64,000 bases of DNA from an uncultured Acidobacteriaceae bacterium (GTDB lineage Bacteria; Acidobacteriota; Terriglobia; Terriglobales; Acidobacteriaceae): assembly GCA_963785265.1 (NCBI GenBank), contig CAWAUN010000010.1, forward strand, positions 25,524 to 89,523, in the 5' to 3' direction. Below are positions 1 through 64,000 of the stretch, piece after piece. The translations under genes and the position numbers were made by a program. The notes under the pieces were generated by a model, which saw only the letters and a list, made by a program, of their open reading frames with translations, was not told the origin of the DNA and did not search any database. How positions within the stretch are numbered: the first letter of the stretch is position 1; every line of letters begins with the position of its first letter.

Positions 1-2988
1 GAAGTCTGCACGGCCACGGCAGTTTCTTCCAGCCTCAATCCTTCGACCTATGGTCAGGCTGTGAGCTTCACTGCGACGGTGACGGGCAATTCCCCGACGG
101 GAACGGTGCAGTTCACGGTCGACGGCAGCAACCTTGGTTCGCCGGTGGCGCTGAGTTCGGGTTCGGCCACTTCGGTCACCACCTCAACGCTGGCCGTCGG
201 CACCCACACGGTAACAGCGATGTACTCAGGCGACTCGAATAACTCCTTCAGCACGGGCACGCTGAGCGGCGGACAGGTAGTTGGTTCGGCGACATCAGGC
301 ACAGTAGTTACTTCCAGCGGTAGCCCGTCAGCGTACGGGCAGTCAGTGACGTTCACGGCAACGATCAACGGCGAGTACGGGCTGTTGAAGGGCCGCCCGA
401 AGGGCCCGAAAGCGGAGGACGTGACCGGGACGGTGACGTGGAGCGCGAATACCGGCTGCGGCACGACGCCGGTGACGACAGGTAATCCAGGAACAGCGAC
501 GTGCACCACCTCGAGCCTTGCAGTAGGGACGCAAACGATTACGGGGACCTACTCGGGCGACAGCAATCACAGCGGGAGCACCGGCACGTTGAGCGGTGGC
601 CAGGTGGTCAATCAGGCCACGACGTCGCTCAGCGTGACCAGCGTCAGCCCGGCTTCGGAGGACTACGGCGCGGATCAGCAGATCACGATCACGGCAGTGC
701 TGTCGTGGACGGGCGGCGGTGCCGCGCCAACGGCGAACGCAGTCACCATCGGCGGCAACGGGCCCAGCGGCACTTATGGAACGACGACTTGCGCCGCGCC
801 CAGCGGCGACACGATGACCTGCACGAACACCTACACACCCACGGCTGCGGATACGCCGGGGTCTTACACGGAGTCAGCCACGTTTGCGGGAGACATCAAC
901 TACAGCGGGTCGAGCAGTACGCAGACCAACAACTTCGCCATCAATCAGGCGACCTCAAGCACGTCGGTTACTTCGAGCGTGAATCCGTCGTCATATGGGC
1001 AGTCGGTGACATTCACGGCGACGATCAACGGCGAGTACGGGCTGTTGAAGGGACGTCAGAAGGGCGCGAAACGGCAGGACGTAAGCGGGACGGTAACGTG
1101 GAGCACGAATACCGGCTGCGGCACGACCCCGGTGACGACGGGCAATCCGGGAACAGCGACGTGCACGACTTCCAGCCTTCCAGTGGGGACCGACACGATT
1201 ACGGCCGACTACTCGGGTGACGGCAACCACGGTGGGAGCACGGGCACATTGAGCGGCGGCCAGGTAGTGCAATCCGGGGCGGGCACGTCGATCAACGTGA
1301 CCAGCGTCAGTCCGGCTTCGGAAGCCTACGGCCAGGATCAACAGATCGCAATCACGGCCGTGCTGTCGTGGACGGGCAGCGGCGTAGCGCCCACAGCAAG
1401 CGCAGTAACCATAGGTGGCAACGGGCCCAGCGGCACCTACGGAACGACGATTTGTGGCGCGCCGAGCGGCGACACGATGACCTGCACGAACACCTATACG
1501 CCTTCGAGCCTCGACGTAGCAGGAAGCTACACGGAGACGGCGAAATTCGCGGGCGACAGCAACTATGGCAGTTCGAGCAGTCCGCAGACCAACAACTTCA
1601 CCATCACGCAGGCGACCTCAAGCACGTCGGTTGCTTCCAGCCTGAATCCGTCGACCTACGGACAGTCGGTGACCTTCACGGCGACGATCAACGGCGAGTA
1701 CGGGCAGGTCAAGGGACAGCAGAAAGGGAAAGCGAAAGGGCAGGACGTAAGCGGGACGGTGACGTGGAGCGCGAACACCGGCTGCGGCACGACCGCAGTG
1801 ACGGCAGGCAATCCGGGCGTGGCAACCTGCAAGACCTCCAGCCTCCCAGGCGGAACCGATGTAATCACGGCGACCTACTCGGGTGACAGCAGCCACAGCG
1901 GGAGCACGGGCACGTTGAGTGGCGGCCAGGTAGTCAATCCGGCTACCCAGACCATCACCTTCACGATGAACGCACCATCCCAGGCTACGTACGGCACAAG
2001 CTTTACGGTAGCGGCGAGCGCCACCTCAGGATTGCCGATTACCTACAGCAGCGCAGGATCGTGCAGCAACGTCGGCCCGGTTTACACGATGACCAGTGGC
2101 ACCGGGACGTGCACGGTAACGGCGAGTCAACCCGGAAACAATGACTACCAGGCCGCTTCGCCGGTCAACGAGTACACGACCGCCGAGCGGGCCAACCAGA
2201 CTGTGACCTTCACGGGCGCACCGGCGGAAGCGCCCTATAACAGCACGTTCGTGATGATTGCGACCACCAACGCTTCAACGGTGGCGTACATCACCACAAA
2301 CAACTCCAGCACCTGTTCCTTGTCCGGACCGTATTCGCCGGTTACGGTGACGATGCTGAAGGATAGCGGCAAATGTACGTTCACGGCCTCGTGGGGGGCG
2401 GATCAGAACTACAACCCCGCCACCGCCACGCAGAAAACGACCGCAGAAAAAGCAACGCCTGTGATTACCTGGGCGACGCCGGCGGCCATCACTTATGGCA
2501 CGCCTCTAAGCGCGACTCAACTGGACGCCACAGCCAACGTAGCTGGAAGCTTCGTTTATTCTCCTGCAGCGGGGAAGATCGAACCGGCCGGCTCTGACAC
2601 GCTGAAAGTGACGTTTACGCCAAGCAACGCAGACTATTCCACGACAACTGACACGGTAACGCTTCAGGTGCTCCAAGCCGCTACGATGACGACGATCACT
2701 TCGCCGAGTGGAACGATCACCCTGAGCAAGAAAGGCACGGCAACAACAATCCTGAAGTTCAACGTGACGTCTTACGAGCCAACTGGCAGCGTTGCGTTGA
2801 CGGCCAGCACCGGCGAAACATGTTCGGGGACTCTCGCTCCCGCTACCGGGGATGGGAACTGCAAGCTGACGTTCAATACCACCGGGACGAGGACGATCAT
2901 TGCAACCTATGGAGGAGATGCCAATCATACCGGCAGCAACAACTCTGGACAAACGCCACCTGTCACAGTAACGGTGAATCCGTACTGA
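1..2988 (+). CDS. Ig-like-domain repeat protein, secreted/surface (5' end lies upstream of the window)
   Basis: Frame 1 is open from nt 1 (EVCTATAVSSSLNPSTYGQAVSFTAT precedes the listed start at 61). Consecutive ~100-aa modules carry the Ig-like signature YGQSVTFTAT..GTVTW..C..Y/TYSGDSNH.GSTGTLSGGQVV. Thr/Ser/Gly-rich; stop at 2986-2988. Confidence 0.85.
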   Translation, partial: EVCTATAVSSSLNPSTYGQAVSFTATVTGNSPTGTVQFTVDGSNLGSPVALSSGSATSVTTSTLAVGTHTVTAMYSGDSNNSFSTGTLSGGQVVGSATSGTVVTSSGSPSAYGQSVTFTATINGEYGLLKGRPKGPKAEDVTGTVTWSANTGCGTTPVTTGNPGTATCTTSSLAVGTQTITGTYSGDSNHSGSTGTLSGGQVVNQATTSLSVTSVSPASEDYGADQQITITAVLSWTGGGAAPTANAVTIGGNGPSGTYGTTTCAAPSGDTMTCTNTYTPTAADTPGSYTESATFAGDINYSGSSSTQTNNFAINQATSSTSVTSSVNPSSYGQSVTFTATINGEYGLLKGRQKGAKRQDVSGTVTWSTNTGCGTTPVTTGNPGTATCTTSSLPVGTDTITADYSGDGNHGGSTGTLSGGQVVQSGAGTSINVTSVSPASEAYGQDQQIAITAVLSWTGSGVAPTASAVTIGGNGPSGTYGTTICGAPSGDTMTCTNTYTPSSLDVAGSYTETAKFAGDSNYGSSSSPQTNNFTITQATSSTSVASSLNPSTYGQSVTFTATINGEYGQVKGQQKGKAKGQDVSGTVTWSANTGCGTTAVTAGNPGVATCKTSSLPGGTDVITATYSGDSSHSGSTGTLSGGQVVNPATQTITFTMNAPSQATYGTSFTVAASATSGLPITYSSAGSCSNVGPVYTMTSGTGTCTVTASQPGNNDYQAASPVNEYTTAERANQTVTFTGAPAEAPYNSTFVMIATTNASTVAYITTNNSSTCSLSGPYSPVTVTMLKDSGKCTFTASWGADQNYNPATATQKTTAEKATPVITWATPAAITYGTPLSATQLDATANVAGSFVYSPAAGKIEPAGSDTLKVTFTPSNADYSTTTDTVTLQVLQAATMTTITSPSGTITLSKKGTATTILKFNVTSYEPTGSVALTASTGETCSGTLAPATGDGNCKLTFNTTGTRTIIATYGGDANHTGSNNSGQTPPVTVTVNPY
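289..1935 (+). repeat. Intragenic tandem repeat, ~660-bp period (two Ig-like modules per unit), ~2.5 copies
   Basis: The Tyr codon of YGQSVTFTATINGEYG sits at 334, 994 and 1657 (offsets 660 and 663 nt). The string acgatcaacggcgagtacgggctgttgaaggg is identical at 361 and 1021. Confidence 0.85.
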
Positions 2989-3177
2989 CGCAGCCGGGGG
3001 CTGCCCAGTACTCGTTTCAGGGCTGGCGGACGCTCCGCCGCCCAGACACGGTCGCGATGTTACGCCAACCGCTCGATTTTCGGCAGAAACACGGAGTAGC
3101 GCCCCTGAAGCGAGCGCGTCATCCGCTTCAAATTCCACCATTGGCCAGACGACAAATGCCCGCCGACTCCGGTGCGT

Positions 3178-5253
3178 TCATTGAAAATTATTGACCAGTG
3201 TCACAGAGGTAGGATTTGTACCCGCTGAATAGGGAGAATCGCCTAGTTGGCCGAGGTTGCCGTTCGTCCGGTCGACTTGAAACCCGGAAACGGTACTGCC
3301 AGCGTTGTTCGCCGCGTATACAAAGCTGTCAGAAAGGTCCAAGGTCAATCCGTAGGCGAGCGACACTCCGAGGAAAGGCGATTGTTGCAGGAGTTGTAGA
3401 TTGCCTTTGGTATCGAAGATTCGATATCCAATGATCGAAGTCGCGCCTCCAACATACAGGTGATTTCCCGGAGGATCGGCAACGATCGAATTTGACGAGC
3501 CAGAACCGACGAATGGAGAACCCGAAAGTTGGAGCAATTGGCCGGTGACTGAGTCGATTGCGTAGGCGGAGATGTTCTCTGACGACTGATTCAAGGCATA
3601 CAGATATTTTCCATCCGGGGTAATGGTCAGTGCCAGAGGCAAAGTCTCGGCGTTGACGGAGAAGACATTTTGCAACGTGCCGGTCCCGGCATCGATCTCA
3701 AGAATTGAGACCGTGTTCGACTGTGCATTGGCTACATAAACGAACTTGCCCCGCGGATCGATGACCAAAGCCCGCGGACCGGAACCTGAAGTTGCAAAAG
3801 GCGACCCCGGAACGGAGGTCAGTGCGCCACTGGGATTGACTGAATATCCGGAGATGGTATTGGAGGCGTCGTTCGCGACATAAACGTACCGCGCACTGTT
3901 ATCTACCGCAACTGCGGACGGATTCGTCCCGGCGAGATAGGGCGACCCGGGAGCGGGAGTAAGTGAGCCAGTCTGCGAGTTGATGGAAAATGCCGAAACA
4001 TTATTGCTACCGGCATTCGCCGTGAAGAGGAACGCTCCGCGCAAATCGGACACAGCCGATTGGGGCGACTGCCCGGTGGCGAACGGGGAGCCGCTTAGCG
4101 TTCCGAGCGAACCCGTTGCGGCCGAAACCTGGTATCCCCAAATGTCGTTGCTGGTCTGGTTACATTCGTACAGAAATTTCGGTGAATGAGTGACAGGCGC
4201 ATTGCCAGATGCAAGAGCAATGGAAAGTGGACTGCCTCGGGTGAGGATACTGCTCTCATTGAAGAGCGTTCCGGCCTTCGTTATGCCGAGAATCAACACT
4301 TCGTCGGAGTCGTGATCGGCCACGTAGAGCAAAGGTTCGTCTGGGCTGACGGTGAGGGCCAGAGGCCCCGACATTCCGGTTGAGAAAGGCGTAGCAAGTG
4401 GAGTGAGAGAACCAGTGGCGGGATTGAGGGTGTATTGCGAGACGGTCTTATCGGCCGAGTTTGCTACGTAGAGAAAACCTTTCCTTATTGCGGCAGCCAC
4501 CGGGACGGAGCCTGTCGCAAAGGGCGAACCAGGGATTTGAGTCAGCGCTCCGGTTGCTGAATTGATCGAGTAGGCGGAAATGCTGGCACCATTTCCATTC
4601 GGAACGTAGAGAAATTCGCCCTTCTGCTCAATTGCCACGCTTTGCGGATTCGGGCCTGCTGGAAAGGGAGACCCAGACACCGGAGTGATCATGCCGGTGC
4701 TCTGATTGATTGTGAACGCGGAGACACTGTTCGAGTTCACATTTGCCGTGAAGAGGAAGCGACCTTTGGGATCGATGGCCGTGGATATCGGACTATCGCC
4801 AGATAGCGATTGAATTGAAGTTAGAGCACCAGTGCCGGGATCAATCGCAAACACAGCAAGGCCGGAGCCAGTCACGGCAACCAGGAATTTTCCGCTAGGA
4901 TACATGGCGACGCTGAACTCGGGGCCAGTCTGGAATGGAGATCCTGGAACTGGAGCCAGGCTTCCGTTGTTGATATTGATGGCGTAACCCGCTATCCCAA
5001 CATTGCCTTCCGCCACGTACAAAAACGTCTGTGAAGGTGTCACAACCACTGCGCGAGGATCGCTCCCTGAGCCGGTGTAAACGTAGCCCATCGCGCGCAA
5101 AGCGGATTTTCCGATCGCAAATATCGAGACTGTGTCGTCCTGATCGTTCGCAACATAGGCAAAGCGAGGAACCAGAGCATGAGTCGCAGCATACCCGGGC
5201 AGTGCAATGTGCAGGAAAGCGACTGCCGCGAGGAGCTTCCAGTGATGGCTCAT
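3178..5253 (-). CDS. Secreted double beta-propeller protein, lactonase (7-bladed, YncE/Pgl-like) repeat family
   Basis: N-terminal signal-like MSHHWKLLAAVAFLHIALPGYAATHA. About 14 reiterations of the blade motif (F/Y)(L/V)YVAN..SNTVS.(F/Y).I...G.L....GSPF. Confidence 0.8.
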   Translation of the reverse strand: MSHHWKLLAAVAFLHIALPGYAATHALVPRFAYVANDQDDTVSIFAIGKSALRAMGYVYTGSGSDPRAVVVTPSQTFLYVAEGNVGIAGYAININNGSLAPVPGSPFQTGPEFSVAMYPSGKFLVAVTGSGLAVFAIDPGTGALTSIQSLSGDSPISTAIDPKGRFLFTANVNSNSVSAFTINQSTGMITPVSGSPFPAGPNPQSVAIEQKGEFLYVPNGNGASISAYSINSATGALTQIPGSPFATGSVPVAAAIRKGFLYVANSADKTVSQYTLNPATGSLTPLATPFSTGMSGPLALTVSPDEPLLYVADHDSDEVLILGITKAGTLFNESSILTRGSPLSIALASGNAPVTHSPKFLYECNQTSNDIWGYQVSAATGSLGTLSGSPFATGQSPQSAVSDLRGAFLFTANAGSNNVSAFSINSQTGSLTPAPGSPYLAGTNPSAVAVDNSARYVYVANDASNTISGYSVNPSGALTSVPGSPFATSGSGPRALVIDPRGKFVYVANAQSNTVSILEIDAGTGTLQNVFSVNAETLPLALTITPDGKYLYALNQSSENISAYAIDSVTGQLLQLSGSPFVGSGSSNSIVADPPGNHLYVGGATSIIGYRIFDTKGNLQLLQQSPFLGVSLAYGLTLDLSDSFVYAANNAGSTVSGFQVDRTNGNLGQLGDSPYSAGTNPTSVTLVNNFQ

Positions 5254-5308
5254 TTGCAGTTCTCCCCAGCAGATTCGAGAAGTTAGGAAGACCTAATGGC
5301 CCGGATTC

Positions 5309-6673
5309 TCAGTCGAGATGCACAATCCAAACATCTGAGCGTGGCTCACCATACCCCTCGGTTCCTACTTGGTTGTCCCATCCCGAGGTAAAGGCGAACC
5401 AGCGCCCGTCGAGGGAGAGATTGGCATCTGGCAACGTCCAGTAATATTCCGACTCCCAAGTCGAGCGATTGTGGGCGAATCGCCAGACGGTGGAGGCGAC
5501 CCCATCGGTTTCGATGCAAAAGATCTCACCGTCATAAGGCTGCTCGACCTCTTGATCTCCGGTCGGGCTATAGGTGTTCCCGCAGACGGGGACATTGTCA
5601 TTCAACTTTCCATCGTTCCAGACGAAGGCTTTTTCCATCCCCCAGTAGTAAGGCTGTGGCAAAGGATCGATCAATTGCGTCAGATCAGTAAGGTCGTCCA
5701 GCGGGCGCCGGAAGGTATTTAACTCATCGAGAACACCCGGCGCGTTAATGTAAGTGGAAAATCCAACTGCCGCATATCCATCGCAGAGCGGTCCGTGGTG
5801 GATGTAACAGGGCTCGACATCTAATGAAGTTGTATCCCAGATATAAAAGCCGGTTCCGAGGCTTATTCTCACATACTGTCCACTTCCGGAAATCTTCGAA
5901 TGGTTGAATAGAAACCGATCAGGCGCTGTGGCTTGTCCACTGGGTCCCCATTGGCCGCCGATTTGCCCCGTCTCCGTGTTGTACCAGCGGCACCCGAGTT
6001 GCTGGTCGTAAACGATCGCGAATACGCGATGGCTGACCGACTTGCCGCCGGCCGAGATCTCGATACGATTATCGTCATTCGATAGCGTCAGATCGGTGCT
6101 CCTGTTGTTGGGGCCGGCGACCAACGGGGGCTGGGTTCCGCAGGTCGTCGTATCGAAAAGCGGCTGCGTCTTCCCTGTCGAAAATTGGTACGTCGCAATC
6201 GTCAACGGCGCCTTAACCTCGGTGCCATACATCAGGTCAGAGTTGACGAAGCTGAAGGCGGGTCCCGGGCGCAAGGGCAGGACCAAGCCCCCGCCCGAAC
6301 CTGCGCCGGGAAGCGCACTTATCTGCATGGTGTCAGTATTAAAGGCGAAGGCAAAATCTGTTGAGTACTCGCCCGCGACGTAAAACTTGCTGTTGTCGGC
6401 GCTCCACGCGTTTACATCTGCTTTCGGAGAGCGGAAGAAGCTTCCCGGGTGCTTCGGATTTAGATTTTGGTCCGTAACGCGGACGATCATCGCTCCCAGA
6501 TCAGGGTCGGCAAAGACGGTATTTACGGGCGGGGGAACCATCGGAGTCTTTGGATAGAACAGCCGGTTTGTAATGGCATCCGGGTAAGGCTGGATGCCTT
6601 GTGCCCCGGCAAAACTTGCCGCCAGCGTAAGCACTAACAGGCAGAGTGACGAAACGGACTTACGCATCGTCAT
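5309..6673 (-). CDS. Secreted hypothetical protein (beta-rich, no recognisable catalytic motif)
   Basis: 454-aa ORF with signal peptide MRKSVSSLCLLVLTLAASFAGAQG. Same strand as the lactonase-like gene and 55 nt upstream of it. Confidence 0.7.
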   Translation of the reverse strand: MTMRKSVSSLCLLVLTLAASFAGAQGIQPYPDAITNRLFYPKTPMVPPPVNTVFADPDLGAMIVRVTDQNLNPKHPGSFFRSPKADVNAWSADNSKFYVAGEYSTDFAFAFNTDTMQISALPGAGSGGGLVLPLRPGPAFSFVNSDLMYGTEVKAPLTIATYQFSTGKTQPLFDTTTCGTQPPLVAGPNNRSTDLTLSNDDNRIEISAGGKSVSHRVFAIVYDQQLGCRWYNTETGQIGGQWGPSGQATAPDRFLFNHSKISGSGQYVRISLGTGFYIWDTTSLDVEPCYIHHGPLCDGYAAVGFSTYINAPGVLDELNTFRRPLDDLTDLTQLIDPLPQPYYWGMEKAFVWNDGKLNDNVPVCGNTYSPTGDQEVEQPYDGEIFCIETDGVASTVWRFAHNRSTWESEYYWTLPDANLSLDGRWFAFTSGWDNQVGTEGYGEPRSDVWIVHLD

Positions 6674-7122
6674 AGGAAGACTCTCCTCTAGACGCTGAAG
6701 GGAAGGGGGGATACTGCAGTCTAACCAAACGCCACAGTCAGCGTATGCGACAGCTTAGCTTATTTCCGAATTAAGTCAAATCATTAATGATGGAACCAGG
6801 AGATTTCGCTCAAAACCCCTCGCAAAAGGTCAATGAGCGCTATCGCGATCTATTCTGAGCTGACTGCCATCGTGCATTGGTTGAGGCTCAACCTTAGAAG
6901 CGTGCTCGATTGCGGTTCATCCGCGATGCTTGGTTAAGGCTGAGCTTAAAGACTGTGCCGTAATAGGCACTTCCACTCCTCGAGACATCGCGGAACTTCC
7001 GTCTGTGCTGTGCAGGAGCCGTTCGGATCCTATGGGTTTCAATCGTTATCGTAAGAAGCGCGGGCGGAAGAAGGACAGGCCTTAGTCCTTGGGCGGATAG
7101 ATGACAAAATCTTCCACTCTTC

Positions 7123-7153
7123 GGTAGTGGTGCAGTTTAACTGCACCACTACC
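7123..7153 (-). terminator. Perfect 13-bp stem / 5-nt loop hairpin about 190 nt downstream of the FHA gene
   Basis: ggtagtggtgcag-tttaa-ctgcaccactacc. No canonical U-tract on either strand. Flanked by the direct repeat ccactcttc (7114-7122 and 7153-7161). Confidence 0.4.
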
Positions 7154-7344
7154 CACTCTTCCCCGTTAGAAAAACACTAACCCTGCAGTGGCGCAGTCTA
7201 GCTCTCGTTCCCCCCAACCCGGGAACCCTCGTTCCTTAGCTCGTCACTTCCTACAAGCCCGTTTCTGGACCGCGGAGACGAAGCGCTGATGACGGACGGT
7301 CGTTCTGCCGGGGCGTGGAGTCGCGCGTTGCTCAAGCGTCCCAG

Positions 7345-8148
7345 TTATGTAGCAAAAACAGCCTTGATATCTGCGAATTCGATTACGTCCCCTGCTTCGA
7401 GTTGTTTTTGGCCGCCCTCGACCACGATATCATTCACCTTGATCCTTACCTTGTTTTCGGAAGCAGCGATGAAGTAGCCATCCTCGGCTCGGTAAATCAA
7501 GGCTGCGACGCGGGGAGCGAACCAGCGCTTTAGCCGAATGCCGGCCATCTTCGATTTTCCGATTATGGTCAGTTTGCTGGTCAGAACGTAGCGCTGCTGG
7601 TCAGTTCGGCCTTTGACGATCGTCAGCGTGCCAATGGTTTGACGTATGAGGGTGGTATTGACTGGCGACTGACTTAAAGGAATGCCGATTCTCCGGACCA
7701 CAACCGAGCCGGCGGAGGATGCTGCTGCGGCTGCTTTAGTGAGCATTTCTTTCGCTTTTGCCGTGTCCAAGACAACGGTGCGATCAAGCTGTGGCGGCTT
7801 AGGCACTTGCCCGTCGACGGCGATATCGAGAGTTCCATACGGCGCGGCGACCGGACGTACCTCGTCACGAAATTCGATCGTGTGCTTGCCGATGGTAGCG
7901 TTGTCTCCGTCCCTCAGTACCATCTTGCTGATGCGTTGACCATTGACGTACGTGCCATTAAAACTCTGAATGTCTTCGATCACATAGTGATCGCCTTCGG
8001 CGTAGACCTTGGCGTGATGTCCTGAGACCGCAGGATTGTCGATGCGAAACACGTTTTCTGGCTGGCGGCCAATGGTGACTGTACCGCCGCCGGAAAGCAA
8101 GAGCTCTTGTAAAACCTGGTCTTCAAATTTGAGAAACAGCTCGGCCAT
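7345..8148 (-). CDS. FHA-domain protein (N-terminal canonical FHA plus C-terminal degenerate FHA-like domain)
   Basis: TIGRQPENVFRIDNPAVSGHHAKVY..DIQSFNGTYVNGQRI..LRDGDNATIGKHTIEF is a canonical FHA. I prefer ATG 8148 (MAELFLKF) over the ORF maximum at 8229. Confidence 0.85.
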   Translation of the reverse strand: MAELFLKFEDQVLQELLLSGGGTVTIGRQPENVFRIDNPAVSGHHAKVYAEGDHYVIEDIQSFNGTYVNGQRISKMVLRDGDNATIGKHTIEFRDEVRPVAAPYGTLDIAVDGQVPKPPQLDRTVVLDTAKAKEMLTKAAAAASSAGSVVVRRIGIPLSQSPVNTTLIRQTIGTLTIVKGRTDQQRYVLTSKLTIIGKSKMAGIRLKRWFAPRVAALIYRAEDGYFIAASENKVRIKVNDIVVEGGQKQLEAGDVIEFADIKAVFAT

Positions 8149-8364
8149 GGCACGGCTCCAAAATTCGTGATCGGCGAAAGCAATTGTGGTAGGGAGAGAG
8201 CTTTCCTTTGCGTACCACACGACAATCACCTTCTATTCTGCGCCCGAAAACACGGAAGGGAAGAGTACTAAGGTACCCGCCTCCCCTTTGCCCCCCGCGA
8301 AGAGAACATCCGACACCCGGCGAGGCTGGCGGATTCCAGGCAGCGATCGTGTAGCGTGCGAAGA

Positions 8365-8748
8365 TCACTGGGGGAACAGTTTTTCTAAACTCTTGGCAAG
8401 CTTGCGCACGGCCTCGTTGAGTGCAGGAAGGCCGGGGGTGTCGTAGTCTACGTCGAGGCTTTCGAGGTCAACTGTGACGTCCTTGATCAGCTGAGTGGCC
8501 ATTTCAACGCGCTGTCTTACTACCTGCTCCATCAGTTTGTAAGGATCGCCGCCTTTTCCTTGTGCATCGAGCCATTGCTGTACGGCTGCGCTTGCCTGGC
8601 GAGCTCGTTCGGTAGCGGTCCGGAAATCCATCAGAACCTTCACATTGATCATTCCGGTCTTTACTGAGTTTTGCAGGTTCTTAAGCTCTTCGTTGGTTTT
8701 CCTCAGACGAGACGAAAGCTCCGGATCCTTGGTTGGACTGTCCGCCAT
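8365..8748 (-). CDS. Small hypothetical protein, predicted helical/coiled-coil
   Basis: 127-aa ORF lying between the large anchored protein (52-nt gap) and the FHA gene on the same strand. Charged heptad-like sequence (ELKNLQNSVK.., VRKLAKSLEKLF). Confidence 0.55.
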   Translation of the reverse strand: MADSPTKDPELSSRLRKTNEELKNLQNSVKTGMINVKVLMDFRTATERARQASAAVQQWLDAQGKGGDPYKLMEQVVRQRVEMATQLIKDVTVDLESLDVDYDTPGLPALNEAVRKLAKSLEKLFPQ

Positions 8749-8800
8749 GGTTCTGTACTCCTCTACACCAGAAAAGCTGCAAATGCCATCGATTAATTGG

Positions 8801-11548
8801 TCACAGCTTAGTATCCGCCGACACAGCTAAATTGAACTGATCGCGCAGAAACTTGACTGCCTCGTCTCGCCCTGGAGATACGCCCTGAGAAGTTGCATTC
8901 AAGTACAACACATACAATTCCGCGGCTCCGTCGGTGTCGCCCTGTTGCGCCAGTGTTTTCGCCGCCTGCAGGACCGCCGCCGGCAGCTCCGCCGCTCTTT
9001 CTCGCACCGCTTTGACTAACGCGTTCCGGGACTCAATTTCCAGATCTGTCAGAAACTGCGCCCCGTCCGGTTCCACGCCTTGGTTGGTGATTCCTTTGGT
9101 ATCTTCCGCTTTGACGTCTTGCAAAACAACTGTCGTAGCGTGTTTGTCCTTACGTACATCGGCCGGCTGCCCCACAAGATTACCCGCCCGGTCCCGAAAC
9201 TGGAATTGGATTTCCGCCGACGCCGTCAGATCAATGGTCTTTTTTGTGTAGTGATAAGACTCAATGACGGTTTCCACGCGGCTCTGCTCCGTCGTATCCA
9301 ACTTATGCCGCAACTCGTCGACGGTTTTCTGCGCCTGCTGCACCGCGTCGTTGGCATCGGCGATCACTTGCTTCTTCTTGTGTTGGGCTTGGGCGTCAGC
9401 CAGCGCATGTTGCGCCGAGCTGAGCTGCTGTTGAGCGGATTCATAGTCGCTTTCGATTTGCAGCCAAGCCGGATTTTTCGTCTCGTGCGCGCCCGCCCGG
9501 TATTTCGATTCCGGAGCCTCCAGGTTCGCTTTCTTCACCACGCGATGTTCCAGAACCTGTCCGACGAGCATGAAAAGGGGCTGTTGCGCCTCGTCGACCT
9601 CCGAGGAATTACGCACGACCGCAATCGGCGTCCCGGAAGAATCGAGTCCGCTGGTTATCGCGTCTGCAAGCTGGTCGGCGAAGCCATGGCTGTCGCGACG
9701 TGAGGTTTGATCGCGGAACACAATGCCGACCGAGAGCTGCGATCGCCGTTGATAAAGTGGCTCGTAACGGGCCGTCTCATCTTTCAGACGGTCGAGATTG
9801 GTAATCCCGTAACGCAGGGCTTGTTTCAGGTAAAGCCACCCAACACCGGCTCCGGATCCCGAAGCCTTCTGCAGATATCGATGGGCTTGGTCGAGGCAGT
9901 AAGCACTGATCTTGGCGGAAAGGAAATCGCGTTTGAGAGTGATCGCCGGGTCATCCCCTAGAGAGCTGGCGCGATCCCACAGAATAAAGGCCTCCAGCGC
10001 AGCATTCTCGTCAGCCGGGTTTTTGATGGGAACGTGCGACTCCTGCATTTTCTGTGCGCGCCGCACGGCTTCGCCGATATAGTTGTGCGACAACGCCGCA
10101 AGTTGCGACGTTACCATGGCGCGCTGCTTCTCAGGTAAGTCGGCGAGTACGTTATAAGCCTCGACAAACTGGCTCTTCTGCGCGTACTCGTCGCTCTCGG
10201 CAACAGCGGCGTTCGCCGCCTGCTGATTGCGTTGGACCTCGATTTGAGCGGCAGCGTTGGCGGCGGCGGCCTGAACATCCTTGCGGTCGGGCCGGATGGC
10301 CGCCGCTTTATCAAATTCCTCGATTGCCTTTTCCCAGTCCTGGTTTACCGCCAGTTTGCGTCCGTGTTCGTAGTGGTGTTTGAACGCCGCATCGAGCACG
10401 GCATCCACGCGAGGCATTTCGGAAGCGAACGCGACATAGGAGCCCAGGGAATTGACGGCCTGGTCGTAATGTAACTCCGCTATCAACACCTGTGCGTTCA
10501 CGATGGTCGTGTCCAGTTTCCGCTGCTCGCCGGCAATCTCGCGCTGGAGACTCAGCAGAGGAGCATAGTCGGGGCGGACTTCCAACAGGCGTTCCACGTG
10601 CTGCCTGGCAGCGATCAGTTGCGAATACCCAGGCGTATCGTCTTGCAGTGCTTTTCGGTACGCCTCGAGACGTGTCTGATCAGGTCGAGCCAGGTTGTCC
10701 AATTCTCGCCCTATGTTGTCCATTAACCGCGCAGCGGGTTTGTAACCGGCGGACGACTGGCTGGCGGTTTGTGCCTCCAGGCATGCCTGCCGCAGCAGGG
10801 CGATATCTCGTGCCTTGCCGCCGCTCGAACTTTGATACTGCGCAAAAACAGCTTCGGCTGCCTGCTCATGAAATCCGGCGATGGCATCTTGAGCGGAAGC
10901 TCGGCGCGCCGAGGACGGATAACGGGTTGAGAAATCCTCCCAGTCTCGGACCGTGTTCGCCCGTTGCGCGCGCAGGAAGTCAGCAAGTTCAACGTCCGGA
11001 CCGGCGATAAACACCATTTGCACACCGGGCTTGAAGGTTGGGATCGTTGCCGTTGTCATTGTCGTTGCAGCGCGAGGCGATGACGAGACCGGCGTGCCGC
11101 GAATGATGGCTTGTTCAGCGGCTGCCGCCGGCGTGAGTTCGACGCTCCGTTCGAATTTCAGATTGCTGGGGACAACACAGACGGACTTGCCGTTTACGGT
11201 TAGCGTGAGTACGCCGTCGGCGCCGCGCTGAAGCGAGCTGGCGCCGGCCAGGGATGTGCGCGGAAGGCCATTATAAGTATTCTTGTCGAGCCTCGAAACC
11301 CCGTCACAGTTGCGAACTTCGATCTTTCCATTCAGTGCTGCTTCAGTGATCTGCACATACGCCGCACCCTGAGGGCCGTCGAACAAAACCACCGCCGTCA
11401 GGGACGCATCTTTGGCGTAAGTCGTGATCGATGCTCCACCCACAAGAATAACGACGAGAACAGCCGCCAGGCAGCAACGGTCGAGACGCGAGATCTCGCT
11501 CGGCCGCTTCGAAGGGGAGAGGAAAGAAATGGGTTTCCACAACTTCAT
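8801..11548 (-). CDS. Large N-terminally membrane-anchored protein with helical/TPR-like repeats (hypothetical)
   Basis: ATG 11548 (MKLWKPISF..) is followed by one hydrophobic segment, CCLAAVLVVILVGGASITTYA, then ~870 aa that are Ala/Gln/Glu-rich and helical. Divergent from the Ser/Thr kinase gene. Confidence 0.75.
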   Translation of the reverse strand: MKLWKPISFLSPSKRPSEISRLDRCCLAAVLVVILVGGASITTYAKDASLTAVVLFDGPQGAAYVQITEAALNGKIEVRNCDGVSRLDKNTYNGLPRTSLAGASSLQRGADGVLTLTVNGKSVCVVPSNLKFERSVELTPAAAAEQAIIRGTPVSSSPRAATTMTTATIPTFKPGVQMVFIAGPDVELADFLRAQRANTVRDWEDFSTRYPSSARRASAQDAIAGFHEQAAEAVFAQYQSSSGGKARDIALLRQACLEAQTASQSSAGYKPAARLMDNIGRELDNLARPDQTRLEAYRKALQDDTPGYSQLIAARQHVERLLEVRPDYAPLLSLQREIAGEQRKLDTTIVNAQVLIAELHYDQAVNSLGSYVAFASEMPRVDAVLDAAFKHHYEHGRKLAVNQDWEKAIEEFDKAAAIRPDRKDVQAAAANAAAQIEVQRNQQAANAAVAESDEYAQKSQFVEAYNVLADLPEKQRAMVTSQLAALSHNYIGEAVRRAQKMQESHVPIKNPADENAALEAFILWDRASSLGDDPAITLKRDFLSAKISAYCLDQAHRYLQKASGSGAGVGWLYLKQALRYGITNLDRLKDETARYEPLYQRRSQLSVGIVFRDQTSRRDSHGFADQLADAITSGLDSSGTPIAVVRNSSEVDEAQQPLFMLVGQVLEHRVVKKANLEAPESKYRAGAHETKNPAWLQIESDYESAQQQLSSAQHALADAQAQHKKKQVIADANDAVQQAQKTVDELRHKLDTTEQSRVETVIESYHYTKKTIDLTASAEIQFQFRDRAGNLVGQPADVRKDKHATTVVLQDVKAEDTKGITNQGVEPDGAQFLTDLEIESRNALVKAVRERAAELPAAVLQAAKTLAQQGDTDGAAELYVLYLNATSQGVSPGRDEAVKFLRDQFNLAVSADTKL

Positions 11549-11730
11549 AGAGATCCGCAAGCTACATTTTCTCGCAGGAAAGAACGGCTGAAGCAAGATC
11601 GATAGCCCAATCAAAACTAAAGTAAGTGGGAAGCAAAACTTAGCGGGGCTATGATTGAAAATACAGCGCACAGACTCGATAACTTGTGCGTTTGCGCCTA
11701 TTTGCGATGACAGCCCATTAGAGATTTCTC

Positions 11731-13581
11731 ATGGAATTGGCAAAACCACCAAGCAACGGGGTTGAGCAACTGGGATCTACTGTGGAGCCCGCCTCTGGGC
11801 ACCCGCCTCAGGCAGGTCGGGCGAACCTCACAGCATTGAGCCGTTACCAGATCCAGGAAGAGTTAGGGCGCGGTGCCATGGGAGCCGTCTATAAGGCATT
11901 CGATCCCGTAATTGCCCGTACCGTCGCGCTCAAGACTATTTTGATCGACAATAATGCTCCCGATCGCGACCAGATGATCGAAAGGCTCAAGCAAGAAGCC
12001 AAAGCGGCCGGCGGACTGGATCATCCCAACATCATCACCATCTACGACGTTGGCGAGGAAAACAGTACCGTTTATTTGAGCATGCAGTTCGTCAAAGGAA
12101 CCACCCTGGCCGCGCTATTGGCCGATGTTGGCGTGCCTTCCCTTCCCACGCTCCTCTCTTGGGCTGACCAGATTTCAGCAGCGGTCGGTTTTGCACACGC
12201 CCGCGGCGTCATTCACCGCGACCTGAAACCGGCCAACCTCATGGTCACCGACCAGGGGGCCATCAAAGTCCTCGACTTCGGAATTGCTAAAATCGAGAAC
12301 ACGGCGCTCACGCAAACCGGGCTGGTCATGGGTACGCCCGGCTACATGGCTCCCGAGCAGATCGCTGGCAAGAAAGTGGATCATCGCGCGGACATCTTTT
12401 CCCTGGGTGCTGTCTTCTATGAATTGCTGACCCGCGAAAAGCCGTTTGCCGGCGATATCGCGACTGTCCTCTACAAGATCGTGAATGAGGATCCCGTCGC
12501 GCCGTCGCTCATCAACCCGGCGATTCCCGGCGGGATCGATGCCGTCATCCGGAAAGCCCTCGCCAAAGATCCCAGGGATCGATTCCAGACTTGCGAGGAA
12601 ATGCGGCAGGCCTTCCTGGAGCAATCGGTTCGCGCACCGCTCACCTCGCCCGCGAAAGTTCCCGCAGAAAAAGTTCCCGCAGAAAAGGTGGTCGCCCGCC
12701 GGGCACCAATCCCCGCAAGCGCTCGGCGTGACTCTCAACGCGAAGCAATCCGACCGCGAATCTGGCCGCGTCTGATTTTGTACTCTGCGCTCATTCTTAT
12801 GGCAGCGGCTGGTTGGGCTCTTTACATTCGTTCACAGACGGGCGCGTTTCCTCCGTTCGCTGCGAAAGTCGAAAGCCAGATCAAAGCCCTGACTTCAGGC
12901 GCGGAAAAGCTCAGTGAGCATTCCACGCAGGTTCCCGGCCGCGCCGCCGATGAGCACATCGTCGCGCCCGCCCGTCCTCAGAAGCCGGAGACGGCGGATG
13001 TTCCAGCGGCCGCGGCCAAGCCATCTCCAATTCCGGCGGCTGCAAATCCCGCAGACGTACCGACGTTGCAGCCGGCCGTGGCGCAGTCGTCGAGCGATCG
13101 CGCGATCGGCGATCACCCGATCGGCGATCATCCGATCAGCGACAGCGCCCCCGTCTCAGGATCACCGGCATCGTCTCCATCGGTGGAGACGCCCCAGAAG
13201 TCTGGCGATCCATTCCATCCCGCACCTCAAGCGGTGGAGTCGAGCGACCACAATCAACCTGCAGCGGACAACGCAACCGGCCACGACTCAGTCACCGCGT
13301 CTTCTGCCTCCCGCGACAACGAGAATGACAAGCAAGCTCCGCAGCCATTCAGACCAAAGCTGCCGCTTGCCCGAAAACGCGCTCCGGAATCGGCTTTGAC
13401 GGTAGACGGTTTCAGCCGACAGGACGTCCCGGACCTGCTGAGCCAGGCCGATTCCTCAACCGCGCGCGGCGATTATCGTCTGGCGCGTTACGAATACGGA
13501 CTTGTTCTAAAGCTCGATCGCAACAATGTCCAGGCGCGAGAAGGTCTACGCCGCTTGGCAGCCGCTTGGCAGTCGCGCTGA
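11731..13581 (+). CDS. Hanks-type Ser/Thr protein kinase with TM segment, Pro/Ala-rich linker and C-terminal TPR-like motif
   Basis: GRGAMGAVYKA, HRDLKPANLM, DFGIAK, GTPGYMAPEQ; TM segment IWPRLILYSALILMAAAGWALYI. Confidence 0.9.
   Translation: MELAKPPSNGVEQLGSTVEPASGHPPQAGRANLTALSRYQIQEELGRGAMGAVYKAFDPVIARTVALKTILIDNNAPDRDQMIERLKQEAKAAGGLDHPNIITIYDVGEENSTVYLSMQFVKGTTLAALLADVGVPSLPTLLSWADQISAAVGFAHARGVIHRDLKPANLMVTDQGAIKVLDFGIAKIENTALTQTGLVMGTPGYMAPEQIAGKKVDHRADIFSLGAVFYELLTREKPFAGDIATVLYKIVNEDPVAPSLINPAIPGGIDAVIRKALAKDPRDRFQTCEEMRQAFLEQSVRAPLTSPAKVPAEKVPAEKVVARRAPIPASARRDSQREAIRPRIWPRLILYSALILMAAAGWALYIRSQTGAFPPFAAKVESQIKALTSGAEKLSEHSTQVPGRAADEHIVAPARPQKPETADVPAAAAKPSPIPAAANPADVPTLQPAVAQSSSDRAIGDHPIGDHPISDSAPVSGSPASSPSVETPQKSGDPFHPAPQAVESSDHNQPAADNATGHDSVTASSASRDNENDKQAPQPFRPKLPLARKRAPESALTVDGFSRQDVPDLLSQADSSTARGDYRLARYEYGLVLKLDRNNVQAREGLRRLAAAWQSR
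12655..12684 (+). repeat. Perfect 15-nt tandem duplication inside the kinase linker
   Basis: aaagttcccgcagaa occurs twice in tandem (encodes KVPAE KVPAE). Confidence 0.9.
13104..13143 (+). repeat. 15-nt tandem repeat, ~2.7 copies, inside the kinase linker
   Basis: gatcggcgatcaccc / gatcggcgatcatcc / gatcagcgac (encodes IGDHP IGDHP ISD). Confidence 0.85.
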
Positions 13582-13628
13582 CTCCCGCCAACTCGGAGGT
13601 CCCGATGTAGTTCGAAACGTGTCATAAT

Positions 13629-13787
13629 CCATCCCCTGAAACGTGGGAGAGTCTCAATGTAGCGCGGCTTTTCGGCATCATCGCCCAAGGCTGCCCGAAG
13701 CCGCATTCTGGATCGCTGTGCACCGTGACTTGCGCCGCTTCTACCAGCAGAAAACGCAGCAGCGAGTTGCCTGAGGTCATCAATCAC
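13629..13787 (-). pseudogene. Relic of an OmpR/CadC-type winged-helix DNA-binding domain
   Basis: The minus-strand translation contains LRAALGDDAEKPRYIETLPRFRGW, the recognition-helix/wing signature (..LR.ALGD....P.YIETV.R.GY). No receiver or other domain is present and there is no room for a full gene. Confidence 0.35.
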
Positions 13788-13891
13788 AGTGATTGGCTCC
13801 TCCGGGTGAGTCCGCTCCCTGACGTTCCCATCAGAAAATGACGCTGGTCGTCGCGGCGTGGTTACCGGCGTGATTTCTCGCTTTGCTATGG

Positions 13892-14254
13892 TTACGCTAT
13901 GTAGGCGTTGATTGCGTCGAGGTATTGGGCTAGAACTTTTTTCCCGTCGTCTTCAAATTCAAGAAACTTGATGCCGTTGCCGAACTGAGGGTGACAGGTG
14001 ACGACACGTCCCCGCATGCGCACGGGGCAATTGGTCAACCAGAGCTTGGCGGTTACATCGGTGCCGATGGGAAGGGGCAACATCGATTCGACGTAGCATC
14101 CGCCCCGGCTGAGGTCGGTTGTGCTCATGCGTAGGGGAACATCGCTGCCATCCTCCCGGACTTCGATTTGAACCTGAACGGAGTGGCGAGGATCGCGGCG
14201 GCGGTCGGGTGGCGCGAGAACATGGCTTAGAAGCTGTTGATCGGGAGATTTCAT
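13892..14254 (-). CDS. Stand-alone PilZ-domain protein (c-di-GMP receptor)
   Basis: RRRDPR (RxxxR) and DLSRGG (D/NxSxxG) motifs at the right spacing. ATG 14254 (MKSPDQQ) is preferred; the longer TTG-initiated extension to 14350 would cover the candidate promoter. Confidence 0.8.
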   Translation of the reverse strand: MKSPDQQLLSHVLAPPDRRRDPRHSVQVQIEVREDGSDVPLRMSTTDLSRGGCYVESMLPLPIGTDVTAKLWLTNCPVRMRGRVVTCHPQFGNGIKFLEFEDDGKKVLAQYLDAINAYIA

Positions 14255-14312
14255 GAAATGGCTTCGCTGTGTCTTAGGCAAGGCTTCGCAGGGCCTTGTG
14301 TAGCATGGCTGG

Positions 14313-14329
14313 AGCAAACGAAGCTCCAA
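14313..14329 (-). promoter_or_regulatory. Candidate sigma54 (-24/-12) promoter for the PilZ gene
   Basis: Minus strand reads TTGGAGCttcgtTTGCT. GG (14327-14326) and GC (14315-14314) are separated by exactly 10 nt. The element lies about 60 nt upstream of ATG 14254. Confidence 0.4.
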
Positions 14330-14388
14330 ACATAAGTTCATCAATACCAATGAGGGTTAAGCGCGAGAGTTGTTTGAAAAATGGATTA

Positions 14389-14405
14389 TGTCCAGAATTT
14401 GGACA
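14389..14405. promoter_or_regulatory. Perfect inverted repeat TGTCCA-N5-TGGACA (possible activator binding site)
   Basis: tgtccagaatttggaca, about 65 nt upstream of the candidate -24 element. Resembles the repeat at 22354-22370. Confidence 0.35.
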
Positions 14406-14969
14406 AAGACTTAAATTGCGTACACGTCCTCACCGAAGATTTCGCGGAGGAGTTTGCCTTCGGGAGAGTTCCAATGACTCCTTCTCAAATCCAGGACAAC
14501 CCTGATGCTCGAACGTGAGGAGTCTGGCGCGATGACTCCGGGGGTTGCCGCAGGTGCCCCATTCCAGTGAGGCGGGTCCGCTCATGGTGTGGTACCACTT
14601 GCACCCACCGGAGCCGCCCGATAGTCTGGGTGGGCTTTTTTGCATCACGCGAAAGGTGGGAGCACGATAGTTTACGTAACCAGGCGTTCTCACAGCTTTG
14701 CGCGGTCTGCTCGCCCCTTCCGCGATTTGGGCGGGGGGATTTTGAGTGATATCGCGATGTTACGCCAACAACACACGGCAAAAGCGCACCGAATCATGAA
14801 ACTGTTTCACATTGATGCGAACAGCGCAGCGGGAGGATTCGAAAAGCACGATCATTACCAGGAATCCTGATTCGCACGATTGCGTCTGTTTTGCGCGCGC
14901 GTTGCCAGATGCGGTGTAAGTTGTTGCAGAGTTGATGTAATGACAGCCTCACCTCAAAACAATTCGTCG

Positions 14970-16379
14970 CTACCTGCCACTCCCCGCTGCGTTGGCGATG
15001 CGGTGATCCCTCGTCGCATGCTTTTCTTTGATTCTTGCCAGCATTTCGTAAACCGTGGCTCTGCCGATCCCCAGGATTTCAGCGGCTCTCGACTTGTTCC
15101 CTTCCACCCGCTCCAGGACGCGCAGTATATGCCGGTTTTGGACCTCTTCCATCGATAACATCGCGTCGTCGACGGCAGTACTGTTCCCTGGCAGACTACG
15201 CAAGGGCTCGGGAAGATCGCTCAGGTCAATCGTGCTGCCTTCCGTCATCATCGCGGCGCTGCCAATCACGTTCTCTAACTCGCGCACGTTGCCCGGCCAG
15301 CCGTAGGTGGCCATTTGGCGCTGCGCGCGCCGCGTGATGCCCGCGATCGGTTTCGTGTATTGAGTTGCAAATTTATCAACGAAGTGTTTCTGCAACAGCG
15401 GCAAGTCCTCTTTTCGTTCCGATAACCGAGGCAGAGGTATCTCGACCATGGAGAGTCGATAATAAAGGTCCTCGCGGAACTGCCCATCCGCAACCATCGT
15501 GCGCAGTTGGCGGTGAGTCGCTCCAATCACCCGTACATCGACGGTCCGAATCACAGGCGAACCAACTCGCTGAACCTCTTTTTGCTGCAGAACGCGGAGC
15601 AGTTTGGCTTGCGCAGGCAGAGATAACTCGCCAATTTCGTCCAGAAACACCGTGCCCCCGTTGGCGTGTTCAAAAATACCCATCTTGTCTTGGGTCGCGC
15701 CGGTGAAAGCTCCACGTACGTAACCGAATAGTTCGCTCTCGAGCAGCGTTTCGACCAGTGCCGAACAGTTGCAAACCACGAACGGGCCGGGGCGGTGAGG
15801 ACTCAAATGATGCAGAGCTCGGGCCACGAGTTCCTTGCCGGTTCCGGTTGCCCCGGTGACAAGGACGGTATGGAAATGCGGGGCAACACGACGAATGATC
15901 GCGAATGTATCGAGCATCACGGGACTGCGCCCGATGATTCCTTCGAACTGATAAGTATCGAGTAAGGCGCTGTCCAAATGGAGAGCTCGCTGCCGTTTCT
16001 CCGCCTCGCTTACCAGCGCCGAAATCCGATTCCGGAGTTTGGCTATGTCCAAAGGCTTGGTTAAGTAATCGCATGCTCCTTTTTGGATCGCCTCGACGGC
16101 AGACTCGGTCGAGTAATGCGCCGTCATGAGAATGACGTCCGCTCCTGGATCCGCAGCCAGCATACGGTCTAACAATTCCATCCCGCCCATCTTGGGCAGC
16201 ACAAGATCAAGCAAGACAACATCCGGACGAGCCTGAAGGAAGAGTTCCAGTCCCGCTTCGGCGTCGCTGGCCGTCAAGATCTCAAGATTGTCCTGAGCGA
16301 TCGCCTCGGTGATGAGCTCAAGATTCTGAGGTGTGTCGTCTATGGCTAAGAGTTTCAGCGCAGTGTCCTTTTGGTTCAA
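14970..16379 (-). CDS. Sigma54-dependent response regulator (NtrC family: REC - AAA+ - Fis-type HTH)
   Basis: REC (LLAIDDTPQ..VLLDLVLPKMGG), Walker A GATGTGKE, GAFTGA loop (RGAFTGATQDK), C-terminal HTH AAEILGIGRATVYEML. The ORF maximum runs to 16544; the REC alignment suggests the TTG at 16379. Confidence 0.88.
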   Translation of the reverse strand: MNQKDTALKLLAIDDTPQNLELITEAIAQDNLEILTASDAEAGLELFLQARPDVVLLDLVLPKMGGMELLDRMLAADPGADVILMTAHYSTESAVEAIQKGACDYLTKPLDIAKLRNRISALVSEAEKRQRALHLDSALLDTYQFEGIIGRSPVMLDTFAIIRRVAPHFHTVLVTGATGTGKELVARALHHLSPHRPGPFVVCNCSALVETLLESELFGYVRGAFTGATQDKMGIFEHANGGTVFLDEIGELSLPAQAKLLRVLQQKEVQRVGSPVIRTVDVRVIGATHRQLRTMVADGQFREDLYYRLSMVEIPLPRLSERKEDLPLLQKHFVDKFATQYTKPIAGITRRAQRQMATYGWPGNVRELENVIGSAAMMTEGSTIDLSDLPEPLRSLPGNSTAVDDAMLSMEEVQNRHILRVLERVEGNKSRAAEILGIGRATVYEMLARIKEKHATRDHRIANAAGSGR

Positions 16380-16588
16380 TACATGAACACCAGCTTGGCA
16401 CGCCAAAAATGTGGAAGCCACATTACGGTAGTCACAATGTGACCGCGAGACGAGGAATGCGGCAGCCTGATGCCTGACAACCTCGAATCGGCTGCGACCG
16501 TAAACAAACATGTTAGCGGCGGCATAACGGCCGCACTCACTCATGGATCAGGTCGTGACTTCAGTAACTAGCTCTTGCGTTCTCTTGC

Positions 16589-17641
16589 ATGCGACCCTTA
16601 CAGCACATTCGTGATACTAAGTGGGGCAGTATGTTGTATACGCCGCAACAACCAATCACCGGCACCATTCTGGTCGCCGATGACCAAACCGCGAATCGTG
16701 AGTTGTTAGAGGAACTCCTCACCGCAAACGGATGCAAGGTAATTACTGTACCGGACGGTGCGGCCGTGGTTGAAGAACTTACCCGAACTCAAGTCGACCT
16801 GGTCCTTCTCGATGTGATGATGCCTCGCCTGACCGGCTTCGAGGCCTGCCAACAAATCAAAAATAACGCCGACACTTATTTGATCCCCGTCATTTTGGTC
16901 ACCGCACTCTCTGGCAAGGAGGACCGGATCGAAGGCATCCGAGTGGGCGCGGACGATTTCCTGACCCGACCCGTGGATCGAAGCGAGCTGCTGGCTCGGG
17001 TGCGATCGCTCTTGCGCCTTAAACACCACACTGATGAACTGGAACGCGCCGAGTCCGTATTGTTCAGCCTGGCACGGAGCATTGAGGGCAAGGACCCGTA
17101 CACCCATGGTCATTGTGAACGGCTGTCTGAATACTCGGCTCGCCTGGGAGAACATCTCGGGCTCGCTTTGGATGAGATTACCGCCTTGCGCCGTGCCGGC
17201 GTGGTGCACGACGTGGGCAAAGTTGCCGTGCCCGATGCGATTCTCTTGAAGCCCGGCCGTCTCACCGAGGAAGAGCGGAAACTGATGCAGCAGCATCCCG
17301 TTGTGGGCGAGCGCATCTGTGCTCCACTCAAGTCGTTTCGTTTGGTGCTCCCGATCATTCGGCATCATCACGAGAAACTCGACGGCACAGGGTATCCCGA
17401 TGGCCTTCGAGGAGAGAGCATCCCGCTCACCGCCCGGGTGCTGCAGGTTGTCGACGTTTACGATGCCTTGACCACCGAACGACCGTATAAGCCTGCCCTC
17501 TCGATTGCCGATGCACTGCAAACCATGAAACAGGAAGTAGCAAACGGGTGGTGGGATCCACGTATCTTTGACGAATTTGAACGGCTGATCCGGAGCGCAG
17601 CGGGAGATCCTCGATCCAAAAGTGCGTTGGCTGCGCAGTAG
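16589..17641 (+). CDS. Response regulator with HD-GYP domain (c-di-GMP phosphodiesterase type)
   Basis: REC (ILVADDQTANRE..VLLDVMMPRLTG) followed by HD..HDVGK..HHEKLDGTGYPDGL. Alternative start ATG 16631. Confidence 0.88.
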   Translation: MRPLQHIRDTKWGSMLYTPQQPITGTILVADDQTANRELLEELLTANGCKVITVPDGAAVVEELTRTQVDLVLLDVMMPRLTGFEACQQIKNNADTYLIPVILVTALSGKEDRIEGIRVGADDFLTRPVDRSELLARVRSLLRLKHHTDELERAESVLFSLARSIEGKDPYTHGHCERLSEYSARLGEHLGLALDEITALRRAGVVHDVGKVAVPDAILLKPGRLTEEERKLMQQHPVVGERICAPLKSFRLVLPIIRHHHEKLDGTGYPDGLRGESIPLTARVLQVVDVYDALTTERPYKPALSIADALQTMKQEVANGWWDPRIFDEFERLIRSAAGDPRSKSALAAQ

Positions 17642-17660
17642 TTAACCAATACAGCGGGAG

Positions 17661-20600
17661 ATGACAGAGGACCACACTCGAATGAAGACTTCAGTCAGGA
17701 TCGAAAAATGGGTGTCGAGAAGCCGGTGGCGTCTCTATCTGCTGTTTTTGTTCTTGATGGGCGTGCCCATCGCGTTTTTCGCCTATTCCGTGGGGCATGT
17801 GCTCAGCCGCCGCGTCGAAACGCAGGCGGTTACGGAAAGCACGCAGATTGCGCGTGTGTCGTCGGCTCTAGTGGAGGACCACTTTCGCCAAAACACGGCG
17901 TTTCTAGAATCGATTGCCACGCGCCTCACATTCCGACAGGGCTGGAAGGACGGCAATCTGAATTTAGTCGGATGGCACCTAGAGCAAGCGAGCCGCATTC
18001 GTCCCGACTTCGTATATATTGCTGCTTTCAGCGTGGATGGTACAAGGCGCGCGATCTATCCCCCGAGTGCAGCCCGGCTCAATCATAATTTCGCCGAGCG
18101 CGACTGGTACAAAGGAGTAACGCGGGAGTGGAAGCCTTACGTCTCCGAAGCATACCAGACCGTCTTTTCACCCCGTGAGATGGTCGTGTCGATGGCGGTT
18201 CCCTTGAAAGACGACCAGGGCAACCCCGTCGGTATTTTGATCGGCGCATGTAGCGTGGAAACAATTAGCCGCCAGTTGGTGGAAACTAAGCTCGAGGACG
18301 GATGGACGATCTCACTGATCGACCAGCACGGTCATTTGGCCGCCTACACGAACATCGATTCTCATTCCCAACCGGTCGCCCTGAGCGCATATGAGCCCGT
18401 TCAGCGAATGCGAACCAGCCAGAGTGGTAACGGCACATTTGTGCGTGACGGCAAGAGCTTCTTTACGCGCTACGAACCAATTCCCCAATACGGTTGGGGA
18501 ATTCTCGTGGAACAGCAAGAGGCCAGCTTGCAACAAAGCATCTGGGCTGTGGAAGAGCGCGTCTGGCTTCTCGGTTTGCTGTTCCTTATGTTCGGCATGG
18601 GGCTGAGCGCGTTCATGGCCTCGCTCTACTCCCAACTGGAGACCGGGAATCAGTTCATGAATCTGTCGATCGATATGTTTTGTATCGCAGGGTTCGACGG
18701 TCATTTCAAGAGCTTGAATCCCAGTTGGCAGAACGTGTTGGGCTTTACCAGGGAAGAACTGATGGCGAAGCCTTATCTGGAGTTCATTCATCCGGATGAT
18801 CGAGCGGCCACGACAAACGAGGACATTCGGCTGCAGAACCGGGAAGTTACATTTGCATTCGAGAACCGCTACTTGTGCAAGGACGGGTCCTACAAATGGA
18901 TGCTGTGGAACGCCGTTTCTGTGCCCGACGAGGAACTGATTTATGCGGTGGCGCGTGACATCACGGAGCGTAGAAACGCCGAAGATGCTCTCAAGAGAAT
19001 CCGGGAGGATTTGCAGGCCTTCATCGAAGCAGCTCCTGATTCCGTGATCACGGTCGATAGCCACGGAACCATTGTCCAAATCAACGGCCAGACCGAAAAA
19101 CTCTTTGGTTATCAACGAGCCGAGTTGGTGGGGCAACAAATCGAACGACTGATGCCCAGCAGCATTCGTGACAAGCATGTCAGGAATCGAGCTGACTACT
19201 TTTCGGAGCCGCGCTTTCGTGCCATGGGAACAGGCTTGGAGCTTTCGGCGCTGCGCAAGGATGGCAGCGAGTTCCCGGTGGAAGTCAGTTTAAGCCCCAT
19301 TCATACCAGCAAGGGCCTGCGCGTAATCAGTTCCATCCGTGACGTCTCGGAGCGTAAGAAGATTCAGCGGCAAATCGAGCAACAGAACCGCGAGCTTGAG
19401 CTGCGCAACCGTGAAGTCGAACGCGCCACCCAGCTCAAGAGTCAGTTCCTCGCCAATATGAGCCACGAGTTGCGGACTCCACTGAATGCGATTGTCGGCT
19501 TCTCCGACCTCCTGGCCGAACAGAACGCAGGGCAGCTCAACGACAAGCAGAAGCGCTTCGTCGATCATATTAAGAAAGGCTCGGCCCACCTTTTGCAGCT
19601 GATCAACGACATTCTCGATCTCTCGAAAATCGAAGCCGGACAACTCGACATTCACTACGAAGAATTCCAGATCAAGGATGCCTTGCCCGAAGTGCTTTCC
19701 ACCATCCGTCCGCTGGCGATGGCGAAAAATATTCAGGTCGAGCCTAAAGTGGAGACCGAGCGGCCCGTCTATGCCGATCGAGTTCGTTTTAAGCAAATCC
19801 TCTACAACCTGCTCAGCAATGCGGTCAAGTTCACGCCCCGGGACGGCCGCATCGACATCGATTGCTTTGACCAGGAGAACTTCGTTGGCATATCCGTGAC
19901 CGATACCGGAATCGGCATCCGGAGCGAAGATCAAGCCATCATCTTCGAGGAATTCCGGCAGGTGGGAGGCAACACCGCTGCCGCCAGTGAAGGCACCGGA
20001 TTGGGGCTCGCGATCACCAAGCGCCTCGTCGAGCAACAGCACGGTCAAATTTCGGTGGAGAGCGAACCCGGACAAGGCAGCAAATTTACTTTTACTCTCC
20101 CCGCGGCTTCTCGAACCTCCGAGATTCAATCTGCCGTGGAGCCAACCAACACGAATATCGCCACCGTTGCGGGCCGCGCCCGGCCCCTCGTGATGGTCGT
20201 CGATGACGAAGTGCCCGCCCGCGAACTCCTGGCCAGCTACCTGGAGCCGGAATATCAGGTTGCTACAGTCGGCTCCGGATCCGAGGCTCTTTGGAAGGCT
20301 CGCGAGCTGTGGCCAGACGCCATCACCCTCGATGTTTTGATGCCCGGCGGTAGCGGCTTCGAGACGCTGATCGCACTGCGAAAGGCTCCGGAGACAGCCC
20401 ACATCCCGATCATTATTGTGTCGATTGTCGACCAGAAACGCGTCGGTTTTGCCTTGGGTGCCGCGGACTACCTCATCAAACCCATTCGCAAACCGGCTCT
20501 TCTCGAAACCATTCGCAAGCACGTTCTGCCACAACCAGATGATGATGCGGCGATTCTGCTCGTCGACGACGATCCTGAAGCTCTCGAACTGATGCAGGAG

Positions 20601-20942
20601 ACTCTGAGGTCCGCCGGGTATGAGACTCAGAGCGTGCAATCCGGCGCCAGGGCCCTGGAAGTGCTTTCCTCGAAGATGGTGGGTGCCGTCTTGCTAGATC
20701 TCCTCATGCCCGGGATGGACGGCTTCCAGGTGATACGCCATGTGCGGCAAGAACCGGCCTTGAAGGAATTACCTATTCTGGTCATGACGGCCAAGAGCCT
20801 CACGCCCGATGAGGTTGCTCTTATCAGCCGGGATACTCAAGCTCTGTTTCAAAAGAATGGTTCCTGGAAGAAGCAACTCGTGGTTGAAGTGGAGAGGGTG
20901 CTGCAACATCGTACGCTGGCAAAGTCCGCAGCGCAGTCATGA
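17661..20942 (+). CDS. Hybrid sensor histidine kinase (Cache-like periplasmic domain, TM, 2x PAS, HisKA, HATPase_c, 2x REC)
   Basis: H-box SHELRTPLNAI; N/G boxes NLLSNAVKFT, DTGIGI, GTGLGLAI; two receiver domains (VMVVDDE..TLDVLMPGGSG and ILLVDDD..LLDLLMPGMDG). Confidence 0.9.
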   Translation: MTEDHTRMKTSVRIEKWVSRSRWRLYLLFLFLMGVPIAFFAYSVGHVLSRRVETQAVTESTQIARVSSALVEDHFRQNTAFLESIATRLTFRQGWKDGNLNLVGWHLEQASRIRPDFVYIAAFSVDGTRRAIYPPSAARLNHNFAERDWYKGVTREWKPYVSEAYQTVFSPREMVVSMAVPLKDDQGNPVGILIGACSVETISRQLVETKLEDGWTISLIDQHGHLAAYTNIDSHSQPVALSAYEPVQRMRTSQSGNGTFVRDGKSFFTRYEPIPQYGWGILVEQQEASLQQSIWAVEERVWLLGLLFLMFGMGLSAFMASLYSQLETGNQFMNLSIDMFCIAGFDGHFKSLNPSWQNVLGFTREELMAKPYLEFIHPDDRAATTNEDIRLQNREVTFAFENRYLCKDGSYKWMLWNAVSVPDEELIYAVARDITERRNAEDALKRIREDLQAFIEAAPDSVITVDSHGTIVQINGQTEKLFGYQRAELVGQQIERLMPSSIRDKHVRNRADYFSEPRFRAMGTGLELSALRKDGSEFPVEVSLSPIHTSKGLRVISSIRDVSERKKIQRQIEQQNRELELRNREVERATQLKSQFLANMSHELRTPLNAIVGFSDLLAEQNAGQLNDKQKRFVDHIKKGSAHLLQLINDILDLSKIEAGQLDIHYEEFQIKDALPEVLSTIRPLAMAKNIQVEPKVETERPVYADRVRFKQILYNLLSNAVKFTPRDGRIDIDCFDQENFVGISVTDTGIGIRSEDQAIIFEEFRQVGGNTAAASEGTGLGLAITKRLVEQQHGQISVESEPGQGSKFTFTLPAASRTSEIQSAVEPTNTNIATVAGRARPLVMVVDDEVPARELLASYLEPEYQVATVGSGSEALWKARELWPDAITLDVLMPGGSGFETLIALRKAPETAHIPIIIVSIVDQKRVGFALGAADYLIKPIRKPALLETIRKHVLPQPDDDAAILLVDDDPEALELMQETLRSAGYETQSVQSGARALEVLSSKMVGAVLLDLLMPGMDGFQVIRHVRQEPALKELPILVMTAKSLTPDEVALISRDTQALFQKNGSWKKQLVVEVERVLQHRTLAKSAAQS

Positions 20943-21385
20943 CCAGAGTCCTCATTGCCGAAGACAGCGCCGTGAACCGCGAACTGCTCCGCGAGTTGCT
21001 CGAGGCTCGCGGATATACCGTGCTCGAAGCATGCAATGGCCAGGAGGCGCTCCTCATGGCTGAGCAGACGGATCTGGACATTCTGCTGCTCGACATCGGC
21101 ATGCCGGTACTCGATGGTTTTGCGGTGGCGCGCAAGATCCGGGAGACTCCTCGCTTGGCCACCCTGCCCGTGCTGGCCATTACCGCGTATGCGATGCACG
21201 GCGACCGGGAAAAAATCTTGCATGCGGGATTCGATGGATACTTGTCGAAACCGATCAACGCCCGCGCTCTCGTAGAGGAAATGGAACGTCTTCTCAGAAA
21301 ACGAGACGGGCAAGCTTCCTTTTCCGATCAATCCCGCGACAGGGATGCAACCTGCAAAAAATCCGCAGCCGGCGCCAGCGAATAA
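20939..21385 (+). CDS. Single-domain response regulator (CheY-like)
   Basis: ATG overlaps the kinase stop as ATGA (20939-20942). VLIAEDSAVNRE..LLLDIGMPVLDG..ITAYAM..GFDGYLSKP. Confidence 0.88.
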   Translation: MTRVLIAEDSAVNRELLRELLEARGYTVLEACNGQEALLMAEQTDLDILLLDIGMPVLDGFAVARKIRETPRLATLPVLAITAYAMHGDREKILHAGFDGYLSKPINARALVEEMERLLRKRDGQASFSDQSRDRDATCKKSAAGASE

Positions 21386-21419
21386 TGCGCGGCGTGTCCT
21401 CCGGTTTTAAGGGGGCCGT

Positions 21420-22097
21420 CTATTCTTCGATGCCGGCGATAAGTCCCCGGATCAACTGCTCATCTTGTGAACTGACGTTTGTGAACTGGATTCCCTGGCG
21501 GTTCTCTTTTGCCCACACCACTTTGCCCTCCGCCTCCAACGACTTACCGGACGCCGGCAGTTGGAACGATACGCGCACTGTGTCCTGGGGCCGCAAGCCG
21601 TCAACTTCTACCTGCATCCCCCCTTGGCTGAGATTCCAGGTGAGCCCACGCATGGTTCGAGAACCCGCCCTGCACGTCACTTCGGTTTGGATTGGCACGC
21701 GCGTGTGTCGCCGCCGATTTTCCAACATCCCGCCACGCACGCTCCGGAACAAGATGCTCAGTTTTTGCCTGTCTACCGGTTTTTGCAGGAAAAATGTGGC
21801 TCCGATGGTGAATGCCCGTTGCATCGTGTCTCTCTCATCCCGCCCAGTCACGATCACAATCGGCGTCGATTTGTTCCAGGAGGACTTGCGAATCAGGCGT
21901 GCCAGATCGAAACCATGCAGGTTGGGCATCTCCAGGTCCAGGAAAATACCATCGAACTTTTCCTGATTCACCAGCGCAGCTGCTTTCCGGCTATCGCTGA
22001 CTGGGTGCGCCTCCGCCTCCAGAGAAGTGAAAACCTCGGTCATCAGTTCCAAGGTCGCGAGGTCATCTTCCACCACAAGAAGCTTCAATGACGCCAT
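21420..22097 (-). CDS. Response regulator receiver fused to a PilZ domain
   Basis: ATG 22097 (MASLKLLVVEDD..FLDLEMPNLHG). C-terminal RRRHTR ... NLSQGG PilZ motifs. Confidence 0.85.
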   Translation of the reverse strand: MASLKLLVVEDDLATLELMTEVFTSLEAEAHPVSDSRKAAALVNQEKFDGIFLDLEMPNLHGFDLARLIRKSSWNKSTPIVIVTGRDERDTMQRAFTIGATFFLQKPVDRQKLSILFRSVRGGMLENRRRHTRVPIQTEVTCRAGSRTMRGLTWNLSQGGMQVEVDGLRPQDTVRVSFQLPASGKSLEAEGKVVWAKENRQGIQFTNVSSQDEQLIRGLIAGIEE

Positions 22098-22353
22098 GCG
22101 TCTACCCCTCTTCCAACTCTGACGACCCGGCGACGCTGTCCCGCCCATCCGTGATGCGTCGATGCATGTAAGTCAACCGTTCCCACGCCGGTCTTGAATC
22201 GCGAATCGTTGTGGATGTGGATAACACCATTTTAACCGTCCACCGTTGATCGCGCCCGCAAGCGTTTTCGGCCTCACATCATTAATTGTTAGGGGGAGTT
22301 ATTAGGGCGACAAAGCCACCCCGAGCTATCCCATATCCGGGTTCCGCTGCCAC

Positions 22354-22370
22354 TGTCCGGATTTCGGATT
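22354..22370. promoter_or_regulatory. Imperfect inverted repeat TGTCCG-N5-CGGAT (possible activator site)
   Basis: tgtccggatttcggatt, about 100 nt upstream of the sigma54 element at 22468. Matches the perfect repeat at 14389-14405 at 12 of 17 positions. Confidence 0.3.
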
Positions 22371-22467
22371 TGTTTCCGGTAATCGCTCAGCAACGGGGCG
22401 TCGGCTCTCCTCGCCGTTTCTGAGATAAGCACTTATTTTTGATAGAGATATACCAGGGTTGCGCGTG

Positions 22468-22482
22468 TGGCACGCCGCTTGC
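22468..22482 (+). promoter_or_regulatory. Consensus sigma54 promoter TGGCAC-N5-TTGC
   Basis: tggcacgccgcttgc is an exact match to the -24 TGGCAC / -12 TTGC core with GG-N10-GC spacing. It lies about 105 nt upstream of the next + strand start codon, and an NtrC-type activator is encoded 6 kb away. Confidence 0.6.
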
Positions 22483-22590
22483 CACTTTACTTCCCGTGCG
22501 GTGGTTGCAGAACAAGTTCTCCCGCATAACGATTTCGCGATCTCGGGGTCATAACGGATGAAAGATTCTAAAGTTTCTGGAGGAATGAAA

Positions 22591-22992
22591 ATGAAAACGC
22601 TGTTTGGATGCTTACTGCTACTCACGACTTTCGCCCATGCCATCGAGCCGGTTCAGTTCTGGACTGGCGTGCCCCGGTTCACCGAAACGCGTACTCTCCA
22701 TGTCGACGGAGTCTCAGTGAAAGTCGCCCTCATCGAAGTGAGCGATTACCAGATGGGATGCGAGATGAACTGTTCCAGCGGTACCGTGCTTTACTTCTGG
22801 TTGCAAAGCGGGCCGGCTCAGGAAAACTGCTCGCGCTGGTACTCGATTGTGTTGACATCGGAAGCCGATCACAAAGATTCCGAGCCTTACCCCTATCTGG
22901 AGCTGGTCACAAGCGGCGCGCCGGTTACGACCGACGAAGGAATCTCGTATTTCACCGTAGGCGAAGTGACTTGCCATGAGGCAGTGAACTAG
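22591..22992 (+). CDS. Small secreted Cys-containing hypothetical protein
   Basis: GGAGG at 22579-22583 lies 7 nt before ATG 22591. Signal peptide MKTLFGCLLLLTTFAHA; five Cys in the mature part. The ORF maximum starts at 22558. Confidence 0.6.
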   Translation: MKTLFGCLLLLTTFAHAIEPVQFWTGVPRFTETRTLHVDGVSVKVALIEVSDYQMGCEMNCSSGTVLYFWLQSGPAQENCSRWYSIVLTSEADHKDSEPYPYLELVTSGAPVTTDEGISYFTVGEVTCHEAVN

Positions 22993-23246
22993 AAAGGCCG
23001 CGACACTCCCCCAGTTCGGCGACTCTCAGATCACGATCCCCTCCAAGAAATTGTGAAACTCAAGAATGGAGCTTCGCAATCATACTTGACTGCGACCGAG
23101 GAAGATGTGCTCCGTCAGAAACCCGTGCGGAAGTGATGAAGAGCAATCCTAAACAAGAATTATCAAGTCCACTCGCGACGCGTCCACTCGCTCACATTTC
23201 ACGCCCCTGGGCCCGCGCTTCGAGTGTGCAGAATCGAGCATCTGTC

Positions 23247-23459
23247 TCATTTCGAACCGTCCACGCCGAAGGTATATACCTTTTCTTCCGTAAGCAGTCC
23301 ATATTCACCCGCGACAAGCGGCTGCGAGGAGACGAGCTTGTATGATTCATCGCCGTACTTGGATATCGTTACCTCGATAGGCCGCATTGGAATGAAATGT
23401 TTCCCTTTATATTCCCCCAACTTGTATTCACGTTTGTTCTTGTGGGCCGTGCAGGGCAT
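23247..23459 (-). CDS. Orphan 70-aa ORF (hypothetical; could be the C-terminal remnant of a larger gene)
   Basis: Protein-like beta-rich sequence (..HFIPMRPIEVTISKYGDESYKLVSSQPLVAGEYGLLTEEKVYTFGVDG). The region looks AT-richer than its surroundings by eye. The longer ORF to 23576 would abut the kinase start. Confidence 0.35.
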   Translation of the reverse strand: MPCTAHKNKREYKLGEYKGKHFIPMRPIEVTISKYGDESYKLVSSQPLVAGEYGLLTEEKVYTFGVDGSK

Positions 23460-23582
23460 GAGCTTGTAACGGGCCAACCTTACTTTACCGATTAGGGACG
23501 GTTTGCCGACTATCCACCAACGGCCCTCAGAGTGGAGCGAAACGCCTGCCCTCCCTTGCACTATAATGACGCGCACACATTT

Positions 23583-26222
23583 ATGTCGCTGACCTCTGGT
23601 GCCAAACTCGGCCCTTACGAAATCCTCTCACTGCTGGGCGCGGGCGGCATGGGCGAAGTTTATCGCGCTCGTGACACGCGCTTGGACCGGATCGTGGCCG
23701 TAAAGATCTTGCCCGCGCATCTTTCCTCGGATAACGAATTCAAGCAACGATTCGAGCGTGAGGCGCGCACCGTTTCTTCGCTGAATCATCCACATATCTG
23801 CCAGCTTTTTGACGTGGGACGGGACGGCAGCACCGACTACCTAGTGATGGAGTTCCTCGACGGCGAAACCCTGGCTGAACGTGTGCGGCGCGGCGCATTG
23901 GCATTGAGCGAATTGTTGAAGATCGGGATCGATGTGGCCGACGCTTTGGCTGTGGCGCATCGGGCCGGAATTGTGCACCGCGATCTGAAGCCCGGCAACA
24001 TCATGCTGACGAAATCCGGTGCGAAGCTAATGGATTTTGGTCTGGCAAAACCGGCGCTGGCCGGTGCGCCGGGGTCGGCATCCGCGCCGCTGCTCTCGGC
24101 GGCGCGAACGATGAGCGGGCCGAGTCCGGCGAGTCCGCTGACTACGGCTGGAAGCATTGTCGGCACGATTCAGTACATGTCTCCGGAGCAGATTGAAGGG
24201 CGCGAAGCCGACGCGGCATCGGACATTTTTGCTTTCGGCGCTGTGCTGTACGAGATGGCAACGGGACGGCGCGCGTTTGAGGGAAAGAGCCAGATCACGG
24301 TCGCGTCCGCGATTCTGGAGAAAAATCCGGAGCCGATCAGCACGGTCAAGCCGTTGGCGCCGGTCGCTCTGGATCAACTGGTAGCAACTTGTCTGGCAAA
24401 AGAGCGCGACGAAAGATTTCAGTCCGCGCACGATCTCGCGCTGCAGTTGAAGGGGATCACCCACGCTCCTCAAGTTCCAACCTCTGCAACGCAGGAAGCG
24501 CGGCATACGAAGCGCTCCCGGCTGATGCTGGCAGTTGCGGCTGCTGTGCTCATCGCCGCGGCGCTTTTCTTTTACTTCTCGCAGCGTGGCAGCACTCCCA
24601 TGCTTTCGGTGCGCGCTTACATTCCTCCGCCCGCGGGCACGGCATTTCGTCCGACTGGCTTTGACGCCGGGCCAGTGGCAGTTTCTCCCGACGGCAAGAC
24701 GCTGGCTTTCTCGGCGGTCGACGAGAAAGGGATCACGAATCTCTGGGTGCGCGGGCTCAATGCGCCGCAAGCGACCATATTGCAAGGCACGGAAGACGCC
24801 AGCTACCCGTTCTGGTCGCCCGACAACAAATATCTGGGGTTCGTTGCCGATCGCAAGTTAAAGAAGATCGCCGTCACGGGCGGGGAAGCGCAAACCCTGG
24901 CGGACCACGCTTACGGCCGCGCCGATTGGGGCGCTGATGGAACGATTCTATTTGTGGGTGAGCACGGAATTGCCATTAAACAGGTCAGCGCCGCGGGAGG
25001 AGACAGCTCGATCGCGATGGTCCACGACAGCGATGAGTATGGGGTGAACTCGGCATGGTTCCTGCCTGACGGAAAACACTTCCTCTACACCGGTCACCGT
25101 GCCAATGCCCCCAGCCGGATCAAGGTTGGCACATTGGGCAAGCCCGAAAGCAGCGTGGTAGTAACAGAGGGGGCCGCGCCCAAATTTTCTTCGGGTCATC
25201 TGTTGTTCGTTCGCGGGGGAAAGATTCTGGCACAGCCTTTCGATCCGGACACATTCAAACTTTCCGGCGATCCGGAGGTGTTGGGCGAAGCCCTCTTGTT
25301 TTCTGTCTCTCCCAGCGGAGTACTGGCCTACCACGAAAGCTCGGCAAATTCAAAGCTGAAGATATTTGATCGCAGCGGAAATGTTGTCGCCACTCCCGGT
25401 CCGCTTGCCGCTTACGGCTCGCCGCGGTTCTCTCCCGATGGCAAATCGATCTCTGTGGAGGTACGCGACCCAAAGACGGGAAAAGACGATGTCTGGATCT
25501 ATCCGGTTTCGGGCGGACAGCCGACGCGAATCACCTTCGGTCCGGACGACTATCGGGCGACATGGTCTCCTGACGGCCGGCAGATCGCCTATGCCGTTCA
25601 CGATGGCAACAAGTTCTCGATTCACAAGCGCCCGCTGGATGGGAGCAATCCCGATGAGACCGTGTATGAAGATGACAAATTCATGTGGGCAACCGTGCAG
25701 GACTGGTCGCCGGACGGAAAGTATCTTTCGCTGGATCTGAACAAAGACCTGGTCTATAAAGATTGGATCCTCCCGCTGGCTGGAAAGCGCGAGCCATTCC
25801 TCTCCACTGCTACAACCGCGACGGATGTCAGCCAATACGACGGACATTTTTCTCCCGACGGTCGCTGGTTGTCATATTTCTCTTACGAGTCGGGTCGTCC
25901 GGAAGTCTACGTCGTGCCGTTTCAGGGGAATGGCGTGAAGTATCAGGCATCTACGACTGGAGGCTGGGTTTCACGCTTCGCAGGTAACGAATTCTTTTTC
26001 GTGACGATGGGCAACCGGTTGATGGCGGCACGAGTTGTGACGCAGCCGAATTTTCACTTGGAGGACTTACACCCGCTGTTTCAGTTAGACTTGCCCAATT
26101 TCACCGACCCGATCTTCGATGTGACACGTGATGGCCAGCGATTCGTCGTGCTCACCGCAGATCGCGCGAAGACTTCGTCAATCACCCTACTTACGAACTG
26201 GACGGCGGCGTTCAACAAATAG
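23583..26222 (+). CDS. Ser/Thr protein kinase fused through a TM segment to a TolB-like (PD40/WD40-like) beta-propeller
   Basis: GAGGMGEVYRA, HRDLKPGNIM, DFGLAK, GTIQYMSPEQ; TM segment LMLAVAAAVLIAAALFFYF; repeated ..SPDGK.LA(F/Y).. propeller motifs. ATG 23583 preferred (MSLTSGAKLGPYEI). Confidence 0.9.
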   Translation: MSLTSGAKLGPYEILSLLGAGGMGEVYRARDTRLDRIVAVKILPAHLSSDNEFKQRFEREARTVSSLNHPHICQLFDVGRDGSTDYLVMEFLDGETLAERVRRGALALSELLKIGIDVADALAVAHRAGIVHRDLKPGNIMLTKSGAKLMDFGLAKPALAGAPGSASAPLLSAARTMSGPSPASPLTTAGSIVGTIQYMSPEQIEGREADAASDIFAFGAVLYEMATGRRAFEGKSQITVASAILEKNPEPISTVKPLAPVALDQLVATCLAKERDERFQSAHDLALQLKGITHAPQVPTSATQEARHTKRSRLMLAVAAAVLIAAALFFYFSQRGSTPMLSVRAYIPPPAGTAFRPTGFDAGPVAVSPDGKTLAFSAVDEKGITNLWVRGLNAPQATILQGTEDASYPFWSPDNKYLGFVADRKLKKIAVTGGEAQTLADHAYGRADWGADGTILFVGEHGIAIKQVSAAGGDSSIAMVHDSDEYGVNSAWFLPDGKHFLYTGHRANAPSRIKVGTLGKPESSVVVTEGAAPKFSSGHLLFVRGGKILAQPFDPDTFKLSGDPEVLGEALLFSVSPSGVLAYHESSANSKLKIFDRSGNVVATPGPLAAYGSPRFSPDGKSISVEVRDPKTGKDDVWIYPVSGGQPTRITFGPDDYRATWSPDGRQIAYAVHDGNKFSIHKRPLDGSNPDETVYEDDKFMWATVQDWSPDGKYLSLDLNKDLVYKDWILPLAGKREPFLSTATTATDVSQYDGHFSPDGRWLSYFSYESGRPEVYVVPFQGNGVKYQASTTGGWVSRFAGNEFFFVTMGNRLMAARVVTQPNFHLEDLHPLFQLDLPNFTDPIFDVTRDGQRFVVLTADRAKTSSITLLTNWTAAFNK

Positions 26223-26690
26223 AATTGAATATCATTTGATCCAGGATCGGGTCCTCTCTAAAAGAGGCCGCCATTTCCCGAGTGACGGGCAACTCTTCCC
26301 TAATCTTGTAAAGGAAGGGTTGCCGACCATCCGGAATCAGGTTGACTTGAGACGCGGGATTGCTGGTCCTATCAGGCACTGGAAAATTCGACGGCAACCT
26401 CGCCACAGCGGGTTACTCGTAGAAGCGTAGGTCCACCAATTTTCAATCACTTACAAAGCCTATCCAACGAGTTTGTCCCACTGTTGTCCCAATCAGGTTT
26501 GCCGGGAGAGTTGTCTCAACAGTTTTTCCGGCTTGCAAGCCCATGGTCGCGGACGCGCGCTTGTGCGCCCGCGCCATGGGAAGCATTCATATGAGGCGGT
26601 TACACGGCGGCGCTAGCGGCCAAGAACTCGTGCGACGAGGGAGTGGGGTTTCATAGCCACCGGTTTTCTTTCGCTGCGGGCGGCTGAATC

Positions 26691-26732
26691 GGCAAAAATG
26701 CAACAATCTTAAGAGACTGTTGCATTTTCGCC
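26691..26732 (-). terminator. Hairpin about 45 nt downstream of the NDH-2 gene, between convergent genes
   Basis: ggcaaaaatgcaaca-atcttaagagac-tgttgcattttcgcc: 15-nt arms with one mismatch and A/T runs on both sides. Confidence 0.5.
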
Positions 26733-26777
26733 AAAGGTGAGCATGGCGTTCGCTTCTTGGCTAGCATGTATGGCGCC

Positions 26778-28130
26778 TCATGCGATCCGGGTTGCCACTG
26801 TCTTGGGTTGCTCAGACGCATCGGACTCCGGGCGCGAAACCATCGGAGCGCGGATGTCCAGAAACTGAACGAGGTCTTTTGAAAAGATCAGATCAAGCGT
26901 CCAATCGAAAGCAACTCGCAGTTTCTTCTCCAGTCTGGGGAGCTTGCTCAGGTAAATCGTTCGCCAGAGCCACCACGCGACAAACCCTGAGAAGTTGATC
27001 CCCAGTATATTAGCGACGCCCGTCCGCCGGCCGATCGCCGCGAGCTGTGCGATGGTCGAAAAATCGAATCGCTTCTTCGCTTTTCCACAAACGCTTGCGA
27101 TAACATTGTGCGCCACGACTTTGGCTTCACGAAGTGCATGCTGTGCGGTCGGTGGACAAAATCTCCCCGTCCGCCTATCCGGTATGGCCGCACAATCGCC
27201 TAAAGCCCAAACGCCAGGCCAAGCCTGAAGCTCGAGAGATTCGGTGACGAGCAGACGACCGCGTTCCTTTGCGCAAGGAATAGTTTCGAGCAATGGATTC
27301 GGTGAGGTTCCGGCGGTCCAAACGAGCGTGTTGGTGTGAATCGTAGACCCGTCACTCAATCGGACGACCCGGCCACAGAACCCCTCTACCCTCGCGTTCA
27401 GGCGAAGTTCCACTTTGCGCCCCGCGAGTTTTCGCTGAGCGTACGTGCCTAATTTTTCGTCCAATTCCGGAAGGATGACTGGCCCGGAATGGACGAGGAC
27501 GATTCGCAGCATGTCTTCCGTGAGGTTAGGGTAGGAGCGCAGTGCTCCCCGCACGAAATCGTTGATTCCCGCAACTGTCTCGACCCCGGCAAAACCCCCG
27601 CCCGCAATAACAAACGCCAATAGCGGTTCTTTCACTTTGCAGCAATCACTGTCTGCTTCTTCCAGGTGAGCGATGAGGTGATTCCGCAACCGCATGGCAT
27701 CGCCCAGCGTTTTCATAGTCAGCGCGTATTCCTGGAGCCCCGGAATGCCGTAAAGATTCGTGACAGAGCCCAGGCCCAAGACGAGAAAATCGAACTCGAG
27801 CGTGTGGTGATGATGATCGAAGCCATGGGAAACAACGACTCTCTTTTGTTCGATGTCAATCCGATCGACCTCTCCCGCAAACAAGTGAACACGCCGAAGC
27901 ATTTTGCGGACAGGATTCACAATCGTCGTCAAGTCGAGGTCGCTGGCTGCGACTTCGTGAAGCATGGGCGTGAACAAAAAGAAGTTCTCGCGATTAATGA
28001 GGGTAATCTCGACAGAAGGGTCCTGAGCGAGTTTCTTCTCCAACTCCATGGCGACGGTAAGACCCGCAAAGCCCCCGCCGAGAATGAGTATCCGCTTTCG
28101 TGGTACGCGATCCATGAATCGTCTCTCCAC
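26778..28130 (-). CDS. ndh: Type II NADH dehydrogenase (NDH-2) / FAD-dependent pyridine nucleotide-disulfide oxidoreductase
   Basis: Two dinucleotide-binding folds, ILILGGGFAGL and AFVIAGGGFAGVE, and a GDCA motif (WALGDCAAIP). C-terminal amphipathic/hydrophobic tail. Confidence 0.85.
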   Translation of the reverse strand: MERRFMDRVPRKRILILGGGFAGLTVAMELEKKLAQDPSVEITLINRENFFLFTPMLHEVAASDLDLTTIVNPVRKMLRRVHLFAGEVDRIDIEQKRVVVSHGFDHHHHTLEFDFLVLGLGSVTNLYGIPGLQEYALTMKTLGDAMRLRNHLIAHLEEADSDCCKVKEPLLAFVIAGGGFAGVETVAGINDFVRGALRSYPNLTEDMLRIVLVHSGPVILPELDEKLGTYAQRKLAGRKVELRLNARVEGFCGRVVRLSDGSTIHTNTLVWTAGTSPNPLLETIPCAKERGRLLVTESLELQAWPGVWALGDCAAIPDRRTGRFCPPTAQHALREAKVVAHNVIASVCGKAKKRFDFSTIAQLAAIGRRTGVANILGINFSGFVAWWLWRTIYLSKLPRLEKKLRVAFDWTLDLIFSKDLVQFLDIRAPMVSRPESDASEQPKTVATRIA

Positions 28131-28640
28131 GCCGCATGTGCGAAAGGCCCAGGGTTCAGTTCATGCGAACTCTCGATTTCAACTTCACACTGACAGGACT
28201 TGTCTCATCTGCGAGTACTTCAATCGAGTACAAGAACTTGCTTACGAGAGGCACCCGTCGGTCCGCTGCAACACGATGACACTCTGATCGTCGAGACACG
28301 GAGTAAGACCCAGAGGATCAATGCCACCAAACCTGGTAATTTCACAACCTCATCAGCGACATAGTTACCGCCCCATACCTCTGTGCAGGTCACTTGGTAT
28401 CCAGACTGATCTGTCTCCAGACCAGCATCGTCCGTTGAATTCGCACCGAAAGGCATTGAATTTGCCCTTGCGAGCCTTAGACATCACAACCTCATCTAGT
28501 GCTTCGTCAGATCTTCGTCGTCGCGTTCTATTGGCAGCCCCAGCAGATTACCGGCCGGACTGTTTCCTTGTCCGATGGCTTCCAAGCCGGATTCGTGAGA
28601 TGAGACGGTGCGGATAGGAAAAAGATACGGAAAATCTGCC

Positions 28641-28657
28641 TTGTCGACATTGTCGAC
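28641..28657 (+). promoter_or_regulatory. Tandem TTGTCGAC-a-TTGTCGAC direct repeat upstream of the sigma fusion gene
   Basis: ttgtcgacattgtcgac lies 83 nt upstream of ATG 28740. Together with GGAAAA at 28629 it can be read as GGAAAA-N17-GTCGAC, loosely ECF-promoter-like. Confidence 0.25.
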
Positions 28658-28739
28658 CGAGAAGCGGACTTTGGTTGCACTCAGCGAAGCCGAAGACGTA
28701 CACTCGCGTAAGTTGATCCGCGCCAGCCGACGGTGGGGG

Positions 28740-30566
28740 ATGAGCTTTCTCAGACAAGTTCAATTAGGCGACAAGTTCGGTCCTTTTGTCGTATTTCAGG
28801 AGGCCCTTGGGTTCATTCCCAATCTCCTTCGCGCTCAGACCCTTTTACCTCGTGCTATCGAGGCTCAGACGAAGCTTGAAAGTGCCGTGCGTCTACAGGA
28901 AGGAGCGATTTCCAGGGTACAGAAAGAACGAATCTTTCTAAGCATTGCAGGTGATCGACAAGACACGTATAGCGTGGCCGTGGACAGCAAGGTCATGTCT
29001 TCGCTTGGCGTGCCGGACAGTCAAATCGATGATCTCTTGAACGACTGCCATCATGCGGGCCTCTCGGCGCCTGACTTAGCCTCCCTGCAATTTTGCCTCA
29101 AGTTAAGCCGCCACGCTCGGTCAGTGTGCTCAAAAGACATCGAAGCACTGCGGGCATGCGGGTTCGAGGACGAGTCGATACTAGAAGCCGTCGTTATGAC
29201 TGCCTTGGCCGTCTACCGCTGCACGCTGTCCGTGGGTTTGGGTCCGGAGCCAGATTTCGGATCGCGGAAGATCGCTTCGACGAGATTTGTTCCACCGCGT
29301 GAGGGAGCGCCCCATGGCTTGTTGCCCGACGATCATGAGGCAGAACGAAGAAAAGGGCCATATGTCTACGCTCCGTACCTGAGCCCCAAGACGTTTGCAC
29401 CTTTTGCCATCGTTCAGAAGAGTCACGGATTCATACCGAACTTTTTCCGCGCTCAAACTTTGCGGCCCGACTTGCTGGAAGCAGAACTGGAGGCAGAGGG
29501 CAGGATTCTGCAGCCTGAGGATGTCCTGACACGAATACAAAAGGAATGCATTCTGTTGGCCGTGTCGGCGGCGAACCTCAACTCCTATTGCGTTGCAGTG
29601 CATTGCAACCTATTGCGAGGCTTGGGCATGCCTCCGGAGGAAGGCGACCAGATTGCCGTGGATCATCATCAGTCAGGTTTATCAGAGGCTGATAGGGCGT
29701 TACTGGACTTCGCTGTGAAATTGGGAACGCGTGCTTCAGAGTTTTCCCGTGAGGACATTGTCAAACTTCAGAGATTTGGTTTTACCGAAGAACAGATTTT
29801 GGAATGCGAGGTGGTCACAGCTCTCAACAATTTCGCCAATACCCTCCAAATGGGGCTCGGAATCGAGCCGGATTTTCAGCCACCCCTGGTCTTTCAAGAA
29901 AATAAACTGTATCTTCCTGTGGCTGCCCGCCGTCACACTGAAGATGGACGTGTTCCTTCAGCTTCTGACCCGCTGCAGGACCGGGACGCTGGATTGGTCG
30001 CGGAGGCGCAGGACGGGAAGCTGGAGGCTTTCGAGGAATTGGTTCGCCGCCATACCCAGTTGATTTATCGCACTCTGACAGCAATCCTGGGTAACCAGGT
30101 CGATGCGCAGGACGCAATGCAGGATGTTCTCTTAGCCGCGTTCAAGCACATCGGCGGATTCCAGGGCCGCTCGAAGTTCTCGACTTGGCTGGTGAGTATC
30201 GCCAGGAATACAGCGCTTCAACGTTTGCGACGCCGGAAAGACGTTGAGAGCTTGGATGAAGGTGGGTACGAGGAAGATCGGGGCTTCCGCCCTCGCCAGG
30301 TAAGAGCTTGGGAGGACAACCCAGAGCAGCGCTATTCTAACTTGGAAACCCGGCAACTCATTGAAAAGGGTATCTTGGAGCTTCCCGTGAAGTACCGCGT
30401 TGTGGTGATGCTTCGGGATATCGAGCAACTCTCGACGGACGAAGTTGCCCGGCAGTTGGGGCTATCCGTGCCTACAGTTAAGATACGGCTGCTGAGGGGC
30501 CGACTCATGCTGCGAGAGTGGCTCTCGCCTCACTTCACGACAAGCCTCAGGAGAGCGGCCCAATGA
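28740..30566 (+). CDS. ECF (group IV) sigma-70 factor with an N-terminal extension of two AhpD/carboxymuconolactone-decarboxylase-like modules
   Basis: Modules open with ALGFIPNLLRAQTLLP and SHGFIPNFFRAQTLRP. Region 2: DAMQDVLLAAFKHIGGFQGRSKFSTWLVSIARNTAL. Region 4: LPVKYRVVVMLRDIEQLSTDEVARQLGLSVPTVKIRLLRGR. The ORF maximum starts at GTG 28608. Confidence 0.8.
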   Translation: MSFLRQVQLGDKFGPFVVFQEALGFIPNLLRAQTLLPRAIEAQTKLESAVRLQEGAISRVQKERIFLSIAGDRQDTYSVAVDSKVMSSLGVPDSQIDDLLNDCHHAGLSAPDLASLQFCLKLSRHARSVCSKDIEALRACGFEDESILEAVVMTALAVYRCTLSVGLGPEPDFGSRKIASTRFVPPREGAPHGLLPDDHEAERRKGPYVYAPYLSPKTFAPFAIVQKSHGFIPNFFRAQTLRPDLLEAELEAEGRILQPEDVLTRIQKECILLAVSAANLNSYCVAVHCNLLRGLGMPPEEGDQIAVDHHQSGLSEADRALLDFAVKLGTRASEFSREDIVKLQRFGFTEEQILECEVVTALNNFANTLQMGLGIEPDFQPPLVFQENKLYLPVAARRHTEDGRVPSASDPLQDRDAGLVAEAQDGKLEAFEELVRRHTQLIYRTLTAILGNQVDAQDAMQDVLLAAFKHIGGFQGRSKFSTWLVSIARNTALQRLRRRKDVESLDEGGYEEDRGFRPRQVRAWEDNPEQRYSNLETRQLIEKGILELPVKYRVVVMLRDIEQLSTDEVARQLGLSVPTVKIRLLRGRLMLREWLSPHFTTSLRRAAQ

Positions 30567-30805
30567 TCACCTGCGAGGACTTCTTCGCTGAGTTCGGAGA
30601 TTACCTTGAGAATCAGGTGTCGCCAGAAGTCCGTAAGGAACTCGAACTGCACGTGTCCCAGTGCCGCGCTTGCCATGTGTTGTACGACTCCAGCTGCAAG
30701 ACTGTAAAGATCGTGACAGAGAGTGGTTCGTTCAAGTTACCGCAGAGCGTCTCTGACCCAATCATAGAGCGTGTCATGACGAGGCTGAGAACAGACCGCA
30801 AGTAA
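30563..30805 (+). CDS. Small soluble zinc-binding (ZAS-type, zf-HC2) anti-sigma factor
   Basis: ATG overlaps the sigma stop as ATGA. HxxxCxxC motif present as HVSQCRAC. 80 aa with no hydrophobic segment. Confidence 0.75.
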   Translation: MITCEDFFAEFGDYLENQVSPEVRKELELHVSQCRACHVLYDSSCKTVKIVTESGSFKLPQSVSDPIIERVMTRLRTDRK

Positions 30806-31126
30806 CAAGGTCGAAATCCTGTCTTAAACCGCGAGTCATTCACACCTCCGCCGCCTTACGCCTGTCGAAAGTCGGCATTCGCGAGTTCATCGGATCAGCG
30901 TCGCGCATCTTTTTGAGTCCTTCATAGGCTCCCAGTTCTCTCCAGTCAGTGAACTATTGTCCATGCCTACGGCAACGTGCGCTTCGTGCTTTGGGCATTT
31001 GCCCGGTCATGGCAGCTTTTTTTTGCGCCTGTGTAACCTTCGCACGACACTGGACTCCTATCGCCTGTGAGAGTTGAGTGCCCGCGGGTGCTCAGCGAAA
31101 GTCCAAAAACACAAGGAGAAACCATT

Positions 31127-31576
31127 ATGGTTCGCAACATCAAGATAGCTTTGGCACTCGCTGCACTGGCGTTCACATTTGGGTTGCAGCCCTCGGTGCA
31201 CGCGCAAGACAGCATGAAGCATGAAAGCAAAACTCTGGCAACTGGCACCTTCCACGGCAAAGTGCACAAAACTTCCGGCCGCGCCACGGTTTACCAGGAG
31301 TCAGATGGGAAGCTCGTCCTGCGCCTGACAAACTTCAAGACGTCCAACGGGCCCGATGTACACGTGATTCTGATCGCAGCCAAGGACGCGGACGACGACG
31401 CCAATTTTCTCAACAGCAGCACCCAGCGAGTTGAGCTGGGGAATCTGAAGGGGAATGAGGGTGACCAGAATTACGAAATACCCAGCGACACGGACCTGAG
31501 CAAATTCCAAACCGTTTCGATCTATTGCGAGCGGTTCAACGCCAACTTCGGCGCTGCGCCACTTGAGAAGTTCTAA
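31127..31576 (+). CDS. DM13-domain protein, secreted
   Basis: AAGGAG lies 8 nt before ATG 31127. Signal peptide MVRNIKIALALAALAFTFGLQPSVHAQ. GTFHG..HKTSGRATVYQ..LRLTNFKTSNGPDVHV.L...GNEGDQNYEIP...VSIYCERFNANFG matches the DM13 pattern. Confidence 0.75.
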   Translation: MVRNIKIALALAALAFTFGLQPSVHAQDSMKHESKTLATGTFHGKVHKTSGRATVYQESDGKLVLRLTNFKTSNGPDVHVILIAAKDADDDANFLNSSTQRVELGNLKGNEGDQNYEIPSDTDLSKFQTVSIYCERFNANFGAAPLEKF

Positions 31577-31595
31577 GTACGTTCACTTCAATGGA

Positions 31596-31619
31596 ATCGG
31601 GCAGGTGGACCTGCCCGAT
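31596..31619 (+). other. Perfect 10-bp stem / 4-nt loop intercistronic hairpin between the two DM13 genes
   Basis: atcgggcagg-tgga-cctgcccgat, 20 nt after the first stop. No U-tract follows. Confidence 0.5.
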
Positions 31620-31642
31620 CCATGCATTCGAAGGAGAAACTC

Positions 31643-32152
31643 ATGAATATGCAGGCAGGTTCCTGGCTCTCGCGTAAGAAGTGGATCTTGGCTGTAGTCG
31701 GTCTGCCGATTCTGGTGGGGGCTTGGTGGGCCTTCCGCCCCGAAAAACTCTGGATCAATCAAAAAGTCAGTGAGCCCGCGCCGTTCGCTGTGAGCACTGA
31801 TCCTCAGCCGCTTTATACCGGCCGACTGGAAGGCAAGGCTCACCAAACAAGCGGGCGAGGAACGATCTATAAGACCTCCGATGGCAGGCAGTATCTCCGG
31901 CTGACGGATTTCTCGACCTCCAATGGCCCGGACGTTCACGTTATCTTGGCCCGGAGTGATGACGAGAACCTTACCCAAGAGATCGTCAAAGGTCAACTTG
32001 ACAGCGTCGAGCTCGGGTCCCTTAAGGGCAACCAAGGAGATCAGAATTACGATCTCCCTGCATCGGTCGACTTACAGAAATACAACGCCGCCGTTATCTA
32101 CTGTGAGCGATTCCATGCGGTATTCGGCGTCGCCAAGCTCGAACAGTTTTGA
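31643..32152 (+). CDS. DM13-domain protein, membrane-anchored paralogue
   Basis: AAGGAG at 31632-31637 lies 5 nt before ATG 31643. N-terminal anchor WILAVVGLPILVGAWWAF. GRLEGKAHQTSGRGTIYK..LRLTDFSTSNGPDVHV..GNQGDQNYDLP..AVIYCERFHAVFG. Confidence 0.75.
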   Translation: MNMQAGSWLSRKKWILAVVGLPILVGAWWAFRPEKLWINQKVSEPAPFAVSTDPQPLYTGRLEGKAHQTSGRGTIYKTSDGRQYLRLTDFSTSNGPDVHVILARSDDENLTQEIVKGQLDSVELGSLKGNQGDQNYDLPASVDLQKYNAAVIYCERFHAVFGVAKLEQF

Positions 32153-32233
32153 TGGACGATGTTCCTGTGAATAAATTCGATCCAAAATGTAAAAGGAGAT
32201 CCCACGAAAACACGAATACAAAAAGGAGGCAGT

Positions 32234-33016
32234 ATGAAGCTCACAGGCAAGAAGGCTCTTATTACCGGCGGCAACAGTGGCATCGGTCTTGCCACAGCCC
32301 GACTTTTCATTGCGGAAGGCGCGCAGGTCGCCATTACCGGTCGCGACCAGAAGACGCTCGATGAAGCGATCGCCGAACTTGGATCGAACGCGCGTGGCTA
32401 CCGCGCTGACGTCACCATTGCGGAAGACCGCAAGCGGCTCTTCGCAGCCCTAGCCAAAGATTTCGGGAAACTCGACATTGTGTTTGCCAATGCCGGCATC
32501 TCTGGCCGGACTCCTGCTGGCTCGACCGACGAAGACACTTTTGAGAAGGTCATCCACACCAACCTAAATGGTGCTTTCTTTACCGTCAATTCAGCGGTGC
32601 CTCTCCTGAACGACAACGGCAGCATCATCTTTAATGGGTCGGTACATAACTATCTCGGCCAACCTGGCGTCGCCGCATATGCAGCCACGAAGGGCGGCCT
32701 CGTCTCGATGGCGCGTTCCATCGCCGCCGACCTTGCGCCGCGCAATATTCGCGTGAACGTCGTCGCACCAGGCGCGACGAAGACTCCGATTTGGAAGCGC
32801 GGGCCCCGCGCCTCTATACCTGCAGATCAGTCCGCCAAGTTGGCGAAGTTTTTCTCGTCTGCCATTCCGCTGGGCCGTTGGGGCGAGCCGGAAGAAGTTG
32901 CTAAAGCCGTGCTCTTCCTGGCCTCGGAGGATTCCTCATACGTCAATGCGGTCGAGTTGATGGTGGATGGCGGAGCCACAGGTGCCCCGTTTGGAGCTCC
33001 CATTCTTCGCGGCTGA
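32234..33016 (+). CDS. Short-chain dehydrogenase/reductase (SDR)
   Basis: TGGNSGIGLA cofactor motif, NAG, and YAATKGG (YxxxK). Confidence 0.88.
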   Translation: MKLTGKKALITGGNSGIGLATARLFIAEGAQVAITGRDQKTLDEAIAELGSNARGYRADVTIAEDRKRLFAALAKDFGKLDIVFANAGISGRTPAGSTDEDTFEKVIHTNLNGAFFTVNSAVPLLNDNGSIIFNGSVHNYLGQPGVAAYAATKGGLVSMARSIAADLAPRNIRVNVVAPGATKTPIWKRGPRASIPADQSAKLAKFFSSAIPLGRWGEPEEVAKAVLFLASEDSSYVNAVELMVDGGATGAPFGAPILRG

Positions 33017-33161
33017 CCGCACAGGGTTAAGGCATGGAGCAAAAGTAGGAAGGAAAGCAGAATCATGAGGGAAACAGCAATTGTTAGCAGCGCACCCGGC
33101 GATCTTCATAACGGAGTTCGGATGTCCACGACGCCGGGAGCGAGATTCAAGGAGGATGACA

Positions 33162-34105
33162 ATGACAACTCTAGCTTCAGCCGGCAGCAGCACGACTGTT
33201 GTTCCGGCGACTACGCCCACGTCCGTCCACAAAATCGAAGCCGACGGTGTTCGACTTTTCTATCGGGAGGCAGGCGACCGCACGGCGCCGGTAGTGCTCT
33301 TGTTACATGGGTTTCCAGCCTCATCGTTCATGTTCCGCGAACTCATTCCGCGTCTCGCCCGTGATTACCGTGTGATTGCGCCGGACCTCCCCGGTTTTGG
33401 TTTTACCGAAGTTACTGCCGAACGAAAGTACGTTTATTCGTTCGACGCGTTGGCCAAGACAATCGATGCGTTCACGGAAGCACTCAGCATCAACCTCTAT
33501 GCCATCTATGTATTCGACTATGGCGCACCAACAGGCTTCCGCCTGGCGATGGCTCATCCGCAGCGAGTGACGGCTGTCATTTCACAAAACGGCAACGCTT
33601 ATGAAGAAGGCTTAAGCTCAGGTTGGAATCCGATCCAGAAATACTGGAAAGAGTCGACTGCGCAGAATCGCGCTGCCCTTCGCGATTTTCTCACGCCCGA
33701 AACGACGAAGTGGCAGTACACACACGGCGTAAGCGATCCAGAAAGTGTTCCGCCCGAGTCGTACACATTGGATGCGGCTCTGCTGGCACGTCCGGGGAAT
33801 AAAGACATTCAACTGGATCTGTTTCTCGATTACGCCTCGAATGTGAAGCTTTATCCAAAATTCCAGGAGTATTTCCGTAAATCGCAGCCACCTTTGCTGG
33901 CGATCTGGGGGAAGAATGATCCGTTTTTCATTCCTGCGGGAGCAGAGGCGTTTCGAAAAGACTTGCCGAACGCAGGGTGGAGTTTCTAGACACAGGACAT
34001 TTTGCCCTCGAGACACACGTCGTGGAAATTGCCGCTGCGATAAAAGACTTTCTTGCCGCGAATGGTGTTGCCAACCATCGCACAGAAAGTGTGGTTGCGC
34101 GATGA
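33162..34105 (+). pseudogene. Alpha/beta hydrolase (epoxide-hydrolase-like) with a -1 frameshift near 33974-33977
   Basis: The ORF ends ..RKDLPNAGWSF* at 33989. Shifting frame at about 33977 gives VEFLDTGHFALETHVVEIAAAIKDFLAANG..*, ending at 34105. This is the missing C-terminus, including the catalytic His of the family. Confidence 0.6.
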
Positions 34106-34146
34106 TGCGGTTTCTAAGGAAGAGCTGATTGGAACGAAGGGGAAAT

Positions 34147-34645
34147 ATGGAACGTCGTAACTTTCTTCGAGCGCTGCCAGCTACATCTCTGGGTCTCGCG
34201 CTCGAGGGCTCTTTGACTAAATTGTCGGGAGCGCAAAATGCGGGACAAGCTGCCGCAAATTCGCACACTTCCATGATGGGTGAATTTCCTGAGAACTCAT
34301 CGATAGTTTTGGTGCATGGGGCGTGGGCGGACGGCTCGTGTTGGCGCAGCGTCATTCTGCCTTTGGAACGGCGGGGTCTTCACGTCATCTGCGCGCCGAT
34401 CCCGCTCACCTCTTTAACCGATGATGCTAACGCTTTGAGCCGGGCACTGGAACGGACCACCGGTCCGGTTGTCCTGGTGGGACACGCCTATTCTGGCGCT
34501 GTGATCGCCGCCGTGCGAGAAGAACGAGTCAAGTCCCTGGTCTATATCGCGGCGCTCGCCCCGGATGAAGGAGAAACCGTGGCTAAGGTTTTCTATCGCG
34601 ACACAAAGCCTCCGGAATCGCCCAAGTTGGCTCCCGTTTTTTTCT
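34147..34645 (+). pseudogene. Tat-signal alpha/beta hydrolase, C-terminally truncated and lacking the nucleophile Ser
   Basis: MERRNFLRAL twin-Arg signal and IVLVHGAWADGSCW. The nucleophile elbow reads GHAYSG rather than GHSxGG. Homology stops at ..KLAPV next to a T7 run (34637-34643), and the rest of the ORF overlaps the next gene. Confidence 0.45.
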
Positions 34646-34739
34646 TGGCGGCCTCACGGCCGCATCTTTCGGTGCACTGCTGGAGAACTCTTTCGCCCAA
34701 CCGGTGCGACCACCGAACTCAAATAAAACTGGAGGAATT

Positions 34740-35621
34740 ATGGCTGGCCAGGATTCTTTCGAGTCGTCTCAAGTCGAGGTTTCAGGAAACACGATTTTCG
34801 TGCGTCGCTACGGAGCTGGGCCGCCGATTCTGATGGTGCACGGCTTCCCGCGCACAAGCTTGATGTGGCGATTTCTTGCGCCGAAGCTCGCAGAAACTCA
34901 CACCGTGATTTGCGCGGACTTGCGCGCCTACGGCGGCAGCGGGATACCTGCTTCTACCGACGACGACGTTCCTTATTCCAAGCGCGCAATGGCGAAGGAA
35001 CTCGTTGAGGTGATGGACAAGCTCGGATTCCCGACATTCACGCTGATCGGCCATGATCGCGGAGGACGCGTCTCCTACCGGCTGGCCTTGGATCATCCGA
35101 GGACCGTGGAGCGTTTAGCCGTATTCGATGTGATTCCGATCCTTGAGGCATGGAGTAGATCCGATGCGCGCTTCGCTCAGACCTACTGGCCCTGGGTTTT
35201 GCTATCGCAGAAGGAACCGCTCCCGGAGAACTATCTTCTCGGTGCGCCTGAGGCGGTCTTCCATAACCCCTTCGGTCAAGGTTCCTTCGGCCCGGAGATT
35301 CTCGAAGAATATGTCTCGACTTATCGCGAGCCGGCTCGTGTTCATGGAATCTGCGAGGAATATCGAGCCGCCGCGACGATCGACGTCGAACATGATCGAG
35401 CGGACAAAGAAGCTGCGAAGCAGATCGAATGCCCGATGCTGCATCTATGGGCGGAGGGCGGCCCGCTCGACACTTTCTATGCAAAAGACGGGGGTCCGCT
35501 GGGCATTTGGCGACAATGGGCGCCACGCGCGCAAGGACAGGCGATGAAGGGTGGCCACTTCTTTCCGGAGGAGAATCCTGACCACACAGCAGTTCTCGTC
35601 AAGCAATTCCTCTCCACATAA
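34740..35621 (+). CDS. Alpha/beta hydrolase, haloacetate-dehalogenase / epoxide-hydrolase-like (Asp nucleophile)
   Basis: GGAGGA lies 5 nt before ATG 34740. MVHGFPRTSLMW, GHDRGGRV, C-terminal GGHFFPEE. Confidence 0.82.
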   Translation: MAGQDSFESSQVEVSGNTIFVRRYGAGPPILMVHGFPRTSLMWRFLAPKLAETHTVICADLRAYGGSGIPASTDDDVPYSKRAMAKELVEVMDKLGFPTFTLIGHDRGGRVSYRLALDHPRTVERLAVFDVIPILEAWSRSDARFAQTYWPWVLLSQKEPLPENYLLGAPEAVFHNPFGQGSFGPEILEEYVSTYREPARVHGICEEYRAAATIDVEHDRADKEAAKQIECPMLHLWAEGGPLDTFYAKDGGPLGIWRQWAPRAQGQAMKGGHFFPEENPDHTAVLVKQFLST

Positions 35622-35747
35622 GCCACTCATCGCAGAGGAGTAGGACTGTGTTTCGGGCCGCAAGTTCAGCATTCGGCGAGAACTGGAAGGATGCATGGCC
35701 CGGCATTCCTATCAGGGTAGATGTCGGAACGACGATGACTTGGCACC

Positions 35748-36743
35748 ATGCACCCGACATCGAAATTCGGCGAACTCTTCCAGTATTCCAATCTGATGGC
35801 CGCGGCGGGCGGATATACCGGAGCTCATGTCATCCATCCCGAGATGGAATTAGACGCCGCTTACGACAGAGCCATCCAGTCGTACGTTTTCGATCCGTTG
35901 CAGATGAAGGAGACGACCTTCGACTTCAAGCGCGCGTTCTCCCGCCATCACGCCGGCTCGCATTCGCCCGATGCCGACGGAAAAACTGCCAAGGCGGTCA
36001 CAGCTATTAATGATGCAATCATTCCCGCGCGTCCCGCCGGAGGCGCGTGGAGCAGCGTGAACGATATGCTGAAATATGTCTCCATGGAACTTGCCGAGGG
36101 AAAGCTTCCGGATGGAACAACCTACATTTCGAAAGAACCGTTGCTCGAACGGCGCACTCCACAGGTCAGCATCGGTAAGGACGTCACTTATGGCATGGGC
36201 TTGATGGTCGACACCACCTATGGAGTACCAGTGGTTCATCACGGTGGCGACCTGGTCGGATATCACAGCGACATGATGTGGCTGCCGCAGCAAAACGTGG
36301 GTCTGGTGATCCTGACAAACGCTGATCCCGGATGGCTGCTTCGCGACCGCATCCGTCGCAAGTTGCTTGAGGTTCTCTTCGATGGACATTCTGAGGCCGC
36401 GGCGCTACTCGATGCCGACGCGAAGAGCTTCTATGCCGACCTGGCTGCCGAGCGCAAATTGATGACGATCCCGGGCGATGCGAGTGAGAGTGCCAAGCTC
36501 GCCAAACACTACACAAATGCAGCGCTCGGCGAAATCACAGTCAGCACGTCCGGCGCTTCCACGATCTTTGATTTTGGCGAGTGGAAAAGCGAAGTCGCCA
36601 GTCGCAAAAATCCCGATGGCACAATTTCCTTCCTCACCACCGTACCGGGAGAGTTGGGCTTTGAGTTCGTGGTTGGCTCGGGGGCCAAGCGAACGTTGAC
36701 CATCAGAGACGCGCAGCACGAATACACGTTTGAAGAACATTGA
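35748..36743 (+). pseudogene. Serine hydrolase (beta-lactamase/PBP-like, class C type) lacking its N-terminal SxxK region
   Basis: The ORF begins about 12 aa before the YSN motif (FQYSNLMAA) and keeps HHGGD (the KTG-equivalent). The roughly 150-170 aa that normally carry SxxK are absent, and only 126 nt separate it from the upstream gene. Confidence 0.5.
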
Positions 36744-36957
36744 GTCACGACGATTCGATGAGTGAAATCGGGATTTATCGCCAACAACCCCGGAGAACTT
36801 CTCTCGCTTGGCGATGAAGGTGTTTGGACTGGCAGCCGTTTGGCGGTAAAAGTCACCACTACCGCGATGTGGATAAGTTGCAGGTTGCAGCTCGCTCTCT
36901 TGTTACAATGCGGGTACCTTGGGAGTATCCCAGGTGTCGCCACTTGAGGAGTATCCT

Positions 36958-38685
36958 ATGTGCTGCCGCTTGGTTCTCAGCCTTTTGCTATTCCTCACAC
37001 TGCTTGAAAGTTGTGCGCTCGCCCAGAGTGACGAGGGCGGAAATCTTCAACCCGTCAACGCCACCTCTATGATCTCGAGCGCACACGCCGATGATGAAAA
37101 GAAAGTCGAGTTCAAGTCGCAAACCGTGCTGGTGCAGGTGCCGACAGTGGTGGTCGACAAGGCCGGCAATCATATCCACGCCCTGAAGAAGGAAAACTTC
37201 AAGGTCGAGGAAAATGGCAAGCAGCAAAAGATTGCCGTCTGCGAAGAAGTTACAGCTACGAATGCGCGCCTGACACAAGCGACGAATCCGCCGGGGACGT
37301 TCAGCAACCTGGCGCAGAACGCAGATTCGCCGCGGAACGTAGTCGTGATCGCGCTCGACACGTTGAACACACCGTTTCTCGATCAAGCTACCGGACGAAA
37401 GCAACTGGTCCAATACCTCGCCGACAACCTGGGTTCCGTGCCGGTAATGGCAATGGTCGTGATCGGGAGCAAAGGAGTGACGACAATTAGTGGACTGACG
37501 AGTGATCCAGATTCGCTTCTGAATGCGCTCAAGAAGGTTCGCAGTGAGTTTCCTGCCTTGCAAGGAGTTAGTAACGACGCGCAGGAGTTAGCCGCCATTC
37601 GTGGCGCAATGACCGGCATCGGCCCGATACTTTCTCCAGGCAATCCTGCAACCCAGATAAGGCAATTCATTTCGGAGGGCGACGCGATCTACGGCGGCTA
37701 CGAGCAGGATCGCGCCATTGAAAACACGATGCAGGCGTTTCTGAGCATAGCGTGGTCGCTTTCCGGGATTCCGGGAAGAAAGTCTCTGATCTGGGCCACG
37801 GGCGGCTTTCCCTTCATCATGGATTCTCCTTCGGCCGTACCCGGTGGACACTTGTCGGTGTTGTACGAACGAGCCATGGGAGCTCTGAATGACGCGCAGG
37901 TTTCGATCTACCCCGTGGACGTTCGCGGCTTGGTGGACTTGTCGTCGACTGGCGATGCCTCCCGTCGCGGGACCGTGAACGAACAGGCCTTTGCAGTCAG
38001 GAATACGAACCGCAGTTGGCTGCAAGGTTCGAAGATCGACACGCTGAAGGATTTTGCTGCGATGACCGGCGGCAAGGCGTACTACGACAGCAACGATCTC
38101 GCGGCGGGTTTCAAGCTGGCGGTCGAAGATTCCAGTTCGTATTACCTGATCGGCTATTACCTGGACACGCACAACACGAAACCGGGTTGGCGAAAACTGA
38201 AGGTCAAGGTGGCGCACAAAGATGTGGAGGTGCGAGCGCGAACCGGCTTCCTGGTTACGAATGCCACGATGAATCCTGATCTGACCCACGAGGCCGATGT
38301 CGGTTTTGCCTTGACGTCTCCCTTTGACAGTACTGGGATACCGCTATCGGTGCAGTGGGGTGGAGCTGCTCCGGATGGGGACAAAAAGAAAGTCGCGTTT
38401 GCTCTGCACCTGCCAGCGACGGGCGTGACTATAGAAGGAGATCAGAACGCCTTCAACGTAGATTTTATGGCGCAAGCCGTGAAGAATGACGCCCCACCTA
38501 CCAACGTGGGAAGCACCGCTAAGGGCACATTCACCGCCGAAGCTCTGACCAAGGTCAAGTCCGAAGGAATTTTTTACAAGAACGCGTTCCATCTTCCTCC
38601 CGGGGATTATCAGGTGAAGTTTGTGGTGCGGGATAACGTGAGCGGCAGGATCGGTAGCGTGACGGCGTTGCTGACAGTGAACTAA
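36958..38685 (+). CDS. VWA-domain protein of the acidobacterial VWFA-related type, secreted
   Basis: GAGGA lies 7 nt before ATG 36958. Signal peptide MCCRLVLSLLLFLTLLESCALAQ. VVVIALDTLNTPF (MIDAS-like position), ..SIYPVDVRGL.., YYLIGYY. Confidence 0.8.
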   Translation: MCCRLVLSLLLFLTLLESCALAQSDEGGNLQPVNATSMISSAHADDEKKVEFKSQTVLVQVPTVVVDKAGNHIHALKKENFKVEENGKQQKIAVCEEVTATNARLTQATNPPGTFSNLAQNADSPRNVVVIALDTLNTPFLDQATGRKQLVQYLADNLGSVPVMAMVVIGSKGVTTISGLTSDPDSLLNALKKVRSEFPALQGVSNDAQELAAIRGAMTGIGPILSPGNPATQIRQFISEGDAIYGGYEQDRAIENTMQAFLSIAWSLSGIPGRKSLIWATGGFPFIMDSPSAVPGGHLSVLYERAMGALNDAQVSIYPVDVRGLVDLSSTGDASRRGTVNEQAFAVRNTNRSWLQGSKIDTLKDFAAMTGGKAYYDSNDLAAGFKLAVEDSSSYYLIGYYLDTHNTKPGWRKLKVKVAHKDVEVRARTGFLVTNATMNPDLTHEADVGFALTSPFDSTGIPLSVQWGGAAPDGDKKKVAFALHLPATGVTIEGDQNAFNVDFMAQAVKNDAPPTNVGSTAKGTFTAEALTKVKSEGIFYKNAFHLPPGDYQVKFVVRDNVSGRIGSVTALLTVN

Positions 38686-38692
38686 CGAGTCT

Positions 38693-38929
38693 TTACTTCG
38701 CGACTCTGCGCAGTTCGGTTGTTCGCGGAGCCCGGTAGCAGGTCGTGAGAAGCCAAACTCCGAGTGCAATCAAGGCGAGGTCCACAATCAACATTCCAGT
38801 CGCTTCGCCTGCGTTTGCAGGCTGAAATGTGCGAGTTTGCGGAAATAGCAAGAACTTCACGTTTATATAGACAAGCAGTAGGCCCAACAGCAATCGCCAC
38901 CAAGAAAGCTCTCGTCTCATGCGGTCCAT
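38693..38929 (-). CDS. Small two-TM membrane protein (hypothetical)
   Basis: 78-aa ORF with two hydrophobic stretches (WWRLLLGLLLVYINVKFLLF and MLIVDLALIALGVWLLTT). Confidence 0.35.
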   Translation of the reverse strand: MDRMRRELSWWRLLLGLLLVYINVKFLLFPQTRTFQPANAGEATGMLIVDLALIALGVWLLTTCYRAPRTTELRRVAK

Positions 38930-39084
38930 TTCACCGCACTACGATGGTTTTGTCTACATCCGTCAGCTTGATTGACGAAATGAGGCGATTTCGCTCATTG
39001 ACCTTTTGATGAGTGTAAATGCGATTTATCATCAATTGTATTCTTTCAACACGACATATAATCTCGGGGCGACCGCGACAACAC

Positions 39085-39636
39085 ATGAGACAGGTAATTG
39101 CGGATTTGTTCATATCACTCGATGGTTTTGCCTCAGGAAAGGGCGAAGCGCCCTACTTCGGCTATTTTGGCCCAGAGCTTTGGACTTGGGTGCGCGAAAA
39201 CCTTGACCAGCCCCAGTCCTTGATCATGGGACGCGCAACATACGCGGCATTGGCCGAATTCTCTGCCAGTGCCACTGATGAAGTCAGCTTGAAAATGAAG
39301 TCGCTTCCGAAACTGGTATTTTCCAGCAAACTACAAGAACCGCTTGAGTGGGCCAACACGCATGTGCTACGGGGCAATTTGGCAGACGAAATTAATCGAT
39401 TGAAGCAGCAGGGGGAAGAGCCACTTCGCTGCATCGGTAGCATCAGTTTAGTGAAGAGCATGATGGAACTAAGGCTGGTCGACCGACTGCGGCTCATGGT
39501 CTTTCCCGTCATTTTAGGGAACGCTGGGAGAGAACCAGTTTTCGCTGAGTACGCGAGAACGAAACTCGAACTTGCGAGTTCGAGAACCCTCGATTCTAGG
39601 ATCATGCTCCTCGAATATGGTCCAAGAGTAAGCTAA
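39085..39636 (+). CDS. Dihydrofolate-reductase-like / RibD C-terminal domain family protein
   Basis: MRQVIADLFISLDGFASG.., LIMGRATY.., LRLMVFPVILGNAGREPVF. Confidence 0.8.
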   Translation: MRQVIADLFISLDGFASGKGEAPYFGYFGPELWTWVRENLDQPQSLIMGRATYAALAEFSASATDEVSLKMKSLPKLVFSSKLQEPLEWANTHVLRGNLADEINRLKQQGEEPLRCIGSISLVKSMMELRLVDRLRLMVFPVILGNAGREPVFAEYARTKLELASSRTLDSRIMLLEYGPRVS

Positions 39637-39863
39637 CGCAACCACACCATGGGCCGAAACCCGTTGCCATTGATAGGCTCTCTGACGTTCCCGATGTCAA
39701 ATGTTGTGATCAGGCGTGGGTGTTGAAAAAGTCGGTGATCGGAATGTCACGAACTGCGTCGGAGCGATATTGTAGCGAGGACTCCAGTCCGCATCATCTG
39801 AAACGGCTGCGAAGGCTCCTCAAGAATCTCCTTGCGCCGTGACAATCGGTAGCGTCCACACAT
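39636..39863 (-). pseudogene. Relic of an SOS-response-associated peptidase (SRAP / YedK, DUF159) gene
   Basis: Minus strand from ATG 39863 reads MCGRYRLSRRKEILEE..; after a frameshift, ..DWSPRYNIAPTQFVTF... Both are hallmark N-terminal SRAP motifs. The frame is broken at least twice and the gene is cut off after ~75 codons. Confidence 0.6.
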
Positions 39864-40070
39864 GTAAACAGTATGACCGAAAAGAATGAACGTGGCACAA
39901 GGGGCTGGAGTGCGCTCAGTTTGTGATCCCCCCGAATCTGACTCGGGAGCAAAAGATCACTGCCCAGAAGCGGACTTCTGGCCAGGAATAAGTTCCGGTT
40001 TGCGCGTCACTCGGGAGGAACTGCTGATAGCGAAGTTCGCAGACAGGGTTTGGCAAGTTTAAACGGTCCG

Positions 40071-42602
40071 TTACTGCCCAGGCTTCGCAATGTTCTCGTA
40101 TTTCTGTCTAGCCTCTTCGAAGATCGCCAACACCGCCTGCCTCTCCGTTTCGGTATTCCACGCCGTGGAGCTCTGCACCGCCGAGATCAGCCGCTCCATC
40201 CACGCCACGAAATACGCTGCATCCTCCGTGTTGCGCTGCGGAGCACCAGCCATATACACGTAAACCGGACTGGTAGTTGCATACGGGTACAGATCTAAAA
40301 TCGGATGCTCCGCTTTATCACTGAACGCCCGCAGAATGCACCAGCCACTGCTTTCGAGCGGTACTTTGCCTTCGGCATAAGCGGTAGTGCGATCAGCACT
40401 GAGCTCGAGTTCGCGAGCAATCTTCCCGTTGCAGACGATCTGCAGATGATCCACCGGCACAATGGACCCCAACGCGGCCCGAAAGAAGACATCCTGCTTC
40501 TTGTCGAGATGGACCTCTCCTCCCGGTGTTTTCAGTCCAAGCTCAAAGCGCAGCAACGGCCCATTGGTCGCGAAAGTGCGTCCTGCTTTGATGGATTCGA
40601 GCCACGGCTCAAGCTTCAACGATCCGGCGGGAACTTCCGCATACACGCGGTTCAACCCCATTGGCCCGCGGAGTGAGGCGTAGTTACCCATGAAATCTGT
40701 TCCGGCAGCGGTCGGCAGCCGGAAACCGCAGTTCAGCAACTTGTACCAAACCGCTGCCGTGGATTTATGGTCCGAAAAGCCAACAACCTCGATGTAATCC
40801 ACTTTGCCAAGTGCCACATCAGCCGGCAGCTCGAACGTCACCGAATCCTTGGCCGGATCCGGTACGCTGTCCAGTGGATGCACATACCCGACCAGCGCTT
40901 CCTGTTCGTGCGCCAAGTCAGCCACCGTGGCATTCGCCGGAAACAAACTCGCCGCCTCCGTGTTCGGATACCCGGCATATCCCGGCAGGATCAGATTCCG
41001 CGTCAGGTTCAGAAGCCCGAGGTGCCCCCAGTAGCTCGTGTGAAACTCCTGCCCATACTGCAGCAAGTGATCTTCGTTGGAAGCCGGATCAAGCTTCGGC
41101 GAAAAGTACGCTATATCCGGGAACCGCTGCTCTTTATTGACGACCAGATTTTCAATGATCGACAGGTTTTCGGCCGCGGCCTGCTCTATCAGATGCGAAG
41201 GCGTGTTCCGATACGTGCCCGCATAGTTCATGTGGACGTGAGCATCCCCACTCACCCACCGCGTCTCGGGACTCTTCCACTCGATCCGCCGCAGCGCGAC
41301 TGTGGCTTCCAGGGTTTTGCCCGCCACAACCTCCACGCCCAGCTCCTCGAACCGGTATTCGAAGCCGCGCATGACGCCCACCTGTACTTTCCCAGCTGGA
41401 ACCGTAACCTCAGAGATTCCCTTGGTGTCAAAGTAGTGCGCTTCAAACGGATGCTCCTTGCGGTCAAAGCTGTCGTCCGCTTCCATCCATGCGCCCTCCG
41501 GTGCGTACGCCCGACCGTCTTCCGCCGTAACAAAGACTCGCGCCGCCACCGGCTTCCCTCTGGGGTCCGCGACCCGCAGAAGCAATTTTCCCATCGGCTT
41601 CAAGTACTTTCGTTCGCGGGCTAGAACCTCGCTCTGCGAACCCCCGGGAATCGTCTGGATCCATAACGAAGTATTACCGCCGCGGTTCGAAATGAACGCG
41701 ATCTTTGATCCGTCCGGCGACCATCGCGGATTGATATTGTCGTAATCTCCATAGGAAATTGGAAACGCGTCGCCCCCCGCCGCTGGCATCACCCAAAGCT
41801 GGTGCCACGGCTGTCCCAAATACGACGCATACACCATGCGCTTGCCGTCTGGCGAAAAATCAGGGCGAGCCTTCCACGTGGTCTCTTCGTAGTGGATCTC
41901 GTGCGCCTCGGCGCCCGGTTGAGCCTTCATCCGCCAAAAGCCGCCGGTACCGTGGATGTGCCCCCGATTCGAAATGAACAGGATCTCCGACCCATCTCGC
42001 GACCACACCGGGCTGATCTCGTGGTCCACCTGGCTGTAGTAATAGCGAGGAAGCGGGCTGACGTTTTCGGCAGTGAGTTGCTGGACGTCGCTCAGTTCCC
42101 CATCCTCAAATCTTCCTGCAAAGATATGGAAGTGACCCTTGGACGAGGTCGAAACAAACGCCAGCCGCTTTCCGTCGGGAGAAAATCGTGGTTCGAGATT
42201 CACCGCTCCCCCTGACGTGAGTTGTCGCGTGCGCCCATCGCGCAGGTCAAGTAACCACAACTCCACGGCATCGTGGTCGTAGCGCACAAAAGCAACCCAA
42301 CGCCCATCCGCCGACAAATCTGGCTGGTAGTCATAGCCCGGCCCTGCAGTCAGTTGCTCGGCTATCGTGTTCTGCACATCCTGCCGCCACAGCGAGCCTG
42401 CCATCGAGTAAATCAGCGTCCGGGAGTCCGGGGACCAGCCCACTGCGCTTGGCCCGGTGGTGAGCTGAGGCAGGTACATCTCGCGATAGTAATAAGCATG
42501 TGGGAGATCAATCTGCTTGAGCACCGGCTCACGCTGCGCCACGCAATTCGCGCACAACAAGAAGACAAAGATGAAAAGACGAATCATTCGGGATCGAAAC
42601 AA
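40071..42602 (-). CDS. Secreted TolB-like beta-propeller protein fused to a PHP/CehA-McbA-type metallohydrolase domain
   Basis: Signal peptide MIRLFIFVFLLCANCVAQ. Repeated PD40 motifs (SPDG(K/R).(L/V)AF(V/I)S). C-terminal GDAHVHMNYAG metal-binding start. Confidence 0.82.
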   Translation of the reverse strand: MFRSRMIRLFIFVFLLCANCVAQREPVLKQIDLPHAYYYREMYLPQLTTGPSAVGWSPDSRTLIYSMAGSLWRQDVQNTIAEQLTAGPGYDYQPDLSADGRWVAFVRYDHDAVELWLLDLRDGRTRQLTSGGAVNLEPRFSPDGKRLAFVSTSSKGHFHIFAGRFEDGELSDVQQLTAENVSPLPRYYYSQVDHEISPVWSRDGSEILFISNRGHIHGTGGFWRMKAQPGAEAHEIHYEETTWKARPDFSPDGKRMVYASYLGQPWHQLWVMPAAGGDAFPISYGDYDNINPRWSPDGSKIAFISNRGGNTSLWIQTIPGGSQSEVLARERKYLKPMGKLLLRVADPRGKPVAARVFVTAEDGRAYAPEGAWMEADDSFDRKEHPFEAHYFDTKGISEVTVPAGKVQVGVMRGFEYRFEELGVEVVAGKTLEATVALRRIEWKSPETRWVSGDAHVHMNYAGTYRNTPSHLIEQAAAENLSIIENLVVNKEQRFPDIAYFSPKLDPASNEDHLLQYGQEFHTSYWGHLGLLNLTRNLILPGYAGYPNTEAASLFPANATVADLAHEQEALVGYVHPLDSVPDPAKDSVTFELPADVALGKVDYIEVVGFSDHKSTAAVWYKLLNCGFRLPTAAGTDFMGNYASLRGPMGLNRVYAEVPAGSLKLEPWLESIKAGRTFATNGPLLRFELGLKTPGGEVHLDKKQDVFFRAALGSIVPVDHLQIVCNGKIARELELSADRTTAYAEGKVPLESSGWCILRAFSDKAEHPILDLYPYATTSPVYVYMAGAPQRNTEDAAYFVAWMERLISAVQSSTAWNTETERQAVLAIFEEARQKYENIAKPGQ

Positions 42603-42715
42603 AGTTCACGCGCAGAACCACACCATCGCCAACTGGACCCATCCAGAAACGGGCTTATAGCGAGTTACCGAGCCAGTACGACACTGTGCGCCAGCTTCTC
42701 ATCGGGCGCTTCCTC

Positions 42716-43474
42716 TCAGATGCCCGCATACCACGCGTAGCCACCATCAGGGTTAGCACCGCCCAGACCCTTGCCGAACGGTTTGAGGTTGTCCGTCAGA
42801 GTCATACGATTGATATATTTCACGTTCTTATAACCGAGCTGCCGCGGGACTCGCACACGGACGGGGCCCCCGAACGGCACGGGGAGTTCGTTTCCGTTCA
42901 TGCGGTGGGCGAGCAGCGTTTGCGGGTGCAACGCGTCCGCCATGTCGATGCTCTCCCACCAGTCAGGTTGGATCGAGCGGTATACAACGTAACGCACCTG
43001 GGGCAGCGCGCCCACACGGTCCAGGATGTAAGAGAGCGGCACCCCGGTCCATTCGGCGATGTAAGTCCATCCTTCTTCACAGCCGATCATGGTGATCTGC
43101 GTAGTGGTAGGGAAACTCCTGATCTCTGCCAGCGAAAACGAGGCCGGCCGCGCCGCCAACCCGTCCACAGTCACTCGCCAGTCCACGAAACTGGCGGCCT
43201 GGAGTCGTTTGAATTCATCGCCCAACGGATCGACTTCATTGGCGAACGGGTTCTGCGAAACCTCCGTGCGGGAAAATTCACGTGCCATGGAATCGCGGGT
43301 CAAAAGTCGCTGTGCCGCGTAGGTCAGCGTTTCTCCCGGGCCGTAGAGTCCTCCCGCGTCCGGCGGGATGAGCCCATGATGCTGCGCGACTTTGGCAGCG
43401 ACGGCAATCGCCGATGCACCGGCCGCCACACTCAGCCCCGTGGTGATGAGTTTGCGTCGAGAGATATTGCTCAT
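42716..43474 (-). CDS. Molybdopterin-dependent oxidoreductase, sulfite-oxidase fold (YedY/MsrP-like), Tat-exported
   Basis: Tat signal SRRKLITTGLSVAAGASAIAVAA. ..CEEGWTYIAEWTGVPL.. and ..PVRVRVPRQLGYKNVKYI.. match the family. Confidence 0.78.
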   Translation of the reverse strand: MSNISRRKLITTGLSVAAGASAIAVAAKVAQHHGLIPPDAGGLYGPGETLTYAAQRLLTRDSMAREFSRTEVSQNPFANEVDPLGDEFKRLQAASFVDWRVTVDGLAARPASFSLAEIRSFPTTTQITMIGCEEGWTYIAEWTGVPLSYILDRVGALPQVRYVVYRSIQPDWWESIDMADALHPQTLLAHRMNGNELPVPFGGPVRVRVPRQLGYKNVKYINRMTLTDNLKPFGKGLGGANPDGGYAWYAGI

Positions 43475-43478
43475 AACT

Positions 43479-44264
43479 TCACTCCGTCGGTGGGGTAGAG
43501 CGGCCGGTGATCATGGCGCGCATACGATTTCGAAATCCCGCAACAAAGACCATCAGCACGTGAATCAACAGGAATAGCACCAGGAATATCGTCACCAGGA
43601 AGTGCAGGCTGCGCGCCGTCTGCTGCCCTCCCAAGAGCCGAACGGCTAGAGGGAATTCCGACGTGAATCCGAACGACATGGCCAGCCCCGTCCAGATCAT
43701 CAAGGGGAACAACACGAAGATCACGAGCAGGTACGCCAGGCGCTGCAGCACATTATACGACCACTCTTCTTCTTTTTCCGGCCGCTCAAAGCGCAAATGT
43801 CGAACCAGCGAACCGCCCAGCTCCTTGATGGAAAGCTCTGAAGCCGCGGGAAACAGATTGCGCCGGAAATGCCCCGCGAAGAAGCCGAACAGCACGTAGA
43901 ACAAACCCGCCCCGACCGCAAGCCATGCCGCCTGAAAATGAAGATAGCGGCTCCAGCCGTTCTGATCAGGGAGCACGTACCCATAGCCGGTGGGGACGGT
44001 ATCCCTGGAGGATGGCAGGTGCAGATTGAGCCACGGGCGCATGTTTACGTTGCCGGTCTCACCCCAGTAAAACCGCGGATGCGAAAGCACGATCTCGCCT
44101 CCGCTGACCAGCAGCGCGAGAAACGCGACTGTGGTAATCCAATGGGTCACGCGCACGAGCGCTGAGTGGCGCTTCCCGTAAGCGGCGGGCACTGCAGAAC
44201 CAAGCTTGGCCGAAGAAGACAATTGGCGGGCACCGCGATCAGCGATCGGCAGACTCGCATTCAT
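43479..44264 (-). CDS. Membrane b-type cytochrome (cytochrome b561 / Ni-Fe-hydrogenase cytochrome-b family) partner of the Mo enzyme
   Basis: ATG 44264 (MNASLPI). RVTHWITTVAFLALLVSG and further TM helices with conserved His residues. 4-nt gap to the Mo-enzyme gene. Confidence 0.75.
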   Translation of the reverse strand: MNASLPIADRGARQLSSSAKLGSAVPAAYGKRHSALVRVTHWITTVAFLALLVSGGEIVLSHPRFYWGETGNVNMRPWLNLHLPSSRDTVPTGYGYVLPDQNGWSRYLHFQAAWLAVGAGLFYVLFGFFAGHFRRNLFPAASELSIKELGGSLVRHLRFERPEKEEEWSYNVLQRLAYLLVIFVLFPLMIWTGLAMSFGFTSEFPLAVRLLGGQQTARSLHFLVTIFLVLFLLIHVLMVFVAGFRNRMRAMITGRSTPPTE

Positions 44265-44410
44265 AAGGTAGGCCCCATCCCCGATGCTCCGGATTCTACA
44301 GCAAGCGCACAATTAGCGCCGCCGTGGAAGGCGCCAGTACCGTGCTCCACAGCCAGCAGGACGGAGAATCGATATTCGCTCGTCTACCTATAACGGTCTA
44401 ACCGGCGCCG

Positions 44411-44527
44411 CTAGATCCTTTGAATCGTCTTGTCGGATACGCCTGGCCGGTGCAGATTCGTTGCAAGCCCGCGACGAAAGACATGCCAACCGTGCCTCGG
44501 GATTCCTGCTTTCGTCAGGCACCTGAT
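44411..44527 (-). pseudogene. 38-codon fragment of a tyrosine recombinase / phage-type integrase catalytic domain
   Basis: IRCLTKAGIPRHGWHVFRRGLATNLHRPGVSDKTIQRI* matches the box II region (..H.(F/L)RR..AT.L...G.....IQ..L.H..). The catalytic Tyr region and the whole N-terminus are absent. Confidence 0.55.
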
Positions 44528-44629
44528 GTCGTCTTGCTTGACGTTAGTTTCTATTTTGTTATAGTTACCCTCACATTTTCGTGAATGTCGTAAGAGGGCT
44601 TTCCCTAGATCGATTGCAGGAGGAAAAGG

Positions 44630-45286
44630 ATGACGCCTGGCGCGCTTGCGGCACGGAGTATGACCGCAGAGGCTGTGGCCGCGCAGCCTGAAGTCGGACT
44701 TCGGGAGCGGAAGAAAGCCCGCTTGCGGCAGCAAATCATCGACACCTCGATAAGGCTGTTCCGCAAGCACGGATACGAGGCCACACGGATCGATGATATC
44801 GTCCATGTGCTCGAGATCAGCCAACCCACTTTTTTTCGCTACTTTCCAAGCAAGGACGCGGTTCTGCGCGAGGTGGGAGAGCGGGGGTATGCCTGTATCT
44901 GCGAGAAAATGCATTCCGAGCTTTCAGGCAATGCGCGGACAGACCAGCGTTTACGGCGGCTGTACATAACCATGGCACGAGAAGTGGAAGGCGATCGGAA
45001 ACTTTGGCAAGCAGTTGTGCTGTCGGGCGCCATGGATCCGGTGCGATCCTCGGAACTGCGGGGGCACGAGGAGGCCGCCGTCAGCCTGCTGCGGGAAATT
45101 TTAACGCAGGGGCAGAAGCGGGGAGAAGTGACGCGCGCGTTTCCGGTGGTGCACCTGGCCGAGTTCATGGAAGGGCTCTACAACACGGTGGTGCGGCAGT
45201 GGGCGGTGGATCTCACGGGGCCGCACAAACTCACGGACCGGGTGCGGAGCGCGATCGAGTTTTTCTTGTGTGGCATTCGTCCGTAA
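44630..45286 (+). CDS. TetR/AcrR family transcriptional regulator
   Basis: N-terminal HTH: RQQIIDTSIRLFRKHGYEATRIDDIVHVLEISQPTFFRYFPSKDAVL. Confidence 0.9.
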   Translation: MTPGALAARSMTAEAVAAQPEVGLRERKKARLRQQIIDTSIRLFRKHGYEATRIDDIVHVLEISQPTFFRYFPSKDAVLREVGERGYACICEKMHSELSGNARTDQRLRRLYITMAREVEGDRKLWQAVVLSGAMDPVRSSELRGHEEAAVSLLREILTQGQKRGEVTRAFPVVHLAEFMEGLYNTVVRQWAVDLTGPHKLTDRVRSAIEFFLCGIRP

Positions 45287-45343
45287 AGTCTTTCGACAAA
45301 GTGCCAGCGCTCTTTTAGTGATGGAGTTTAGAGGAGTAACGGG

Positions 45344-46366
45344 ATGAGAGCGGCCGTCCTGCACGAATTCAAGGCGCCATTATCGCTGGAGGATGTGCCT
45401 CGTCCAGCGATTGCGGCGGACGAAGTCTTGATCGAGGTTGAAGTCTGCGGTGTGTGCCATTCCGATCTGCACGTGGCCGACGGCGATTGGACGCAGTTGG
45501 CCGGCATCGTGAAAAAACCGCTGATCCTCGGACACGAGATCGTAGGACGTGTGGTGGAGCGAGGCGCGGGAGTCGAGAACGTCCAGACGGGGGACCGGGT
45601 CGGCGTGCCGTGGATACATTGGACATGCGGGAAATGCGAGTTTTGCCGCGAAGGCAACGAGAATCTGTGCGTACAGCAGCGCATCACGGGCGTTATGGTG
45701 GACGGAGGATATGCGGAATTTGCCAAAGCTCCCGCCAGCCACGTGGTCAATATTCCCGAACAACTTCCCTCCGAGCAGGCGGCGCCACTACTCTGTGCCG
45801 GGGTCACGGTTCATCGCGCGCTCAAACAAGCCCACATTCGCGCCGGCCAGCGGTTAGCGGTTTTCGGCGTGGGTGGACTCGGACACATCGCCATCCAGAT
45901 TGCCCTGGCAGCGGGAGCGGAAGTCACCGCAATCGATATTTCGGAGGAAAAGCTCGCGCTGGCGACTGCGCTGGGAGCGATTCGAACCCTGAACGCCGCA
46001 ACCGGCAACGTGATAAAAGAATTGCGACGCTCCGGCGGCGCGCATGTTGCGCTGGTCACGTCAGCAGCCAAATCCGCATACGACATGGCGTTCTATTGTG
46101 TGCGGCCGACGGGAACGCTGCTCGTGGTGGGATTGCCCGCCAAGGATATTTCGTTTCCACCGATTCTGATGGCAGCCGGCGAAATTCAAATTAAAGCTTC
46201 CGCGGTGGGCACGCGCGAAGATCTGCGCGAGGTGTTGGCGATGGGTGCAGCCGGGAGTGTCCGTTGCCAGGTGACCACGCGTCCACTCATAGAGGTCCAG
46301 GAGGTTCTGGGGCAACTGAGTCGCGGCGAAGTCTCGGGCCGCATCGCGCTTCGCTTGCGCGGGTAG
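45344..46366 (+). CDS. Zinc-dependent medium-chain alcohol dehydrogenase
   Basis: GVCHSDLH, GHEIVGRV, CGKCEFC structural-zinc loop, GVGGLGH cofactor motif. Confidence 0.9.
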   Translation: MRAAVLHEFKAPLSLEDVPRPAIAADEVLIEVEVCGVCHSDLHVADGDWTQLAGIVKKPLILGHEIVGRVVERGAGVENVQTGDRVGVPWIHWTCGKCEFCREGNENLCVQQRITGVMVDGGYAEFAKAPASHVVNIPEQLPSEQAAPLLCAGVTVHRALKQAHIRAGQRLAVFGVGGLGHIAIQIALAAGAEVTAIDISEEKLALATALGAIRTLNAATGNVIKELRRSGGAHVALVTSAAKSAYDMAFYCVRPTGTLLVVGLPAKDISFPPILMAAGEIQIKASAVGTREDLREVLAMGAAGSVRCQVTTRPLIEVQEVLGQLSRGEVSGRIALRLRG

Positions 46367-46490
46367 TACCCCCACGGGGTCCGCACGGACTAACAGTAGG
46401 TCTCGATGAGTGTATTGAAGTTTGCGACTATAACATGATATGAACTATCACTTTTGCGCAGCCTCGCCCGGCGGAAAGGCCTTTTTCGGA

Positions 46491-47261
46491 GTGAATGTCA
46501 AAAAACTGTTCGATCTAACCGGTCGCGTGGCCATTGTTTCGGGCGGCTCCATGGGACTGGGACGGCAGATGGCGGAGGGCCTGGCGGAGATGGGCGCGAA
46601 TCTTGTGCTTTGCGCCCGCAACCAGAAGCGCTGCCAGGAGGCGGCGGAGGCCTTACGCAGCCATGGCGTTCAGACGCTTGCCTTGGGATGCGATGTCAAA
46701 GACAAAGCGGCAGTTCATCAGGTTGTAGAGGAGACGCTGGCGAAGTTCGGCCGGATCGATATTCTGATCAACAACGCAGGCGTCTCCTGGGGATCTCCCG
46801 TAGAAGACATGACGCTCGAGCAGTGGGACAAAGTTCTCTCCACCAATCTTACCGGCACGTTTCTGTTTTGTCAGGCGGTAGGCAAGACCATGGCTGCGCA
46901 GGCATCGGGCAAGATCATCAACATTGCATCGGTGGCGGGTCTGGGCGGAGCCTCGGCGGAACTACAGGCGATCGGCTACCACGCGAGCAAAGGCGGCGTG
47001 ATCGCGTTCACCAAGGATCTGGCGTGCAAGTGGGCGCCGCACAACATTCAGGTAAATGCGATCGCTCCGGGATGGTTTCCAACGCACATGTCGGGATGGA
47101 TCATCGAGCATCGTAAAGATTCCCTGTTGGCGAAAATTCCGCTGGGCCGCTTCGGGGCCGATCACGATCTGAAAGGCGCGGCGGTGTTTCTGGCATCGGA
47201 AGCTTCCGCATACGTGACAGGGCACGTCCTGGTTGTCGACGGAGGCCAGACGGCCTGGTAG
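46491..47261 (+). CDS. SDR-family oxidoreductase (3-oxoacyl/gluconate-5-dehydrogenase-like)
   Basis: VSGGSMGLG, NNAG, YHASKGG. GTG 46491 preferred; the ORF maximum starts at 46440. Confidence 0.88.
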   Translation: MNVKKLFDLTGRVAIVSGGSMGLGRQMAEGLAEMGANLVLCARNQKRCQEAAEALRSHGVQTLALGCDVKDKAAVHQVVEETLAKFGRIDILINNAGVSWGSPVEDMTLEQWDKVLSTNLTGTFLFCQAVGKTMAAQASGKIINIASVAGLGGASAELQAIGYHASKGGVIAFTKDLACKWAPHNIQVNAIAPGWFPTHMSGWIIEHRKDSLLAKIPLGRFGADHDLKGAAVFLASEASAYVTGHVLVVDGGQTAW

Positions 47262-47275
47262 AGAACGAACTCTTT

Positions 47276-48871
47276 ATGAATATTCCCCTGACGCCGGTGC
47301 GATTTCTTCGGTACTCAATAGAACAATTTCCGCGCAAGACGGCGGTGGTGTGCCAGGATCTGCGGTTTACCTACGCCGAGTTTGGCGATCGTGTGGGGCG
47401 TTTGGCTGGAGCGCTGCGCGCCGCCGGAGTGAAATCTGGTGATCGCGTGGCATTCCTCAGCCTGAACTGCCATCGGCTCCTCGAAGCTTACTTCGGAGTT
47501 CTGGAAGCGGGTTGCGTTCTGCTTCCTCTCAATATTCGCCTGGCCGCGCCCGAACTGGCCTACATTCTGAACGACTCCGGAACGACGGTGCTGTTCCTGG
47601 AACAAGAGTTTGTCGGTCTTGTAGATTCGTTCCGGCGCGACCTGCGCACGGTGCACTCGTTCCATCAACTCGATGGAACGCCGCAAGCGCCATGGCTTTC
47701 CGCTGCAACCTACGAACAGATGCTCGCCTCCGCCACTCCCTACCGCGGAGACCTAATGGAGTTTGACGAGAACTCAGTGGCGGAAATGTTTTACACGAGC
47801 GGAACCAGCGCCAGTCCGAAGGGCGTGATGCTCACACATCGGAACGTGTACCTGCACGCCATGAGCATCGCTTTGTACCACCACACGAAGTATGAGGACG
47901 TGCTAATGCACACGATCCCTTTGTTTCACGCTAACGGCTGGGGAGCGGCTCACACGATCACGTTCATGGGCGGAACTCATGTCATGCTTCCGCGTTTTGT
48001 GCCCGAGGAAGTCTTCCGTCTGGTGGAGCGGGAACGGGTGCGCGCGCTAACCCTGGTGCCGATTATGGCCACTGTGCTGGTGAACTCGCCGGCGCGCTCC
48101 AAATACGACTTGAGCAGCGTGCAGTGGTGCGTAATTGGGGGCGCGGCTTCTTCCCCGGCCTTGATCCGTGACGTCGAGCAGACGTTGGGATTTAAATGCT
48201 ATTCGGGGTACGGGCTCACGGAAACTGCGCCGTCACTGGCGAACGCCGAACTGAAACCGGATATGCAATGCACCGATGAAGAGCGTTACGCGCTGCAGTC
48301 CATGACGGGCTATGCGTTTCCAGGATGTGAACTGCGGGTGGTCGACGCCACAGACAACGACGTGCCTCGCGACGGTGCAACGATGGGAGAAATCATTGCC
48401 CGGAGTGACGGCGTGATGGCCGGTTACTGGCAACAGCCGGAAGCCACGGCCGAGGCTATGCGAGGCGGATGGTTTCACACAGGAGACATGGCAGTCATCG
48501 AGGAGAACGGATACATCCGGATCGTGGATCGCAAGAAAGACATCATCGTGAGCGGTGGGGAAAACATTTCGTCACTCGACGTTGAAAAAGTGCTCTTGGC
48601 GCATCCCGATGTTTATGAAGCCGCGGTGATCCCAGTGGTCGACAAGAAATGGGGTGAGGTGCCGAAAGCGGTGGTGGTGGTGAAGCCGGGATCGAAGCTG
48701 GGTGAAGTGGAATTGATTGAGTTCTGCCGCGCCCGCCTGGCTCACTACAAGTGTCCGCAATCGATTGAGTTCTGCGAGAGCTTGCCCAAGACTGCGACGG
48801 GCAAAGTTTTGAAAAGAGAACTACGCAAGAAGGATGCGGGTGGGTCGGTAACGCTGCGTTCGGGTGCTTGA
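47276..48871 (+). CDS. Acyl-CoA synthetase / AMP-dependent ligase
   Basis: AMP-binding motif YTSGTSASPKG, YGLTE, GWFHTGD, and C-terminal ..LPKTATGKVLKRELR. Confidence 0.9.
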   Translation: MNIPLTPVRFLRYSIEQFPRKTAVVCQDLRFTYAEFGDRVGRLAGALRAAGVKSGDRVAFLSLNCHRLLEAYFGVLEAGCVLLPLNIRLAAPELAYILNDSGTTVLFLEQEFVGLVDSFRRDLRTVHSFHQLDGTPQAPWLSAATYEQMLASATPYRGDLMEFDENSVAEMFYTSGTSASPKGVMLTHRNVYLHAMSIALYHHTKYEDVLMHTIPLFHANGWGAAHTITFMGGTHVMLPRFVPEEVFRLVERERVRALTLVPIMATVLVNSPARSKYDLSSVQWCVIGGAASSPALIRDVEQTLGFKCYSGYGLTETAPSLANAELKPDMQCTDEERYALQSMTGYAFPGCELRVVDATDNDVPRDGATMGEIIARSDGVMAGYWQQPEATAEAMRGGWFHTGDMAVIEENGYIRIVDRKKDIIVSGGENISSLDVEKVLLAHPDVYEAAVIPVVDKKWGEVPKAVVVVKPGSKLGEVELIEFCRARLAHYKCPQSIEFCESLPKTATGKVLKRELRKKDAGGSVTLRSGA

Positions 48872-48974
48872 GCGAACAGTGATGAGCCGAACCATGCGGA
48901 TTTAGCGAGTTTTGCGGGAGCGCACGAATGAGCAACCTGGCGGCCGCGCAGGGTCTGGAACTGTTGGGGACACC

Positions 48975-49712
48975 ATGAGCCACATTACTCTGGTACGCCA
49001 TGGGCAAGCATCTTTTCTGGAGCGTGACTATGACAAACTCTGCGCCAACGGCGAGGCCCAATCCAGGTTGCTGGGGGAGCATTGGGCGCGGCGCGGCGTG
49101 GTGCTTAGCGGAGTCTACTCGGGACCGCGTGTCCGGCAACTGGAGACCTCCCGCATCGTGGCCGAAGCCTATCGCCGCGCCGGTATTGATTTCCCAGAGA
49201 CGGTGGTTATGAGCGAATTCGACGAATATCAAGCCGAGGCGGTGCTGCGGGAATGCCTTCCGCAACTGCTGCAGGGCAATGGCGGGATCAGGGAATTGCA
49301 CCGCGCGTATGAGGAGTCGAGCGAGGTCGCGGGCGCTGCGCAAAGCGTTGCCCGGCGCACGACGTTTCAGAGGCTGTTTGAGGCGGTGATTGGCAAGTGG
49401 GTGGCAGGGGAAGTTACTGCGGACGGCATTGAATCCTGGCACAAGTTCTGTTCACGGGTGGAGCGGGGGCTCGCGCAAGTTGTGCGCGACACGCCTCCGG
49501 CAGCGAGTGCGGTGGTCTTCACATCGGCGGGGCCGATTGGCGCGGCAATGCGCCGGGTTTTGCATTTGTCGGCCGAGGACACTCTGCAACTGACCTGGAT
49601 GTCGCGCAACGCTTCGTTCAGCAGTTTTCTGGCTTCAGGCGAACGATTCACGTTGAGCACTTTCAATGCGCACCCACACCTCGACGGTGACGGGTTGCTG
49701 ACGTATCGATAG
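48975..49712 (+). CDS. Histidine phosphatase (phosphoglycerate-mutase-like) family protein
   Basis: ATG 48975. ITLVRHGQASF is the RHG catalytic motif. Confidence 0.8.
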   Translation: MSHITLVRHGQASFLERDYDKLCANGEAQSRLLGEHWARRGVVLSGVYSGPRVRQLETSRIVAEAYRRAGIDFPETVVMSEFDEYQAEAVLRECLPQLLQGNGGIRELHRAYEESSEVAGAAQSVARRTTFQRLFEAVIGKWVAGEVTADGIESWHKFCSRVERGLAQVVRDTPPAASAVVFTSAGPIGAAMRRVLHLSAEDTLQLTWMSRNASFSSFLASGERFTLSTFNAHPHLDGDGLLTYR

Positions 49713-49725
49713 CGGAGCTGCGAAT

Positions 49726-50790
49726 ATGGTGGCGCTTTGCGATCAAGCCGGAACGGTGAGAGCGGGCGAGGAACTCGATCTCGCGCGGCTCCGGCCGTTT
49801 CTGCAGCGGCATTTCGGCGACAGCGGAGCGCTTTCGGTCGAACAATTTCCTAGCGGCCACTCTAATCTGACGTATCTGGTGCGACTGGGTGCCAGAGAAT
49901 TCGTGTTGCGGCGTCCGCCTTTTGGCAGCAAGGTTCGGTCCGCGCATGACATGTCGCGTGAGTATCGCGTACTGTCGAAGTTACACGCCGCCTATCCCCT
50001 CGCGCCGAAGGCGCTTCTCTTTTGCGACGACCTGTCGATTCTCGATGCGCCTTTCTACCTGATGGAGCCGATTCGCGGAATGATCTTGCGTCGCGATCCT
50101 CCGTTGGGCATGCCTTTTCCAGCGGAGACGGCGCGGCGATTGAGTGAAGCCTTTCTCGATAATCTCGCACGCCTGCACGGCCTCGATTACGCCGCCGTTG
50201 GCTTAGGTGATCTGGGTAAACCGCAAGGTTATCTCGAACGCCAAGTCAAGGGATGGATCGAGCGCTATCACAACTCGAAAACGCACGACCTGCCTGAAGT
50301 GGAACGCATTTCAATATGGCTTACGCAACGAATGCCCGGCAGCCAGGAAACTGCGCTGATCCACAACGACTACAAGTACGACAATATCGTGCTCGATCCC
50401 AGCGATCCGACAAAGATCGTTGGCGTTCTGGATTGGGAGATGTGCACGCTGGGAGACCCACTGACGGACCTGGGAACGGCGCTCGCGTACTGGGCCGATC
50501 CGGAGGATCCGGAAGACTTCAAGGAAATTCGCAGCGCGCCCACTACACTACCGGGCACGCTGACGCGGGGGCAGTTGGTAGAGCGCTATGCGACCGCGAC
50601 CGGCCGCGATCCTGTCAACATGGTGTTCTATCTGACGTTCGCTCGCTTCAAGGTTGCCGTCATCATCCAGCAGATTTATTTCCGGTACGCGCAAGGTTTA
50701 ACGCAGGACGCACGCTTCGCGGCACTGCCGACGAGGATCCACAGTTTGCTGCGCGCTTCATGGGGTTGCGCGCGGAGCGGAACGATATGA
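49726..50790 (+). CDS. APH-fold phosphotransferase (LvaA / ACAD10-11 kinase-domain-like)
   Basis: Catalytic loop LIHNDYKYDNIVL, then VLDWEMCTLGDP. 13 nt after the phosphatase gene. Confidence 0.85.
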   Translation: MVALCDQAGTVRAGEELDLARLRPFLQRHFGDSGALSVEQFPSGHSNLTYLVRLGAREFVLRRPPFGSKVRSAHDMSREYRVLSKLHAAYPLAPKALLFCDDLSILDAPFYLMEPIRGMILRRDPPLGMPFPAETARRLSEAFLDNLARLHGLDYAAVGLGDLGKPQGYLERQVKGWIERYHNSKTHDLPEVERISIWLTQRMPGSQETALIHNDYKYDNIVLDPSDPTKIVGVLDWEMCTLGDPLTDLGTALAYWADPEDPEDFKEIRSAPTTLPGTLTRGQLVERYATATGRDPVNMVFYLTFARFKVAVIIQQIYFRYAQGLTQDARFAALPTRIHSLLRASWGCARSGTI

Positions 50791-51059
50791 GTGAGCATTG
50801 TCTGCAAGCCCGGCCGCAAGCCTCACTGCGGATAGCAGCGGATCAGCCACTGGGCAACGCAACAGAGTTTGCTCGAAGACTCAGTCTCGACATGGACGTG
50901 GAACGTGGCATCCACAAATTCGGGAGACTGTTTCGCCGAAGCCAGGGTGACTCGACCGCGAACCTTCGAACCGGCGGTCGCGGGGAATTCGCGACCTTCC
51001 GACTCTTTCAAAGAATTCAGATTCTCAATCTCAAAAGGTGGCATAGGAGTTTTCCATGA
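50787..51059 (+). CDS. Candidate small ORF (90 codons), ATGA-coupled at both ends
   Basis: ATG 50787 overlaps the kinase stop (aTATGA), and its TGA (51057-51059) overlaps the ACAD start codon (cATGAc). The ORF track shows it only as the tail of the 247-aa alternative-frame ORF 50316..51059. No recognisable motif; Arg-rich. Confidence 0.4.
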   Translation: MSEHCLQARPQASLRIAADQPLGNATEFARRLSLDMDVERGIHKFGRLFRRSQGDSTANLRTGGRGEFATFRLFQRIQILNLKRWHRSFP

Positions 51060-52822
51060 CGACATTAGCAGACATTTCGCGCAAAGCGGCAAAGGGAACC
51101 GGATTTCTGATCAATGACTCGGAACCCCAGGACATTTTCACGCCGGAGGATCTGACGGAGGAGCATCTTGCCATCGGCCACATGGTGGATGAATTCTGGA
51201 CTAATGAAGTAGAGCCGAATTTGCCGGCGATCCGGGCAAAGGAACCGGGGCTAGCCCTGCGTGTGTTACGCAAATCGGTGGATCTGGGCCTGACCGCGAT
51301 GACGATCCCGGAGGAGTACGGCGGCATGGCCATGGATCTGCCGTCGCTGATGGTGACCTCCGAGCGTTTGGGCCGCGACGGTTCTTACGGGGGCTGGCAC
51401 TCGGCGCATACCGGCATCGGCACACTGCCGCTTGTCTATTTTGGAAATGATCAGCAAAAAAGAAAATATCTGCCCAAGCTGGCGAAAGTTGAGATGCTGG
51501 CCGCCTACGCGCTCACCGAGCCTCTGGCGGGATCGGATGCGCTGGCGGCGCGAACGCGCGCTGATCTCGCGCCCGATGGAAAACACTACATGTTGAACGG
51601 ACAGAAAATGTGGATCACCAACGGCGGCGCGGCCGATCTGTTCACGGTGTTTGCCAAAGTTGGAGGAGAAAAGTTCACTGCATTTCTGGTCGAACGAAAT
51701 TTTCCCGGTGTGAGCAGCGGGGCGGAAGAACACAAGATGGGAATTACAGGAAGCTCCACCACCGCCGTGTATCTCGACAACGTACCGGTGCCAGTGGAAA
51801 ACGTGTTGGGCGAAATCGGGCGCGGGCACGTGATCGCATTCAACATCCTGAACATCGGACGGTTGAAACTGGGTCCGGCCAGCGTCGGGGCAGCGAAAAA
51901 CGTACTTGCAATTTGCCTGAAGTATGCCAAGCAGCGTAAGGCATTCGGCTCGGCGATTGCCGAGTTCGGCGCGATTCAACACAAGCTGGCGGAAATGGCA
52001 ATCCGCATTTTCGCGGCGGAGTCGATGACCTGGCGCGTGGTCGGACTGATTGAGAATCAAATGCACGACGCGGGTTCGTCTTCGGCTGATAGTTCCCAAG
52101 AGCTGAAGGCTATTGAGGAGTTTGCCGCCGAGTGCTCGATGGTCAAGGTCTACGCTTCAGAAATGCTGGACTATGTGGTCGATGAAGGAGTTCAGATTCA
52201 CGGAGGCTATGGATATCACCAGGACTATACGGTTGAACGCGCCTATCGCGATTCACGCATAAACCGGCTATTTGAGGGGACCAGCGAAATTAACCGGCTG
52301 GTAATCACCGGCATGCCGTTGAAGCGTGCGGCCCGCGGACTTCTGCCTCTGTTCGAAGCCGCCCGCGCTGTGCTGCAGGAGACGGGCGAGTCCACGTCCA
52401 AGTCGACGGACGCGGAGCTCAGCCTCGTCCAGAACGCGAAAAAGATCGTGCTGCTGACGCTGGGCGTGGCGCACAAGAAATATGGCGCGCAACTGGAACA
52501 GCAGCAGGAGATCATCATGAATCTGTCAGACATCATGATGGAAGTGTTTGCCATGGAGTCGGGCCTGCTGCGCAGCCGCAAACTGGCGGCGGGCGGTGGT
52601 GGAGCGAACGCTGCGGATGCCTGCGCCGTGTACTTGCGCGATGCCATCGCGCGCGTCGAACTCTGGTCGAGAACCGTGCTGAGCGCCTGTGCTCAAGGCG
52701 ACGAGCTGCGGCGGAATCTTTCTCGTCTGCGCGGGTATGCGAGTCACGATCCGGTCAACACAATCGCGCTACGGCGCCGGATTGCGGTGCGCTTGCTGGC
52801 GAACGAGCGGTATACGATCTGA
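51056..52822 (+). CDS. Long-form acyl-CoA dehydrogenase (FadE/YusJ-like, ~590 aa)
   Basis: AGGAG lies 6 nt upstream of the start. ALTEPLAGSDA, canonical catalytic-Glu motif RLFEGTSEINR, ~200-aa C-terminal helical extension. Confidence 0.9.
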   Translation: MTTLADISRKAAKGTGFLINDSEPQDIFTPEDLTEEHLAIGHMVDEFWTNEVEPNLPAIRAKEPGLALRVLRKSVDLGLTAMTIPEEYGGMAMDLPSLMVTSERLGRDGSYGGWHSAHTGIGTLPLVYFGNDQQKRKYLPKLAKVEMLAAYALTEPLAGSDALAARTRADLAPDGKHYMLNGQKMWITNGGAADLFTVFAKVGGEKFTAFLVERNFPGVSSGAEEHKMGITGSSTTAVYLDNVPVPVENVLGEIGRGHVIAFNILNIGRLKLGPASVGAAKNVLAICLKYAKQRKAFGSAIAEFGAIQHKLAEMAIRIFAAESMTWRVVGLIENQMHDAGSSSADSSQELKAIEEFAAECSMVKVYASEMLDYVVDEGVQIHGGYGYHQDYTVERAYRDSRINRLFEGTSEINRLVITGMPLKRAARGLLPLFEAARAVLQETGESTSKSTDAELSLVQNAKKIVLLTLGVAHKKYGAQLEQQQEIIMNLSDIMMEVFAMESGLLRSRKLAAGGGGANAADACAVYLRDAIARVELWSRTVLSACAQGDELRRNLSRLRGYASHDPVNTIALRRRIAVRLLANERYTI

Positions 52823-52853
52823 CTCACGGGATCGGCAACGTAAGGGAGGCACC

Positions 52854-53858
52854 ATGGCAATCACCAATCACAAGTTTCTTCTGGCGGCGCGGCCGGTAGG
52901 AATGCCGAAAAATACCGACTGGACCTACGTCGAGGAACCAGTTGCGGAACCGAAGGACGGCGAACTGCTGGTTCACTTGTCGTACATTTCGCTCGATCCG
53001 GCGATGCGCATGTGGATTAACGATGTGCGCTCGTACATGCCGCCGGTGGGCATTGGAGAAGTGATGCGGGCTCTTGGTGTGGGAATCGTTACCGCGTCAC
53101 GCAATCCACACTTCGAGGTGGGCGATCACGTCTCCGGAGTGTTCGGCGTGCAGGAGTACGCGATTACCGATGGGCGGGGAGTGAGAAAGATCGACCCGAG
53201 AATTGCTCCCCTGCCCACATATCTCAGTGTGCTAGGCATGACGGGGATGACCGCTTATTTCGGGCTCCTCGACACGGGGCAACCGAAAGCGGGCGAGACG
53301 GTGGTGGTCTCGGCGGCCGCGGGAGCCGTGGGCTCCGTGGTGGGGCAGATCGCAAAAATCAAGGGCTGCAGAGTTGTCGGCATCGCAGGAGGCGCCGGGA
53401 AGTGCCGCTACGTTGTGCAGGAACTGGGTTTCGACGCAGCCGTTGACTACAAATCTGAAGACGTGAGCCGGTCTCTGCGGAAACACTGCCCGGAAGGCAT
53501 TGACGTCTACTTTGACAACGTGGGTGGCGCGATTCTCGATGCGGCGCTGGCGCAACTCCGAATGCACGCCCGGATTGTGATCTGCGGCGCGATTTCCCAA
53601 TACAACAATACCGGGCCGATCGTGGGACCCAGCAACTACCTGTCGCTGCTATCGAACCGCGCCACCATGAAAGGCATGCTGGTGCTGGACTACGCCGATC
53701 GTTACCCGCAAGCCGGAGCGGAAATGGCGGGATGGATGGCAGCGCGCAAGCTCAAGTCGCGCGAAGATATCGTCGAAGGATTCGCAACCTTTCCTGAAAC
53801 TCTACTCAAGCTTTTCAAGAGCGAGAACACGGGGAAACTGATACTGAAAGTGAAGTAG
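52854..53858 (+). CDS. NADP-dependent medium-chain enone/alkenal reductase (YncB/CurA/PTGR1-like)
   Basis: GGGAGG lies 5 nt before ATG 52854. AAAGAVGSVVGQIAK cofactor motif. The ORF maximum at 52689 overlaps the upstream gene. Confidence 0.88.
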   Translation: MAITNHKFLLAARPVGMPKNTDWTYVEEPVAEPKDGELLVHLSYISLDPAMRMWINDVRSYMPPVGIGEVMRALGVGIVTASRNPHFEVGDHVSGVFGVQEYAITDGRGVRKIDPRIAPLPTYLSVLGMTGMTAYFGLLDTGQPKAGETVVVSAAAGAVGSVVGQIAKIKGCRVVGIAGGAGKCRYVVQELGFDAAVDYKSEDVSRSLRKHCPEGIDVYFDNVGGAILDAALAQLRMHARIVICGAISQYNNTGPIVGPSNYLSLLSNRATMKGMLVLDYADRYPQAGAEMAGWMAARKLKSREDIVEGFATFPETLLKLFKSENTGKLILKVK

Positions 53859-54070
53859 AACTCTGGCAGAGATGCAGTCGGCACGTCTTCGCGGTGGAAA
53901 GTCGGATGCGTCGGTAAGAGGCAATCGTTAAAAGGCATGATTTTCTTTCCTCCGATTCTCGGGGGAGAATCCAGTTAGGAAACAGGGGAGCGTCATCGAA
54001 CTGGCGCGGCCACGCGCATCGTTAGCATTCCCAGCCGACATTCGCGGCAAGCATACATCATCATCAAAAT

Positions 54071-54087
54071 AATTCATTTGATGAATT
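54071..54087. promoter_or_regulatory. Perfect AT-rich palindrome AATTCAT-ttg-ATGAATT upstream of the TonB-dependent receptor
   Basis: aattcatttgatgaatt, about 230-270 nt upstream of the receptor start. Loosely Fur-box-like composition (ATAAT/TCAT hexamers). Confidence 0.3.
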
Positions 54088-54313
54088 GGGAGAACGCGGA
54101 TACGCTCGCGCCCATTAAGAAGAAGCGGCGCTCTGGAACCAGCGTGCGGGGGAAGTGGTTCGATCTTATTCGGCAGATCTGAAAATCAGAGGAAAGTTTA
54201 CGCGGAGAGAATTCCGACCGGAAAAGCGATGGTGCGGAAGAGAACGGCTTGCGGCTGGCAGGCGAGCGGAGACTTCTTGTGGTTCTGACAGGCAAGTTTG
54301 AGGTGGGGGGAAT

Positions 54314-57300
54314 ATGGTTTTCGAACCGAGCACTTTGATGGGTCGTCTAGTTACCGCGATGAAACCACTTGCAGGTATTCTGGCGTGCTTCCTGTTCGCA
54401 ACCGTATTGGCGTACACGCAGGGCGTAGGAACGTCGGGAGAGGTCACGGGAACGGTAGTCGACTCTGCCGGCGGCGTTGTGGTTAAAGCAACCATCAACG
54501 TCGTGGATGCGCAGACCGGTCTGAAGCGAACGGCCACCACGAATGACACCGGCCAGTTCCGGGTAACGGGGCTAGCGCCGGCGACCTATGACATCAGTGC
54601 GGAAATGGCGGGTTTTGCCACAGCGATTCGAAAAAGTGTCACCGTGGCCATTGGGCAGACGGTCGTCTCCGATTTCAAGCTGAATCCGTCGCCAGTGGCC
54701 ACAGTGATCGTGGTGACCGACCAGCCGCCGGTGGTGGAAACGGAACGCAGCAGCCAAGCCGATACCATCACGCAACAGTACGTGGCCGACTTGCCCATTG
54801 ATCGCCGCGATTACCTTACGTTTACTTTGCTCGCGCCGGGTGTATCGGACTCCACTCGGCTTGCCGGAGATCAGGATTTCAGAGTCAAGCAAACACCGCA
54901 AAGCGGACTGTCATTCTACGGCAGCAATGGCCGCGGCAACAGTATTACGGTCGACGGTGGCGAGACCTCGGGCGATAGCGGCGGCGTGCGCCTCACCGTA
55001 AGCCAGGACGATGTACAGGAATTTCAAATCAATCGCAGCAATTACGGCGCCGACCTGGGGGCAGCCTCCGGTGCGTCCATCAATATCGTAACCAAGTCCG
55101 GCACCAACAATGTGCATGCCACGCTATATGGTTTTTTCCGCAACGATGCCATGGATGCCCGCGACCCCTTCGCCTTCAGTTCGGCCCTCGCTCCCGACCC
55201 GACTTATTCGAATTTCAATACCACTTCGTCCGGCGAGCCGATCAAGAATTCGCTCAGCCGCCAGCAGTACGGCGGCGCCATTGGCTTCCCCATCCAGAAA
55301 GATAAAACCTTCTTCTTTGCTTCCTTCGAAGGCCTGCGGCAGAACTCACAGAACTCAGTTCCCCTTCTGACGGAAAGTTCGATCTTCGCCGGTCCCTCCG
55401 CGACCGCAACCTCGAACCCTTTTCCGCAGAGTGATCCAAGGTATGCGCAACAAGCGATCGTTACGGCCCTGGCCCAGTCAACAAACCCGAGCGTGCCTTG
55501 CATCAATGGTCTCCCAAATCTGCCAGCGCCGGTTTGCGCTGGTTATCTACAGCTCGCCCTCTCGGTCGCTCCGAACCAGGGTCTGACCATGATTCAGCCA
55601 GGGTTGAATAACTTCCTCATAAGCCAGTTTGAAAACGAGGGTGGAGTGTTTCCCTACGACACGCGGCAATACCTGGCGTCCACCCGCCTCGACCACCGCT
55701 TTGATGCGAACAACGAGATTGCGCTGACCTACAGGTATGGCCACGATCTCGAGGAGTCACCCGATGTGCAGTCGCTGACCGCTTTTTCGGCTGGAAGCGC
55801 CACCCACGACTACGACAATAATTTTCAAGTTGCCTGGTATCACCAGTTGAGTACAACCGCCCAGAACGAGGCGCGCGTGCAGTGGGATTACTACAGCTTT
55901 AACGTGATTCCGAACGAGGCGGCGCAGGCGGGACTCCAGATTCCAGGCTTTATCAACAACCTGGGAACCAACATCTTCCTCCCGAATATCACCATCCTCC
56001 GCCGCTACGAATTCGCGGACAATTTCTCCGTGATCCGCGGCCATCACGCCTTCAAGTTCGGAGCCTACGAACTGATCCGCGGCAATCACACCGAGTCCCA
56101 CACTTTTTTCCCCGGGCGCTGGGTCTTCGGCAACCTTCCCGGAGAAGCGCTCAGCCCGTGCTTCGCTCCCACGGTCACGAATCCCTGCACTGGAGGATCT
56201 ACTCCAGCGGGCGCCAACCTCAACTCGTTGCAAGGCGCTTCGTTGGGCGAACCTGAGGTTTACCAGCAGGGCTTCGGCAATCCGACCTACGGGTATTACG
56301 CGCGGCCGCTGACCGGCCTCTACGCGCAGGATTCCTGGAAGATTACGCCGAATTTCACTTTTAACTACGGTCTCCGCTGGGAATTGGACTCACAATTCGC
56401 GCCTTTAACCACCTACAAGAAGGATTTTGCCCCCCGCGTTTCCTTCGCGTGGGATCCCTTCAAGGATCACAAGACGGTGATTCGCGCGGGATATGGAATC
56501 TTCTACGGACCCGTCGACGCTCAGATTCCCGACGTCGATTTGAGCCTGGGGGTCGTAAACAAGAATCGGTCCGCAGTCGAGAACAGCACGCCCGCCGGCC
56601 AAGTGGCCAACGTCAGCGCAATCTGTGGAGTCTCCCAGTTCGGAGTAATAATCAGCCCTGGCACCGGGACCAGCCCTTGCAACCGCGAAATTTCTATTTA
56701 CGCCGACAGCATCACCGGGGTTCCGCTATTGGGCATAGCCGGCGCGGCAACTATTTTCCAAACGCTCTTTGGGCAGGGATTGATTCAGTGCACCACACCA
56801 ACCGCGGGGAATCAGGCCTGCGTCACACCGACGGCTGTGGCTGGCCCGTTTGCGGGTTCCCAACCGGTTGGCATCGACGTTACCAACACCGGCCCCCTCT
56901 CTCCCTTGCAGGTACTTTTCGTGAATCAGCCCGGCTATCGTCCGCCGATCGCGCAGCAGGCGTCGTTCGGAATTGAACGTGAGCTCGGACCTGGTTTCTC
57001 GATTTCTCTGAGCGGAATCTACACTCATACCCAGAGAATCCCGGTCGCGCTCGATACCAATCTGCTGCCCGCGCCGTTCAGCACGGTGACACTCGCCAAT
57101 GGCAAAACCGTTTCCTATCGCAACTGGAACGGCGGTACGCCGGGTATGCCGGCTCCCGCCGACCCGCTCGGCGGCACGGAATTCCCGGGAGGTCTTTCCC
57201 CATGCGCGAATCCCGCCGCCTGCTTTGTGAATCCGCTGATTGTGCAGAACAACCAATACAGTTCTGAGGCCTATGCGGTTTACGAGGGCGGTATTTTGGA

Positions 57301-57970
57301 AGTCAAGAAGCGCTTCCGTGAGCACTTTACCTTGTTCGGGAATTACACCTATAGCAAAGGTTCTGACACATCGACCGACTACAACACTGACTACGGCCCG
57401 CAAGATCCGACCAACCTCAATTTAGATCGCGCGCTTTCCGAATTCGATCAGCGGCATAAACTCGTGATTGCCGGAGTGCTCGACAGCCCCTGGAGACAGA
57501 GTATTTTGTCGGGCTTCCAGCTAGCTCCGATTTTCGAAGCCCACAGCGGGCATCCTTTTAACCTGCTGGCCGGAGGCGAGGTAAACGGCAACAATCACAT
57601 CACCAATGAGCGGCCCATCGGAGCCCCGCGTGACACCGGTCTCGGCCCCGACTACATCGACTTCGACATGCGCCTGACTTGGCGGCACAGACTTGGCGAG
57701 ACGTCGAATCTGCAATTTACTGCGGAGGGGTTCAACCTCGCGAACCGGACAAACTATGCCAGCGTGAATAACGAAGTGAGCCCGCTTTTCGGCTTTAACC
57801 CAGGCATCCCGGGTATCCCGGGTACGGCGTTCACGACGTTCAACGTGCGTGGGATTCGACCGGGCACAGCCCTCTTGGGTGGAGGAACGGCCTCGCCCAG
57901 CACACCCCTGGCCTTCACCTCTGCCTTCCCCAAGCGCCAGATCCAACTCGGCGTGCGCTTCAGCTTCTGA
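54314..57970 (+). CDS. TonB-dependent outer-membrane receptor with N-terminal carboxypeptidase-regulatory-like domain
   Basis: GAGGTGGGG precedes ATG 54314 (alternative start 54359). Signal-like ILACFLFATVLAYTQG. GTVVDSAGGVV..A.I.V.DAQTG..RTATTNDTGQFRV.GLAPATY. Plug and barrel regions; C-terminal ..QLGVRFSF ends in Phe. Confidence 0.88.
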   Translation: MVFEPSTLMGRLVTAMKPLAGILACFLFATVLAYTQGVGTSGEVTGTVVDSAGGVVVKATINVVDAQTGLKRTATTNDTGQFRVTGLAPATYDISAEMAGFATAIRKSVTVAIGQTVVSDFKLNPSPVATVIVVTDQPPVVETERSSQADTITQQYVADLPIDRRDYLTFTLLAPGVSDSTRLAGDQDFRVKQTPQSGLSFYGSNGRGNSITVDGGETSGDSGGVRLTVSQDDVQEFQINRSNYGADLGAASGASINIVTKSGTNNVHATLYGFFRNDAMDARDPFAFSSALAPDPTYSNFNTTSSGEPIKNSLSRQQYGGAIGFPIQKDKTFFFASFEGLRQNSQNSVPLLTESSIFAGPSATATSNPFPQSDPRYAQQAIVTALAQSTNPSVPCINGLPNLPAPVCAGYLQLALSVAPNQGLTMIQPGLNNFLISQFENEGGVFPYDTRQYLASTRLDHRFDANNEIALTYRYGHDLEESPDVQSLTAFSAGSATHDYDNNFQVAWYHQLSTTAQNEARVQWDYYSFNVIPNEAAQAGLQIPGFINNLGTNIFLPNITILRRYEFADNFSVIRGHHAFKFGAYELIRGNHTESHTFFPGRWVFGNLPGEALSPCFAPTVTNPCTGGSTPAGANLNSLQGASLGEPEVYQQGFGNPTYGYYARPLTGLYAQDSWKITPNFTFNYGLRWELDSQFAPLTTYKKDFAPRVSFAWDPFKDHKTVIRAGYGIFYGPVDAQIPDVDLSLGVVNKNRSAVENSTPAGQVANVSAICGVSQFGVIISPGTGTSPCNREISIYADSITGVPLLGIAGAATIFQTLFGQGLIQCTTPTAGNQACVTPTAVAGPFAGSQPVGIDVTNTGPLSPLQVLFVNQPGYRPPIAQQASFGIERELGPGFSISLSGIYTHTQRIPVALDTNLLPAPFSTVTLANGKTVSYRNWNGGTPGMPAPADPLGGTEFPGGLSPCANPAACFVNPLIVQNNQYSSEAYAVYEGGILEVKKRFREHFTLFGNYTYSKGSDTSTDYNTDYGPQDPTNLNLDRALSEFDQRHKLVIAGVLDSPWRQSILSGFQLAPIFEAHSGHPFNLLAGGEVNGNNHITNERPIGAPRDTGLGPDYIDFDMRLTWRHRLGETSNLQFTAEGFNLANRTNYASVNNEVSPLFGFNPGIPGIPGTAFTTFNVRGIRPGTALLGGGTASPSTPLAFTSAFPKRQIQLGVRFSF

Positions 57971-58060
57971 GGCAACTTCTCATTCTGAGGCGACGCAGGG
58001 TAAGTATGTTGTTTTGTGTCGGCACCTCGCGCCTCGCACGCTGGTTCGGACTCACTACAG

Positions 58061-59287
58061 TCAGGCCGAATTTTTAGCTAGGTATTTCCTCAGCTCGAGT
58101 TTGGCAATCAGGGCGCGATGCACTTCATCGGGCCCGTCCGCGATACGCAGAGTGCGGATGGTGGCAAACATTTCGGTCAGAGGGAAATCGGCGGAAACCC
58201 CGGCGCCTCCGTGCATTTGAATTGCCTGGTCGATAATTTCCAAAGCAGTGTTGGGCACCGCCACTTTGATCTGGGAGATTTCACTGCGCGCGCCCCTGGT
58301 GCCAACTTCATCCAGCATCCACGCAGCCTTGAGAGTAAGCAGACGCGCTTGCTCCAACTTGATGCGGGCATTGGCAATGACGTCGGCATTGGCGCCCAGT
58401 TCGGCCAACGGCTTGCCGAAGGCAACTCTTTGCAGCGAACGCCGGCACAAAAGTTCCAGCGCGCGCTCGGCTGCTCCCAGAGTACGCATGCAGTGATGAA
58501 TGCGGCCGGGACCGAGCCGGCCTTGAGCGATTTCGAAACCGCGGCCTGGTCCGGCAATAATGTGGTCCAGCGGTACGCGAACATTAGTGAAACTTACTTC
58601 GCCGTGGCCGAAAGGCGGGTCATACGATCCGAACACGGGCACCATGCGCTCGATCTTGACGCCGGGAGTTTCAATCGGCACCAGTACCATGGAATGGCGC
58701 TGATATTTCGACGCAAAGGGATTGGTAACGCCCATAAAGATGAGCAGCCGGCAGTGAGGATGACCAATTCCCGAACTCCACCACTTCAAGCCGTTCAGGA
58801 CTATGTGATCTCCCTCGATCAACGCCTTGGCCTGGATGTTCGTGGCGTCTGAGGAGGCCACGCCAGGTTCCGTCATGCAGAAGGCGGAACGAATCTCGCC
58901 CGCCAGCAACGGCTTAAGCCACCGCTCTTTCTGTGCCTCCGAACCATACTTCACCAGCACTTCCATGTTGCCAGTGTCGGGAGCATTGCAGTTGAAAACC
59001 TCGGGAGCAATCGAGGAGCGCCCGGTAATCTCCGCCAGGGGCGCATATTCCACGTTGGTGAGGCCCGCGCCGTACTTGCCGTCGGGAAGAAAAAGATTCC
59101 ATAAGCCAGCGGCGCGCGCTTTGGCCTTCAGAGTCTCCATCACCGCGGGCTGTTTCCAGTTGTGCCAGTCGGGAAGATTCTGCAATTGCGCTGCGTACTC
59201 GGGCTCGGCCGGCAAGACGTGCTCTTGCATGAACGCCGCAAGGCGCTGGACATAGCTCTGGGCTTTGGGTGACGGCGAAAAGTCCAT
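58061..59287 (-). CDS. Acyl-CoA dehydrogenase-fold protein of the ACAD10/ACAD11/FadE2-like type
   Basis: 408 aa. [15 protein letters not shown]. Carries [12 protein letters not shown] where classical ACADs have the (Y/F)EGT(S/N)EI catalytic-Glu motif. Confidence 0.85.
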
Positions 59288-59339
59288 GGATATGCGGTGA
59301 CGAGCTGACCCCGCTGGTCACACAGCAGCCTAACGATTT

Positions 59340-60392
59340 TTGCGCAATTCTCCTAATGAATCCTGCGAATCCTGTAATATATGCGGCGTGCATTTAAGTC
59401 AGGTCGACCTGAACCTGTTTGTGGTGCTGGAAGCCATCTATCGCGAGGGCAATATCACTCGCGCGGGCCAGCAACTGAACCTTACGCAACCGGCGATCAG
59501 CCATGCGCTGAAGAGATTGCGCGAGCTTCTGCAGGATCCACTGTTTGTGCGGCAAGGGCCGCACATGGTGCCGACGCCATTCACGCGGAACATGATCGAG
59601 CAGGTGCGGCAGGCGCTGCAAATCCTGGAAGTGAATCTCAGCCAGAGCCGCAATTTTGTCCCCGAACACACGCGCCGTAACTTTCATCTGTCGTTGTGGG
59701 AATACGCCGAGGCCCTTATTCTTCCGTCCCTGATGCGGCGGCTAACGCATGAAGCCCCGGGGATGTCGATCACCACATCGCGCGTCAAGCGCAGAGACCT
59801 GGAAACCGAGCTGGCAAGCGGTTCGGTCGATCTGGCCATCGATATCCCTATGACGACGAGCGATCGCATCCGGCATAAGTGGCTGCTTAATGAACCATTC
59901 GCGGTCATGGCCCGGCACGGACACCCGGCGATCTGCGACAGACTCGACCTGGATACTTATCTGGCACAGCGGCATATTCTGGTCTCTTCCCGGCGCTACG
60001 GTCCCAGCCTGATTGATATCGAACTCAACCGCGGCGGGCTTAGCCGGCAGATATTTCTGCGCAGCCAGCACAATCATGCGGCCAGCATGGTGGTGAGTAT
60101 GACGGACATGCTGCTGACCTTGCCGGAGCGCCACGCGCGACTGCTGAACAAGGGGCTGGTCAATCAGATGCATCCCTTCCCGCTGCAGGCGCCGCGGCTC
60201 GAAGCCCACTTGTATTGGCACGAAAGCGTGGAGAATGATCCGGCAAATCGCTGGCTGAGGGAAGAAATCGAAAAGGTCCTGGCTCCGGAACCGCGAACCC
60301 TGGCAGAGGCGCGCAAGAGCGGAAACGGGCGGCGCCGCGACCGGGTCAACCTGACCAAGCGCGCGAGACTGCATGCTCCGCCAGTCCTTTAA
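59340..60392 (+). CDS. LysR-family transcriptional regulator, divergent from the ACAD gene
   Basis: VDLNLFVVLEAIYREGNITRAGQQLNLTQPAISHALKRLR is a LysR HTH. The start is either TTG 59340 or, more likely, GTG 59388. Confidence 0.88.
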   Translation: MRNSPNESCESCNICGVHLSQVDLNLFVVLEAIYREGNITRAGQQLNLTQPAISHALKRLRELLQDPLFVRQGPHMVPTPFTRNMIEQVRQALQILEVNLSQSRNFVPEHTRRNFHLSLWEYAEALILPSLMRRLTHEAPGMSITTSRVKRRDLETELASGSVDLAIDIPMTTSDRIRHKWLLNEPFAVMARHGHPAICDRLDLDTYLAQRHILVSSRRYGPSLIDIELNRGGLSRQIFLRSQHNHAASMVVSMTDMLLTLPERHARLLNKGLVNQMHPFPLQAPRLEAHLYWHESVENDPANRWLREEIEKVLAPEPRTLAEARKSGNGRRRDRVNLTKRARLHAPPVL

Positions 60393-60419
60393 TTTCTGCT
60401 GTTTGTGGTATCCGACCCC

Positions 60420-60677
60420 TCAAAAATCGCCGCCGGCGCCTCCGCCTCCCGTCTGTCCCCCACCGAAGCGGAAGTCCTCACTGCTCGTTTGCGGGCCTGG
60501 CGTTATCAAGTGGAGTAGCGGGCCGAATACCGTCGCCCCGACATTAATCCAGTGTTGGTCCTTTCCCGACTCCTCCATTTGCGTGTGATTGACCAAGATG
60601 GCCTCTCGCGAGTTCAGGGTTGACAATAGACGCCCAATAACCAGGACCGTGCGTACGGCTGGTTGTTCCTCGAACAA
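60420..60677 (-). CDS. Possible small membrane protein with Gly-rich C-terminal tail
   Basis: 85-aa ORF 48 nt downstream of the HoxU-like gene on the same strand. One hydrophobic stretch (WINVGATVFGPLLHLI), then ..RFGGGQTGGGGAGGDF*. Confidence 0.25.
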   Translation of the reverse strand: MFEEQPAVRTVLVIGRLLSTLNSREAILVNHTQMEESGKDQHWINVGATVFGPLLHLITPGPQTSSEDFRFGGGQTGGGGAGGDF

Positions 60678-60725
60678 CCACAGCCCGTTACCCGCGCGGG
60701 TAAGGTCGACTTGCCGCAGTTGCGG

Positions 60726-61265
60726 TTAAGATCGCGAGGCTACGACCCATCCGCCACTGCAAAGGTCAAAGCACTCCCGGCATTGACTGCATTGGTCGTG
60801 CGCGCTGTCGATGAGTTCAGGTTTTCGATCAATGCCTCTTCCTTTGAAGTAGAGCACGTTTTCCTTTTTGACTTCGGCACAGTAGCGGACGCACATCCCG
60901 CACAGACTGCAATCGGTCATTCCAGGATGGAAGCGCGATTTGGTGATGCCATACTCCGGGCCGTATTGCTGCCAGGATGGCCAGAGAAGTTCGACGATCA
61001 TCCTGCGGATGCGCGTGATCTTCTCGGAATCCGTCTGAACGCTCAGGCCCTCTTCCACAGGAAAAAGGCAGGAGGCTACCAGGCGAGGCCGCCCGTGCTT
61101 CACGATTTCCACCATGCACATGCGGCAGGCGCCGTAGGGCTCGAGCCTGTCGTCGTCGCAAAGAGTCGGAATCTTGATCCCGGCTGCCTTCGCAGCTTGC
61201 AGAATGGTGGCGCCTTTTGGGGCCTGCACCGACTTGCCATTGATTTCGAGCGTTACCTGCTCCAT
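60726..61265 (-). CDS. HoxU / NuoG-N-terminal-like iron-sulfur subunit (2Fe-2S plus 4Fe-4S clusters)
   Basis: 2Fe-2S ferredoxin start VTLEINGKSV..TLCDDDRLEPYGACRMCMVEI, then CSLCGMCVRYC and CSQCRECFDLC clusters. 179 aa; no catalytic hydrogenase or molybdopterin domain. Confidence 0.8.
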   Translation of the reverse strand: MEQVTLEINGKSVQAPKGATILQAAKAAGIKIPTLCDDDRLEPYGACRMCMVEIVKHGRPRLVASCLFPVEEGLSVQTDSEKITRIRRMIVELLWPSWQQYGPEYGITKSRFHPGMTDCSLCGMCVRYCAEVKKENVLYFKGRGIDRKPELIDSAHDQCSQCRECFDLCSGGWVVASRS

Positions 61266-61277
61266 AAAGATCTCCCT

Positions 61278-63197
61278 TTACACCCTGGTTTCAATCTGTA
61301 GTTGGGGAATTGGACTTGGCCGCGACACCGCCGCGGCTGGCAGCTTCAGCACCGCGCGGAACTTGTCTGGACACGCGGTGTAGCAGGAACCGCACTTGAT
61401 GCATTTTTCCTGCACGATGATGTAAGTGTCATCGACCTTCTGAATGGCGTCGACGGCGCAGGCGCGCGCGCAGGCTCCGCAGGCACTGGTACATTTCTCC
61501 TGGTCAATTTCATACGCGATCAGCGCGGCACAGACTCCGGCGGGGCAACGTTGCTCATGAATGTGAGCTTCGTACTCATCGCGAAAATACCGGATCGTGC
61601 TGCGAACCGGATTGGGTGCGCTCTTTCCAAGCGCGCAGAGGGAGGCCATTTCCATGAACTCCGACAGCTCTTCCAGCAGTTCAATGTCGCCATCCTGCCC
61701 TTCGCCGGCCGTGATGCGATCGAGGATTCTTAGCATCTGGCGCAGGCCTTCGCGGCAGGGAACGCACTTTCCGCAGGATTCGTGCGCCAGAAAGTTCACG
61801 TAATAGCGCGCCGTATCGACCATGCAGGTGTCCTCGTCCATTACGATCATTCCGCCGGAACCCATCATGGAACCAGCCTCGTCGAGTTTGTCGAAATCGA
61901 CGGGGAGGTCGAGGAGAGATTCGGGCAGAACTCCTCCCGACGGGCCGCCAGTCTGCACGGCTTTGAATTTCTTTCCGTTGGGGACTCCGCCGCCAATTTT
62001 GAACACGATGTCCCGGAGAGTGATCCCCATCGGGACCTCGACCAGACCCGTGTTCTTCACCCGGCCCACCAGCGAAAAGATCTTCGTTCCTTTGCTGCCT
62101 TTGGTCCCCATGCTGCGGAACCAGTCGGCCCCGCGGTTCACGATGAAAGGAACATTGGCCCAGGTTTCCACATTGTTAAGACAGGTGGGTTTTCCCCAGA
62201 GACCTTTCTCCGAGGTGTGAATGTATTTCGGTCTGGGCTCGCCCACATGGCCTTCGATCGCGTTCATCAGGGCCGTGGATTCTCCGGAAACAAACGCTCC
62301 AGCGCCGCGGTGAATTTTTACGTCGAAGGAGAATCCGGAACCGAGAATGTTCTTCCCCAGCAGCCCATACTCGCGGGCTTGTTGGATAGCCAGTTCCGTG
62401 TGCTTGCGCGCCAGCGGGTATTCCTGGCGGACATAGACGTAACCCTCGGAAGCGCCGATAGCATACGCGCCGATGATGAGGCCTTCGAGAACGCTGTGGG
62501 GATTGCCCTCAAGCAGACTGCGATCCATGTACGCGCCTGGATCTCCTTCATCACCATTCACCACCACATACTTGGGAACGCCTGGAGCTTTGCGAGTTGT
62601 CTCCCACTTCACGCCGGCGGAAAATCCAGCCCCGCCGCGACCGCGCAGGTCCGCTTTTTTAACTTCGTCAAGCACAACTTCAGGACGCATTTCCAACAAT
62701 GCTTTTGCCAGGGCCGAGTATCCGCCGACCGCAATGTAGTCGAGAATATTGGTGGCCTCGATGAGCACATTGTTTTCGAGCAAGATGCGTTGCTGGTGCT
62801 TGTAGAACGGGATATCTTCGGCTCGCCTTATCCGCTTTCCGCTTTCCTCGTCCAGATAAAGAAGAGATTCGATAACCGTGTCACCAAGAACGGTTTTCTC
62901 CAGAATTGCCGGTACGTCTTTTGCTGTGGCGCCCAGATAGCAGATCCCTTTGGGCTGGATTACCACCAGAGGTCCGCGCTCGCAGAAACCGTGGCAGCCG
63001 GTGCGCCGCAGTCCGATCGAGTGTCCAATACCTTGATCTTCGATTTCCTTCTGAAAAGTGTCGGCAAGTCCCTCTGCGCCATAGGCGCAGCAACCGGTTC
63101 CGGTGCACACCGTGACCCAAATGGGTTTGGTGCGGCGTTCGAGCAGAACTTTTTTCTTCAGCTCGGCAATCTCTGTGGGAGCATTCAGTCGTGGCAT
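61278..63197 (-). CDS. NuoF/HoxF/HydB-like NAD(P)H-binding flavoprotein subunit with N-terminal thioredoxin-like 2Fe-2S and C-terminal 2x[4Fe-4S] domains
   Basis: GRGGAGFSAGVKWE and VVNGDEGDPGAYMDR (FMN/NADH site), ESCGKCVPCREG (N3 cluster), C-terminal CxxCxxCxxxC motifs (CTSACGACARAC, CIKCGSCYTAC). Confidence 0.9.
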   Translation of the reverse strand: MPRLNAPTEIAELKKKVLLERRTKPIWVTVCTGTGCCAYGAEGLADTFQKEIEDQGIGHSIGLRRTGCHGFCERGPLVVIQPKGICYLGATAKDVPAILEKTVLGDTVIESLLYLDEESGKRIRRAEDIPFYKHQQRILLENNVLIEATNILDYIAVGGYSALAKALLEMRPEVVLDEVKKADLRGRGGAGFSAGVKWETTRKAPGVPKYVVVNGDEGDPGAYMDRSLLEGNPHSVLEGLIIGAYAIGASEGYVYVRQEYPLARKHTELAIQQAREYGLLGKNILGSGFSFDVKIHRGAGAFVSGESTALMNAIEGHVGEPRPKYIHTSEKGLWGKPTCLNNVETWANVPFIVNRGADWFRSMGTKGSKGTKIFSLVGRVKNTGLVEVPMGITLRDIVFKIGGGVPNGKKFKAVQTGGPSGGVLPESLLDLPVDFDKLDEAGSMMGSGGMIVMDEDTCMVDTARYYVNFLAHESCGKCVPCREGLRQMLRILDRITAGEGQDGDIELLEELSEFMEMASLCALGKSAPNPVRSTIRYFRDEYEAHIHEQRCPAGVCAALIAYEIDQEKCTSACGACARACAVDAIQKVDDTYIIVQEKCIKCGSCYTACPDKFRAVLKLPAAAVSRPSPIPQLQIETRV

Positions 63198-64000
63198 GGA
63201 ATTGCCTCCTCTTTATCGAGAGCTTTCACGATCCTTGCCAACCGGTTCTTCGACGGTTGGTGGTAGTAGTCCTTGTCAATTTGCACCACCGGTGCCAGCG
63301 CGCAGCAACCGAGGCAATGCACCGTCTCCAGCGTGAACTGCTGCCGGCTATCGGTCTGTCCTGCCTGCAGGCCCAGCGCCGCGGAAACTCGCAGCAGCAT
63401 CTCTTCCGCTCCGCGCACATGGCACGCGGTACCGGTACAAACTTGTACACAGTGGCGGCCTCGCGGCTCGAGACTGAACGCTTCGTAGAAGTTCACAATC
63501 GTGAGAATCTCGGCAGGAACCACGTTCAGCCGGACTGCAATCCAGTGAATGATGTGGCGCGGAATCCAATGCAGTTTTTCCTGCACATCCAGGAGCACCT
63601 GGATCAGCGCTCCCTTTTGGAAGTCATACTTTTCCATGATGGAATCGGCTTCCAGCAACTCGTTGCGGATGTCGAGAATTGCCCGTTCCTTTTTCTTGAT
63701 TTGCCCGAGGCTCTCGGCGTGATACTTAGCCTCGGACTCGAGATAGGAGATCTCGTCAAGAAACTCGCGCTTGTTGAGTCCGAGAGAGTAGGCCTCGCTC
63801 AAAACACCGAGCCCCTCGAGCACGACGTCATTCTTATTGTGGGGCGCAACTATTGCGGCTTCCGCCGCTTTAGCAGGCTCTTTCGCCGCCTGGCGCAGAA
63901 CACTGAGGCTCATGCCACGGCGAACCGACTCCAGAAGTTTTTCGGGTTCGAAGGGCTTGGTAAGAAAATCGAAAGCCCCGACCTTCATCGATTCGACGGC
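63185..64000 (-). CDS. NuoE/HoxE-like 2Fe-2S subunit with an N-terminal response-regulator receiver domain (5' end outside the window)
   Basis: The ORF is open to the window edge (..AVESMKVGAFDFLTKPFEPEKLLESV is the alpha4-beta5-alpha5 end of a REC domain). A ~110-aa linker follows, then the NuoE fold with CTGTACHVRGA..CLGCCALAP. Confidence 0.8.
   Translation of the reverse strand, partial: AVESMKVGAFDFLTKPFEPEKLLESVRRGMSLSVLRQAAKEPAKAAEAAIVAPHNKNDVVLEGLGVLSEAYSLGLNKREFLDEISYLESEAKYHAESLGQIKKKERAILDIRNELLEADSIMEKYDFQKGALIQVLLDVQEKLHWIPRHIIHWIAVRLNVVPAEILTIVNFYEAFSLEPRGRHCVQVCTGTACHVRGAEEMLLRVSAALGLQAGQTDSRQQFTLETVHCLGCCALAPVVQIDKDYYHQPSKNRLARIVKALDKEEAIPCHD

Follow-up and report, generated by a model that had tools for sequence, protein, structure and literature searches.

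An Acidobacteriota ECF sigma factor family with an N-terminal AhpD/CMD-fold tandem, a zinc anti-sigma and a promoter-like element inside its own gene

ECF sigma factors count as the third major pillar of signal transduction in bacteria, and Acidobacteriota are among the dominant and least tractable of the soil phyla. The sensors that ECF sigmas carry on board have been described almost entirely as C-terminal domains, whereas the sigma factor encoded in the window analyzed here (the whole stretch of DNA, 64,000 nucleotides) has a tandem of AhpD-like modules at its N-terminus. According to the 2021 ECF reclassification, extensions at the N-terminus occur less often than those at the C-terminus and are in general shorter, and BldN (ECF121) is the only well-described case. 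The locus raises the question of whether the fusion is genuine, what the tandem does for the sigma factor, and which genes the system may control.

A fusion gene conserved across Acidobacteriota

A sequence-only reading of this DNA had described an uninterrupted ORF from ATG 28740 to TGA 30566 with two tandem CMD-like modules and a complete ECF sigma behind them, and each part of this description is borne out (Table 1). The ATG at 28740 is favored over the GTG at 28608 because the 'MSFL' start is conserved. In the 608-aa protein, Pfam matches CMD at residues 243-304 (PF02627, 35 bits vs a cutoff of 23), Sigma70_r2 at 434-500 and Sigma70_r4_2 at 539-591. The NCBIfam family TIGR01926 'peroxidase-related enzyme' is found in two stretches (166 bits, cutoff 81.8). 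The Pfam CMD and TIGR01926 matches both lie within residues ~1-400, taken as CMD-like in the earlier reading. The two modules share 42% identity over 161 ungapped residues (E 3e-41). Module 2 is the best-conserved section of the protein, with a mean column identity of 0.86, and the ~33-residue linker between it and the sigma domain is variable (0.58). The sigma domain has regions 2 and 4, which makes it an ECF (group 4) sigma; Pfam regions 1 and 3 of sigma-70 have no match in the fusion protein, and TIGR02937 sigma70-ECF, with 108 bits, clears its cutoff of 42.9. The best NCBIfam sigma model, PRK11922, scores 176 bits, below its cutoff of 204, and the SigW, SigE and RpoE models are all under their cutoffs. 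The nearest solved sigmas are SigW and Mtb SigE.

Table 1. Coordinates of the fusion locus and its surroundings within the window
Feature	Position	Strand	Evidence
NDH-2-type flavoprotein, divergent from the sigma gene	26778..28130	-	Pyr_redox_2 1.5e-40, NDH2_C 1.5e-9
P_div (block A), ECF-type promoter-like, CCGTATCTTTTTC-N-CCGTCTCATC, directed away from the sigma gene	28599..28630	-	conserved block, PWM
Block B, bipartite TTGCAC-N16-CGTACACT, candidate long-isoform promoter	28675..28704	+	conserved 5' of the long ORF
Fusion gene, 608 aa: two CMD/AhpD-fold modules in tandem, then ECF sigma	28740..30566	+	uninterrupted ORF, domains, conserved full length
CMD module 1, residues ~14-173	28779..29258	+	2oyo match, identity to module 2
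Inter-module linker, residues ~181-204, predicted disordered	29280..29351	+	pLDDT <50 in both models
CMD module 2, residues ~214-380	29379..29879	+	TIGR01926 best stretch 214-377
Codons C284-V-A-V-H288-C289, nucleophile-Cys/His pair and extra Cys	29589..29606	+	conservation, 2prr alignment
CMD2-sigma linker, residues ~380-412, predicted disordered	29877..29975	+	column identity 0.58, pLDDT ~33
P_int, intragenic ECF-type promoter-like element in linker-coding DNA, CTGTATCTTCC-N-CCGTCACAC	29907..29938	+	PWM, synonymous fixation
Sigma region 2, residues ~417-498	29988..30233	+	Pfam Sigma70_r2 3.5e-18; helices in model
Sigma region 4, residues ~528-606	30321..30557	+	Pfam Sigma70_r4_2 7e-14; model
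Predicted soluble 80-aa zinc-binding anti-sigma (ZAS)	30563..30805	+	zf-HC2; 4-nt ATGA overlap with the sigma gene
Terminator-like hairpin with T-run, 3' of the anti-sigma gene and ahead of P_down	30999..31025	+	T-run conserved in alignment
P_down, ECF-type promoter-like, TGTAACCTT-N16-TCCTAT, ahead of the DM13 genes	31030..31062	+	alignment, PWM
Conserved RNA hairpin, DM13 leader	31074..31094	+	pairing across alignment
Two tandem DM13 genes, likely secreted, predicted regulon	31127-31576, 31622-32152	+	Pfam DM13 3.5e-26, 3.1e-24

An artefact of assembly or annotation, with two distinct genes for CMD and sigma run together by an overlooked stop or a frameshift, has a negligible probability. 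Interruptions do occur in 8/79 loci, one of them in an indel-prone long-read MAG set, but the frame at the CMD-sigma junction is open in the other 71 of these independent species-level genomes. Full-length fusion homologs number in the hundreds across Acidobacteriota MAGs from various projects and technologies, and every one of the best 120 homologs is a full-length fusion. The open frame and these homologs refute the artefact. Members at 37 to 97% identity, from several classes of Acidobacteriota, keep the fusion, and the two parts are rarely split. The orthologous fusions that the earlier reading had proposed to look for therefore exist as a genuine and conserved architecture: an Acidobacteriota-wide ECF sigma family with an N-terminal, internally duplicated AhpD/CMD-fold tandem. 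Public databases annotate its members only as 'peroxidase-related enzyme' or 'ECF sigma'. An AhpD-tandem ECF sigma was not found in the ECF literature searched, and the earlier reading, too, could not place the architecture in a described ECF regulatory mode. Nor has the combination of fusion, ZAS and internal promoter-like element been described in that literature as the wiring of a bacterial transcription switch.

The full protein, whose structure prediction had also been proposed, is modeled by AlphaFold as a rigid tandem with disordered linkers. The tandem alone reaches a pLDDT of 90.5 and a pTM of 0.91 (module 1 pLDDT >90), while the full-length fusion has a pTM of 0.62, and therefore no fixed contact between the CMD and sigma parts is predicted. 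The direct gating of the sigma in cis that the earlier reading had suggested is a candidate mechanism. The tandem is predicted to form one rigid pseudo-dimer that is joined to the sigma domain by the flexible linker. The best PDB matches are 2oyo for module 1 (2.7e-12) and 2prr for module 2 (4.3e-21). Each module superposes on the solved TIGR01926 folds with a target TM of 0.81-0.87 and an rmsd of 2.0-2.4 Å (Foldseek target TM of 0.83-0.87 for module 2). Among solved chains, Sestrin2 alone aligns with the tandem over its two halves (398-435 columns, E about 3e-5); in it, two AhpD-fold halves likewise form one globular unit, but the match is loose, with a target TM of 0.58-0.68, an rmsd of 10-14 Å and 11-14% identity. 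Sestrin2 serves as a leucine and stress sensor in humans and retains a Cys/His site in one of its halves. Pfam PA26 (sestrin) has no match at E<=1 in the fusion protein, and we have rejected sestrin membership in favor of an architectural analogy.

The gene behind the fusion had been read as an 80-aa, ATGA-coupled soluble zinc anti-sigma, and this assignment stands, since its product matches zf-HC2 (2e-6, 28.2 bits vs a cutoff of 22.2) and has no hydrophobic run longer than three residues. ZAS follows the sigma gene in 71/71 intact loci, with an ATGA or GTGA overlap in 64, and is also found beside fusion members of ~50% identity and beside every Cys-less member. The residues C4, H30, C34 and C37 are invariant in 72 orthologs and give the motif H30-x3-C34-x2-C37 with C4 as the putative fourth ligand upstream, in keeping with a class I ZAS domain. 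Regulation by the tandem instead of a trans-acting anti-sigma, one of two options in the earlier reading, is unlikely because a ZAS with these invariant residues is present in every locus examined.

The catalytic site of the tandem

The solved TIGR01926 proteins (PDB 2prr, 6k40, 3c1l, 2oyo, 2pfx) resemble the tandem in sequence (E down to 4e-21) and fold. However, they are single-module proteins with the motif C-x-x-C-x-x-x-H, whereas the fusion has two modules per chain, Asn or Asp in place of the first Cys, and an extra Cys after the His. The module 2 motif is N-x-x-C284-x-x-x-H288-C289, in which Asn281 replaces the first Cys; in the alignment with 2prr, Cys1 is lost while Cys2 and the His are kept. 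In close orthologs C284 and H288 are conserved in 72/72 and C289 in 70/72, and these three are the most conserved residues of the tandem in most lineages. The description of module 2 as potentially redox-active is therefore upheld as far as C284, H288 and C289 are concerned and qualified by the missing first Cys of C-x-x-C. In module 2 none of the 384 family members has a Cys at that first position, and in module 1 three of the 384 do. As there is no CxxC, the fused domain does not belong to the canonical AhpD dithiol enzymes. The model places C284 and C289 on a single predicted helix (282-294) at a distance of five residues, a geometry that would be unfavorable for a simple intrahelical disulfide.

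Among the 384 family members, 348 have the Cys-His dyad in module 2. C284 and C289 are coupled, with both present in 329 members, neither in 30, and just one in 25. Module 1 of the window is degenerate at the catalytic positions (D75, S78, D82) and lacks a dyad. The earlier reading of module 1 as Cys-free is thus correct for the window but describes a recent minority state, since 66/72 close orthologs retain Cys78. In 23/384 members (6%), three of which had their genomic context checked, neither module has a dyad and the tandem is nevertheless kept, which points to a role beyond catalysis.

In all seven loci without the module 2 Cys pair (7/7), a free CMD with an intact SAANLSTYCVTAHCE motif lies directly after the ZAS gene, at gaps as small as 10-18 nt. 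A free CMD at that position was found in 0/77 other loci. The coincidence of the Cys loss with an intact free copy implies that the Cys site is needed, although the seven loci may be one clade, so that the complementation could reflect a single evolutionary event. Tandems whose catalytic residues have decayed are still full length, with the free CMD with an active motif encoded alongside. The near-invariance of C284, H288 and C289, together with the appearance of an intact free CMD in the operon on their loss, supports the view that module 2 thiol chemistry matters to the sigma system.

Promoter-like elements and neighboring genes

A PWM was trained on the DM13 promoters and then applied to the linker DNA and other regions. 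P_down scores 33.6 bits and is the sole match in the 64 kb. It lies just 3' of the anti-sigma gene in 53/81 loci, and DM13 genes are found downstream in 35 loci; DM13 is the first gene behind P_down in 33/52 loci. The likely secretion of the two DM13 proteins of the window rests on signal peptides judged by eye. The hairpin of the DM13 leader is paired in 86.8% of cells, compared to 28-51% in slid controls, and G.U is the commonest pair at one of its positions. On the other side of the sigma gene, the same PWM selected P_div, which keeps to one register and one position across loci (its best scores have a median of 0.26 vs -10.5 in controls). The NDH-2-type gene is a recurrent neighbor (29 loci) and the probable target of P_div. 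In one locus (L080), NDH2 shares a divergent operon with the DM13 genes (DM13-DM13-NDH2), and a match to the block A consensus, identified by eye, lies between this operon and the sigma gene.

Upstream of the long ORF there is no P_down-type motif by the DM13 PWM, and the CMD part is therefore not obviously controlled by the fused sigma. Instead, 60/73 loci have block B here, 62 to 68 nt ahead of the ATG. It has no second copy in the window; it fails a sigma-70 scan and is unlike the DM13-type PWM.

The same PWM gives a median of 17.8 bits in the linker DNA, with scores of at least 10 in 51/72 orthologs, compared to a median of -0.4 and 0/72 for the remainder of the ORF. P_int is also present in 9/9 divergent loci. 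Its nucleotides are fixed while the encoded amino acids change, and its synonymous codons are strongly biased: CTT in 55/59 cases vs 0.15 globally, ACT in 45/45 vs 0.20, and AAA in 61/65 vs 0.41. The conservation of synonymous sites shows that P_int is a DNA element. Downstream of it, codon 406 is GTG or ATG in 47/72 orthologs, 42/47 of which have an SD-like motif, and GTG accounts for 45/48 of the Val codons at this position vs 0.37 globally. The lineage of the window lacks GTG406 and has only TTG419 with a poor SD, which makes a short isoform least certain for the window itself. P_int, P_down and P_div went unnoticed in the sequence-only reading, and they alter the view of how the module is regulated.

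From their conservation and position, we infer that these motifs may be promoters read by the fused sigma, the only ECF sigma detected within the window. A second ECF sigma is close by in 23 loci and could read them instead. An inactive P_int, either a relic of an ancestral sigma promoter or the site of another regulator, with the long isoform as the only product, is rather doubtful. It would fit the poor downstream start in the window lineage and the very short leader that would precede GTG406. On the other hand, a relic would not keep synonymous sites fixed across orthologs of 55-93% identity, both half-sites and the spacing match those of the intergenic DM13 promoter, and GTG406 is co-conserved with its SD-like motif.

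Known systems and possible mechanism

SigH-RshA and the Streptomyces switch for thiol stress, SigR-RsrA (ECF12), resemble the locus in having an ECF sigma paired with a small soluble ZAS, the zinc-ligand spacing C-x25-H-x3-C-x2-C, and an anti-sigma gene immediately downstream. The ZAS matches TIGR03988 antisig_RsrA over nearly its full length (1e-7), but its 32 bits are under the equivalog cutoff of 62.5. SigR also has two isoforms from two promoters, although its sigma-dependent promoter gives the longer isoform and the predicted P_int would give the shorter one. Unlike SigR-RsrA, the Acidobacteriota sigma carries a 400-aa AhpD-fold tandem, belongs to another phylum, and has another predicted regulon (DM13, NDH-2). 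RpoE-ChrR (ECF11), a soluble ZAS system for oxidative stress, likewise has a separate domain, a sensor, attached to its sigma/anti-sigma pair; in ChrR, however, the cupin sensor is on the anti-sigma, whereas here the candidate sensor is on the sigma and the anti-sigma is minimal. BldN (ECF121) and SigC (ECF36s4) have N-terminal extensions, in BldN with anti-sigma control in addition. Both extensions are short, do not resemble the tandem in sequence and have no enzyme fold, and that of BldN is removed by proteolysis; Pfam and NCBIfam profile searches gave no similarity between them and the 400-aa extension.

The ECF41 sigmas (SigJ, Ecf41Bli) are also tied to CMD/AhpD genes, often as >CMD> >ECF>, and have a regulatory domain fused on the sigma itself (PMC3426412). 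However, ECF41 has a C-terminal SnoaL-like extension and no anti-sigma, neither of which holds for the fused sigma. Its CMD partner is a separate CxxC target gene with no signaling role, and its promoter is TGTCACA-N16-CGTC (PMC3426412); these features, too, differ from those of the fused sigma and its predicted motif. ECF41 membership was rejected, as the protein ends 17 residues past Sigma70_r4_2 (591 of 608), ZAS is present and there is no CxxC. The ECF41-like model PRK08241 gives 75 bits vs a cutoff of 240.

We tentatively lean, at slightly below even confidence, towards a sigma/anti-sigma module that responds to thiol/redox cues and has an AhpD-like sensor tethered to it. The ZAS would keep the sigma domain inactive, and a thiol-reactive or redox cue would be perceived via the Cys284/His288 (+Cys289) site of module 2, for which the Cys3His zinc site of the ZAS would be either target or partner. 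As module 2 has no resolving CxxC partner, it could either pass oxidation on to the ZAS or reset the ZAS by reduction. The CMD site would have to sit in the complex, either fused to the sigma or as a free CMD docked on the degenerate fused tandem. The released sigma would read one promoter family, G-T-A-T/A-C, N16-17, C-G/T-T-C. P_down would then drive the secreted DM13 proteins, P_div the NDH-2 or other divergent genes, and P_int, within the sigma's own gene, a transcript for a ~190-200-aa sigma domain and the anti-sigma only, amounting to classical sigma/anti-sigma autoregulation minus the sensor extension. The long, sensor-bearing isoform would come from the separate upstream promoter, block B.

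Three other roles for the tandem have been weighed against this sensor. The tandem may be the regulated product of the sigma, fused in frame and without signaling function, so that the ZAS alone regulates; we consider this unlikely. It has a precedent in ECF41, where >CMD> >ECF> is the commonest layout and CMD is the sole target, with no signaling function found (PMC3426412). A passive tether would agree with the length and flexibility of the linker and with the undefined orientation of CMD relative to sigma, and P_int, between the two parts, resembles an autoregulatory promoter from an ancestor in which the sigma gene stood alone. Redundant cargo, however, should disappear, whereas the decayed tandem is retained full length beside a free active CMD and split forms are rare over the whole identity range and several classes. 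Moreover, the sigma is not an ECF41, lacking the SnoaL extension and having an anti-sigma, and a P_down-type motif is absent 5' of the long ORF.

Similarly improbable is a sestrin-like pseudoenzyme that binds a small ligand or a partner protein, or oligomerizes as TIGR01926 proteins may, and sets sigma availability without thiol chemistry. The resemblance of the rigid pseudo-dimer to Sestrin2 over both halves, the missing canonical CxxC, the dyad-free 6% of members and the 12 chains per entry in crystals of the solved TIGR01926 relatives all suit such a scaffold. The looseness of the Sestrin2 match, the conservation of C284/H288/C289 above all other tandem residues in most lineages and the coincidence of Cys-site loss with an intact free copy speak against it. 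Finally, the N-terminal 400 residues could be an inhibitory pro-domain from which proteolysis frees the mature sigma, as in BldN. A protease would have ready access to the long disordered linker (380-412), but this option is very improbable, since no protease gene is conserved in the neighborhood, the extension is no short pro-peptide but a large, conserved and well-folded tandem of an enzyme fold, and the linker is conserved as DNA and not as peptide.

A more specific form of the sensor reading, possible but doubtful, is a two-isoform, self-amplifying switch. The long isoform would be a constitutive sentinel whose one-Cys AhpD-like peroxidatic module relays oxidation directly to the bound ZAS, a peroxidase-to-regulator relay on one polypeptide analogous to yeast Orp1-Yap1. 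P_int would then yield the sensor-less short sigma and the anti-sigma, and the periplasmic DM13 and NDH-2 electron-transfer genes would be switched on, with some lineages supplying an active CMD in trans that docks on the degenerate fused tandem.

If these readings are correct, an AhpD-like enzyme-fold tandem has been recruited as a sigma-tethered sensor, in a bacterial parallel to sestrins. The sensor site could be supplied in cis or in trans, and a promoter within the coding sequence would divide one gene into sensor-bearing and sensor-less isoforms. The compact, modular parts may be of interest for builders of orthogonal ECF circuits. The locus also provides a concrete predicted regulon for the uncharacterized bacterial DM13 'electron-transfer' proteins, linked with NDH-2.

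Domain organisation, spread and anti-sigma partner of the fusion

The long ORF runs without interruption from ATG to TGA and encodes 608 aa. Pfam places CMD (an AhpD-fold domain family) at residues 243–304, Sigma70_r2 at 434–500 and Sigma70_r4_2 at 539–591. Among the NCBIfam models, TIGR01926 ("peroxidase-related enzyme") matches in two stretches with 166 bits against a cutoff of 81.8, and the ECF superfamily model TIGR02937 scores 108 bits against 42.9. The N-terminal halves are, judged by their alignment, an internal tandem duplication, with residues 13–173 and 219–379 sharing 42% identity without gaps (E 3e-41). A GTG start at 28608 has been ruled out by several orthologs with stops 1–8 codons upstream of the conserved MSFL; in the 79-locus set described below, the MSFL start is conserved and the in-frame stretch upstream of it is not.

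The gene directly downstream overlaps the fusion by ATGA and encodes a predicted 80-aa zinc-binding anti-sigma (ZAS) that matches zf-HC2 in Pfam and contains no hydrophobic segment. Its match to the NCBIfam RsrA anti-sigma model is below cutoff and spans nearly the whole length. The sequence-only reading had described two tandem CMD-like modules followed by an ECF sigma in one uninterrupted ORF, coupled through ATGA to a soluble 80-aa anti-sigma. The ORF reading, Pfam and NCBIfam agree with this description, and the Pfam search for CMD, sigma and zf-HC2 domains found all of them.

Table: Features of the cassette and its surroundings (window coordinates)
Feature	Position	Strand	Sequence or product	Location
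Kinase gene	23532–26222	+	896-aa Ser/Thr protein kinase fused to PD40/WD40-like beta-propeller repeats	
Remnant ORF	28220–28456	minus	78 aa	between P_div and NDH-2
P_div, promoter-like	28599–28630	minus	CG(C/T)ATCTTTTTC-N12-CCGTCTCATC	conserved block ~115 nt upstream of sigma start
Block B, conserved	28675–28704		TTGCAC-N16-CGTACACT	nearer the long ORF than P_div
Fusion gene	28740–30566	+	CMD module 1, CMD module 2, linker, ECF sigma	
P_int, promoter-like	29907–29938		CCGTCACA variant, close to the window's own divergent block	CMD2-sigma linker
Sigma2-sigma4 linker motif	~30285–30326		FRPRxVxxWxDNPE	residues 516–529
ZAS gene	30563–30805	+	80-aa anti-sigma	directly after fusion gene
P_down, promoter-like	31030–31062		TGTAAC(C/T)TT-N16-TCCTAT, bipartite, strongly conserved	upstream of DM13
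RNA hairpin, conserved	31074–31094	+		DM13 operon leader, right after the predicted ECF-type promoter

Orthologous fusions in Acidobacteriota have been sought and found. The best 120 database matches are all full-length (~600–870 aa), share the Pfam architecture and are 73–97% identical. A scan of species-representative genomes gave 79 loci, all in MAGs and nearly all in Acidobacteriota (Terriglobia: Acidiferrales/Acidoferrales, Acidobacteriaceae, Bryobacterales), with a few short contigs binned outside this phylum. A frameshift or misassembly is ruled out, since hundreds of metagenomic proteins, and 71 of the 79 species, have an open frame at the CMD-sigma junction. Representatives at 50% identity were searched exhaustively, giving 273 clusters at E<1e-30; among these are dozens of full-length tandem-CMD-sigma clusters at 37–51% identity, along with a few forms that apparently have a single CMD and relatives that are free sigmas or free CMDs. 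Profile searches found further tandem fusions; a few proteins carry the NCBI name "peroxidase-related enzyme", in MAGs of Bryobacteraceae, Vicinamibacterales and Ca. Polarisedimenticolia. The single-CMD-sigma forms were considered as a separate widespread family, but the profile search gave tandem proteins only, and these forms are therefore rare or fragments. Several genomes have the whole CMD-CMD-sigma/ZAS cassette twice, as paralogs (locus pairs L020/L021, L009/L018 and L036/L043), those of L020/L021 being 38 kb apart on one chromosome.

An ORF with HxxxCxxC directly follows the fusion in all 71 intact loci; it is 80 aa long in 63 and overlaps by ATGA or GTGA in 64. Members at ~50% identity have this partner too. 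The trans anti-sigma thus belongs to the system as an obligatory component and not as an alternative to the extension, and the earlier suggestion that cis gating might act instead of it is unlikely to hold. Residues C4, H30, C34 and C37 of ZAS are invariant among the orthologs, in the spacing of RsrA C11, H37, C41 and C44. A PDB sequence search with the anti-sigma returned spurious interleukin-receptor matches only.

The CMD site and its proposed supply in trans

Solved TIGR01926-type proteins have the motif C-x-x-C-x-x-x-H (NQCLYCVVAHG in 2prr). Compared with 2prr, module 2 reads NLNSYCVAVHC, in which the first Cys is gone, C284 and H288 are retained, and an extra Cys, C289, follows. Among 72 orthologs, C284 and H288 are present in all and C289 in 70. 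By alignment, module 2 carries a conserved one-Cys-plus-His(+Cys) site. Module 1 of the window, RQDTYSVAVDS, has lost all three motif residues. The proposal of one potentially redox-active and one degenerate module fits the window, but a Cys-free module 1 is the exception: Cys78 is present in 66 of 72 close orthologs, the Ser78 of the window being unusual, and the Cys and His of module 1 are also retained in more distant members. Of 384 full-length sequences, 348 have the Cys-x3-His dyad in module 2 and 158 have it in module 1; 23 lack it in both. C284 and C289 are both present in 329, both absent in 30 and found singly in 25, while the canonical first Cys of CxxC in module 2 is found in none of the 384. 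Column identity is 0.86 for module 2, 0.83 for the sigma, 0.73 for module 1 and 0.58 for the CMD2-sigma linker.

Seven members have been chosen whose fused module 2 lacks both Cys, with G, W, F or S at position 284. All seven retain ZAS, and all carry a free ~190-aa CMD gene directly after it (in L088 the contig ends 48 codons into this gene). The SAANLSTYCVTAHCE motif is intact in the free CMD proteins, and the gaps between the two genes are as short as 10–18 nt. Of the other loci, 77 have sufficient downstream sequence, and a CMD gene is absent from the first 900 nt in every one of them; in locus L003 one is found ~1.2 kb away. This pattern implies that the C-x3-HC site would be needed by the system and could be supplied in trans, with the caveat that the seven members may represent one clade. 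The retention of the fused tandem after loss of C-x3-HC likewise implies a putative second role, such as docking or regulation, again for seven loci that may be one clade.

Neighbouring genes and promoter-like elements

Two secreted-looking DM13 proteins are encoded directly downstream in 35 loci, and an NDH-2-type flavoprotein, mostly divergent upstream, is found in 29. Other recurrent neighbours are an alpha/beta-hydrolase (25 loci), an SDR (24) and a second, ordinary ECF sigma (23). L080, a more distant locus (51% identity), has these genes in another arrangement, as a divergent DM13-DM13-NDH2 operon. At L081:2609-5591 (~50% identity), divergent genes for DoxD, an HbpS-like/cupin protein and a glyoxalase replace DM13 and NDH-2; the predicted regulon therefore varies, yet stays redox/electrophile-stress related.

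A single promoter-like motif family, recognised by sequence, occurs three times around and inside the cassette. P_down, preceded by a terminator-like hairpin and a T-run, is the sole match in the 64-kb window (33.6 bits; 0.2 matches in shuffles). It lies just after the anti-sigma gene in 53 of 81 loci irrespective of the next gene, DM13 being the gene behind it in 33 of 52. The PWM derived from DM13 selects P_div in the same register (median 0.26 vs −10.5 in controls).

The third element, P_int, is intragenic. In each of the nine divergent loci, the divergent-block PWM has a sense-strand match within the part of the fusion gene that encodes the CMD2-sigma linker. With a PWM trained on DM13 upstream regions only, the 90-nt linker of 72 orthologs has a median of 17.8 bits, with 51 at ≥10 and 35 at ≥18; the register is constant, with a spacer of +1. 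Outside the linker, the ~1,700 nt of these ORFs have a median of −0.4 and none at ≥10. In L014, for example, the element reads AGTGCATCTTTC-N12-GACTCCTATCGG, compared with CGTGTAACTTTC-N11-GACTCCTATCGC in the DM13 promoter. The constraint acts on the DNA, not on the peptide. Leu392 is CTT in 55 of 59 Leu codons (global share 0.15), Thr398 is ACT in 45/45 (global 0.20) with CGT in 20/20 where Arg replaces it, Lys389 is AAA in 61/65 (global 0.41) and Asn388 is AAT in 58/60 (global 0.49). The amino acids at codons 390 (V/A/M/L) and 391 (H/N/Y) differ among orthologs, but the bases ..G and.AT are fixed. In 47 of the 72 orthologs, GTG or ATG stands at codon 406, which lies 24 nt beyond the start of the putative −10 element (codon 398); 42 of these have an SD-like motif upstream. 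The Val codons at this position are GTG in 45/48 vs 0.37 globally. A sigma initiated at codon 406 would be ~203 aa long, an ordinary size for an ECF. In the window's lineage this start is missing, and TTG419 is the only one there.

Block B is unlike the DM13 motif. A consensus scan of 28100–31200 gave zero sigma-70-type sites, which speaks against a housekeeping promoter, and block B has been rejected as a regulon motif, having one copy per locus, upstream of the fusion gene only. The sole extra copy, at L027:4386 (+), is flanked by an ftsY-like gene and by the 3' end of NDH-2 and is followed by no ORF on the plus strand. Within the 64-kb window, no ECF sigma other than the fused one has been detected. 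Elsewhere (L081–L088 and 23 of the 79 loci), an ECF sigma of ordinary length often adjoins the cassette, in many cases divergently, and some of these sigmas come with a larger (~296 aa) zf-HC2 anti-sigma of their own. Identity between this neighbour and the fused sigma domain is only 36%. The two sigmas might take part in cross-talk or a cascade, and block B could be read by the neighbour.

For the hairpin in the DM13 leader, RNAalifold gave no structure (outlier rows) and explicit pair counting has been used instead. By this count, 86.8% of cells are paired vs 28–51% in slid controls, with G.U the commonest pair at one position and double changes at five pairs. The hairpin could affect leader stability or attenuation. 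No Rfam match at E≤1 has been found in 28100–28800, and no Rfam family at gathering score and no tRNA gene in the 64-kb window.

The 78-aa ORF between P_div and NDH-2 has been rejected as a gene and is the remnant of a SpoIIE/RsbU-type PP2C phosphatase. An intact gene (Pfam SpoIIE 4e-37) is found at L043:4979-5965 (-), directly behind the same predicted divergent promoter, so in other genomes the phosphatase may be part of the regulon. At other loci, the 896-aa kinase gene is not a conserved neighbour of the cassette.

Predicted structure and proposed mode of action

The full-length AlphaFold2 model (99-sequence alignment) has a pLDDT of 79 and a pTM of 0.62, with confident CMD modules, decent sigma2 and sigma4, and three disordered linkers. 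The tandem alone is modelled by AlphaFold with a pLDDT of 90.5 and a pTM of 0.91. From the difference in pTM, the tandem is predicted to be a defined intramolecular pseudo-dimer whose placement relative to the sigma is undefined; the models show a rigid tandem on a flexible tether. In Foldseek, each module aligns with 2prr, 6k40, 3c1l, 2oyo and 2pfx (target TM 0.81–0.87, rmsd ~2.0–2.4 Å), and human Sestrin2 entries are the only solved chains aligning across both halves (target TM 0.58–0.68, E ~3e-5). The modelled sigma2/sigma4 is closer to anti-sigma-bound compact sigmas (SigW-RsiW 0.69–0.70, CnrH-CnrY 0.70) than to RNAP-bound ones (0.33–0.45).

The analysis shows a conserved fusion of an AhpD-fold tandem to an ECF sigma, for which a minimal ZAS is obligatory. 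In the proposed mechanism, ZAS would sequester the sigma and a thiol/redox signal would be perceived via the CMD site and/or the ZAS zinc site, the thiol chemistry being either an oxidant relay or a reductive reset. The freed sigma would then transcribe DM13, NDH-2 and neighbouring genes and, via the internal promoter, a sensor-less copy of itself with the anti-sigma. The main rival is that the CMD part is a mere target of the sigma, as are the neighbouring CMD genes of ECF41 (PMC3426412). This reading is weakened because the tandem is kept after catalytic decay and a target-type motif is absent upstream of the long ORF. Membership of the fused sigma in ECF41 itself is ruled out by the Pfam and NCBIfam models and the ECF41 paper (PMC3426412).

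With the CMD part as sensor, the system would work in the manner of the SigR-RsrA and ChrR-type ZAS switches, and also of ECFs that carry a fused sensor domain. What would set it apart is where the fused domain sits and what it is, a sensor site interchangeable between cis and trans, and the predicted intragenic promoter. According to the 2021 ECF reclassification, extensions at the N-terminus are less common than those at the C-terminus and generally shorter, and only that of BldN is well described; the sequence-only reading had likewise called fused extensions mostly C-terminal. That reading could not place the architecture in a described ECF mode. No CMD/AhpD domain fused to a sigma factor was found in the literature searched, which took in the text of the reclassification, though the fusion may be listed without comment in its group tables. 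Such a mode is absent from those in a 2022 review.

The linker between sigma2 and sigma4 contains a conserved FRPRxVxxWxDNPE motif in which W524, P528 and E529 are invariant. The segment has an AlphaFold pLDDT of ~30, and the motif is also present in the free-standing sigma relatives P0251, P0261 and P0268. It may be an RNAP or anti-sigma contact.

Follow-up and report, generated by a model that had tools for sequence, protein, structure and literature searches.

A Terriglobales acidobacterium is predicted to carry a rearranged 4-hydroxy-acid kinase pathway within an accessory island for beta-oxidation

Kinase-based bypasses for 4-hydroxy acids are already known, and one of them is the levulinate operon lvaABCDE of Pseudomonas putida, reportedly described by Rand et al. 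in 2017. Published accounts of the Lva system combine a CoA ligase, an SDR, an APH-fold kinase, and an acyl-CoA dehydrogenase (ACAD) whose catalytic Asp takes part in removing phosphate, such that the chemistry proceeds from 4-oxo to 4-hydroxy to 4-phospho to enoyl-CoA (PMC6692424, PMC11342911, PMC12440821). In mammalian ACAD10 and ACAD11 (8v3u, 8v3v, and 2wbi), an N-terminal kinase is fused to a C-terminal ACAD. Stand-alone proteins of both kinds from Burkholderia pseudomallei, studied by Paquay et al., replaced the ACAD10 domains in vitro and are nearer to ACAD10 than are LvaA and LvaC (PMC11342911). Judged by that published description, no other biochemically studied pair would come as near to the split arrangement in bacteria. 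In Pseudomonas citronellolis LA18T, the position next to the kinase gene that lvaB occupies in P. putida is taken by a gene of the histidine phosphatase family, and the authors called in 2019 for its functional analysis (PMC6692424).

The locus described here lies in a 64,000-nt stretch of DNA from an uncultured Acidobacteriaceae bacterium, which at its full length we call the window (Table 1). We read it, with a probability of roughly 0.7, as part of an accessory beta-oxidation island, in a Terriglobales acidobacterium, that carries the known bypass from 4-hydroxyacyl-CoA to 2-enoyl-CoA; the best reading of its purpose is a TetR-controlled island that would serve 4-hydroxy and 4-oxo fatty acids. 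What is new is the rearrangement, with the ACAD of the phosphate-eliminating type 7 kb outside the operon. On this account, a soil acidobacterium wires the bypass of the ACAD10/11 and Lva systems into a private, regulated beta-oxidation island. The original prediction was of a nine-gene, co-directional operon containing every lva-type activity. Eight of these genes are real and have the folds assigned to them (ORF listing, Pfam, and NCBIfam), and the motifs that had been quoted (LVRHGQ, LIHNDYKYDNIVL, and LFEGTSEI) are found in the translations, but the ninth, a 90-codon ORF, is not a gene, and the operon by itself falls short of the complete pathway.

Table 1. Features of the island, with window coordinates
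Feature	Position	Strand	Evidence
Promoter-like site TTGACG, 16 nt, TATAGT	44538-44565	+	promoter scan, 10 of 12 match
Conserved block, 29 invariant positions	44542-44579	+	alignment of upstream regions
TetR-family regulator, FadR-like	44630-45286	+	Pfam, NCBIfam, PDB matches
Zn-dependent alcohol dehydrogenase / aldehyde reductase (AdhP/Ahr-like)	45344-46366	+	Pfam, NCBIfam
SDR oxidoreductase; candidate 4-oxoacyl-CoA reductase	46440-47261	+	Pfam, NCBIfam
Acyl-CoA synthetase (fatty-acid-CoA ligase subfamily)	47276-48871	+	Pfam, NCBIfam
Divergent histidine-phosphatase-fold protein; putative kinase accessory partner	48975-49712	+	Pfam, AF2, Foldseek
ACAD10/ACAD11-type small-molecule kinase; predicted 4-hydroxyacyl-CoA kinase	49726-50790	+	Pfam, PDB matches
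MaoC-like dehydratase remnant (pseudogene)	50823-51044	-	DNA identity to C5 gene, BLASTP
Ordinary long ACAD, Bacillus FadE type, VLCAD-like C-terminal extension	51056-52822	+	NCBIfam, Pfam
NADPH alkenal/one (double-bond) reductase, MDR family	52854-53858	+	Pfam, NCBIfam, PDB
TonB-dependent-receptor-like outer-membrane protein	54314-57970	+	Pfam, synteny
LvaC/ACAD10-11-type ACAD; predicted 4-phosphoacyl-CoA phosphate-eliminating enzyme	58061-59287	-	PDB matches, motifs
LysR-family regulator, divergent from ACAD gene	59340-60392	+	Pfam

The gene arrangement is not an assembly artefact, because contigs from four soil-metagenome runs in four studies, each run possibly being the source sample, span positions 48000 to 52000 without insertion, deletion, or joint, and because the order recurs in relatives. 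Conservation of the gene neighborhood was found in 5/5 same-genus carriers and at a further locus, L013. Among these relatives the order is tetR-ADH-SDR-ligase-FadB(-thiolase)-phosphatase-kinase-MaoC(-)-FadE-enone reductase-outer-membrane protein, which in L011 is followed by ACAD(-)-LysR.

The kinase, encoded by a single-copy gene, carries the Pfam APH domain (E 5.5e-51), and its PDB matches are led by 9o56 (375 bits), 3dxp (182 bits), and mouse ACAD11 (171 bits; E 3e-49). Behind these come an aminoglycoside-phosphotransferase-like protein (36.8 bits), N-acetylhexosamine kinases (24 bits), and a macrolide phosphotransferase (23 bits). Across 47 homologues, residues R62, E79, R172, H213, D215, N220, D236, and W237 show no variation; they align with named residues of 9o56 and 8v3v, and R78, the Arg adjoining the alphaC Glu, is conserved in at least 90% of sequences. 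The protein keeps the catalytic Asp of HxDxK, the Asn, the DWE metal site, the beta3 Arg, and the alphaC Glu, as well as the RQV-segment Arg, which is a CoA contact in the ACAD11 model. Judged by these matches, the kinase is of the ACAD10/ACAD11 type, and a 4-hydroxyacyl-CoA kinase activity is predicted for it.

It is very improbable, then, that the kinase and the phosphatase are unrelated passengers in what would be an ordinary operon for fatty-acid degradation, the former being, for example, an antibiotic kinase. Such a reading would suit the ordinary FadE of the operon, its FadR-like TetR, and a Pfam name for the kinase that says only "APH." Against it, the score of 37 bits or less for macrolide- and aminoglycoside-type phosphotransferases compares with 171 to 375 bits for ACAD10/11-type kinases; as originally predicted, the window kinase groups with the latter, and it stands away from antibiotic and sugar kinases. 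The phosphatase-kinase order is also kept in all five genus carriers and L013, and the kinase, the phosphatase-like gene, and the ACAD10/11-type ACAD have been gained and lost together in the genus, in which the island is accessory.

The operon's own ACAD, which had been suspected of being an ordinary dehydrogenase, is one. This 588-residue protein passes the NCBIfam model for Bacillus FadE (NF058590; 756.5 bits, cut-off 600), has the Pfam domains Acyl-CoA_dh N, M, and 1 plus Acyl-CoA-dh_C, and carries Glu (EGTSEI) where LvaC and ACAD11 have Asp. Its aligned segments, NILNIGRLKLGPA and RLFEGTSEIN, are without the HCMR motif and thus without the combination of Asp, Arg, and HCMR that defines the LvaC/ACAD10-11 type. 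Orthologues with at least 86% identity occur in 4/5 other carriers, while a paralogue with 49 to 51% identity is widespread. By these comparisons, FadE is an island-specific second copy, not an LvaC equivalent, and the claim that every lva-type activity lies in the operon fails at this enzyme.

The LvaC-type ACAD is instead a separate gene on the minus strand. Its PDB matches are 4hr3 (558 bits), mouse ACAD11 (466 bits), and human ACAD11 (456 bits), as opposed to 149 bits or less for ordinary ACADs. Like ACAD10 and ACAD11, it has the HCMR motif along with the Arg and a catalytic Asp (ADGPDEVH), all of which are described as needed for 4-phosphoacyl-CoA turnover (PMC12440821). The predicted pathway is present but split, with this ACAD outside the operon and under its own regulator, because the only ACAD of the LvaC/ACAD10-11 type in the genome, a single-copy gene, is found here and co-occurs with the kinase. 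Whereas the mammalian proteins fuse the two activities, the window gives each a gene of its own, the two being on opposite strands and 7.3 kb from each other; and whereas lvaABCDE stands under a sigma-54 PrpR-like regulator, the window operon is TetR-led and the distant ACAD is paired with a LysR gene.

Genomes that carry the kinase also carry the eliminating ACAD, whether or not the two genes are neighbors. Both are present in the same 6/31 related genomes, in one of which (G016) the ACAD is on another contig. Across 121 Acidobacteriota genomes, 23 carry the kinase, and all 23 also have the eliminating ACAD type, which occurs in only 1 of the 98 genomes without the kinase. In 18 of these 23 carriers, no more than about 2.1 kb separates the two genes. 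Of 80 loci from many phyla, 55 have an ACAD10/11-type ACAD at most 4 kb from the kinase. Arg and Asp are kept in all 55 readable kinase-linked ACADs (of 56), with exact HCMR in 52 and HCVR or HAMR in 3. Fusions tell a similar story, in that 45/74 long kinase homologues carry ACAD domains and both ACAD10/11 motifs are present in 37/74. Other partners among the same 74 are SDR (9), AMP-binding ligase (2), thiolase (1), MDR reductase (1), and CoA-transferase (1). A compact counterpart is annotated in Deinococcus radiodurans (NZ_OV024759.1), where an SDR, a MaoC dehydratase, a PaaI thioesterase, a hypothetical protein, an ACAD with 58% identity to the window ACAD, a phosphotransferase, and a histidine phosphatase follow one another; unlike the window, this cluster is on one strand and has no FadE, CoA ligase, or TetR alongside.

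The expected presence of a CoA ligase and an SDR in the kinase's operon is confirmed by Pfam and NCBIfam. The ligase has AMP-binding and AMP-binding_C domains and passes NF004837 (555 bits, cut-off 476), and the SDR has adh_short_C2 (E 7.6e-63) and passes NF006070 (358 bits, cut-off 279). Aligned along its entire length, the SDR also shows 38% identity with the SDR half of a protein (P0157) that joins a kinase to an SDR, and it is a candidate 4-oxoacyl-CoA reductase with a putative LvaD-like role. The Zn-dependent enzyme has ADH_N and ADH_zinc_N domains and scores under cut-off for AdhP (291 bits) and Ahr (243 bits). The enone reductase has ADH_N_2, scores 394 bits for CurA against a cut-off of 440, and matches 4b7c (487 bits), double-bond reductases, and prostaglandin reductase 1 (205 bits). 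It most likely starts at the ATG at 52854, behind a GGGAGG ribosome-binding site, and not at the overlapping GTG at 52689. Downstream, the outer-membrane protein carries CarboxypepD_reg, OMP_b-brl_4, and TonB_dep_Rec_b-barrel domains and is syntenic in L009, L010, L011, and L013; in L008 this holds up to the contig end. It may serve in uptake.

Taken together in the preferred reading, the ligase would activate the acid, and the chain would be shortened by the island FadE together with FadB, a MaoC hydratase, and thiolase. The SDR would then reduce the 4-oxo group, the kinase would phosphorylate the 4-hydroxyl, and the minus-strand ACAD would eliminate the phosphate to give a 2-enoyl-CoA that re-enters beta-oxidation. 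Judging solely by the family names FadE and fatty-acid-CoA ligase, the substrate chain is probably medium to long. The Zn-dependent dehydrogenase and the enone reductase may feed in alkenal, alkenone, or alcohol precursors, although the alkenal part of this idea is weakened because the cluster is without an aldehyde dehydrogenase. Counting against this explanation are the position of the ACAD outside the operon with its own regulator and the absence from the window of FadB, MaoC, and thiolase, which the genome encodes elsewhere, on C5 and C4. No RNA run was found to contain this DNA.

An lva operon specific for levulinate, with its genes rearranged and acting on short-chain (C5) 4-oxo and 4-hydroxy acids, would account for the CoA ligase, the SDR, the APH-fold kinase, and the nearby LvaC-type ACAD, and in the levulinate-linked cluster of P. 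citronellolis a histidine phosphatase takes lvaB's place (PMC6692424). In that cluster, however, LvaC and LvaD homologues adjoin the kinase, the regulator is of the LvaR type, and the kinase is 59% identical to LvaA (PMC6692424). The window has neither LvaB nor a sigma-54 LvaR-type regulator, its regulators being TetR and LysR, and its module is set inside a beta-oxidation island with three extra reductases. The long Bacillus-type FadE and the fatty-acid-CoA ligase subfamily also speak against C5 substrates, as do the FadB and thiolase genes added in relatives. Finally, LvaA reportedly shares only 29% identity with the kinase domains of ACAD10/11, with other bacterial kinases much closer (PMC11342911), while the window kinase scores 171 bits against ACAD11; judged by those published identities, it is probably nearer the ACAD10/11 type. 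A levulinate operon is, accordingly, quite unlikely.

A different challenge comes from the nearest solved relative of the kinase. Although titled "Aminoglycoside phosphotransferase" in the PDB, 9o56 is very probably the "ACAD10 kinase domain" of Caldalkalibacillus thermarum, judging from residue numbering: residues R61, E78, D214, K216, N219, D234, and E236 of a preprint (10.1101/2025.09.10.675409) correspond to R62, E79, D215, K217, N220, D236, and E238 in the window. The C. thermarum protein was assayed there on 1-O-alkylglycerol, not 4-hydroxyacyl-CoA; it phosphorylated this substrate (chimyl alcohol) in vitro and was stimulated by acetyl-CoA, and several prokaryotic homologues were likewise active (10.1101/2025.09.10.675409). 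This relationship counts against our explanation and raises the possibility of an ether-lipid salvage pair, in which the kinase, activated by acyl-CoA, would phosphorylate 1-O-alkylglycerols and the phosphatase would act on alkyl-glycerophosphate, a division of labor that has been proposed for the kinase and HAD domains of ACAD10. The phosphatase-fold gene 13 nt before the kinase parallels the phosphatase plus kinase of ACAD10. Acidobacteria, moreover, make ether lipids. We nevertheless consider salvage unlikely, for all neighbors and common fusion partners of the kinase family are acyl-CoA enzymes, the kinase co-occurs 23/23 with an eliminating ACAD type that has no role in ether-lipid salvage, and the phosphatase is present in only 4 of those 23 carriers; the preprint itself calls the relation between the two activities unclear (10.1101/2025.09.10.675409). 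With 4-hydroxyacyl-CoA and alkylglycerol in dispute as the substrate of this kinase family, the island offers a clean bacterial system for the question, and the same system serves for the job of the phosphatase-like partner.

That partner matches Pfam His_Phos_1 (E 6e-14). Because its homologues are 238 to 258 residues long, the likely start is the ATG at 48975, giving 245 residues. An AF2 model (pLDDT 94.1, pTM 0.91) returned 318 Foldseek matches at E <= 0.001; those listed were all histidine-phosphatase-fold proteins, with 4ij5 (E 2.5e-11; target TM-score 0.72) and PhoE (1h2e) at the top, and the modelled fold points to branch 1 of the histidine phosphatase superfamily. The catalytic set of branch 1 comprises the His of RHG, a pair of Arg residues, an acidic residue, and another His, which belongs to an SHG-like motif. 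R8, H9, R54, and E84 are invariant in 31 sequences, while the canonical second His is absent in 44/44, with G, A, or V there. Toward the C-terminus there is another His, H235, that hardly varies. The gene is within 4 kb of the kinase in 43/80 loci, which suggests, along with its scarcity among Acidobacteriota carriers, a recurrent but optional kinase accessory. The parallel once drawn to the phosphatase-like domain of ACAD10 does not extend to homology, as that domain has the HAD fold (PMC11342911).

A more tentative reading, which we regard as doubtful, makes this protein a dedicated but optional third component of bacterial 4-hydroxyacyl-CoA kinase systems. The natural substrates of the island would then be long-chain fatty acids oxygenated in mid-chain, for example monomers of plant cutin or suberin, or products of lipid peroxidation. 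With these, beta-oxidation would stall at a 4-hydroxy or 4-oxo intermediate. Having kept the RHG nucleophile and lost the second His, the protein may replace LvaB and the HAD domain of ACAD10, and it may restrain or proofread the formation of 4-phosphoacyl-CoA, for example by taking phosphate off the wrong enantiomer or off spilled 4-phospho acids. Its main use might be in systems whose eliminating ACAD gene does not adjoin the kinase gene.

The 90-codon ORF, at 50787-51059(+), has no Pfam or NCBIfam match and was rejected as a gene, being antisense to a minus-strand MaoC-like remnant. The same finding disposes of the proposal that it encodes an LvaB-like small partner, and, as it is the sole small ORF of the cluster, the window, unlike lvaABCDE, is without LvaB. 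It follows that the distance from kinase to FadE is 265 nt, and not the gap of -4 nt that had been given after the kinase. The remnant consists of blocks of 138 and 105 nt with 90 to 91% DNA identity to an intact gene on contig C5, separated by an in-frame gap of 246 columns, such that 246 nt (82 codons) of the core are missing relative to this paralogue. BLASTP gives 78 to 84% identity to the C5 protein across the two retained ends; the Pfam MaoC domain is found in the C5 gene and not in the remnant. An intact MaoC gene occupies the same place in L008, L009, L011, and L013.

Regulation of the island would involve two proteins. The TetR protein has Pfam TetR_N (E 1.5e-13) and full-length PDB matches to 3ang/3anp (54 bits; 3ang over residues 24 to 211), 5gp9, and 3whb, a "Fatty acid metabolism regulator protein" (34 bits); its NCBIfam FadR(Bac) score of 40.9 bits (E 1.8e-10) is far under the cut-off of 200. 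The LysR protein has HTH_1 and LysR_substrate domains, and it may govern the eliminating ACAD gene, a pairing that recurs in L011. Upstream of tetR lies the best promoter-like match of a scan that as a whole is not significant alone (5 sites versus 4.9 expected from shuffles). Overlapping it, the block CGTTAGT..CT.TTTTGTTATAGTTAC..TCA is invariant in 7/7 aligned upstream regions (the window, five genus relatives, and L013), while the flanking DNA does not align among them. Positions 44538 to 44579 are, on this conservation, a probable TetR operator overlapping the promoter, through which the FadR-like TetR would repress the operon.

Eight co-directional genes, recognized in the ORF list and in Pfam and NCBIfam scans, fill 44630-53858 of the window, the first of them being the gene for a TetR regulator. 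The original prediction described a nine-gene operon; its quoted motifs were found in the translations, but the ninth member, a 90-codon ORF, is no gene. Two starts were moved: that of the phosphatase-like gene because its homologs are 238 to 258 aa long, and that of the enone reductase gene, where a GGGAGG site precedes the new ATG. The closest solved relatives of the enone reductase are double-bond reductases and prostaglandin reductase 1. No Rfam family reached its gathering score in 42000-64000, and a terminator scan returned 12 candidates against 16.9 expected, with none in the intergenic gaps of the operon. Among sequencing runs listed as containing this DNA, there was no RNA run.

Features of the operon and associated genes
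Feature	Location	Strand	Evidence
TetR regulator	first gene of operon	+	ORF list, Pfam/NCBIfam
Zn-ADH	operon	+	AdhP/Ahr-like, under curated cut-offs (NCBIfam)
SDR	operon	+	Pfam/NCBIfam scans
AMP-binding CoA ligase	operon	+	NF004837 555 bits, cut-off 476
His_Phos_1 (phosphatase-like) protein	start ATG 48975	+	Pfam/NCBIfam scans
APH-fold kinase	49726-50790	+	Pfam/NCBIfam scans
90-codon ORF	50787-51059	+
MaoC remnant	50823-51044	-
588-aa ACAD (FadE588)	operon, 51056-52822	+	Pfam/NCBIfam scans
MDR enone reductase	start ATG 52854	+	CurA model 394 bits vs 440
Predicted eliminating ACAD	58061-59287	-
FadB, intact MaoC, ~40-nt FadE start	same genome, contig C5, L001:2887-5515
Thiolase ortholog	same genome, contig C4:70104-71291		90% identical

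Among solved structures, the best relatives of the kinase are 9o56 (375 bits), 3dxp (182 bits), and the kinase domain of mouse ACAD11 (171 bits, E 3e-49), whereas an aminoglycoside-phosphotransferase-like protein, N-acetylhexosamine kinases, and a macrolide phosphotransferase reach at most 37 bits. By bit scores against solved structures, therefore, the kinase does not cluster with aminoglycoside or choline kinases, in keeping with the type originally predicted. A preprint (10.1101/2025.09.10.675409) names residues R61, E78, D214, K216, N219, D234, and E236 of a Caldalkalibacillus thermarum protein; because these numbers land exactly on the same residues of chain 9o56, we take 9o56 to be that protein. 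The seven positions align with R62, E79, D215, K217, N220, D236, and E238 of the window kinase, in which R62, E79, R172, H213, D215, N220, D236, and W237 are invariant across a 47-homolog alignment. R172 aligns with an ACAD11 arginine that contacts CoA in a published model (PMC12440821). A role for the kinase in ether-lipid metabolism, as the in vitro activity of its nearest solved homolog might suggest, is improbable; the gene context offers nothing in its favor. No Pseudomonas lva copy appeared among the best 40 of 278 and the best 60 of 130 plasmid records searched with tblastn.

The ACAD predicted to eliminate the phosphate is encoded outside the operon. The eliminating ACAD matches 4hr3 (558 bits), mouse ACAD11 (466), and human ACAD11 (456), against no more than 149 bits for ordinary ACADs, and it has the arginine, the HCMR motif, and the catalytic aspartate that mutagenesis found to be required for 4-phosphoacyl-CoA turnover (PMC12440821). 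Its gene forms a head-to-head pair with a LysR regulator gene. FadE588, the ACAD within the operon, passes the NCBIfam Bacillus FadE model (756.5 bits, cut-off 600), has the C-terminal extension domain of long ACADs, reads EGTSEI at the place of the ACAD11 DGPDEV, and is without the HCMR motif. We thus rejected it as the LvaC equivalent; as the original prediction had itself cautioned, it is, judged by its sequence, an ordinary dehydrogenase.

The kinase and the eliminating ACAD are each present in one copy in this 5.3-Mb genome, and they travel together. Among 31 related genomes, a set that includes the unpublished G028, the kinase occurs in 6: this one and 5 of the 18 others of the genus, but none of the 12 that represent another family of the order. 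Exactly those six also have the eliminating ACAD type. Among 121 evenly drawn Acidobacteriota genomes with completeness of at least 90%, the kinase occurs in 23 and the ACAD type in 24, namely, all 23 carriers and G070. In 18 of the 23 carriers, no more than ~2.1 kb separates the two genes; in this genome and G115 they share a contig at a distance of 7 to 18 kb, and in the remaining 3 they are on different contigs. Of 80 kinase-profile loci from many phyla, 55 have such an ACAD no farther than 4 kb from the kinase (37 of the 52 with full flanks). We read out 56 kinase-linked ACADs, one of which is frame-broken (L042); the arginine and aspartate are kept in all 55 unbroken proteins, with an exact HCMR in 52 and HCVR or HAMR in 3.

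Fusions tell of the same partnership. Of 74 kinase homologs of at least 621 aa, 45 contain ACAD domains and 37 contain both ACAD10/11 motifs; the other partners are SDRs (9), AMP-binding ligases (2), a thiolase, an MDR reductase, and a CoA-transferase (1 each). The ACAD precedes the kinase in 38 of these bacterial proteins and follows it in 2 (counts that include proteins P0391-P0462). The prevailing order is the reverse of that in animal ACAD10/11, which suggests that the fusions arose independently. Taken together, copy number, co-occurrence, proximity, motifs, and fusions point to an acyl-CoA as the substrate of the kinase and to the two-step bypass known from ACAD10/11, LvaA/LvaC, and a Burkholderia pair (PMC11342911, PMC12440821). 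The pathway itself is already known in bacteria and animals, and our literature search found no paper on the acidobacterial island. What sets this case apart is that the kinase and the eliminating ACAD belong to separate transcription units, that the island has a beta-oxidation set of its own and three additional reductases, and that its genes were scattered recently.

The kinase-linked ACADs of the 80 loci form two groups, both with the arginine, an HCMR-type motif, and the aspartate: one is ~50 to 64% identical to the window's eliminating ACAD and reads R[LIM]ADGPDEVH, and the other is 36 to 45% identical and reads RIYDG.DEVH. Separately, loci L015, L017, L019-L021, L074, and L081 have two adjoining short ACAD-like genes (24 to 28% identical to FadE588) upstream of the phosphatase-kinase pair, and these may encode a two-subunit ACAD.

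The 90-codon ORF matched no family in the NCBIfam and Pfam scans. The corresponding DNA on contig C5 holds, on the opposite strand, an intact MaoC-like dehydratase gene (Pfam MaoC_dehydratas, E 6e-21), and 246 alignment columns found only in C5 part the two matching blocks. The window copy retains only the two ends of the protein, 78 to 84% identical to C5, and gives no Pfam hit; an intact minus-strand MaoC gene sits at exactly the same place in 3 of 5 genus relatives and in locus L013. The ORF is thus no more than a pseudogene read on its antisense strand. An LvaB-like small partner was accordingly rejected as its product, and none appears to be encoded at this place.

Another candidate partner is the phosphatase-like protein, whose gene stops 13 nt short of the kinase gene. 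A confident model of the protein (pLDDT 94.1) has a histidine-phosphatase fold with a helical insert at ~87-172, and no solved protein was close in sequence (best E, 0.13). R8, H9, R54, and E84 are invariant in 31 aligned members, and another, near-invariant histidine, H235, lies by the C-terminus, but where the usual SHG motif has its histidine, all 44 sequences compared have G, A, or V. Linkage of the gene to the kinase is seen at 43 of the 80 loci (29 of the 52 with full flanks), and the kinase tree requires at least 10 gains or losses of this linkage, 4 of them forced by well-supported branches. Within the genus, it is found in the six kinase carriers, and the one match elsewhere is a weak 32% paralog. 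In the phylum draw, for which at most 23 candidates were scored per genome, so that some may be missed, it was found in 4 of 121 genomes, all of them kinase carriers. An obligate partner would not be confined to 4 of 23 carriers, and we rejected that idea; the protein is therefore a specific but optional companion of the kinase and no core part. No kinase-phosphatase fusion occurs among the 74 long forms or the 4 representatives >450 aa of 150, and a ~600-aa fusion could lie beyond those listed. Deinococcus radiodurans has the same companion with its kinase, and in Pseudomonas citronellolis such a phosphatase is described as replacing lvaB in the cluster (PMC6692424). The HAD domain of ACAD10 has a different fold. 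Two reports on it conflict: in one it restrains the kinase and has negligible phosphatase activity (PMC11342911), and in the other it dephosphorylates an ether-lipid precursor (preprint 10.1101/2025.09.10.675409).

Five genus carriers and L013 share the order tetR, ADH, SDR, ligase, FadB, phosphatase, kinase, FadE, enone reductase, and outer-membrane protein. Their FadB (707 aa) joins an enoyl-CoA hydratase to a 3-hydroxyacyl-CoA dehydrogenase. A thiolase gene stands between FadB and the phosphatase in L008 and L013, and a minus-strand MaoC gene between the kinase and FadE in L008, L009, L011, and L013; in L011, a minus-strand ACAD and then a LysR gene follow the outer-membrane protein. The window lacks FadB between ligase and phosphatase. 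Its ortholog, 86 to 89% identical to the relatives' copy, lies on contig C5, where it and the intact MaoC gene are arranged tail to tail and are followed by ~40 nt matching the first codons of the window FadE. With FadB and MaoC on C5 and the thiolase on C4, the pathway genes are spread over at least four sites. The pattern looks like a duplicated segment that suffered complementary deletions in its two copies. Independent metagenome contigs span both deletion junctions unchanged, although the assembly itself may derive from those runs. FadE588 is a second copy, with orthologs at least 86% identical in 4 of the 5 other carriers (the G007 copy is cut at a contig end) and a paralog of 49 to 51% identity in most genomes of the genus. 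The genes flanking the island in the window are not syntenic in other carriers and so do not define its borders.

This gene content bears on the substrate. A route for longer acids is more probable than an operon specific for levulinate, for which the lva-type enzymes would speak: the island has its own long-type FadE, FadB, thiolase, and fatty-acid-CoA ligase, while LvaB and LvaR are absent. The proposed chain length is read from the names of the enzyme families only. By analogy with the mammalian 4-hydroxynonenal catabolism mentioned in PMC12440821, the ADH and enone reductase could feed alkenals or alkenones into the route, an idea that is weakened because the cluster has no aldehyde dehydrogenase.

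The top promoter-like site of our scan (TTGACG, 16 nt, TATAGT) is located 65 nt before tetR. Sites overall were no more numerous than in shuffled sequence. All 7 aligned upstream regions have an invariant ~40-nt block that spans this site, with unalignable sequence on either side. No inverted repeat (seed of 6) was found upstream of tetR. The TetR protein aligns over its full length, but weakly, with solved FadR-type repressors: 3ang (54 bits), which we take to be Thermus FadR, and 3whb, "Fatty acid metabolism regulator protein" (34 bits). We infer that TetR represses the operon and that an acyl-CoA relieves this repression.

Several redox genes lie near the operon or, on C5, near FadB and MaoC. 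Divergent from tetR, 42716-44312(-) encodes a molybdopterin oxidoreductase (Oxidored_molyb) and a cytochrome b561 (Ni_hydr_CYTB), presumably an MsrPQ/YedYZ-like pair, which is not beside the island in the five genus relatives. Three genes at 60726-63988(-) look like a soluble NADH-dependent diaphorase module: one for a 2Fe-2S/4Fe-4S protein, one for a 639-aa NuoF-like FMN/NADH subunit that has additional ferredoxin domains, and one for a NuoE-like thioredoxin-like 2Fe-2S protein. Downstream of FadB and MaoC on C5, L001:5992-9480 encodes a NiFe-hydrogenase small-subunit-like protein, a 4Fe-4S protein, and an NrfD-like membrane protein.
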